In this document: positions 1 through 13,663 of the stretch, piece by piece
Layout of the letters: each line of letters starts with the position of its first letter
Position numbering within the stretch: the first letter of the stretch is position 1
Assembly: GCA_014730235.1 (NCBI GenBank)
Contig: WJIO01000370.1
Span: 1-13,663 of the forward strand
Length of the DNA stretch: 13,663 bases
Source of the DNA: Candidatus Poribacteria bacterium
Lineage (GTDB): Bacteria; Poribacteria; DTPJ01; WJIO01
Direction: 5' to 3'
Program-made: the position numbers and the translations under genes
The notes under the pieces: generated by a model
Databases searched by the model: none
Seen by the model: only the letters and a program-made list of their open reading frames with translations
Told to the model about the DNA's origin: nothing

Positions 1-405
1 ATCAATAAGCTGTTGTGCATAGCCAATAGGTATTTTATACTTCATTCGAGTATGGGTCCAGGCCATAACTACAGGATCATCAATTGACGGTGTTTCTGAT
101 AATGAGCGTTTTTTCCATTCGTTTAAACCTGATTGCAAGTCACCCTCAGGTATATCCACCAGATCATCACTGATGCGGCAAAAAGAATATAAAGCCCTTG
201 CCGCCCGGCATTTTTCTCCCGGAAGTAAACTTGATGCCACATAAAAAGTGCGGCTGTGATGTTTTGTAAGTTTTCGGCAGTGTTCATAAGCCTCTTCCAG
301 AGCTAATCTGTCAACATCAATGAAGTTGAATTCAACATGCTCTTCAAAGGCCTTATAAGCCTTCTCCAGAAGCTTTTCTTCCCAGGAACATGTATATAGT
401 GTCAT
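1..405 (-). CDS. crtB: Phytoene synthase (squalene/phytoene synthase family), N-terminal 135 aa only. The gene continues beyond the window start. Its start ATG (405..403) overlaps the crtI stop (ATGA).
   Basis: Manual translation of the reverse strand gives MTLYTCSWEEKLLEKAYKAFEEHVEFNFIDVDRLALEEAYEHCRKLTKHHSRTFYVASSLLPGEKCRAARALYSFCRISDDLVDIPEG... This carries the hallmark SQS/PSY motifs (HSRTFY, LLPxxxRxAxxALYxFCRxxDDxVD). No in-frame stop occurs to position 1. The ORF is open-ended, so it is absent from the supplied track. Confidence 0.85.
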   Translation of the reverse strand, partial: MTLYTCSWEEKLLEKAYKAFEEHVEFNFIDVDRLALEEAYEHCRKLTKHHSRTFYVASSLLPGEKCRAARALYSFCRISDDLVDIPEGDLQSGLNEWKKRSLSETPSIDDPVVMAWTHTRMKYKIPIGYAQQLID

Positions 406-1934
406 CTCTCACTTTCTATTATTTTACCCGGAATGGATACAGATTTTTCAGGAACGCGCTGTTCCTTAAGAATCCGTTCCACAACAAGACGGGCTGATAT
501 TAATACCATAGGAAGTCCCCCGCCTGGGTGCGTGCTGGCTCCAACAAAGTAGAGGTTTTTATAACGGTCATGACGGTTATGAGGTCGTAAATATCCTACC
601 TGAAATAGGTTATGGCTGAGACCAAAGGCCGAACCTTTAGCCAGATTAAGATAATCTCTGTAATCTGTCGGTTCAATTATCTCTTCAAAAGCTATATACT
701 TTTCCAGATTTTTAATACCAATAGATTCCAGTTTTGCAAAGACTTTATTTCTGGCTTTATCCCGGATTGCATCCCAATCCTGGGGGGTTTCTTCGTTAAT
801 ATGACCTACTGGAACCAAGACCAGAAGGCTGTCACCATCCGGTGGAGCGCAGGAGTCATCGGTACGGGATGGGGAACATACATAAAACGAAGGATCATCA
901 GGCAAAGTCAAATCCCGGAAGATTTTATCAAAGGATTCCCGATAATTATTGTCGGCAAGAAATACGTTGTGATGTTGAAGCTGTTCCGGTCTTGTCCCCT
1001 TTATACCCCAATAAAACATTATGGCCGACGATGAATACTTTTTCCGATACAATCTTTTTGCTTTGTTTTTATCCGGCAGAAGTTCCGAATATACATAAGG
1101 TAAGTCTGCATTAGCTATAATGGCATCAGATTCAACTTTTTCACCGTTTTCCAGAGTTACACCTGTTGCCTTTGAACCTTCCACGTTGATTTTTGCCACC
1201 GATGAGTCATAATGAAACTTCACACCCAAGCCCTGGGCAATATCCGTCAGGGTTTCAACAACTTCATACATACCGCCCCGGGGATACCAAACACCCTGAA
1301 CCGCTTCGGTATATTGTAGAAGGGAATATGTGGCCATAGCATCATAAGGGCTAAGACCCAAATACATGTTTTGAAAGGAAAAGCCAGCCCGAAGGCGGGA
1401 GTCTTTGAAAAACTTTGATGTATTGTTGTAATGTTTCGCCAGTGCCTTTATGCGAATCACCAGTGGGAAGTTTGATGGACTCAGGTATTCCAGCCATGAC
1501 CTGAAGTTTCGACCTACAAAATGCTTTAATGACAGGTGATAATTACGGTAACCTTCTTCCGTAAATCTAAGGAAAGCCTCAAAAGAACCCGGTTCTATAG
1601 ACTCCAACTGGTCGAACATGCTTTTAAGATCACCAGTTATATTCAGCTTTGTTCCATCATGAAAATGCACCTTGTATGTAGGATCAATTCGGATTAAATC
1701 AAGATGGTCTTCCATATTTTCACCCAGGGATTCGTAAGTTTCAGCAAATATTTCTGGCATCAAAAAAAGAGTTGGTCCTGTGTCAAAGCGATGACCATCC
1801 CTCTCAATAATTCCAGTTCGTCCTCCAGGAATAGAATTTTTCTCTAAAATGGTAACTCTACATCCCAAACGAGCTAAACGTGCAGCAGTTGAAAGACCAC
1901 CAATCCCAGCGCCTATTACAATTGCTGTATTCAA
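402..1934 (-). CDS. crtI: Phytoene desaturase (CrtI-type FAD-dependent carotenoid desaturase), 510 aa. Uses a TTG start preceded by an AAGGAG SD.
   Basis: N-terminal Rossmann FAD motif IVIGAGIGGLSTAARLARLG. C-terminal CrtI-family signature YFVGASTHPGGGLPMVLISARLVVERI. Size typical of CrtI. The first codon is RC(1932..1934)=TTG. An upstream in-frame stop is close by, and the SD AAGGAG lies 8 nt upstream. The gene is coupled to crtB by an ATGA overlap. CrtD or CrtN-type desaturases cannot be excluded without a search. Confidence 0.85.
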   Translation of the reverse strand: MNTAIVIGAGIGGLSTAARLARLGCRVTILEKNSIPGGRTGIIERDGHRFDTGPTLFLMPEIFAETYESLGENMEDHLDLIRIDPTYKVHFHDGTKLNITGDLKSMFDQLESIEPGSFEAFLRFTEEGYRNYHLSLKHFVGRNFRSWLEYLSPSNFPLVIRIKALAKHYNNTSKFFKDSRLRAGFSFQNMYLGLSPYDAMATYSLLQYTEAVQGVWYPRGGMYEVVETLTDIAQGLGVKFHYDSSVAKINVEGSKATGVTLENGEKVESDAIIANADLPYVYSELLPDKNKAKRLYRKKYSSSAIMFYWGIKGTRPEQLQHHNVFLADNNYRESFDKIFRDLTLPDDPSFYVCSPSRTDDSCAPPDGDSLLVLVPVGHINEETPQDWDAIRDKARNKVFAKLESIGIKNLEKYIAFEEIIEPTDYRDYLNLAKGSAFGLSHNLFQVGYLRPHNRHDRYKNLYFVGASTHPGGGLPMVLISARLVVERILKEQRVPEKSVSIPGKIIESER

Positions 1935-2001
1935 TATAAATACTCCTTATATATGTTTCATAAGCAATTTCCAATTATATAGATGAGATTTTTTCTTGAT
2001 T

Positions 2002-2172
2002 GTAATCGTTAAAAAATGAAAAATGTGTTTAGAAAATACCTTTATAATCATGGTAAATTACAAAATTTGTCATTCCTGCGAAAGCAGGAATCCAGAAAAA
2101 ACTATCATGGGAGACTGGATTCCTGCTCTCGTAGAAATGACAACTAAATTATATCCATTTTTAAACGATTAC
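2002..2172 (+). mobile_element. Complete MITE-like miniature inverted-repeat element (repeat copy A), 171 bp. It has 14-bp terminal inverted repeats (gtaatcgttaaaaa / tttttaaacgattac) and is flanked by a perfect 6-bp direct repeat TTGATT (1996..2001 and 2173..2178).
   Basis: The TIRs and TSD are read directly from the sequence. Internally there is a GAAA-tetraloop hairpin at 2072..2091 (attcctgc-gaaa-gcaggaat) and a second degenerate hairpin half at 2113..2142. It is near-identical to the copies at 4263..4354 (inverted) and 7881..8010. Confidence 0.65.
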
Positions 2173-2211
2173 TTGATTAGACAATGTTTTTTACATTTCC
2201 ACACTCAAGTC

Positions 2212-3126
2212 TTAAAAACAAATTGCCAGGATAAAACTTACCGAAACACCCAGATTAATTATGAGAGTCTTTGCACATATATTTTCCAACGCTTTATGTT
2301 CTTTATAGTGCTTTTTAAATACCTGAATTATCGTTATCAAAGAAAGTATAAATACTGGCAGAAAAAAGATTAACGCTTTTAAAGGTATACCTGCCCAGAT
2401 AGCAATTAAATATGAAATCCAGATCCCTATACTGAATATAATATAAATCTTACTCATCTTTGACTTACCAAAGCGCACCACCAGGTTTTGCTTTCCTGTC
2501 CTTTTGTCGGCCAGATAATCCGGGAATTCATTAATTAATATCACATTAAATATAGAAAAGATAATAGGTAGTGATGTCCAGTGTATAATATTAGGAAATT
2601 TACCTGTCTGTAAATAGTAAGACGCAGCTACTGTAAGCCATCCATAACAAAAACCTATCCATATTTCTCCAAGTCCTTTATAAGCCCATTGCACAGGTTT
2701 TGCTGAATAAAACAACCCTCCCAAAATCCCGATTATCCCCAGAGGCAAAGTAAATGCGCCGGTATCATAATAAAAATGAAGTATAAATCCTATAACCAGC
2801 GCCGCAGAAACTGATACCAGAGAAGCGATCAAAGCATGATGTCGGGGTATCAATCCTGATTGTATTACCTGGCTGCCTCCTGTAAAGCGATTTCTACCCA
2901 GCTCTGATGAGAGGTTATCCGTTTCATAGTCGTAATATTCTCCTGAATAATAGGTTGCCGAAAGAATCAGAGCAACACACAGAGTTCCCCAGAATAAAAC
3001 TGTCCAGTCAATAACCCCTGTATTATACCAGGCCAGAACATTACCCAGTATAAATGGAAAAATTCCTACTGTGTGAAAAGGCAGTCTGGACAAAGTTATC
3101 CAGGCTTTCAGCTTTTTTATATTCAT
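2212..3126 (-). CDS. UbiA/MenA-superfamily membrane prenyltransferase, 304 aa. Possible lycopene-elongase-like or other isoprenoid prenyltransferase.
   Basis: Polytopic hydrophobic protein. The second Asp-rich motif NEFPDYLADKRTGKQNLVVRFG matches UbiA/MenA NxxxDxxxDxxxGKxTLAVRLG. The first motif region is GEYYDYETD (D/ExxDxxxD-like). The start ATG overlaps the idi-2 stop (ATGA). Confidence 0.8.
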   Translation of the reverse strand: MNIKKLKAWITLSRLPFHTVGIFPFILGNVLAWYNTGVIDWTVLFWGTLCVALILSATYYSGEYYDYETDNLSSELGRNRFTGGSQVIQSGLIPRHHALIASLVSVSAALVIGFILHFYYDTGAFTLPLGIIGILGGLFYSAKPVQWAYKGLGEIWIGFCYGWLTVAASYYLQTGKFPNIIHWTSLPIIFSIFNVILINEFPDYLADKRTGKQNLVVRFGKSKMSKIYIIFSIGIWISYLIAIWAGIPLKALIFFLPVFILSLITIIQVFKKHYKEHKALENICAKTLIINLGVSVSFILAICF

Positions 3127-4181
3127 TTTTTCACCAGATATTTTGTATTTCCCAGTTCCTTGAGGTTAGCTGAACCTGTGCAAAACATAGCAATCTTCAA
3201 TTCTTCAATTATTCTGTTCAGAACGTTTTCCACCAATAAAGGAGATTCCAGGGCTGGAGATAAAAGTGGTAGAGCAATACCTATCACCGAAGCTCCTAAA
3301 GCTATAGCCTTAGCTGCATCAACGCCGTTTCTTATACCTCCTGATGCTATAACAGGTATATCAGGAACAGCGGATTTAACCATATTTAAGCTTTCCGCCG
3401 TTGGTATACCCCAGTCGGAAAAGGTATCCCCTATAGTTCTTTGACAGTCGCTCTTTGCCCGGTAGGATTCGATCATAGCCCAGGATGTACCGCCCGCGCC
3501 GCCGATGTCAATACAGTCAACACCAGCGTCTACAAGTCTGGATGCAACCTCTTTTGATATCCCGCAACCTACCTCTTTGACAATAATAGGCATCTCTATC
3601 TTTCGCCGTAGCTTCTTAATATTTTCCAGCAATCCCCTGAAGTTGGTATTTCCTTCGTATTGTATGGCTTCCTGAAGGGGATTTAGATGGAGGGCCAAAG
3701 CATCAGCACCTATCATGGATATAGCATCGAGACAATTTTCATAATCAAAGCCATTATTAAGCTGAATAGCCCCAATATTTGCTATCAACAAAGCATCAGG
3801 CACTGTATGTCTTACCTGAAACGTATAGGCTAAAGACGGTTGTTCCAGTGATATTCTCTGGGAACCAACCATCATGCCTACCCGCAGTTTCTGGGCAGCT
3901 ATGGCCAGGTTCTCATTGATTTGAAAGCTCAGCTCCGTTCCGCCGGTCATAGATTCAATGATAACAGGATAATTCAGGACTTTGTCGAATAAATTAAGGG
4001 AAAGATCAATATCGCTCATATTAATATCCGGCAAAGCCTGGTGGATAAAGCTATAATTTTCAAAACCCGTTGATTTGTTCTTAAATCCAACATCCTCATT
4101 AAGGCATATACGGATATGATCGGCTTTTCTGTCCTGAGTCATCCTGTTGAATTTTGTTTCTCGGTCTTCTGAATTCCGCAT
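3123..4181 (-). CDS. fni: Isopentenyl-diphosphate delta-isomerase type 2 (FMN-dependent IDI-2), 352 aa.
   Basis: Diagnostic IDI-2 motifs are present: RKADHI, SMTGG, VGSQR, IVKEVGCGIS, DIGGAGGTSWAMIE and ASGGIRNGVDAAKAIALGA (TIM-barrel FMN enzyme). The SD GGAG lies upstream of the ATG. Confidence 0.9.
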   Translation of the reverse strand: MRNSEDRETKFNRMTQDRKADHIRICLNEDVGFKNKSTGFENYSFIHQALPDINMSDIDLSLNLFDKVLNYPVIIESMTGGTELSFQINENLAIAAQKLRVGMMVGSQRISLEQPSLAYTFQVRHTVPDALLIANIGAIQLNNGFDYENCLDAISMIGADALALHLNPLQEAIQYEGNTNFRGLLENIKKLRRKIEMPIIVKEVGCGISKEVASRLVDAGVDCIDIGGAGGTSWAMIESYRAKSDCQRTIGDTFSDWGIPTAESLNMVKSAVPDIPVIASGGIRNGVDAAKAIALGASVIGIALPLLSPALESPLLVENVLNRIIEELKIAMFCTGSANLKELGNTKYLVKK

Positions 4182-4262
4182 AAAATATACTCCGAGTTTT
4201 GACTTACATTTTTGGCTCTTCCGAATTGAGTGTAGAAATAATTTAAAAATTTTCTAAGCATA

Positions 4263-4354
4263 TCATTCCTGCTTTCGCAGGAATGACAAATTTTGTAATT
4301 TACCATCATTATAAAGGTATTTTCTAAACACATTTTCCATTTTTTAACGATTAC
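4263..4354 (-). repeat. Truncated copy B of the MITE-like repeat, in inverted orientation relative to copy A (TIR end at 4341..4354).
   Basis: The reverse complement of 4263..4354 matches 2002..2092 of copy A with only 2 mismatches over about 90 nt. This includes the shared aaaaatg duplication and the hairpin tcattcctgc-tttc-gcaggaatga (4263..4286). The distal TIR and TSD are absent. Confidence 0.6.
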
Positions 4355-4502
4355 TCAGAATATATTCTTTTGCTTGAGAAAGTATAGGTTGGGTCATGCC
4401 TGTAAAGCATAATTGGTTCACCAAAATAAATTCATTTTAAATGAATAATCAGCAAACCAGACCCAACAAATTACCTTCCTGTTAAATATTGCAAAGTAAT
4501 CT

Positions 4503-5303
4503 CTATTCAAATGTACATATAGCACCAGGGCGTTTAATTCTCAAAACTACTGTTTCAAACACCCGAAAGGGATGATCCATATCCTCAGCCCCGAGATAAG
4601 CAGTAGTTAGATCCTCTCCCACAACCAGGTCCATATTTTGTTTACCTGTAGCCACAATTATGGCCTGATCACCTTCTATTGCTGGTGATTGAAAAACACC
4701 TTCAGTCATCAATTCCTTGACCATAGCTATTTCAAGAACTCCGGTTCCTTCATACACTCGGTGCATCTTGGCATATAAAGAGGGGCTTACCACCATTGCA
4801 TAAGGACCATAAAAACCACCCGACATTAGCTTTTCCGTACCAGCTACCACATTCTGAAAAGCATTGCCGGTAACCTGCCAGTCCTTAACCTCTGCGGTTG
4901 TACGACCTTCGGCGTTTAACAGTCCTTCATAACCTTCCATACCATTGAAAACCATATTGTCTTCTTGCATAGCGCAATAAGCAGCCGCTCCGGCAGCAGG
5001 CCCTAGTTCCAGCGGAATACCATATACTTTCGCCGATTCAATATCCCGCCAGTGAAGTTTAAAATCTTTTTGTATCATGGGTATGGTGATATTTTCGCGC
5101 TTCTTAACAGCTATTTCACCTTCTTTAAAACCACCCATGGAAGGTTTTGGGACCACAGTAGCACCAGCACCCAAAGGCCCGGTAATGCCTATAAATCTGC
5201 GTCCAACCAGTCGCCTTCGTGCAGATTCCACCACAAGTTTATCTATTTTTTCCCAGTCTTCGCTGCTTAAAGGAGCATCATCTCTTGCAAGATAATCAGC
5301 CAT
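4503..5303 (-). CDS. Family-1 encapsulin nanocompartment shell protein (HK97-fold, linocin M18-like), 266 aa.
   Basis: It aligns by eye along its length to the Thermotoga maritima encapsulin. [37 protein letters not shown] matches [50 protein letters not shown] matches DGIEGPYTLVINT. The C-terminal [23 protein letters not shown] matches [23 protein letters not shown]. A strong SD GGAGGG is present. The start lies 1 nt after the upstream EncFtn stop. Confidence 0.9.
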   Translation of the reverse strand: [266 protein letters not shown]

Positions 5304-5304
5304 T

Positions 5305-5712
5305 TTATTCTCCCTCCGTTTTCTTTTCCTCTATAAGGCTTCCTACAGTCGAATCTGACTTCTCTTCTTCAGGTTCTGTGTTAGATTTTAATGATTCAAT
5401 CATTTCTTCAACCTCTTCATAACCTTCGTCATAGAATTTCTGTTCATCCGAGTCCAGTTCATGAAGCAGTCGGAGAAATTCACCGGCATGAACTCTCTCT
5501 TCGTCTGCAATATCTACAAGAACTTCTATAGCCAATTTGTTGTCCGTTGACTCCGCCAGTTGAATATAAAGCTGAACTGCTTCATATTCTGCGGAAATCA
5601 TAAATCTTATCGCCCTGATCAGTTCCTCATGAGTTAGTTTTCTGTCGTTTTTAAGCCCTGCGAATGCTGACCCAAAATCTGGCATTATAATACCTCCTTG
5701 AAACTCTTGCAT
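5305..5712 (-). CDS. Encapsulated ferritin-like protein (EncFtn/Flp) cargo, 135 aa, with an acidic C-terminal linker and a GSL-type encapsulin targeting peptide.
   Basis: Ferritin-like ExxH region AEYEAVQLYIQLAESTDNKLAIEVLVDIADEERVHAGEFLRLLHEL (EncFtn-type di-iron ligands). The C-terminal tail EPEEEKSDSTVGSLIEEKKTEGE contains a TVGSLI motif like known cargo-loading peptides. The gene sits immediately upstream of the encapsulin shell gene. The SD AGGAGG lies 7 nt upstream. Confidence 0.8.
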   Translation of the reverse strand: MQEFQGGIIMPDFGSAFAGLKNDRKLTHEELIRAIRFMISAEYEAVQLYIQLAESTDNKLAIEVLVDIADEERVHAGEFLRLLHELDSDEQKFYDEGYEEVEEMIESLKSNTEPEEEKSDSTVGSLIEEKKTEGE

Positions 5713-5726
5713 CTTTATAAAAATGC

Positions 5727-7301
5727 TTAATTCAAACGTTTTGTCATATTGACTATTCCCTGGCGCAGTTCATCTGGTTCAGGCATCTGATCTGTACGCA
5801 TTAATTCAGCAATAGCCGGCATATGAGCAATTTTACCTGCACCTGAGGCAGCCATAACTTTATCATTTTTAATGTAATAAGCCACAAAGTTACGCATTGA
5901 TGGTTTACCATGAAAAATTATTTCATCCCAATCTTTTGCATAACCTACATATCTTAGATTGACTCCCAGTTGGTTAGTCCAGAAAAATGGAATACTCCGG
6001 TATTCCGTCTCTTTACCAGCCATATTAAAGCCAGCCACCCGTCCAAGCTGTTCCGCCAGACGCCAATGCTCAATTCGAATTCTTTCCCCTGATCGCCAAT
6101 CTATAAAGCTTACTATATCCCCGGCTGCGTATATATCTTCAGTAACCTGAAAATGCTTATCTACTGTAACACTTCTATCTGGATTTAATTCCATATTTTT
6201 TAGAAAATCTGTAGCAGGACGAACCCCTACACCTGTTACCACAAAATCTGATTCAAGAGTTTCTCCGTTGTCCAGGACAACTTTCTCTACTGATTTATTA
6301 CCTTCAAATCGAGCCACTTTACGGCCAAGTTTAAATACTGTGCCGCTGTTTTCATGTATTTCTTTATACATACTCCCCACTTCAGCACCCAAAATTCTCT
6401 GGTAAGGTAATTCTTCCGGAGCTACAATAGTGATATAAAGTCCTTTTTCAGCTAAATTCGCTGAAATTTCCATACCGATAAAACTCGCCCCGATTATTAC
6501 CAGCTTAGCACCTTTTTGAGCAAGACTTCTGATTTTCAGAGAATTATCCGGATTTCTTAGGGTAATAACATTATCCAGACCTGCACCCGGTACATCAACT
6601 TCTCTTGGAATACTGCCCGGAGCCAAAAGAACCTTATCATATTTGAGATATTTTCCATTGTCAAGCATCAGCTTTTTGCTGTGCGCATCTACTCCAGTTA
6701 CATTATGACCTGTCAAAACTTCAATACCGTATTCCGAATAAAATTCTTCTGAACGCAGCATTTCCGGTTCTTGGTCTTCGCTTTTCAAAAAGCCTTTGCT
6801 TAAACCTGTTCTATCATAAGGTAAACGGCTTTCTTTTGTAAGCATAAGGATTTTTCCCTCAAATCCTCCTTGTCGCATAGCCTCTGCTGCTGTGGCTCCA
6901 GCCGCACCTGTTCCCACAATAATAAAGGTCTGTTTATCAGCGTCTGGATTATATTTTGCCATATCAGGATGACGAGTTTCCGAAGCATCTTCTTCCACAA
7001 TTACAATAACGTTATCATCTTCAATCCGCACATCAAATCGAGCCAGGGAATCCAGGGAAGGTGGTTCTTTAAGATCTCCCGTTACAACATCAAAACAGGC
7101 CTGATGCCATGGACAGCGTATGTGATGTTGGTGCAATACTCCCTCTTCCAACGGCGCGCCAAAGTGAGGGCATGTCGATCCAAGAGCATAAAAATTATTG
7201 TTATCCCGAACTAATAATACCTCTACTTCACCTACTAAAAATTCCTTCATTTCGCCATTTTCTAAATCTGTAGTTTTTGCTACAATCTTTTCAATCTTCA
7301 T
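5727..7301 (-). CDS. Rieske [2Fe-2S] domain fused to an FAD/NAD(P)-dependent pyridine-nucleotide-disulfide (ferredoxin-reductase/AIF-like) oxidoreductase, 524 aa.
   Basis: Rieske motif CPHFGAPLEEGVLHQHHIRCPWH (CxH-x16-CxxH) at residues 44-66. FAD GxGxxG motif FIIVGTGAAGATAAEA. NAD-binding motif LVIIGASFIGMEISANL. A conserved YAAGDIV and a ferredoxin-reductase-like C-terminal domain are present. SD AAGGAGGG. The stop lies 14 nt before the EncFtn start. Confidence 0.85.
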   Translation of the reverse strand: MKIEKIVAKTTDLENGEMKEFLVGEVEVLLVRDNNNFYALGSTCPHFGAPLEEGVLHQHHIRCPWHQACFDVVTGDLKEPPSLDSLARFDVRIEDDNVIVIVEEDASETRHPDMAKYNPDADKQTFIIVGTGAAGATAAEAMRQGGFEGKILMLTKESRLPYDRTGLSKGFLKSEDQEPEMLRSEEFYSEYGIEVLTGHNVTGVDAHSKKLMLDNGKYLKYDKVLLAPGSIPREVDVPGAGLDNVITLRNPDNSLKIRSLAQKGAKLVIIGASFIGMEISANLAEKGLYITIVAPEELPYQRILGAEVGSMYKEIHENSGTVFKLGRKVARFEGNKSVEKVVLDNGETLESDFVVTGVGVRPATDFLKNMELNPDRSVTVDKHFQVTEDIYAAGDIVSFIDWRSGERIRIEHWRLAEQLGRVAGFNMAGKETEYRSIPFFWTNQLGVNLRYVGYAKDWDEIIFHGKPSMRNFVAYYIKNDKVMAASGAGKIAHMPAIAELMRTDQMPEPDELRQGIVNMTKRLN

Positions 7302-7356
7302 TCTTCCCTCCTTAATGTATAAAGTTGTAAAACATTGTTATAAGAAATTCTACAAG

Positions 7357-7394
7357 TTCCCCTTCCCCAAAGGGGGATCAAGGGGATTTTTATT
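7357..7394 (+). terminator. GC-rich stem-loop (cccctt-cccc-aaa-gggg-gatc-aagggg) followed by ATTTTTATT. It is an intrinsic-terminator-like structure on the + strand, in the 5' leader region of the minus-strand Rieske operon.
   Basis: Read directly from the sequence. The nested stems are 6 bp and 4 bp, followed by a T-tract. No + strand gene ends here, so the function is uncertain. It could be a leader hairpin, an sRNA terminator, or an insulator against antisense transcription. Confidence 0.3.
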
Positions 7395-7442
7395 GAAGTT
7401 TATACTTTAGTATTTATTATCCGATTTATTAATCAATCTTCA

Positions 7443-7475
7443 TTAGTATAAAAAATTTATATATCGATTACAAGA
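7443..7475 (-). promoter_or_regulatory. Candidate sigma70-type promoter for the Rieske-EncFtn-encapsulin operon. On the minus strand it reads TTGTAA - 17 nt - TATACT.
   Basis: The reverse complement of 7441..7480 reads tttgttcTTGTAAtcgatatataaatttttTATACTaatg. The spacing and hexamers are consensus-like. Prediction by eye only. Confidence 0.25.
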
Positions 7476-7788
7476 ACAAACCACATTAAATCAGTTTTAT
7501 TTTATACGACCTATATATGCAAATGATATACCAAAAACTAAAAATACCCGTAAAAACAGGTTATAATTAATTTTGTAGGATTTTAGCACTTATATGTCTC
7601 TAATTATTTGAGTTATAATTTAGCAAATTTTGCTGTCAATATTTACCAAACAATTAATCAAAAGTGATTCTCCCGGATTTAGTGAAGTATTAACAGACCT
7701 GAGAATTCTAAAAATCTCTAAAACCAATTTTTATAAGAATTCAGCATAAAGAAACAGATGAAAAGGCTCAAAAAATATAGTTCCATGT

Positions 7789-7815
7789 CATTTCTACGAA
7801 GGCAGTAATGACAGC
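7789..7815 (+). repeat. Degenerate solo copy of the repeat-family hairpin (gtcatttctac-gaag-gcagtaatgac).
   Basis: It resembles the hairpin units of copies A, B and C (gtcattcctgc-gaaR-gcaggaatgac) with two stem mismatches. Confidence 0.35.
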
Positions 7816-7880
7816 CTGGTAACATTTTCATTTGCTCGTACCTCTTCAATCACTGCAACATCTGTTTTTAATTAATTTTA

Positions 7881-8010
7881 GTAATCGTTAAAAATGTGTT
7901 TAGAAAATACCTTTATAATGATGGTAAATTACAAAACTTGTCATTCCTGCGAAGGCAGGAATCCAGTAGATCCGCATAAAGACTGGATTTTTGCCTTCGC
8001 AGGAATGACA
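7881..8010 (+). repeat. Copy C of the MITE-like repeat, in the same orientation as copy A. It has the 5' TIR but lacks the 3' TIR. It contains an almost perfect 28-bp-arm palindrome (7939..7966 / 7982..8009) around a 15-nt loop.
   Basis: 7881..7965 matches copy A 2002..2093 except for a 7-nt indel (aaaaatg) and 3 substitutions. The arms gtcattcctgcgaaggcaggaatccagt and actggatttttgccttcgcaggaatgac are inverted complements with 2 mismatches. The loop sequence differs completely from copy A. Confidence 0.6.
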
Positions 8011-8060
8011 GCATAAAGAGGTTTCTTATCTTTACCACACCGAACTCGGAAGAACCAAAT
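8011..8060 (+). repeat. Direct repeat DR1 (about 48 nt). It is paired with DR2 at 8174..8222, with about 6 mismatches and 160 nt spacing.
   Basis: DR1 reads ataaagaGgtttcttatctttacCacacCgaacTcggaagaAccaAat and DR2 reads ataaagaAgtttcttatctttacTacacTgaacCcggaagaGccaTaaat. Both are read directly from the sequence. Confidence 0.5.
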
Positions 8061-8086
8061 TTATGATTGGATTTATTAACTTGCCG

Positions 8087-8130
8087 TTGACAAGGTCTTA
8101 ACAGCGTGTTATTCTGTTATTGCTTATAAT
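8087..8130 (+). promoter_or_regulatory. Candidate promoter for the alpha-2-macroglobulin gene. It has TTGACA (8087..8092), a 17-nt spacer and TATTCT (8110..8115). A perfect TATAAT lies at 8125..8130.
   Basis: Consensus-like hexamers read by eye, located between direct repeats DR1 and DR2 and 115-160 nt upstream of the ATG at 8246. Confidence 0.3.
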
Positions 8131-8173
8131 CCTTCATAAATAACTCACAAAAGTTAAGACAATAAATGGCTAA

Positions 8174-8222
8174 TAAAGAAGTTTCTTATCTTTACTACAC
8201 TGAACCCGGAAGAGCCATAAAT
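8174..8222 (+). repeat. Direct repeat DR2, the partner of DR1. It ends 9 nt before the GGGAGG SD of the A2M gene.
   Basis: See DR1. It overlaps the immediate 5' UTR of the A2M gene. Confidence 0.5.
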
Positions 8223-8245
8223 AATATTCAGGGAGGTACTTAAGA

Positions 8246-11200
8246 ATGGATCAGGACAAACAGCAATTATCAGAAGAGAATAGCAAAAAACCCAGGTTAA
8301 GCGTCGGGCTTTGGTTAGGTATAATTGCTGTATTACTGGCTGTTATCATTGCCGGTCTGGCCTATATCTGGGGAACACCGAGAGGCAAGATACCTGTTAC
8401 TATAGAAGACTTTGATCCTGAGGGTGAAATAACCAGAACCACAAATTTTACTGTGGAATTTTCACAGGATATGGTACCCGAAAATCAGGTAGATATACAG
8501 ATAGATAATTTACCCATTGAATTTTCACCGGAAATACCAGGTAAATTTCGATGGATAGCCAGAAATAAATTAAGATTTTTCCCTGAGATAACGTTAAAGC
8601 CATCAACTGAATATACAGCCAAAATCCTGCCTGAGATTTGCACAGTTGAGGGTATGTATCTGAAGGGTGACAGACGCTTTAGTTTTTATACTCAAAGATT
8701 TCGCGTCGATAATACATATTTTTCTTTTAATCTGGCCGATCCTGATGGTGACAAAATCAGAATTCTTGGCACAATTGAATTCAATTATGCTGTTAAAGCT
8801 GATGATTTAGCTGAAAATTTATCTCTGTCATTTGAAAATGGGCCTAAAATACCATATAAAGTCATAACTCCCGATTCTGGACTTGCCATTAAAATTGAAA
8901 CCGAATCCCTGGAACGGAACGAATCGGATAAAAACCTTCAGCTTAATATCTCCCAAAATTTAAAACCAATTGATGGAAATCTCGGTCTTTCCCAGGATTA
9001 TGTCCAGACCATAGTAATGAAAGCCAAAGAGGAATTAAAAGTTGAGGGTGTTTTTGCAGAACAAAGGGGTCAAAAAAGTTATATAAAAATAAGGTTTAGT
9101 TCCCCTGTATCTGTTGATATGGCAAAGCAGTTTATAACCCTTGAACCGAAAATGGAACATACAATTTCAACCAGCAGTTACAATTACGTGGAAATCAGTG
9201 GAAATTTTCAGGCTGGTAAAGGTTATACTGTAAATGTCAACAAAGGCATTATAGGTGTTGACGGCTCCCGGCTTAAAAGCGATTTCTCATCAAGGGTGGT
9301 AATGCAAAACCTGGAACCCAGTATAGGTTTTGTTGGCGATGGTATTTATCTTTCCAGGCAGGGAAATCTCAATATAGGTCTGTCAACTATAAATATCAAC
9401 GAAGTAGAAATAGAAATACAAAAGGTCTATGCTAATAACCTCATACACTTACTTCATACTAATACAGTAGAAAGAGATTATGGATGGTACAACCTTAATA
9501 ACCTGGGTAAGGTTGTAAATGAAAAAGAAATAAATATCGCATCCCGTCTTAACGAAGAAATTGTTACACCAATAAGTATGCGGGATTATCTAATGTCCGA
9601 AAGCAAAGGTATATTTGCTCTGATTGCTCGAAATGTTGAAAAACGTTGGCAATACAGCCGAAAGTGGGTAATGATTACGGATCTGGGTATAACCGTTAAA
9701 AATGCAGGTGGGGATTTCCTGATCTGGGTAAATTCCCTTTCATCCCTGGAGCCTGTGTCAAATGCTGAGATCACTTTATTAAGCCGTAATAACCAGATCA
9801 TGGGTACAAAATCAACAGATCAGGACGGCACAGCCGTTTTTAACTTATCTGAAAGCGTTATGGAGGAATTTGAACCATACCTGGTCACAGTCTCCCATGA
9901 AGGCGATCTGTCTTTTCTGGATATGGATCATCGAAGGGTAGACACCACAGACTATAATGTAGAAGGTAGACCCTACCTTCAGTATGGTTATGATGTCTTT
10001 ATATACGGAGATCGGGATATATACAGACCGGGAGAGACTGCCCATGTAGTGGCAGTTATTAGAGGAACAAAAACCTCAGTTCCCCCATCTTTTCCTCTTA
10101 AAATGGAAATCCTGGGCCCGGACAATCGCATATTTACCGAGTTGATGCAAAAGACCGGTGATGCAGGCGCATGTGAGTTTGATGTGGAATTTCCCAGCTA
10201 TGTAAAAACAGGGCGTTATACTGCCAGGGCTATTGTGGGTAAAGATAACGAAATTGGCCGGGGCTATTTCAGCGTGGAAGAATTCATGCCGGATCGTATT
10301 AAGGTTAAGGTAACCACCGATTCAGATTCCTATGAATTGGGGCAGGATGTCAAGGTAAATGTGGAAGCTGTTAATCTGTTCGGCCCTCCTGCCAGCGGCA
10401 GACAGCTGGAAGCCCGGGCAGAAATTATAAGCCATGATTTTTCTGTTCCTCAATGGAAGTCCTTCACATTCCGGGATTCCAGCAAAAGTTTTGATAAAAA
10501 GAGAATGGATCTGGGAAAGGCAACGCTGGATCAGAACGGAAAATATACATATAATATGAATATAAAGGACAATATCCAGCCTCCTTCATCCCTTCAGGCC
10601 AATATATCAGCTACGGTACTTGAACCCGGTGGGCGGGGGGTAACAGGTTATAAAACCGTTGATGTGCATCCCTACTCCCATTATGTAGGCATCAGGCGCA
10701 CAAAAGAAGGCTATGCGGATGTGGGCAAACCTGCTGAGATGGATTTTATTGCAGTTGATAAAAATGGTAAAGTTGCGCCGGGTAGACAATACGAGGTTTC
10801 ATGTTACCGGATAACATGGCATTCCATATTGCGGCGTGCAGGTCGCAGGGGTTACAGGTATGTATCAGAAAAACAGGAAAACCTTGTTAAATCCTTCCCC
10901 CTGCAATCAGGCGAAAGACCGACCAAATTCTCTTTTACTCCTGACGATTACGGTGAATACCGCGTAGCTATTAAAGACATTGAATCATCCGCTTCGGCGT
11001 CTATAAACTTCTACGCCTCCGGCTGGGGTTATGCTCCATGGGCAATGAATAAACCAGAAAGATTGGAGATCGATCTGGACAAAGAATCCTACAATGCGGG
11101 AGATACTGCCCAGGTGCAAATCCGATCCCCCTTTGCTGGTAAGCTTCTGCTTACAGTGGAAGGTGATAGGATACATCATCGCCAATCCGTTATTATGGAC

Positions 11201-13663
11201 GAAAACACAGCAAAGGTTTCAGTTCCCCTATCATCAAATTACAAACCCAATGCATACATAGTTGCAAGCGTCATCCGTTCCACCCGATCCCTTGAAAGAC
11301 ATGCGCCGGTAAGGGCCTTTGGTGTTGTGCCTTTGTCTATGAATAATGAGGAAAAAAGGCTTTCTATAACAATGAATACCCCTGCTGAAATGAGACCAAA
11401 AACATCCCTGGATGTATCCTTTACCGTAAAAGGTACTCAAACTAATAAAGCATATATAACCATAGCGGCAGTTGACGAGGGTATATGCCAGTTGACAGGA
11501 TTTGAAACCCCTGATCCTTTCAGCTTCTTCTATGGCAAAAAGCGTCTGGAGGTAAACTCTTATGACATATATTCCGCAGTTCTACCGGAAATCGAAAACG
11601 CCATGTCTGCATCAACAACCGCAGGGGATCAGGATACGTCCCGAAGGCGTGTGACACCAGTAAACATACAGCGCGTAAAACCTGTGGCTCTATGGTCAGG
11701 GATAATGGAAACCGACAGAAATGGTAAAGGTAGTGTGTCTTTTGATATACCACAATTCAACGGCAGCCTGCGTATTATGGCCGTGGCTTTTTCAGATGAC
11801 AGCTTCGGTTCTACCCGAAATGATGTAAAGGTATTTGATCCAATTGTCCTTACACCCACCTTTCCAAGGTTTATGGCCGGGGGTGACAGCATACAGATCC
11901 CTGTCAGTATATTTAATGGAACAGGCGTTACCGGGAATTTCTCAGTAACTTTGGGTTTCAGCGGCCCCATTGAAACTTTAAAGCCTGAATCCCATGTTTT
12001 ACAGCTTGAACCAAAGGCAGAAAAACAGGTATTTTTCCTTGCCAGGGCTGAAAACAGCATGGGTAAAATAACTTTCAACCTGTCCGCATCCGGCGGCGGA
12101 GAAAAATCAGAAATGAGTGTTGATCTGCCGCTGCGACCAGCCGCACCAGCCATAACTATAACAGGCAGCGGCGTGGTTAAACCCAATCAGGATACCACTT
12201 TAGAGATTCCCGGCGCCTGGATTCCTGACACAGCCGAATTTGAATTAACCCTTTCTTCATTCCCCGCAACCCAATTTTCCAGCAGTTTACAGTATTTGCT
12301 CAGGTATCCCTACGGATGCGCGGAACAGACTACATCAAAGCTTTTCCCACTGCTTTATTTTAATGACATGGCGAAGCTGGTGGAACCTGAGCTTTTCGGC
12401 ACAAAAAGCCCGGATTATTATATTATTGAAGGCATACAAAAATTAGGCAACATGCAAAATCCATCAGGCGATTTCTCCTTCTGGCCCAGAGGCAATTACA
12501 GCAATCCCTGGACCAGTATATATGTCTCCCACTTTTTGGTTGAAGCCAGAAAAGCTGGATATGAAGTGCCTGATCGGGTATATGATAATATGATAAATGC
12601 CCTTAAAGCCCATGCAAAATCATCTATCCGGGATTACTGGATGCAACAGGCAAAGGTATATGCCTGCTATGTTCTTGCCTTAGCCGGAAGGCCGGAAAAG
12701 AGCGTTATGCTTTATCTTAAAAACAATGAACTGGACGATATGTGGGATTACAGCCAGTTCCAGCTTGCCGGTGCTTTTGCTTTATCCGGGGATGCCAGAA
12801 CTGCCCGTTCCCTGATCCCCAATACAGCACAACCCAGGGAAATTGAAAGAGAAACCGGCAGAAACTTTAATTCATCCACCAGGGCCAGGGCTATCATGCT
12901 GGATGTGCTTTCGGAAGTAGATCCGGATCATCCATCTGTGCCAAAGCTGGTGAGAAGCCTTTCGGATGATGCAGCCAAAAATAATCGCTGGTATACTACC
13001 CAGGATAATGCCTTTGCATTTCTGGCTTTGGGTAAAATTATGCGTAAGCACGAAAAAGCCGATTACAAAGGAGAAGCCGTAATTAACGGTTCTCAATTGG
13101 CTGATTTTGACGAGGGTGATTATAAATTCAGCGGAAAAGACTGGGGTGGAAAGACAATCGACATAAGCATAGACGGACAGGGCACATGCTATTACTACTG
13201 GAAGGCATTCGGTGTTCCCACAACTCCTGATATTAAAGAATACGATCAGGAACTTGTAGTCCGGCGAAGGTATCTGGATAAAAACGGCAGAGAGATAAGA
13301 TATGACAATTTCCAGCAGGGGGATGTGGTTGTGGCTGAGATTAAGGCAAAAGCTGTTACAGAAGACCTTAATAACGTTGTCATTGCTGATCTTCTTCCCG
13401 CAGGACTTGAAATTGAGAACCCAAGACTGGGTTCCCGAGCGGGAATTCCCTGGATTCAGGATAAAGGAGTTAATCCCAGCTATATGGATATAAGGGATGA
13501 CCGGATGTTATTGTTTGTAGATTTACCAAGACAAAAAGAGCAGAAATTCTATTATGGTCTAAGGGCTGTGACTGTGGGAAATTTCGTCCTTCCACCAGTG
13601 GCCGGAGAAGCCATGTATGATCCCACCAAGATTTCTATAGCAAACAGCGGCAGGATTAAAGTA
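8246..13663 (+). CDS. Bacterial alpha-2-macroglobulin family protein (large MG-domain protease inhibitor). It is 3'-partial, with 1806 codons in the window. It has an N-terminal signal-anchor TM helix and an intact thioester motif.
   Basis: The open frame runs from the ATG at 8246 (SD GGGAGG at 8231..8236, in-frame TAA at 8222) to the window end with no stop; this was checked codon by codon over most of the length. The N-terminus MDQDKQQLSEENSKKPRLSVGLWLGIIAVLLAVIIAGLAYIW is a single TM helix. The thioester region LRYPYGCAEQTTSKLFPLL (CAEQ at 12317..12328) matches the A2M CxEQ motif. Bait-region-like AAVDEGICQ is present. Many repeated beta-sandwich MG-like segments occur. The C-terminal region contains LPAGLEIENPRL and GEAMYDP, typical of bacterial A2M (YfhM/ECAM-like). 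Confidence 0.9.
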   Translation, partial: MDQDKQQLSEENSKKPRLSVGLWLGIIAVLLAVIIAGLAYIWGTPRGKIPVTIEDFDPEGEITRTTNFTVEFSQDMVPENQVDIQIDNLPIEFSPEIPGKFRWIARNKLRFFPEITLKPSTEYTAKILPEICTVEGMYLKGDRRFSFYTQRFRVDNTYFSFNLADPDGDKIRILGTIEFNYAVKADDLAENLSLSFENGPKIPYKVITPDSGLAIKIETESLERNESDKNLQLNISQNLKPIDGNLGLSQDYVQTIVMKAKEELKVEGVFAEQRGQKSYIKIRFSSPVSVDMAKQFITLEPKMEHTISTSSYNYVEISGNFQAGKGYTVNVNKGIIGVDGSRLKSDFSSRVVMQNLEPSIGFVGDGIYLSRQGNLNIGLSTININEVEIEIQKVYANNLIHLLHTNTVERDYGWYNLNNLGKVVNEKEINIASRLNEEIVTPISMRDYLMSESKGIFALIARNVEKRWQYSRKWVMITDLGITVKNAGGDFLIWVNSLSSLEPVSNAEITLLSRNNQIMGTKSTDQDGTAVFNLSESVMEEFEPYLVTVSHEGDLSFLDMDHRRVDTTDYNVEGRPYLQYGYDVFIYGDRDIYRPGETAHVVAVIRGTKTSVPPSFPLKMEILGPDNRIFTELMQKTGDAGACEFDVEFPSYVKTGRYTARAIVGKDNEIGRGYFSVEEFMPDRIKVKVTTDSDSYELGQDVKVNVEAVNLFGPPASGRQLEARAEIISHDFSVPQWKSFTFRDSSKSFDKKRMDLGKATLDQNGKYTYNMNIKDNIQPPSSLQANISATVLEPGGRGVTGYKTVDVHPYSHYVGIRRTKEGYADVGKPAEMDFIAVDKNGKVAPGRQYEVSCYRITWHSILRRAGRRGYRYVSEKQENLVKSFPLQSGERPTKFSFTPDDYGEYRVAIKDIESSASASINFYASGWGYAPWAMNKPERLEIDLDKESYNAGDTAQVQIRSPFAGKLLLTVEGDRIHHRQSVIMDENTAKVSVPLSSNYKPNAYIVASVIRSTRSLERHAPVRAFGVVPLSMNNEEKRLSITMNTPAEMRPKTSLDVSFTVKGTQTNKAYITIAAVDEGICQLTGFETPDPFSFFYGKKRLEVNSYDIYSAVLPEIENAMSASTTAGDQDTSRRRVTPVNIQRVKPVALWSGIMETDRNGKGSVSFDIPQFNGSLRIMAVAFSDDSFGSTRNDVKVFDPIVLTPTFPRFMAGGDSIQIPVSIFNGTGVTGNFSVTLGFSGPIETLKPESHVLQLEPKAEKQVFFLARAENSMGKITFNLSASGGGEKSEMSVDLPLRPAAPAITITGSGVVKPNQDTTLEIPGAWIPDTAEFELTLSSFPATQFSSSLQYLLRYPYGCAEQTTSKLFPLLYFNDMAKLVEPELFGTKSPDYYIIEGIQKLGNMQNPSGDFSFWPRGNYSNPWTSIYVSHFLVEARKAGYEVPDRVYDNMINALKAHAKSSIRDYWMQQAKVYACYVLALAGRPEKSVMLYLKNNELDDMWDYSQFQLAGAFALSGDARTARSLIPNTAQPREIERETGRNFNSSTRARAIMLDVLSEVDPDHPSVPKLVRSLSDDAAKNNRWYTTQDNAFAFLALGKIMRKHEKADYKGEAVINGSQLADFDEGDYKFSGKDWGGKTIDISIDGQGTCYYYWKAFGVPTTPDIKEYDQELVVRRRYLDKNGREIRYDNFQQGDVVVAEIKAKAVTEDLNNVVIADLLPAGLEIENPRLGSRAGIPWIQDKGVNPSYMDIRDDRMLLFVDLPRQKEQKFYYGLRAVTVGNFVLPPVAGEAMYDPTKISIANSGRIKV

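Follow-up and report, generated by a model that had tools for sequence, protein, structure and literature searches.

A Candidate MITE-like Insertion with an Ssn-Related Type of Hairpin Pair in a Carotenoid Operon of Candidatus Poribacteria

Introduction

Among the described repeats of bacterial genomes, MITEs such as the Correia element (CREE/NEMIS) of Neisseria come close to the element reported here. They are non-coding units of 100–200 bp, with terminal inverted repeats (TIRs) and a target duplication. Correia elements are found between co-transcribed genes, can fold as a long hairpin in the mRNA, and coexist with dRS3/NTS-type hairpins in one genome. To our knowledge, NTS hairpins do not occur inside Correia elements, and we know of no parent insertion sequence (IS) for Correia elements or for the element described below. 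A second point of comparison is provided by REPINs, which are inverted pairs of short palindromes with a short spacer. The RAYT gene linked to them is flanked by palindromes and encodes a Y1 HUH (IS200/IS605-like) transposase, REPINs leave no target duplication, and REP sequences are lineage-specific. Finally, Neisseria intergenic mosaic elements (NIMEs) are built from repeat modules that have dRS3-type hairpins at their junctions and change places among loci.

The NTS (Neisseria Transformation Sequence) serves SsnA, a GIY-YIG nuclease, as its ssDNA target (PMC11893778). The C after its palindrome and the GTC before it are critical for binding and cutting by SsnA, and the cut site lies only a few nucleotides upstream of the hairpin (PMC11893778). 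In the same work, an analogy with REPs was drawn, and the NTS-ssnA-NTS layout was noted as IS-like (PMC11893778, Nat Commun 2025). IS-like behaviour of Ssn cassettes was thereby raised as an idea, not shown.

Anatomy of the Inserted Element

The window, i.e., the whole 13.6-kb stretch of DNA that was analysed, carries carotenoid genes whose CrtI is 100% identical to MBD3184333.1 of Candidatus Poribacteria bacterium. On the minus strand, a type 2 idi gene (3123..4181) and a UbiA-family prenyltransferase gene (2212..3126) precede the phytoene desaturase gene crtI (402..1934, TTG start) and crtB. The spacer downstream of the UbiA-family gene and upstream of crtI contains element A (2002..2172, plus strand), a complete 171-bp non-coding unit composed of a shell and a hairpin core. 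Element A is bracketed by the direct repeat TTGATT, read from the sequence at 1996..2001 and 2173..2178, which represents the target-site duplication. The start of crtI lies 62 bp from the left hexamer, and the UbiA-family gene ends 33 bp past the right one.

The element opens with the left TIR GTAATCGTTAAAAAATG (2002..2018, plus strand), and the same terminus opens two further copies in the window, B and C, as well as the element of a metagenome contig, L147, described below. It is followed by the lineage-specific interior of the left arm (2019..2068, plus strand), which holds a TATAAT and, on the minus strand, a −10-like GATTAT. The core consists of hairpin unit 1, GTCATTCCTGCGAAAGCAGGAATCCAG (2069..2095, plus strand), which is NTS/SRM-like and intact, an A-rich loop of 19 nt (2096..2114), and hairpin unit 2, GTCATTTCTACGAGAGCAGGAATCCAG (2115..2141, minus strand), which is inverted and degenerate with three changes. 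The short right-arm interior (2142..2155, plus strand), which aligns to the right arm of L147, leads to the right TIR CATTTTTAAACGATTAC (2156..2172, minus strand), whose reverse complement is GTAATCGTTTAAAAATG. According to a repeat search, the two TIRs are 17 nt long, 94% complementary with one mismatch, and 137 nt apart. The left arm of the shell measures 66 nt and the right arm approximately 30 nt, and the termini have the form GTAATCGTT(A/T)AAAA. Just outside the arms, T2001 and T2173 are not complementary. Consequently, the inverted repeat stops exactly where the direct repeat starts.

On their own, the TIRs are weak evidence, because each dinucleotide-shuffled window contained an average of 1.8 inverted pairs of comparable quality (14 nt, no more than one mismatch, separation of 40–500 nt). 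An inverted pair directly flanked by a perfect 6-mer direct repeat was obtained in 0 of 300 shuffles, and the per-site chance of the 6-mer repeat in the AT-rich spacer is 7e-4. A chance palindrome was rejected, being at odds with these shuffles and with the terminus common to the copies. The sole open reading frame crossing the element (2023..2373, 116 aa) simply runs across repeat DNA, and comparison of translated element A with 5.8 billion proteins gave no relatives or candidates. Element A is a genuine element of the mobile type: it is repeated and non-coding, its ends are inverted, and its target is duplicated over 6 bp. Its TIRs, its flanking target duplication, and its small non-coding body are those of a MITE.

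The initial annotation had placed a 171-bp insert between perfect TTGATT hexamers, 62 bp upstream of crtI and between the idi-prenyltransferase genes and crtI, with no open reading frame beyond a spurious one. The sequence, the shuffles, the gene coordinates, and the translation without relatives all bear this out. The TIRs it reported are also real, and only their length, given as 14 bp, was underestimated.

No transposase gene was found among the proteins and open reading frames of the window. The window also contains no small GIY-YIG gene: its eight large proteins belong to other Pfam families, its remaining open reading frames are short, and those of the spacers are too short to encode one.

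The Hairpin Core and Its Distribution

The doublet of two inverted hairpins occupies 2069..2141, and the core makes up 77 nt of element A. Unit 1 forms a hairpin whose orientation is set by its non-palindromic flanks. It is identical to the NTS consensus CGTCATTCCCGCGMAVGCGGGAATCYRG of PMC11893778 at 25 of 28 positions, and its two internal differences form one compensatory pair (C:G to T:A). The frame GTCATTCC-stem-loop-stem-GGAATCCAG is common to both, and unit 1 retains the GTC ahead of the palindrome as well as the C that follows. The published SRM search pattern does not allow T:A at that stem pair, the sixth, and for this reason has 0 matches in the window; a common T:A variant is thus missed by it. 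Judged by its frame and flanks, the core of element A is an NTS/dRS3-like (Ssn-nuclease-related) hairpin pair.

The identical double hairpin, or 27-mer, is present in more than 117 genome stretches from more than 10 phyla and in 15 viral-contig stretches. Its hosts include Nitrospirota, Thermodesulfobacteriota, Planctomycetota, CPR groups, and a Methanoperedens MAG. The loops of these doublets span 4–30 nt, which is the range permitted by the search pattern, and contain 43% A. The cores of unit 2 vary and are nevertheless self-complementary in 109 of 116 doublets, which indicates covariation within a fixed frame. An identical 27-nt Ssn-type frame with covarying cores is thus shared by more than 10 mostly uncultured phyla, the Methanoperedens MAG, and phage-like contigs.

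The arms of element A are absent beside the doublets in 1 Mb of loci from other genomes, and flanking direct repeats of at least 4 nt were found at none of 98 non-redundant doublets elsewhere. Since these doublets lack both duplications and arms, the target-site duplication belongs to the shell and not to the hairpins.

A screen of the fetched loci with GIY-YIG queries gave three GIY-YIG open reading frames. In loci L033 and L078, the loop of a doublet encloses a small single-domain GIY-YIG gene of 96 aa (PF01541). This gene is flanked by the identical 27-nt unit, which is the hairpin-ssn-hairpin layout of PMC11893778. The GIY-YIG protein of L033 (5306..5593), from the Thermodesulfobacteriota MAG OZ245366.1, has no match in NCBIfam or PDB. 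In the gene-less doublets of these loci, the loop consists of the two junctions joined. Gene-less doublets thus appear as clean deletion derivatives of the loop-GIY-YIG cassette in one genome, and this is direct sequence support for hairpin-ssn cassettes acting like insertion sequences with MITE-like offspring.

Copies in the Window and Homologues of the Shell

Copy B (4262..4354, minus strand) comprises the left terminus, the left arm, and one collapsed hairpin, TCATTCCTGCGAAAGCAGGAATGA, without a right arm or right TIR. With element A it forms a 90-nt inverted repeat of 98% identity (4354->4265), and it lies upstream of idi in sense orientation. Copy C (7881..8010, plus strand) comprises the left terminus, the left arm, and a hairpin doublet with a different loop, again without a right arm or right TIR. 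It is 96% identical to element A over 7881..7966, its left arm lacks 8 nt, and it occupies the divergent spacer between a Rieske/FAD oxidoreductase gene and an alpha-2-macroglobulin gene. A solitary degenerate hairpin of the same type, TGTCATTTCTACGAAGGCAGTAATGACA, is located at 7786..7813. In total, the window contains five hairpin units, all of them intergenic, compared with 0.01 expected.

The three copies all start at the G of GTAATCG, and the DNA outside is unrelated. Their homology stops inside or at the edge of hairpin unit 1; in B and C, the arm and the hairpin appear to give way to another module (the 'D3' repeat), and the breakpoints fall at the hairpin. The left 90–130 nt therefore exist three times within 13.6 kb at 96–98% identity, and the full-length unit exists once, in element A, which alone carries both TIRs and the target-site duplication. 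Copies B and C are one-ended.

These results change the earlier picture of the insert. A repeated mobile unit is confirmed as far as the left part is concerned, and an intact 171-bp family is not, given that B and C have no right TIR; likewise, the implication of a single intact unit with nothing similar nearby is not borne out, given the three left-part copies. The description as a MITE-like insertion fits the shell and had overlooked the NTS/dRS3-like hairpin doublet at the core.

Outside the window, a search of metagenomes for the terminus, gap, and hairpin gave 12 matches, of which L147 is meaningful and L140, L143, and L145 probably are as well; the remaining matches fall in coding sequence or are hairpins near which GTAATCGTT occurs by chance. 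L147 (metagenome contig Ga0180435_10154441) bears a 164-nt element with the same termini as element A: one end is GTAATCGTTAAAAAT, and the other, as its reverse complement, is GTAATCGCAAAAAAT. Its left arm is also 66 nt long, and the hairpin unit lies at the same distance from the terminus. The right arms of the two elements can be aligned (TAAAT.A.ATCC...TTTT...CGATTAC), and the interiors of the left arms have diverged to weak similarity (z = 2.8). Conserved termini over a drifting interior resemble transposase-bound ends, and the identical position of the hairpin suggests that it may be integral to the family and not a passenger. The flanks of the L147 element, atatat and aaaaat, agree at 4 of 6 positions and do not form a clean target-site duplication. 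A second hairpin-bearing element of approximately 190 nt (L140, L143/L145) shows homology that begins exactly at GTAATCGTTTAGT in unrelated contexts.

Further searches for the shell gave negative results within their respective scopes. The window contains no IS with GTAATCG ends, and approximately 1.08 Mb of fetched loci yielded a single TIR-like pair, that of the L147 element. Large genome-contig and metagenome-contig collections contain no match to the arm 22-mer GTTTAGAAAATACCTTTATAAT, and blastn with the full 171 bp gave none among plasmids and phages. Scans of viral contigs for the terminus with hairpin and for TIR pairs returned only L150, a chance match in a coding region. IS110 was rejected as the mobiliser of the shell: the IS110-family gene of L147 is inserted in a hairpin unit and is not bounded by GTAATCG ends.

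Mode of Insertion

The preferred reading, which is given a probability of roughly 60%, is that a MITE-like shell with an Ssn-related doublet was inserted in a compact idi-UbiA-crtI-crtB operon, and that copies B and C were broken at the hairpin. As the outer layer, the shell would have entered the UbiA-crtI spacer by means of a cut-and-paste transposase, presumably of the DDE type, acting in trans, and this insertion would have duplicated the 6-bp target TTGATT. The inner layer is the pair of inverted hairpins of NTS/dRS3/SRM type, the type of ssDNA bound and cut by small Ssn-family GIY-YIG nucleases, and such a nuclease may act in the source organism. The common position of the hairpin in element A and L147 blurs this division into two layers. 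The doublet would then be a gene-less miniature of the hairpin-ssn-hairpin cassette. The hairpins would also render the element prone to recombination, and the right parts of B and C may have been replaced or deleted at the hairpin.

An unlikely explanation attributes the movement of the whole 171-bp unit to its hairpins, on which an Ssn-type GIY-YIG nuclease, or some other enzyme acting on ssDNA hairpins, would have taken the place of a DDE transposase. The outer inverted repeat would then be the base of a larger hairpin, or an earlier palindrome with the doublet in its loop, and the TTGATT repeat would have arisen as a side effect or by coincidence. In favour of this explanation, unit 1 accompanies the left arm in every case, and all homology breakpoints fall at the hairpin. 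It also agrees with the situation in other genomes, where 26 of 109 doublets lie within larger lineage-specific inverted repeats, compared with 1 of 109 in the control, and where one hairpin is often found within the loop of another in the loci that were fetched. The presence of a GIY-YIG gene in the loop of a doublet points in the same direction, as does the IS-like layout noted for NTS-ssnA-NTS (PMC11893778). Moreover, because approximately 16% of doublets elsewhere are similarly enclosed by inverted repeats without target-site duplications, an inverted-repeat shell alone proves no transposase. However, the 98 doublets without direct repeats leave the perfect 6-bp duplication of element A unexplained by hairpin mobilisation. 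The GTAATCG termini, conserved between element A and L147 while the arms drift, argue for recognition of ends 66 nt away from the hairpin, whereas the cut made by SsnA falls just a few nucleotides upstream of the hairpin it recognises (PMC11893778).

A broader idea, more doubtful still, is that hairpin-ssn-hairpin cassettes are autonomous mobile elements, gene-less doublets their miniatures, and the GTAATCGTT-ended shell a dedicated carrier of the hairpin. Such cassettes may have spread through bacteria, some archaea, and phage-like contigs, settling preferentially inside other palindromes. The shell, as seen in the Poribacteria contig, L147, and L140/L143, may have co-evolved with the hairpin to give a hybrid element in which ends and hairpin are both needed for movement. 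The GIY-YIG nuclease itself could possibly be the mover, with a 6-bp staggered cut.

Operon History

The closest relatives with the UbiA-family gene beside crtI (70% aa identity in CrtI) have a 28-bp spacer without the element, and no such hairpins were found in 61 kb of the relatives' loci. This short, element-free spacer indicates that a formerly compact idi-UbiA-crtI-crtB operon has received an insert. These relatives are too distant to reveal a single TTGATT. Without the element, the UbiA-crtI junction would read CATTGTCTAATCAAGAAAAAATC with a single AATCAA. The adjacency of idi, the UbiA-family gene, and crtI is older than element A, since these genes are adjacent in the relatives L001–L003 without repeats.

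The inverted copies A and B bracket idi and the UbiA-family gene (2212..4181), and it could be supposed that they are the ends of a composite transposon (2002..4354) that brought both genes to crtI, or of an invertible cassette. The 90-nt repeats of 98% identity indeed have their GTAATCG termini outward and enclose exactly these two genes. Copy B lies at a synteny breakpoint, and in several relatives a Rieske/FAD oxidoreductase gene is found directly upstream of crtI, where idi and the UbiA-family gene are missing. Nevertheless, this origin is very improbable. The outer flanks are TTGATT and TCAGAA, so no duplication exists for the composite, and element A has a perfect duplication of its own, of which one hexamer would fall within the composite. 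Given the absence of a shared duplication and the greater age of the idi-UbiA-crtI adjacency, the composite transposon was rejected. The position of copy B at a synteny breakpoint and of copy C in a divergent promoter region suggests that the repeats mark rearranged sites of the genome.

Transcription and Possible Regulatory Effects

Element A is probably transcribed within the idi-UbiA-crtI-crtB message, all genes of which are still co-directional around it. Folded as RNA on the operon-sense (minus) strand, it has a predicted energy of −65 kcal/mol (z = −10.7); as ssDNA, the value is −32.7 kcal/mol (z = −7.8). Within the message, the element would form a very stable stem-loop, which might modulate processing or read-through. 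Any such effect on the mRNA would be a secondary one.

A promoter-like site directed towards crtI, ATGACA-18-GATTAT (2044..2073, minus strand), is a consensus match only. It is also present in B and C, in numbers not above those of shuffles, and element A as a whole contains 2 promoter-like hexamers compared with 2.4 expected from shuffles. Terminator and promoter scans of A, B, and C gave results at chance level: element A has no terminator-like site, and the lone terminator-like match, in copy B, is on the strand without an upstream gene. The element is not needed to explain crtI expression. Two proposals of the initial annotation are not supported by these results. A promoter supplied to crtI finds no support in the hexamer counts or in the TATAAT and TTGTCA motifs, which stand in the wrong order on the plus strand to make up a promoter, and a split of the ancestral operon finds none in the co-directional genes and the lack of a terminator-like site in element A.

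No Rfam family reached its gathering score anywhere in the window. The sub-threshold resemblances are to WsnRNA46 (RF02625, Wolbachia sRNA 46; 36.7 bits, gathering score 65.3) and FtrB (RF02748, Francisella sRNA B; 21.1 bits, gathering score 66). The consensus of the former has the same hairpin frame, GUCAU...GGAUCCAG-loop-CUGGAUUCC...GAUGAC, as does that of the latter, CAUUCCCGCGUAGGCGGGAAUC. Element A is a member of neither family, and the resemblance, which is due to the same hairpin class, reflects a shared repeat and not a shared gene.

The very stable fold, the Rfam resemblances, and the promoter-like site facing crtI might suggest that element A is not mobile DNA and goes back to an old structured region with a regulatory role in the carotenoid operon, such as an attenuator, an sRNA, or a promoter module. 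This origin is hardly credible and is refuted by the absence of the element from the orthologous spacer of relatives, by the recurrence of its left part ahead of unrelated genes, where it can point either way with respect to its neighbours, and by the Rfam, promoter, and terminator results above. The annotation is accordingly corrected: the carotenoid/isoprenoid operon contains an insert of selfish repeat DNA and not a native regulator, although the insert may have a secondary regulatory effect.

Comparison with Known Systems

Element A resembles MITEs and the Correia element in its size, non-coding nature, TIRs, target duplication, intergenic site within an operon, ability to fold as a long mRNA hairpin, and co-occurrence with dRS3/NTS-type hairpins. 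It is set apart from the Correia element by a 6-bp TTGATT duplication instead of TA and apparently also by its TIR, GTAATCG.... Closer to the Correia pattern than element A is a Nitrospirae family (L039, L079, L126, and L127), whose members are flanked by TA, have TIRs of approximately 21 nt, and carry the doublet mid-element.

The doublets share with REPINs the inverted pair of palindromes, the small enzyme gene flanked by palindromes, and the lack of a target duplication. However, the enzyme associated with the doublets is a GIY-YIG nuclease and not a Y1 HUH transposase, so that the likeness is an analogy of architecture only. In addition, the hairpin frame of the doublets is conserved across phyla, whereas REPs are lineage-specific. 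Copies B and C are similar to NIMEs in that the module changes at the hairpin. Points of difference are the small number of visible loci (three), the unrelated module sequences, and the defined, transposon-like terminus of the left module.

As with NTS, dRS3, and SRM repeats, the doublet of element A is intergenic, repeated, hairpin-forming, and arranged as an inverted pair. In contrast to NTS and SRM, one stem pair is T:A instead of C:G, the doublet is enclosed by a shell with its own TIRs and target-site duplication, and the host belongs to Poribacteria, the hosts of the identical doublet being mostly uncultured phyla. Element A consequently represents a selfish repeat of a familiar type whose parts are combined in a new way.

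Element A and its copies in the contig

The 277-bp spacer between the UbiA-family prenyltransferase gene and crtI holds element A, a 171-bp insert (2002..2172). On its left side, TTGATT (1996-2001) is followed by GTAATCGTTAAAAAATG; on its right side, the terminal CATTTTTAAACGATTAC is followed by TTGATT again at 2173-2178. The initial annotation had described an intact insertion with terminal inverted repeats (TIRs) and a perfect TTGATT duplication. The sequence agrees with this description in all but the length of the inverted repeat, which is 17 nt with one mismatch rather than 14 bp, with its boundary exactly at the direct repeat. By chance alone, inverted pairs this good are common (1.8 per window in 300 dinucleotide shuffles); an inverted pair flanked by a perfect 6-mer repeat was obtained in 0 of 300 dinucleotide shuffles of the window. 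The per-site chance of the 6-mer direct repeat is 7e-4.

The terminus GTAATCGTTAAAAA is found twice more, on the minus strand at 4354 and on the plus strand at 7881, each time with the inner hairpin adjoining. The first 90 nt of A are matched at 98% identity by copy B (4354->4265), and copy C (7881..7966), whose arm lacks 8 nt, is 96% identical to A. In all three, similarity begins at the G of GTAATCG and the DNA outside is unrelated, which indicates a defined end. Both B and C lack the right arm and the right TIR, and their homology to A ends at the first hairpin. Consequently, of the three copies A alone is complete, and B and C are derivatives that have a single end and break off at the hairpin. 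Past this hairpin, copy C has a different loop and then a second hairpin. In copy B, the two hairpins are collapsed into one perfect palindrome, TCATTCCTGCGAAAGCAGGAATGA, presumably the expected product of deletion between the direct repeats GCAGGAAT common to both units. Nor is A single-copy, a possibility raised earlier against its mobility: its left part is present three times within the 13.6-kb contig. A degenerate hairpin of this type also stands alone at 7786-7813 (TGTCATTTCTACGAAGGCAGTAATGACA), 70 nt upstream of C, with no arm adjoining.

D3, the second repeat family of the window (consensus about ATAAAGARGTTTCTTATCTTTACYACACYGAACYCGGAAGARCCAWA; identities 82% and 73%), directly follows the hairpins of copies C (8013-8068) and B (4256->4208, minus strand) and has a solo copy at 8173-8228. 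Two D3 copies end 18-27 nt upstream of the alpha-2-macroglobulin and idi start codons, and D3 may serve as a promoter or 5'-UTR module or represent a further mobile module.

Hairpin core

The core of A is a doublet of two inverted hairpin units: unit 1 (2069-2095) is GTCATTCCTGCGAAAGCAGGAATCCAG, and unit 2 (2115-2141) is a degenerate copy on the other strand. The Neisseria Transformation Sequence (NTS), CGTCATTCCCGCGMAVGCGGGAATCYRG, is an extended version of the dRS3 repeat and is bound and cut by the small GIY-YIG protein SsnA solely as single-stranded DNA; many bacteria, Wolbachia and Rickettsia among them, have related motifs (SRMs) close to ssn homologues, and the GTC preceding the palindrome and the C following it are reportedly most important for cutting and binding (PMC11893778). 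The unit of A matches the NTS at 25/28 positions and retains this GTC and C, and both internal differences form one compensatory C:G->T:A pair. The degenerate SRM pattern of PMC11893778 excludes T:A at that pair and does not match the unit, which is therefore termed NTS-like, with no claim to proven membership. No Rfam family reached its gathering score anywhere in the window; the sub-threshold matches to WsnRNA46 (36.7 bits, gathering score 65.3) and FtrB arise because those models contain the same hairpin frame.

Viral contigs contain the 23-mer of A's unit in 15 stretches, where it is mostly a lone hairpin between genes. The double hairpin, searched in species-representative genomes as unit, 4-30 nt, CTGGATT, occurs in more than 117 genome stretches, which is a lower bound. 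Among the matches listed, MAG labels include Nitrospirota, Nitrospinota, Thermodesulfobacteriota, Planctomycetota (including a Brocadia MAG), Patescibacteria, Gracilibacteria, Dehalococcoidia, Marinimicrobia, Aegiribacteria, Firestonebacteria, Parashewanella and Methanoperedens. An identical bacterial-type doublet is seen in loci L040 (Candidatus Methanoperedens MAG) and L056 and L063 (Gracilibacteria and Patescibacteria; CPR MAGs), which could reflect horizontal spread or binning contamination.

The frame GTCATTCC...GGAATCCAG / CTGGATTCC...GGAATGAC is fixed in 116 doublets. The second-unit core varies yet is self-complementary in 109/116, and it matches the reverse-complemented first core in just 2; conservation thus applies to a pair of separate hairpins in a fixed frame rather than to a single long one. 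Compared with other doublets, A and C are atypical near-perfect long hairpins. Extra hairpins are nested in the loop of the second unit in L026, L044, L062, L067, L099, L101, L103, L104 and L107, which suggests that hairpin loops are insertion targets. The inner palindrome of the L067 example (CTGGATTCCGTGTCAAG-CCCCGTTAGA...TCTAAGCGGGG-CAAGCACGGAATGAC) resembles one flanking the L084 GIY-YIG gene (3968-4297), one arm differing by a 2-base inversion.

Outer shell and proposed mode of movement

No flanking direct repeats of >=4 nt were found at 98 non-redundant doublets, so the hairpins themselves do not account for the 6-bp duplication of A. The window's arms, TIRs and D3 had no match in about 1 Mb of doublet loci. 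The shell of A comprises its TIRs, arms and duplication. When metagenome contigs were scanned for GTAATCGTT, a gap of 40-70 nt and then GTCATTCCTGCG, 12 stretches were obtained, most by chance; L147 is a true relative. Its 164-nt element (1863->1700) ends in GTAATCGTTAAAAAT and, as reverse complement, GTAATCGCAAAAAAT. Its left arm measures 66 nt, against 67 nt before GTCATT in A; the hairpin unit is at the same place, and the right arm is alignable with that of A. Similarity in the left-arm interior is weak (z = 2.8), and the flanks, atatat / aaaaat, form no clean duplication. An element of about 190 nt that also bears a hairpin occurs in two unrelated contexts, L140 (minus strand) and L143/L145; the homology begins exactly at GTAATCGTTTAGT, the terminal 10 nt of A's right end, and the far end in L143, ACGATTAC, yields an 8-nt inverted repeat. 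Such conservation of termini over a drifting interior favours shell ends that would be recognised by an enzyme.

Doublets inside palindromic shells are a recurrent theme: 26/109 in other genomes, against 1/109 in the control, lie within larger lineage-specific inverted repeats, mostly without duplications. In one element family present in several Nitrospirae MAGs (L039 745, L079 5517, L126 6312, L127 4240 minus, L105 657 minus), the doublet lies within about 21-nt inverted repeats (TACTAAGRAGTTCATTAGTAA...) that are bounded by TA at either end, a hallmark of IS630/mariner-type MITEs. Consequently, an inverted-repeat shell alone is no proof of a transposase.

The best explanation, with a probability of roughly 60%, combines a MITE-like shell moved in trans, a core of Ssn-type hairpins, and hairpins that act as hot spots. 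A transposase acting in trans would move the shell with a 6-bp staggered cut, the core of the moved unit would be the doublet, and deletion and exchange at the hairpins would give rise to copies B and C. Alternatively, the whole unit may have moved through its hairpins, the outer repeat being a larger palindrome where the doublet settled; this is rather unlikely, as it leaves unexplained both the 6-bp duplication and the conserved termini 66 nt from the hairpin.

Host locus and insertion history

The window is one entire contig (13,663 bp) of a Candidatus Poribacteria MAG. The encoded CrtI (402..1934, minus) shares 100% identity with MBD3184333.1 and just 70% with the next relative. The CrtI start (1934-1937) gives 510 aa from TTG in the ORF list and 511 aa in MBD3184333.1, a one-codon difference that leaves the finding unaffected. 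Also on the minus strand are the start of the phytoene synthase gene beyond CrtI, the UbiA-family prenyltransferase (2212..3126) and the type-2 IPP isomerase, idi (3123..4181). Directly upstream of these isoprenoid/carotenoid genes (4503-7301, minus) are the encapsulin shell gene (4503..5303), a rubrerythrin/ferritin-like cargo gene (5305..5712) and a Rieske/FAD oxidoreductase gene (5727..7301). A large alpha-2-macroglobulin gene runs from about 8246 on the plus strand. A G/C-run palindrome-like stretch, CCCCTTCCCCAAAGGGGGATCAAGGGG, followed by T's (7361-7392), lies in the divergent spacer that precedes the Rieske/FAD oxidoreductase gene; G/C-run repeats likewise adjoin the doublet of L068.

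Three JGI contigs (CrtI 70% identical) have the order GGPP synthase, idi, UbiA, crtI, crtB, with 28 bp and no element between UbiA and crtI. Other relatives have the Rieske/FAD oxidoreductase gene directly upstream of crtI, 39-70 bp off; in L005 an aldo-keto reductase gene lies between the two. Hairpins of A's frame are absent from 61 kb of relatives' loci, against five in the 13.6-kb contig. From these short spacers and hairpin-free relatives, A appears to have inserted into an operon that was previously compact, in a lineage colonised by such repeats. The comparison with insertion-free relatives proposed in the initial annotation yielded spacers lacking A, in relatives too distant to reveal a single-TTGATT empty site.

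Copy B lies at the encapsulin/idi junction, a synteny breakpoint relative to these relatives. A (2002-2091) and B (4265-4354) form inverted 90-nt repeats (98%) with termini outward that bracket exactly idi and the prenyltransferase gene, and with this arrangement the 2.2-kb segment could undergo inversion. That A and B make up a composite transposon is very improbable: their outer flanks differ, A has a duplication of its own, and idi-UbiA-crtI are already adjacent in relatives. A native regulatory element is more improbable still, since A is absent from relatives' UbiA-crtI spacer and recurs in unrelated places.

Consequences for the carotenoid operon

The genes flanking A are all co-directional, and no terminator-like sites were found in 1850-2300, so read-through across A is the simplest expectation; the proposal that A split an ancestral isoprenoid operon is not borne out. 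The sense-strand RNA of A has a predicted fold of -65 kcal/mol (z = -10.7), and this hairpin could permit cleavage or slow the polymerase, by analogy with REP and Correia elements. A role in supplying or modifying the crtI promoter, also proposed, is not supported. Promoter-like sites are about as frequent as chance predicts (2 against 2.4 expected). Inside A there is a single one, ATGACA-18-GATTAT (minus strand, 2073->2044), which faces crtI; in copy C this site points to the distant Rieske/FAD oxidoreductase gene and in copy B, antisense, to the 3' end of the encapsulin gene, an arrangement that does not suggest selection for promoter function.

Relation to known systems

All ORFs of the fetched loci were screened for GIY-YIG proteins by local phmmer with two GIY-YIG queries, used as a lead only. 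Three ORFs were obtained, and all three were confirmed by Pfam (PF01541). Two lie in one Thermodesulfobacteriota MAG chromosome, OZ245366.1, with the gene inside the doublet: ...CGTCATTCCTGCGAAAGCAGGAATCCAG-TATTATTTAACCCG-ATG...TGA-GTAGGGGTTTCGCCAGTTGAATA-CTGGATTCCGTGTCAGGCACGGAATGAC. In the many gene-less doublets around this cassette, the loop TATTGGTTAACCAGTTGAATA equals both gene junctions joined, so the gene-less doublet would relate to the cassette as a MITE does to an IS. No ORF able to encode a GIY-YIG protein is present in the window. Dense head-to-tail doublet arrays with a period of about 115-140 nt occur in L033 (4600-6200), L078 (1100-2400) and L031, all from OZ245366.1, where two copies of a 96-aa GIY-YIG gene lie within doublet loops. 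This genome would serve well as a model of both the cassette and its gene-less derivatives.

L147 also carries an IS110-family transposase gene (381-1598, plus; PF01548, PF02371), apparently inserted in a hairpin unit (CTGGATTCCTGCCTACGCAG / IS / AGGAATGACA), which recalls the targeting of Neisseria dRS3 by a phage recombinase (PMC11893778). Neither layer of A is of a new kind: the shell falls among MITEs, and the core among NTS/SRM hairpins with Ssn nucleases, a system described in 2025. New are the conservation of a TIR/TSD shell together with the hairpin in two organisms (the L147 flanks forming no clean duplication), the T:A hairpin variant missed by the published pattern, the occurrence of the hairpin in Poribacteria and of identical doublets across many uncultured phyla as well as in a Methanoperedens MAG and phage-like contigs, and a clear case of a GIY-YIG gene within the doublet loop.

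Follow-up and report, generated by a model that had tools for sequence, protein, structure and literature searches.

Inverted repeats bracketing an idi-2/UbiA gene pair in a Poribacteria genome are probably separate insertions of MITE-like, NTS/dRS3-hairpin elements into an inherited carotenoid operon

Introduction

When two genes are bracketed by inverted copies of the same repeat, does the arrangement mark a mobile or switchable unit, or did the repeats arrive separately? The question is raised by a contig of a Candidatus Poribacteria metagenome-assembled genome (MAG), analyzed here over its whole stretch of 13,663 nt (the window), in which two repeat copies, A and B, enclose idi-2 and a UbiA-family prenyltransferase gene. 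A first-pass annotation had suggested that these copies could mediate inversion of the intervening segment or delimit a MITE-flanked mobilisable cassette. The genes of the locus are as follows.

3123..4181, minus strand: idi-2, type 2 isopentenyl-diphosphate isomerase (TIGR02151, 426.6 bits against a cut-off of 281.3; Pfam FMN_dh)
2212..3126, minus strand: UbiA-family prenyltransferase (PF01040, 102 bits; MBD3184334.1, locus tag GF312_18770)
402..1934, minus strand: crtI-family phytoene desaturase (TIGR02734, 501.5 bits), in the same operon, downstream of copy A
1..399, minus strand: N-terminal part of a phytoene/squalene-synthase-family gene (crtB-like), truncated by the contig end
8246: ATG of an alpha-2-macroglobulin gene

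The UbiA-family protein scores below every NCBIfam equivalog cut-off, and its assignment stays at the family level.

Results

Copy A is a complete MITE-like element

Copy A occupies the spacer between UbiA and crtI, where its end lies 39 nt from the UbiA stop codon. Its parts, in order, are a left terminal inverted repeat, an AT-rich left arm, a hairpin (H1), a 19-nt spacer, an inverted hairpin (H2) and a right terminal inverted repeat.

2002..2172, plus strand: copy A, complete MITE-like element of 171 nt, in the UbiA-crtI spacer and antisense to the operon
2002..2018, plus strand: left terminal inverted repeat, GTAATCGTTAAAAAATG (blastn and outer stem of the fold)
2156..2172, plus strand: right terminal inverted repeat, CATTTTTAAACGATTAC (blastn and outer stem of the fold)
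1996..2001, no strand: TTGATT, left flanking direct duplication, putative target-site duplication
2173..2178, no strand: TTGATT, right flanking direct duplication, putative target-site duplication
2068..2095, plus strand: hairpin H1, NTS/dRS3-like, TGTCATTCCTGCGAAAGCAGGAATCCAG
2115..2143, minus strand: hairpin H2, degenerate and NTS-like, on the opposite strand (inverted-repeat match of 29 nt, 90%)

The two terminal inverted repeats pair at 16 of 17 positions (blastn, 17 nt, 94%); the hairpins H1 and H2 together make up a convergent doublet. The MITE-like nature proposed by the first-pass annotation was borne out by copy A, which has both terminal inverted repeats and a 6-bp flanking duplication of its own. 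That the same 6-mer should stand at both junctions by chance has an empirical probability of 4e-4 to 1.4e-3 for this single case, copy A being the sole copy with both ends in readable DNA and thus the only one on which the target-site duplication was judged. Folded as DNA, the element reaches -32.7 kcal/mol (z = -7.8), and as operon-strand RNA -66.5 kcal/mol (z = -10.5). The repeat is non-coding, as both differences between copies A and B alter an amino acid in the sole long open frame, and the open reading frames at 2023-2373 and 4139-4333 are by-products of it. An Rfam search with the element returned no match at the gathering score; the weak matches to FtrB, WsnRNA46 and miRNA precursors are explained by its generic long-hairpin shape. 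A promoter and terminator scan of 1800-4600 gave predictions that were no more numerous than in shuffled sequences.

Further copies share the left half of the element

The remaining repeat features of the window, of which copy C, the solo hairpin and the second repeat, R2, had previously been missed, are listed below.

4265..4354, minus strand: copy B, consisting of the left terminal inverted repeat, the left arm and one hairpin
7880..8010, plus strand: copy C (direct-repeat match 96%, inverted-repeat match 97%)
7786..7809, no strand: degenerate solo hairpin, TGTCATTTCTACGAAGGCAGTAATGACA
4208..4256, minus strand: R2a, a second repeat of ~50 nt, adjoining the copy B hairpin
8013..8068, plus strand: R2b, directly 3' of copy C
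8173..8228, plus strand: R2c (direct-repeat match 82%), ending 18 nt before the alpha-2-macroglobulin ATG

Much of what had been said of the A/B pair stands. The two arms (2002-2091 and 4265-4354) lie in opposite orientation and are identical at 88 of 90 positions (97.8%), consistent with the recent common origin that had been suggested for them; a match this long cannot arise by chance in 13.7 kb. They are separated by 2173 nt that contain UbiA and idi-2. The 7-nt internal duplication described for both corresponds to a tandem AAAAATG duplication (about 8 nt) that is present in A and B and missing in C. The boundaries of copy A are unchanged at 2002-2172, whereas the part of copy B that is common with A is 4265-4354, and only its stem reaches 4263. 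Copy B had been called truncated, and it does lack the spacer, H2 and the right terminal repeat, but the cut is not random, as it falls exactly at the single hairpin. The stem of this hairpin spans 4263-4286 with 10 pairs in the terminator scan and 4261-4288 with 12 pairs in the RNA fold (z = -3.7); the hairpin lies 81 nt from the idi-2 ATG (4181), and R2a ends 27 nt short of the same codon.

Copy C runs from the left terminal repeat through the left arm, H1 (7939-7966), a spacer of 14-16 nt, whose length depends on how the arms are delimited, and H2 (7983-8010), and it also lacks the right terminal repeat. Identity among the copies falls sharply past H1: the left arm and H1 are 96-98% identical, H2 is 76% identical, the spacers are unrelated and the R2 family ranges from 64 to 84%, with R2a at 64-72% to the other R2 copies. 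No RNA structure beyond that of shuffled sequences was found in R2.

A concatenated six-frame peptide search with the element recovered a fourth copy, full-length and diverged, that has both ends and constitutes the annotated N-terminus of protein P0121 (MBD3182640.1). The 44-kb contig that carries it bears the same annotation as the window, Candidatus Poribacteria bacterium, and is probably from the same MAG, because its accession number is close by. Both ends of this copy were judged from peptide, the right one being visible as TTKLYLFFNDY. Since its right flank (peptide F-I) could also read TTyATh, the TTGATT at copy A may be something other than a pure duplication, either a sequence preferred as target or a piece of the right end itself. 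In total, three copies are present in 13.7 kb and one on another Poribacteria contig, and two of these are documented as full-length. The other six-frame matches were generic hairpin-derived peptides (CHSCESRNP, WIPAFAGMT and SFLRKQES) in spurious open reading frames of unrelated organisms, and a literature search on these peptides found nothing. The element-specific 20-mer TTAGAAAATACCTTTATAAT gave only chance matches of 20-22 nt in genome and metagenome contig collections that evidently do not include the source MAG. In IMG/VR, the pattern of the junction between left arm and hairpin had 0 matches, and the 31 matches to the 17-nt terminal repeat, all within a few conserved phage gene families, are attributable to chance.

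The enclosed genes belong to a conserved, repeat-free gene order

Gene order was compared in relatives. In two independent relatives, represented by three contigs (L001, and L016 with L017, whose UbiA proteins are the same), idi-2, UbiA, crtI and crtB form an uninterrupted run whose gaps measure 39 and 28 bp; no repeats or hairpins were found at the carotenoid locus of L001 or L016/L017. Two further relatives, L066 and L067, are without idi-UbiA between the Rieske reductase gene and crtI, and no repeats were found at these sites. The comparison that the first-pass annotation had called for is divided: part of the relatives have the order of the window, free of repeats, and part lack the pair at this position. 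Because L066 and L067 lack it there, the idi-UbiA pair is an evolutionarily variable part of the carotenoid cluster. Orthologues of the crtB-like gene come after crtI in L001, L016, L066 and L067, and the upstream Rieske reductase gene is a conserved neighbor of the cluster in L016, L066 and L067. In L068, crtI lies at the contig end and the contig is uninformative on gene order. Closer relatives were absent from the protein collection, in which the best matches were 67% for UbiA and 70-71% for CrtI.

The pairwise values, given for the window versus L001/L016 and then for L001 versus L016, were 67-70 and 85 for idi, 60-62 and 77 for UbiA, 69-70 and 84 for crtI, and 53 and 66 for crtB. The four genes thus diverge in proportion over the same genome pairs, which indicates that they were inherited together. 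In a crtI tree, gain of the module in the lineage of the window is as parsimonious as loss elsewhere; the proportional divergence is the only argument for loss elsewhere rather than gain. The GC content, GC3, codon usage and tetranucleotide profile of idi-UbiA resemble those of the flanking genes, and the distinct GC or codon signature that had been envisaged for the pair was not seen.

These data bear on three readings of the bracketing repeats. A composite cassette would have formed if a transposase had used the two outermost left terminal repeats (2002 and 4354) to move a 2353-bp idi-UbiA unit into the locus. The same terminal repeat does occur, inverted, at both outer ends of 2002-4354, and the vacant position in L066 and L067 would fit such an event. 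The unit as a whole, however, lacks a flanking duplication (TTGATT on one side versus TCAGAA on the other), which copy A alone possesses, and the uniform composition, the proportional divergence of the four genes and the presence of the module at the same position in relatives that have no repeats all count against it. The cassette proposal is almost untenable on these grounds.

Alternatively, the arms could recombine through RecA or a dedicated recombinase and flip idi-UbiA (2092-4264), which would uncouple crtI-crtB from an upstream promoter and generate population heterogeneity in carotenoid synthesis. The near-identical inverted arms on either side of the genes are what such a switch would use. 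A stretch of 90 nt is nevertheless short for efficient RecA-dependent exchange, and no recombinase or invertase gene was found in the window by a Pfam scan of all long open reading frames. Moreover, the assembled orientation is the ancestral co-directional order of the relatives, inversion would split a four-gene operon, and the arms belong to a dispersed family (7880-8010 and the copy on the other contig) rather than forming a locus-specific pair. A precedent exists in Neisseria gonorrhoeae, in which homologous recombination between Correia (MITE-like) elements, and likewise between other repeat-enclosed elements, has inverted chromosome blocks (PMC3454330); even so, we consider inversion very unlikely at this locus.

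Finally, a short-read MAG assembly might have been misjoined, or a segment mis-oriented, at the repeats, as this 13.7-kb contig crosses three copies of at least 90 nt each, copy B being the suspect joint. Such an artefact is barely credible given that the order UbiA-then-crtI across copy A recurs in relatives, that the upstream Rieske reductase gene is a conserved neighbor and that the genes of the segment are all co-directional and intact.

The hairpin core resembles Neisseria NTS/dRS3

Ssn single-strand nucleases act on the NTS, whose consensus is CGTCATTCCCGCGMAVGCGGGAATCYRG (PMC11893778). Of the 28 positions, H1 shares 25 with it; among the three that differ, two constitute one compensatory stem pair. 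The best NTS matches in the window are at 2068-2095 and 7939-7966, with 3 mismatches each against a chance expectation of 0.00, whereas H2 of copy A has 6 mismatches on the minus strand. Every hairpin of the window falls outside the published limit of at most one mismatch to the NTS (PMC11893778). The exact dRS3 pattern ATTCCC-N8-GGGAAT is also absent, and the window instead has ATTCCT-N8-AGGAAT, in which the change is a compensatory pair. The published degenerate SRM pattern has no exact or one-substitution match in the window; at two substitutions, H1 of A and C match along with ~14 unrelated places, which makes this level uninformative. By hand alignment rather than computation, the two substitutions in H1 of A and C fall on two paired stem positions.

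The 5' GTCAT and the C that follows the palindrome are critical for cutting and binding by SsnA (PMC11893778). Copies A and C show both features in H1 and, read on the other strand, in H2; the copy B hairpin, which has a G after the palindrome, and the solo hairpin do not show this arrangement. A 20-nt hairpin core pattern has six matches in the window, where 0.12 are expected, and all six hairpins lie in non-coding DNA, which makes up 11% of the window. The identical core recurs in 15 unrelated stretches of IMG/VR, often as convergent doublets, and the flanks there are unrelated as well. No GIY-YIG open reading frame was detected near the hairpins of these IMG/VR loci by a motif pattern that is too strict and would miss typical members, and the lists of neighboring open reading frames contained nothing obvious of the GIY-YIG kind.

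These similarities raise the possibility that the hairpins are functional sites, recognized by an Ssn-type GIY-YIG single-strand nuclease or a dRS3-type recombinase, in which case a hairpin-gene-hairpin arrangement could modulate recombination of incoming or replicating single-stranded DNA at idi-UbiA, as NTS-gene-NTS does in Neisseria. Conservation of the residues critical for SsnA in H1, the strictly intergenic and clustered placement of the hairpins, their alternation with AT-rich blocks in the manner of Neisseria intergenic mosaic elements (NIMEs), and the fact that the variation among relatives at this locus falls in the Rieske reductase-crtI stretch would be in keeping with such a role. 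Weighing against it are the mismatches to the published NTS and SRM definitions, the missing 3' C in copy B, the lack of hairpins in relatives with or without the module and a Pfam scan of long open reading frames that found no GIY-YIG gene within the window. Genes for Ssn nucleases belong to the cd10448 GIY-YIG family and often have the motif on their flanks. Judged from sequence resemblance, the functional-site reading is unlikely, although it is compatible with the explanation that we favor.

Discussion

We favor the view that the repeats are MITE-like elements built around NTS/dRS3-like hairpins, which probably entered an old, inherited operon by separate insertions and constitute neither a cassette nor a switch. 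Copy A would have inserted alone into the UbiA-crtI spacer, duplicating 6 bp of target, and its host site would be an old, vertically inherited carotenoid operon of idi-2, UbiA, crtI and crtB. Copies B and C would be mosaic derivatives in which the sequence beyond H1 is much older or unrelated; the most likely cause would be deletion or recombination at palindromic hairpins, joining a young left half to older, resident R2 modules. The inverted placement of A and B around idi-UbiA would then be incidental, two separate insertions having found the only non-coding DNA available. An RNA hairpin of -66 kcal/mol inside the operon transcript might alter its processing or polarity. Transposition as the mechanism of spread, truncation at hairpins and any effect on expression are what we infer from this arrangement.

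The element shares features with several known systems. Like bacterial MITEs and Correia elements, it is intergenic and non-coding, has terminal inverted repeats and strong fold-back structure, and at 171 nt lies within the MITE length limit of less than about 600 bp; it recurs, with three copies in the window and one on another contig, and a short direct duplication, putatively of the target, flanks copy A; the terminal inverted repeats are, however, a pair only in copy A and the P0121 copy, as B and C keep the left one alone. As with Correia elements, copy A sits inside an operon transcript, and inverted copies can serve inversion (PMC3454330). Correia elements in such a position are described as creating promoters and RNase III sites (PMC2649163). 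There is no sequence similarity between the two, the Poribacteria duplication is 6 bp (TTGATT) whereas that of Correia is TA, and the interior of the Poribacteria element consists of NTS-like hairpins.

With NTS/dRS3/SRM sequences the element has in common an oriented 28-nt hairpin that is intergenic, clusters around genes and has a core found in many unrelated contigs, but here the hairpins form part of a larger element that ends in terminal inverted repeats. Ssn homologues are abundant in Pseudomonadati, with 4 phyla in the wider sample (PMC11893778), whereas the host here is a Poribacteria MAG. The likeness to NIMEs (PMC1797815) lies in GC-richer palindromes (GC 0.35-0.50) that alternate with AT-rich modules of 16-66 nt (GC 0.20-0.38), in the shuffling of left arm, spacers and R2 between loci, and in identity that breaks exactly at the palindromes. 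The Poribacteria arrays are very small by comparison, with at most three hairpins per intergenic region, and NIME units have neither the true terminal inverted repeats nor the flanking duplication seen at copy A. According to a 2007 report, NIMEs had not been observed outside Neisseria (PMC1797815).

Convergent imperfect palindromes that form a long intergenic hairpin are also typical of the RAYT-mobilised REP/BIME/REPIN doublets, and the Ssn study likewise compares the NTS with REP/REPIN (PMC11893778). The Poribacteria element differs in its extra asymmetric arms and its terminal inverted repeats, and no RAYT gene was seen in the window. A GTAG-type head is a REP trait, and the element is without one. 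Invertons and shufflons, too, are DNA segments flanked by inverted repeats, but in the present case there is no adjacent invertase, the arms are dispersed repeat copies and the enclosed DNA comprises two complete mid-operon biosynthetic genes instead of a promoter or alternative gene ends.

It is conceivable, though we think it improbable, that the Poribacteria hairpins are working sites of an NTS/Ssn-like nuclease or a dRS3-like recombinase and that the locus is a NIME-like mosaic outside Neisseria. If this were true, the hairpins would promote or police recombination around the accessory idi-UbiA pair of the carotenoid cluster, and the variability of the Rieske reductase-crtI stretch among relatives would be explained.

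Under the explanation of separate insertions, the main value of the analysis is corrective. The A and B repeats belong to an ordinary repeat family, and their bracketing position is no evidence for a mobile or phase-variable idi-2/UbiA cassette. Such elements produce spurious open reading frames and mis-called starts, of which the N-terminus of MBD3182640.1 is an example, and they are likely break points of MAG assemblies. The analysis also documents, in a Poribacteria MAG, a hairpin of the NTS/dRS3 type whose stem carries one compensatory change. It lies inside an element that ends in terminal inverted repeats and has been shuffled together with further modules, and it extends the range and contexts of hairpins recently linked to Ssn nucleases. 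The four carotenoid genes themselves are best regarded as an inherited operon in which small repeats probably landed.

Inverted repeat copies around idi-2 and UbiA

The window is one whole contig, 13,663 nt, of a metagenome-assembled genome (MAG) labelled Candidatus Poribacteria bacterium. The first-pass annotation placed inverted repeats on either side of the UbiA and idi-2 genes, and the repeat finder recovers this arrangement: the arms, at 2002-2091 in copy A and 4265-4354 in copy B, are 90 nt long and 98% complementary (88/90 identical by direct count). Copy C, a degenerate solo hairpin and the repeat R2, all listed below, were not part of that earlier description. Every gene between positions 1 and 7301 is on the minus strand, and the only non-coding DNA (1542 nt, 11% of the window, GC 0.28-0.31) lies at 1935-2211, 4182-4502 and 7302-8245.

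Genes and repeat features of the window
1-399, minus: start of a crtB-like synthase gene
402-1934, minus: crtI-family desaturase (TIGR02734, 501.5 bits)
2002-2172: copy A, complete form, 171-nt unit
2068-2095: hairpin H1 of copy A, convergent with H2
2115-2143: hairpin H2 of copy A, 19 nt from H1
2212-3126, minus: UbiA-family prenyltransferase (PF01040; family-level assignment only; MBD3184334.1, GF312_18770)
3123-4181, minus: idi-2 (TIGR02151, 426.6 bits)
4208-4256, minus: R2a, second repeat, about 50 nt (repeat finder)
4503-5303, minus: family-1 encapsulin (profile matches)
5305-5712, minus: EncB-type ferritin-like encapsulin cargo (profile matches)
5727-7301, minus: Rieske/FAD reductase (Pfam scan of ORFs)
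7786-7809: degenerate solo hairpin
about 7880-8010, plus: copy C, third copy (repeat-finder matches D1, 96%, and I2, 97%)
8013-8068, plus: R2b (repeat finder)
8173-8228, plus: R2c (repeat finder)
from 8246, plus: bacterial alpha-2-macroglobulin gene

Directly upstream of the carotenoid genes, the minus strand of 4503-7301 holds an apparent operon of the Rieske/FAD reductase, the EncB-type cargo and the family-1 encapsulin shell. The adjoining 944-nt intergenic region is very AT-rich (GC 0.25-0.31, noted for 7302-7880) and contains short repeats (7543-7574 with 7848-7879; 7412-7432 with 8059-8079) and a GC-rich palindrome, CCCCTTCCCCAAAGGGGGATCAAGGGG, at about 7360-7386.

Copy A ends in 17-nt terminal inverted repeats, GTAATCGTTAAAAAATG and CATTTTTAAACGATTAC, that match at 16 of 17 positions; a partner insertion sequence would be expected to end in the same terminus, GTAATCGTT.... 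After the left terminal repeat come an AT-rich left arm (GC 0.20), H1, H2 and a short right arm, and the whole folds as single-stranded DNA at -32.7 kcal/mol (z = -7.8). The hexamer TTGATT stands on either side (1996-2001 and 2173-2178). This pair has the marks of a target-site duplication, though in one case only, and a junction coincidence of this kind has an empirical frequency in the window of 4e-4 to 1.4e-3. The empty UbiA-crtI spacer is predicted to read ...CTTGATTAGAC.... ORFs that begin within copies A and B (2023-2373, plus, 116 codons; 4139-4333, minus, 64 codons) are repeat artefacts that continue antisense into UbiA or the idi leader, and are of the kind that gene callers may report.

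The hairpins resemble the Neisseria NTS

A sequence-led literature search reached a study of the 28-nt Neisseria Transformation Sequence (NTS), CGTCATTCCCGCGMAVGCGGGAATCYRG, which includes dRS3 (PMC11893778). The GIY-YIG protein SsnA binds and cuts NTS only as single-stranded DNA, a 5' GTCAT and a C after the palindrome are critical for cutting and binding, and ssn genes in many bacteria are flanked by NTS-like motifs (PMC11893778). H1 of copies A and C (TGTCATTCCTGCGAARGCAGGAATCCAG) has 3 mismatches to the NTS consensus (chance expectation 0.00), namely the first base and two stem positions where a C:G pair has become T:A, a compensatory change. H1 and H2 retain both of the critical features; in the hairpin of copy B, and likewise in the solo hairpin, at least one is missing. 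The window hairpins fail the exact dRS3 pattern, the NTS limit of at most 1 mismatch (PMC11893778) and the published degenerate pattern of the Ssn-related motif (SRM), and because of these three failures we call them NTS-like, from their sequence, and claim no formal membership.

The exact 23-nt hairpin core occurs in 15 stretches of IMG/VR contigs with unrelated flanks, often facing a variant partner as one half of a convergent doublet, and its translations (CHSCESRNP, WIPAFAGMT, SFLRKQES) are seen in spurious ORFs of unrelated organisms. These occurrences indicate that the hairpin is a widespread module; the left arm and termini so far appear private to the MAG of the window. In predicted viral contigs (L018-L032) the core, GTCATTCCTGCGAARGCAGGAAT(CCAG), is intergenic, as at 6423-6479 and 9843-9900 of L024, and at 56-900 of L030 it makes up a short array that alternates with repeats of proline-rich appearance. 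The hairpin doublet also gives sub-threshold Rfam matches at 7918-8027 and 4180-4309 to WsnRNA46 (Wolbachia) and FtrB (Francisella), which score 28-31 bits where the gathering scores are 65-66; these families may themselves contain NTS-like hairpins.

Mosaic copies B and C, and a further copy

The left arm and H1 are 97.8% identical between copies A and B and 96-97% identical to copy C, except for an 8-nt indel that is an AAAAATG duplication. Past H1, similarity among the copies falls away sharply: between A and C, H2 is 76% identical and the spacers are unrelated. Copy C is without a right terminal repeat, and copy B has one hairpin only, TCATTCCTGC GAAA GCAGGAATGA (10 pairs in the terminator scan, 12 in the RNA fold), with a left flank of H1 type and an H2-type right end. 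R2a directly follows this hairpin, as R2b follows H2 of copy C. Both copy B and copy C are mosaic in structure. The R2 copies, with the core CTACAC..GAA..CGGAAGARCCA, are only 64-84% alike, so R2 is far older than the 96-98% identical left halves. In the simplest reading, young element copies would have landed beside resident hairpin-plus-R2 modules, and their right part would then have been lost by deletion or exchange between palindromic hairpins. Such shuffling would be of the same kind as described for Neisseria intergenic mosaic elements (NIMEs), in which many families of repeat modules are separated by 20-bp dRS3 palindromes (PMC1797815). That the hairpins are working Ssn or recombinase sites, making this a NIME-like array in Poribacteria, seems to us improbable.

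One more copy emerged when the element was translated in six frames and used as a query: a TPR lipoprotein, P0121 (MBD3182640.1), has an annotated N-terminus that reads MKNMFRKHLYDYGKLQNLSSLRKQESRKN...WISAFAGMTTKLYLFFNDY, a diverged translation of the entire element. Both ends are included, so the 171-nt unit has been copied whole at least twice. The 44-kb contig of this protein is likewise annotated as Candidatus Poribacteria bacterium, and its accession, 1694 numbers from that of the window's UbiA, indicates that the two probably come from one MAG. Since the first ~55 residues are translated repeat, the start codon is probably mis-called, and the real start of the protein is likely to be close to its lipoprotein signal, IIFLVLFLQAC.

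The idi-UbiA pair is probably not a mobilisable cassette

The bracketing copies had also been proposed to mark a composite, MITE-flanked mobilisable cassette, and four tests all spoke against this. No direct duplication surrounds the whole 2002-4354 unit (TTGATT vs TCAGAA); copy A alone has one. A foreign composition, suggested as a check, was not found in GC (0.37-0.43 vs 0.40-0.45 in the other genes) or GC3 (0.33-0.40 vs 0.28-0.39), and codon-usage distance and tetranucleotide correlations are inside the range of the other genes. The order and orientation of idi-2, UbiA, crtI and crtB are the same in two independent relatives, L001 (ENA) and L016/L017 (JGI; counted as one, their UbiA protein being common to both), with no hairpins or element at the carotenoid genes of either. 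UbiA and crtI lie 39 and 28 bp apart in these relatives, respectively; in the window the gap is 277 bp, or 100 bp when copy A and one TTGATT are left out. Finally, divergence is proportional across the four genes, which indicates, as far as sequence can, that idi-UbiA has travelled with crtI-crtB since their common ancestor.

Protein identity of the carotenoid genes (window vs L001/L016; L001 vs L016)
idi: 67-70%; 85%
UbiA: 60-62%; 77%
crtI: 69-70%; 84%
crtB, first 133 aa: 53%; 66%

The pair does vary among relatives, being absent at this position in L066 (another Poribacteria MAG, GCA_042571955.1) and L067, where a Rieske reductase orthologue (63-64% identity) is followed by crtI-crtB after a 70-bp gap in L066 and one gene in L067. 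No repeat is found at those sites, so this variability is independent of the element. On a crtI neighbour-joining tree, in which the window branches first, then L066, L067, then L001 with L016, two losses and two gains of idi-UbiA are equally parsimonious; the proportional divergence of the genes favours probable loss or relocation in L066 and L067. The variable part of the carotenoid locus among relatives is the stretch from the Rieske/FAD reductase gene to crtI.

Content of the Rieske-crtI stretch
L066, 6353-9476: no gene
L067, 3699-9536: one aldo-keto reductase
L016, 1651-10515: eight genes, the last being polyprenyl synthase, idi and UbiA
Window, 402-7301: EncB, encapsulin, idi, UbiA

UbiA homologues of ~62% identity are also found in settings quite unlike this one, such as beside radical SAM/SPASM genes. 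At four loci of other lineages (L002, L003, L004 and L065), among them a MAG with the label Chloroflexi, such a homologue is followed by a radical SAM/SPASM gene, which is a different conserved pairing for this prenyltransferase subfamily.

Inversion and expression

Inversion of 2092-4264 between the inverted arms is a genuine possibility. Against a purposeful switch, however, the arms are only 90 nt long and are members of a dispersed repeat family, the Pfam scan finds no recombinase gene in the window, the orientation as assembled is the ancestral one, and flipping the segment would break a co-directional operon.

On the operon-transcript strand, copy A RNA folds at -66.5 kcal/mol (z = -10.5), and the operon transcript would be predicted to carry this very stable fold between UbiA and crtI. 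Promoter- and terminator-like matches in and near the copies show no excess over shuffled sequence. R2a ends 27 nt before the idi-2 start codon and R2c 18 nt before that of alpha-2-macroglobulin, both pointing towards the gene, a placement which hints that R2 may be a promoter or 5' leader/regulatory module; R2 RNA has no structure beyond that of shuffles.

The repeats are a new, locally private family, MITE-like and built of NTS/dRS3-type hairpins, with mosaic derivatives, and the best account of the inverted arrangement of copies A and B around idi-UbiA is that it is incidental.

What the first reader, a model, noticed from the sequence alone, without database searches (positions are those of the whole stretch)
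4503..7301. Three-gene operon: Rieske-[2Fe-2S]/FAD-NAD(P)H oxidoreductase fusion, EncFtn cargo and encapsulin shell
The 524-aa protein combines a Rieske ferredoxin domain (CPH...CPWH) with a complete ferredoxin-reductase/AIF-like flavoprotein. This gives a self-sufficient NAD(P)H to FAD to [2Fe-2S] electron chain. It ends only 14 nt before the EncFtn cargo gene, which is 1 nt from the family-1 encapsulin shell gene, and all three have strong SDs. This suggests one transcript. Canonical EncFtn-encapsulin operons have two genes, and iron release from ferritin-type stores needs a reductant (compare Bfd/ferredoxin-reductase with bacterioferritin). A dedicated reductase co-encoded with an encapsulin iron store would be an undescribed redox partner for iron mobilisation or redox maintenance of the nanocompartment. 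The flavoprotein has no recognisable GSL-type targeting peptide, so it is probably an external partner rather than cargo.
Basis: partly seen in the sequence, partly recalled or inferred. Interest (0 to 1): 0.8.

Follow-up and report, generated by a model that had tools for sequence, protein, structure and literature searches.

The report
Reductase gene beside encapsulated-ferritin operon
A Poribacteria contig carries an ordinary iron-storing protein nanocompartment (ferritin-like cargo plus shell) directly behind a self-contained NAD(P)H/FAD/iron-sulfur reductase gene; the trio recurs in two related lineages, but the reductase also exists without the compartment, so a dedicated iron-release partnership remains a testable idea rather than a finding.

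Summary
On the minus strand lie a 524-aa Rieske + ferredoxin-reductase fusion ("RED", 7301-5727), an EncB/EncFtn-type cargo (5685-5305) and a family-1, EncA-like shell (5303-4503). Spacing is tight, all three have strong SDs, and no terminator lies between them.

The contig is from a Candidatus Poribacteria MAG. The same RED-EncFtn-shell block occurs in two other Poribacteria-like lineages (L093/L089, L172/L168). However:
- Six sister lineages have 60-86%-identical RED orthologues with no encapsulin. There RED leads directly into carotenoid (CrtI-CrtB) or pterin (SDR-FolB) genes.
- The cargo-shell pair is a clean 1.3-kb indel after RED's stop codon.
- 0 of 80 more distant RED loci carry an encapsulin.
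- RED has no targeting peptide and no residues specific to encapsulin-linked copies.

In favour of a link, related encapsulin operons often carry other flavoprotein reductases (8 of 40 groups) or a small ferredoxin (13 of 58) at adjacent positions.

Verdict: this is a canonical iron nanocompartment cassette, probably co-transcribed with a non-dedicated stress-island reductase. I put a direct electron-donor role at about 0.3. Interest is moderate.

The parts
5727..7301 (-). RED: 524-aa Rieske [2Fe-2S] + FAD/NAD(P)H ferredoxin-reductase fusion (AIFM3-like), including stop codon
   Evidence: ORF. Pfam Rieske, Pyr_redox_2, Pyr_redox and Reductase_C. [quoted passage not shown] AF2 pLDDT 92.9, pTM 0.91.
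6990..7301 (-). Rieske ferredoxin domain of RED (residues 1-104), with ligands C44, H46, C63 and H66. It lacks the extra disulfide cysteines of bc1-type Rieske proteins, so it is the ferredoxin/oxygenase type.
   Evidence: invariant C44 H46 C63 H66. Motif CPHFGA...CPWHQA read. Classification as the low-potential type rests on my own knowledge.
5730..6932 (-). Flavoprotein part of RED (residues 124-524): FAD and NAD(P)H Rossmann folds plus the Reductase_C domain
   Evidence: PDB sequence hits to rubredoxin, putidaredoxin, TodA and BphA4 reductases, 1.5e-53 to 1e-34. Foldseek TM(target) 0.87-0.93.
7306..7313 (-). Shine-Dalgarno AAGGAGGG of RED
   Evidence: Sequence. All RED orthologues have GGAGG at this position.
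5686..5726 (-). RED-cargo intergenic spacer (41 nt), containing SD AAGGAGG (5699-5693). No terminator.
   Evidence: Fold z-score -1.2, with only a weak AU hairpin and no T-run. Equivalent gaps are 19-28 nt in L093 and L172.
5305..5685 (-). EncB/EncFtn-type ferritin-like cargo, 126 aa from the probable start 5685 (the longest ORF starts at 5712)
   Evidence: NCBIfam EncB_fam 106 bits, cutoff 90. Pfam Rubrerythrin 8.6e-6. PDB hits to P. furiosus EncFtn 4.6e-14 and M. xanthus EncC 5.1e-11. The E33...Y40...E63-x-x-H66 motif is present.
5308..5349 (-). C-terminal targeting peptide region of the cargo (TVGSLIEEKKTEGE)
   Evidence: Sequence. TVGSLI is conserved in the L089/L093 orthologue (MTVGSLISEKK). 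TVGSL is the motif cited as targeting-peptide-like in PMC8346489.
4503..5303 (-). Family-1 encapsulin shell protein, 266 aa, EncA-like clade
   Evidence: Linocin_M18 2.3e-69. encap_f1 equivalog 279 bits, cutoff 100. PDB hits to M. xanthus EncA 3.9e-83 and Q. thermotolerans T=4 shell 4.9e-79, but T. maritima only about 5e-14. W85 aligns with EncA W96.
4240..4502 (-). Structured 3' region after the shell gene, including a REP-like hairpin (4265-4286). Probable 3' boundary of the unit.
   Evidence: Fold z-score -5.4, with 0 of 200 shuffles folding as well. Repeat family. There is no canonical T-run terminator.
7890..8010 (.). Upstream copy of the REP/MITE-like element. Together with 4265-4336 it forms a 72-nt, 97% inverted repeat bracketing the three-gene block.
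   Evidence: (D1, I2, I3).
3123..4181 (-). Context: type 2 IPP isomerase, the next co-directional gene after a 320-nt gap
   Evidence: TIGR02151 427 bits, cutoff 281.
2212..3126 (-). Context: UbiA-family prenyltransferase, with no specific family assignment
   Evidence: Pfam UbiA 4.2e-29. All NCBIfam hits are below cutoff.
402..1934 (-). Context: CrtI-family carotenoid desaturase. It is the orthologue (69-71% identity) of the gene that directly follows RED in L170 and L171.
   Evidence: TIGR02734 502 bits, cutoff 238. tblastn.
1..399 (-). Context: N-terminal part of phytoene synthase CrtB, which runs off the window
   Evidence: The translation aligns by eye with L171 SQS_PSY.

Best explanation
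The cargo-shell pair is a canonical family-1 iron nanocompartment. Established knowledge of the family, inferred here: EncB/EncFtn-type ferritin-like subunits are loaded into an EncA-like shell through their C-terminal TVGSL peptide. They oxidise Fe2+ and deposit ferric mineral inside the shell, which removes Fenton-active iron.

In this Poribacteria lineage the 1.2-1.3-kb cassette sits immediately 3' of an AIFM3-like Rieske-flavoprotein gene and is most likely transcribed with it. The gaps are 41 nt and 1 nt, and no terminator lies between the genes. The unit lies within a photo-oxidative-stress and carotenoid gene island.

RED is a soluble single-polypeptide NAD(P)H -> FAD -> [2Fe-2S] electron-transfer enzyme. 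Its orthologues function without any encapsulin in sister lineages. The coupling is therefore facultative and primarily one of co-expression: the cassette rides on RED's transcription unit. RED is not a compartment-specific component.

Shown: gene identities, spacing, the conserved block in three lineages, and indel behaviour of the cassette.
Inferred: co-transcription, the stress-island theme, and every statement about electron flow.
For: Identities.

Operon-like anatomy.

Block recurrence. L093/L089 reads class II photolyase-RED-EncFtn-ENC-SDR-FolB. L172/L168 reads RR-RED-EncFtn-ENC-SDR-FolB-HPPK.

RED is not dedicated:
- L173/L174 read RED-SDR-FolB-HPPK-GCH1.
- L171/L170 and L175/L176 read RED-CrtI-CrtB-CruF.
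- L177 reads RED-RED-AKR-CrtI-CrtB.
- L081 and L084 have other contexts.
- Encapsulin-linked P0013 is 85.8% identical to unlinked P0015 and 83.9% to carotenoid-linked P0004.
- No residue position is specific to linked REDs, and there is no targeting peptide.

Cassette behaviour. L172 and L173 share about 80% DNA identity on both flanks. EncFtn-ENC plus a terminator hairpin is a 1338-nt segment replaced by 20 nt in L173.

Island theme:
- The window continues IDI2-UbiA-CrtI-CrtB.
- A photolyase sits next to RED in L093.
- MsrAB, Fpg, B12-binding protein, TspO and UvdE lie around RED in L081.
- Desulfoferrodoxin and DJ-1 precede the closest EncFtn-ENC in L085.

Breadth:
- 0 of 80 RED loci from other phyla have an encapsulin or cargo.
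- RED homologues have no conserved neighbour across phyla.
Against: - The cassette lies directly after RED in two different downstream contexts: carotenoid genes in the window and pterin genes in L093/L172. The RED-cassette junction has therefore been kept while the surroundings changed.
- Three of the four closest shell lineages (at least 68% identity) keep RED adjacent.
- Other flavoprotein reductases and ferredoxins are enriched at equivalent positions in related operons. This hints at a real need for an electron-transfer partner.
- Co-transcription is not demonstrated. An internal promoter inside RED cannot be excluded: promoter-like hits occur at 6664-6636 and 6975-6948, though the total count is no more than the shuffles give.
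Confidence: 0.5

Rival explanations
1. RED is the external redox partner of the compartment. NAD(P)H reduces FAD, FAD reduces the low-potential Rieske cluster, and the cluster passes single electrons to the stored ferric mineral. The route could be a flavin held at the shell's conserved Trp (W85), or soluble flavin or Fe(III) chelates passing the pores. Fe2+ is released on demand. RED would be a fused analogue of a ferredoxin reductase plus Bfd acting on bacterioferritin.
For: - The RED-EncFtn-ENC block is conserved in three lineages, with 19-41-nt gaps, despite different downstream genes.
- Among 67 dereplicated EncA-like loci, 8 of 40 assessable groups have an adjacent co-directional Pyr_redox_2 flavoprotein of four different subfamilies: RED, Lpd-type, TrxR-like and rubredoxin-reductase-like.
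- 13 of 58 groups have a roughly 62-aa Fer4 ferredoxin right after the shell gene.
- 10 of 11 Pyr_redox_2-like ORFs in 697 kb of these loci are adjacent to the operon.
- Shell W85 aligns with EncA W96, stated to be the equivalent of the T. maritima flavin-stacking W90.
- The literature names an unidentified cytosolic ferredoxin or flavoprotein partner as the missing piece.
- EncD shows that EncA-type systems do use a flavin ferric reductase.
Against: - RED orthologues persist unchanged without the cassette.
- The cassette persists without RED in L085.
- 0 of 80 RED loci elsewhere carry an encapsulin.
- RED has no targeting peptide and no linked-specific residues.
- No Fur box or shared motif lies upstream of RED.
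- One of the 'convergent' flavoproteins is a bona fide dihydrolipoyl dehydrogenase (585 bits, cutoff 409). Another is thioredoxin-reductase-like and sits in oxidative-stress contexts. These may be co-regulated neighbours rather than partners.
- The enrichment test used seeds taken from the adjacent genes.
- In T. maritima the shell flavin had no measurable effect on iron release.
Confidence: 0.3
2. RED belongs functionally to the carotenoid gene cluster, for example as an electron donor or redox enzyme for a carotenoid-modifying step. The encapsulin pair is an unrelated cassette that landed, or was retained, between RED and the rest of the cluster.
For: - RED is directly followed, at 40-55 nt, by the CrtI-family gene plus CrtB-CruF-PlsY-GT2 in L171/L170 and L175/L176.
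- In L177 RED is followed by AKR-CrtI-CrtB.
- The window has the orthologous CrtI (69-71% identity) and CrtB 3.8 kb downstream of RED on the same strand, with IDI2 and a UbiA prenyltransferase in between.
- Counting the window, 4 of 9 close lineages link RED to carotenoid genes, against 3 of 9 for the encapsulin.
Against: - RED equally precedes pterin genes in L173, L172 and L093.
- No carotenoid link appears in L081 or L084.
- Among the 80 distant loci the only crtI-family neighbours are weak matches (35-37% over about 100 aa) in a few actinobacterial loci (L076, L077; also L075 by clustering), whose RED homologues lack the Rieske domain.
- To my knowledge no carotenoid enzyme has this architecture.
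Confidence: 0.15
3. The adjacency is incidental and the genes are separately transcribed: a promoter inside the 3' part of RED drives EncFtn-ENC.
For: - Sigma-70-like matches lie inside RED at 6664-6636 (11 of 12) and 6975-6948 (10 of 12).
- The cassette works in another context in L085, 92 nt after a DJ-1 gene.
Against: - The number of promoter-like hits equals the shuffle expectation (14 found, 14.2 expected).
- The intergenic gaps are too short for a promoter, and no terminator is present.
- The junction is conserved in three lineages.
Confidence: 0.05

Closest known systems
Myxococcus xanthus EncA / EncB-EncC / EncD iron-storage encapsulin system
   Same: - The shell is most similar to EncA (3.9e-83).
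- The cargo passes the EncB-family model and hits EncC.
- It has a C-terminal targeting peptide.
- The system is linked to oxidative stress and iron sequestration (PMC11126975).
- EncD shows that this type of compartment uses an NAD(P)H-dependent flavin ferric reductase for iron release.
   Different: - The window holds a single cargo gene. No EncD-like cargo was looked for beyond the window.
- The shell is 266 aa against 287 aa and lacks about 11 residues in the E-loop region, so its T number is unknown.
- The candidate reductase here is a 524-aa cytosolic Rieske flavoprotein without a targeting peptide, not a 100-aa encapsulated flavin binder.
Bacterioferritin-Bfd (plus ferredoxin reductase) iron mobilisation, e.g. 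Pseudomonas aeruginosa
   Same: The concept matches: a [2Fe-2S] protein carries electrons from an NAD(P)H-dependent flavoprotein to a protein-caged ferric mineral. This is cited as the analogy.
   Different: - Bfd is a small Bfd-type [2Fe-2S] protein that docks on heme-containing Bfr. RED has a Rieske-fold cluster fused to its reductase.
- The encapsulin shell has no heme.
- No docking or electron path is known.
IMEF encapsulin operons of Firmicutes with a co-encoded 2Fe-2S ferredoxin
   Same: A family-1 iron-storing encapsulin has an extra operon gene for an Fe-S electron carrier, proposed to release stored iron (PMC8346489).
   Different: - That ferredoxin is Bfd-like and carries an N-terminal TVGSL targeting motif.
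- It co-purifies with the shell and is conserved across many IMEF operons.
- RED has no such motif and is linked in only three related lineages.
Oxygenase-coupled NADH-ferredoxin reductases with Rieske ferredoxins (BphA4-BphA3, TodA-TodB, HcaD-HcaC) and eukaryotic AIFM3
   Same: - The flavoprotein fold matches (TM 0.87-0.93; E 1e-53 to 1e-34).
- The Rieske ferredoxin domain resembles HcaC and AndAb.
- AIFM3-type fusion of both domains: sources name close homologues 'apoptosis-inducing factor 3'.
   Different: - RED scores below every NCBIfam equivalog cutoff (for example HcaD 244 bits, cutoff 450).
- No oxygenase gene is nearby.
- No solved structure covers the fused architecture.
- I found no characterised function for the bacterial fusion family.
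Thermotoga maritima flavin-binding encapsulin shell
   Same: The flavin-stacking Trp (W90, equivalent to EncA W96) aligns with invariant W85 of this shell clade. The authors propose an unknown auxiliary electron-transport protein.
   Different: - The window shell is only distantly related to the T. maritima shell (about 5e-14).
- Flavin binding is untested here, and the site is said to be partly occluded in T=3 EncA.
- The flavin had no effect on iron release in vitro.

Membership tests
Family 1 encapsulin shell protein | HK97-fold Linocin_M18 / encap_f1 sequence family, scoring above curated cutoffs | tested here: met
   PF04454 2.3e-69. NF041155 equivalog 279.3 bits, cutoff 100. EncA 3.9e-83.
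Family 1 encapsulin shell protein | An adjacent cargo gene whose product carries a C-terminal targeting peptide | tested here: met
   The cargo stop is 1 nt before the shell ATG. The cargo C-terminus carries TVGSLI, conserved in orthologues.
Family 1 encapsulin shell protein | Self-assembly into an icosahedral shell (T=1, 3 or 4) that encloses the cargo | not testable with these tools
   Needs expression and EM. The T number cannot be read from the sequence. The closest solved shells are T=3 and T=4, but this protein lacks about 11 E-loop residues.
EncFtn / EncB-family encapsulated ferritin-like cargo | Family model scoring above the curated cutoff | tested here: met
   NF058679 EncB_fam 106 bits, cutoff 90. 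TIGR04535 scores 84.5 bits, below its cutoff of 125.
EncFtn / EncB-family encapsulated ferritin-like cargo | Two-helix half-ferritin with ferroxidase-centre residues (Glu, Tyr, Glu-x-x-His) | tested here: met
   E33, Y40, E63 and H66 are present and aligned with identical residues of P. furiosus EncFtn. The residue roles come from my knowledge of the R. rubrum EncFtn structure.
EncFtn / EncB-family encapsulated ferritin-like cargo | Ferroxidase activity and iron mineralisation only inside the shell | not testable with these tools
   Biochemical assay needed.
Glutathione-reductase-type ferredoxin reductase (ONFR / AIF-like) fused to a Rieske ferredoxin (AIFM3-like architecture) | Rieske CxH...CxxH ligands plus Pyr_redox_2 with two Rossmann motifs plus Reductase_C | tested here: met
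   Invariant C44, H46, C63, H66, G130, G132 and G271. Confident two-domain model, pTM 0.91. Fold matches.
Dioxygenase ferredoxin-reductase equivalogs (HcaD, AndAa, etc.) | Score above the NCBIfam equivalog cutoff, with an oxygenase operon context | tested here: not met
   HcaD 243.6 bits, cutoff 450. AndAa 217.9 bits, cutoff 650. The window holds no oxygenase gene.
Encapsulin-dedicated redox component (EncD-type cargo or IMEF-type targeted ferredoxin) | A targeting peptide (C-terminal, or an N-terminal TVGSL-like motif) | tested here: not met
   None of nine RED orthologues has a GSL/TVGSL-like motif.
Encapsulin-dedicated redox component (EncD-type cargo or IMEF-type targeted ferredoxin) | Consistent co-occurrence with encapsulin operons across the family | tested here: not met
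   3 of 9 close RED lineages are linked. 0 of 80 distant RED loci are linked. 3 of 40 assessable shell groups have RED.
Encapsulin-dedicated redox component (EncD-type cargo or IMEF-type targeted ferredoxin) | NAD(P)H-dependent reduction and release of compartment-stored iron | not testable with these tools
   An in vitro iron-release assay is required.
Bfd-type bacterioferritin-associated ferredoxin | A small Bfd-like [2Fe-2S] domain | tested here: not met
   RED's cluster domain is Rieske (PF00355, PF13806). No Bfd-like domain was reported.

The most novel reading that the evidence does not exclude
RED is a genuine external electron donor for the nanocompartment. It docks on the shell, possibly at the conserved W85 flavin site, and drives NAD(P)H-dependent iron mobilisation. 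More generally, EncA-like ferritin-cargo encapsulins repeatedly recruit interchangeable electron-transfer modules. These would be Rieske-FAD fusions, rubredoxin-reductase-like and TrxR-like flavoproteins, and small 4Fe-4S-type ferredoxins. That would be a case of non-orthologous displacement, and it would identify the long-sought cytosolic partner for encapsulin iron release.
Probability: 0.25. Interest if true: 0.8.

Novelty: new variant of a known kind. Interest (0 to 1): 0.45.

Why it matters
How iron leaves encapsulin stores is an acknowledged open question. Reviews say electron-transfer components are required, that iron release had 'yet to be shown', and that a cytosolic ferredoxin or flavoprotein partner is hypothetical. 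So far only the internal cargo EncD has been shown to do it.

This locus and its two sister loci offer a concrete, clonable candidate for an external partner. The neighbourhood census suggests that flavoprotein or ferredoxin genes beside EncA-like ferritin operons are commoner than the main text of the large 2021 survey reports.

If the link is only regulatory, the locus is still useful. It shows an encapsulated-ferritin cassette behaving as a gain/loss module inside a photoprotection island (carotenoids, photolyase) of an uncultured phylum.

Tried and rejected
- **RNA genes.** Rfam (gathering threshold) and tRNA scans of the window found nothing.
- **Fur box.** A consensus scan upstream of RED in nine lineages gave best matches of 10-11 of 19, no better than shuffles.
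- **Shared upstream motif.** An exact 9-mer search across RED upstream regions found only one trivial AT-rich word in 3 of 9.
- **Targeting peptide in RED.** None found.
- **Residues specific to encapsulin-linked REDs.** Zero columns.
- **Terminator between RED and cargo.** None found; fold z-score -1.2.
- **Sensitivity of the '0 of 80' result.** Profile HMMs of the shell and cargo, run against six-frame ORFs of all RED-side loci, still gave no hits.
- **Conserved partner of RED homologues across phyla.** None found. The largest neighbour cluster covers 10 of 91 loci.
- **Literature.** No paper focuses on 'encapsulin' plus 'Rieske': four papers hold both words, each only incidentally. No paper holds 'Poribacteria' plus 'encapsulin'. 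The AIFM3, Rieske and bacterial-homologue search returned only clinical AIFM3 papers.
- **Supplement of PMC8346489.** The RED architecture (PF00355-PF07992-PF14759) appears 24 times within +-10 genes of family-1 encapsulins. The two entries I could read are Burkholderia DyP systems at positions -5 and -6, not adjacent. The stored file is truncated, so it could not be quantified.
- **Lpd-type neighbour.** I first took the flavoprotein in L099/L103 as a convergent partner. NCBIfam calls it a true dihydrolipoyl dehydrogenase, so I down-weighted it.

Full report
**1. What is in the window**

The window is a complete 13,663-nt contig. [quoted passage not shown]

All genes of the finding lie on the minus strand.

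- **RED (7301-5727).** It combines Pfam Rieske (5.5e-19), Pyr_redox_2 (6.7e-56), Pyr_redox and Reductase_C.
  - The four cluster ligands (C44, H46, C63, H66) and the Rossmann glycines are invariant in 15 homologues.
  - An AlphaFold2 model is confident as one rigid two-domain body (pLDDT 92.9, pTM 0.91).
  - The flavoprotein part matches putidaredoxin, TodA, BphA4, ArR and AIF-type reductases by sequence and by fold (TM(target) 0.87-0.93).
  - No solved structure covers the fusion.
  - It falls below every NCBIfam dioxygenase-reductase cutoff.
- **Cargo.** It passes NCBIfam EncB_fam (106 bits, cutoff 90).
  - It matches P. furiosus EncFtn and M. xanthus EncC.
  - It keeps the E...Y...ExxH ferroxidase pattern and ends in a TVGSLI targeting peptide.
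  - Its real start is almost certainly ATG 5685. AAGGAGG lies 7 nt upstream, and orthologues start M(M)PDFGS. The gap to RED is therefore 41 nt.
- **Shell (5303-4503).** It is a family-1 encapsulin (encap_f1 279 bits, cutoff 100).
  - It belongs to the EncA-like clade: EncA 3.9e-83 and the Q. thermotolerans T=4 shell 4.9e-79, against T. maritima at about 5e-14.

The cargo stop and the shell start are 1 nt apart. All three genes have GGAGG-type SDs.

No terminator-like site lies at either junction, and the RED-cargo spacer folds no better than shuffles (z -1.2). The 260 nt after the shell gene are strongly structured (z -5.4) and contain a REP-like hairpin.

**2. Surroundings**

Downstream on the same strand, after a 320-nt gap, lie four genes:
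- type 2 IPP isomerase;
- a UbiA prenyltransferase;
- a CrtI-family desaturase;
- the N-terminus of phytoene synthase, at the window edge.

The encapsulin pair therefore sits inside a carotenoid gene cluster. Upstream and divergent is a bacterial alpha-2-macroglobulin of more than 1,813 aa.

A 77-90-nt repeat with a perfect hairpin occupies each of the three large intergenic regions. Its copies bracket the RED-cargo-shell block and the IDI2-UbiA block as inverted repeats.

**3. Does the reductase travel with encapsulins?**

*From the RED side.*
- The fusion family is large, with about 50% identity in cyanobacteria, Deltaproteobacteria, Planctomycetes and others.
- In 80 loci from one-genome-per-species contigs (28-51% identity), none has a shell or cargo within +-10 kb. 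This holds by tblastn and by profile HMM.
- No neighbour is conserved across phyla.

Nine lineages of the close clade (60-65% identical to the window RED) were inspected. Their contexts are:

| Lineage | Gene order |
|---|---|
| window | RED-EncFtn-ENC-IDI2-UbiA-CrtI-CrtB |
| L093/L089 | class II photolyase-RED-EncFtn-ENC-SDR-FolB |
| L172/L168 | RR-RED-EncFtn-ENC-SDR-FolB-HPPK |
| L173/L174 | RED-SDR-FolB-HPPK-GCH1 |
| L171/L170 | RED-CrtI-CrtB-CruF-PlsY-GT2 |
| L175/L176 | RED-CrtI-CrtB-CruF-PlsY-GT2 |
| L177 | RED-RED-AKR-CrtI-CrtB |
| L081-83 | Fpg-RED-B12-binding |
| L084 | no encapsulin, carotenoid or pterin genes beside RED |

So 3 of 9 lineages carry the encapsulin pair, always directly after RED. 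Counting the window, 4 of 9 carry carotenoid genes.

- Linked and unlinked REDs are interleaved orthologues. P0013 (linked) is 85.8% identical to P0015 (unlinked).
- No residue position is specific to the linked copies, and none has a targeting peptide.
- L172 and L173 come from the same sample and share about 80% DNA identity on both flanks. They differ by a clean 1,338-nt segment (EncFtn, ENC and a terminator hairpin) replaced by 20 nt.

*From the shell side.*
- The four closest shell lineages (68-77% mutual identity) are the window, L089/93, L168/172 and L085.
- L085 has desulfoferrodoxin-DJ-1-EncFtn-ENC-PFOR and no RED.
- A reductase homologue (P0007) occurs in the same sample as L085, but on another contig and in another context.
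- RED and shell similarities are congruent, with the window as the outlier in both. The block looks like one ancestral arrangement inherited vertically and lost several times, not repeated independent recruitment.

**4. A broader pattern worth recording**

The 86 shell loci collapse to 67 groups at 95% identity.

- 8 of 40 groups with enough flanking sequence have a co-directional Pyr_redox_2 flavoprotein immediately beside the cargo-shell pair.
- The flavoproteins are RED (3 groups), a dihydrolipoyl-dehydrogenase type (L099, L103), a thioredoxin-reductase-like type (L110; L112/116/117), and a rubredoxin-reductase/NirB-N-like type 15 nt after the shell gene (L146).
- 13 of 58 groups have a roughly 62-aa Fer4_13/15 ferredoxin directly after the shell gene.
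- In 697 kb of these loci, 10 of 11 Pyr_redox_2-like ORFs are adjacent to the operon.

Caveats:
- The search seeds came from those same genes.
- The groups are phylogenetically clustered.
- The Lpd-type protein passes the true lipoamide dehydrogenase model.
- The TrxR-like genes sit with MsrP-like and desulfoferrodoxin genes, so shared oxidative-stress regulation explains them as well as partnership does.

**5. Comparison with what is known**

- The large 2021 survey reports Bfd-like ferredoxins only for IMEF operons. Its main text mentions no reductase for Flp operons.
- Its supplementary neighbourhood table does contain the RED architecture 24 times within +-10 genes. The two readable cases are Burkholderia DyP systems at positions -5 and -6.
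- EncD is an encapsulated NAD(P)H-dependent flavin ferric reductase of the EncA system.
- The T. maritima shell binds flavin at W90, stated to be the equivalent of EncA W96. That residue aligns with invariant W85 here. The flavin had no measurable effect on iron release.
- Reviews explicitly leave room for an unidentified cytosolic ferredoxin or flavoprotein partner.
- No paper in the held library focuses on a Rieske protein together with an encapsulin, and none mentions encapsulins in Poribacteria.

**6. Weighing**

*For a functional link:*
- the RED-cassette junction is kept in three lineages although the downstream genes differ;
- spacing is tight;
- analogous electron-transfer genes sit beside related operons;
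- the chemistry is plausible, and it answers a named open question.

*Against a dedicated link:*
- RED is retained unchanged where the cassette is absent;
- the cassette works elsewhere without RED;
- there is no association outside one clade;
- RED has no targeting peptide, no co-adapted residues and no iron-regulatory motif;
- RED is linked to carotenoid genes at least as often as to the encapsulin.

The neighbourhoods consistently hold photo-oxidative-damage genes:
- photolyase;
- carotenoid synthesis genes;
- Fpg, UvdE and MsrAB;
- TspO and a B12-binding protein;
- SOR and DJ-1.

This fits co-regulation of an iron-sequestering compartment with other stress genes.

*Probabilities:*
- 0.5: a canonical EncB-type nanocompartment cassette co-transcribed with a non-dedicated Rieske flavoprotein in a stress and carotenoid island.
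- 0.3: RED is a true electron donor for iron mobilisation.
- 0.15: RED serves the carotenoid pathway.
- 0.05: the genes are separately transcribed neighbours.

**7. Verdict**

- The encapsulin itself is an ordinary new member of a known family.
- The conserved three-gene arrangement is a lineage-restricted variant not described in the literature I could search.
- It gives a directly testable candidate for an acknowledged gap, but present evidence does not show dedication or electron transfer.
- Interest is 0.45.

Noticed in passing
window 2002-2143, 4265-4354, 7890-8010: A REP/MITE-like repeat of 77-90 nt has a perfect hairpin, TCATTCCTGC-GAAA-GCAGGAATGA. Five hairpin copies occur against 0 expected. 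The copies fill the three large intergenic regions. As 72-90-nt, 97-98% inverted repeats they bracket the RED-EncFtn-ENC block and the IDI2-UbiA block. The element is absent from all 177 other loci fetched.
   Followed up: partly
window 8225-13663 (+), runs off the end: A giant ORF of more than 1,813 aa encodes a bacterial alpha-2-macroglobulin (A2M_BRD, bMG3/5/6/10, MG2 and TED domains). It is divergent from RED. Its leader holds a 56-nt direct repeat (8013-8068 and 8173-8228, 82% identity).
   Followed up: partly
window 1-4181 (-): The encapsulin pair is embedded in a carotenoid cluster: type 2 IPP isomerase, UbiA-family prenyltransferase, CrtI-family desaturase and the start of CrtB. The UbiA protein fits no named family. 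I suspect it is lycopene-elongase-like, but that was not tested.
   Followed up: partly
L088, L091, L092, L094-L099, L101, L103-L105, L139, L153 (directly after the shell gene): A roughly 62-aa single-cluster ferredoxin (Fer4_13/Fer4_15) follows the shell gene in 13 of 58 dereplicated EncA-like loci with ferritin-like cargo. The main text of the 2021 encapsulin survey does not mention this accessory gene for Flp systems.
   Followed up: partly
L146 6571-7776; L110 168-1202; L112 736-1770; L099 8009-9433; L103 256-1680: Non-orthologous NAD(P)H flavoproteins sit immediately beside ferritin-cargo encapsulin operons on the same strand. They are rubredoxin-reductase/NirB-N-like, thioredoxin-reductase-like and dihydrolipoyl-dehydrogenase types.
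   Followed up: partly
L172 3259-4596 versus L173 1771-1790: Two related populations occur in the same ENA sample (ERZ23498390). They differ by a clean 1,338-nt indel holding EncFtn, the shell gene and an intrinsic-terminator-like hairpin, placed between the RED stop codon and an SDR gene. Both flanks are about 80% identical.
   Followed up: yes
L177 6001-9230: Two RED paralogues (about 70% identical) lie in tandem ahead of an aldo-keto reductase and CrtI-CrtB-CruF.
   Followed up: partly
L093 3-464: A class II CPD photolyase (E 1e-73 to M. mazei photolyase) ends 14 nt before the RED start codon. This strengthens the photoprotection theme of the RED neighbourhoods.
   Followed up: yes
window ~7345-7385 (-): A GC-rich hairpin (UCCCCUU..CCCCC-UUUG-GGGG-AAGGGGA) lies 45-85 nt upstream of the RED start, in an otherwise AT-rich leader. 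Its function is unknown.
   Followed up: no
Supplementary file 3 of PMC8346489: The exact RED domain architecture (PF00355-PF07992-PF14759) is listed 24 times within +-10 genes of family-1 encapsulins in the truncated copy held. The two readable entries are Burkholderia DyP systems at positions -5 and -6.
   Followed up: partly
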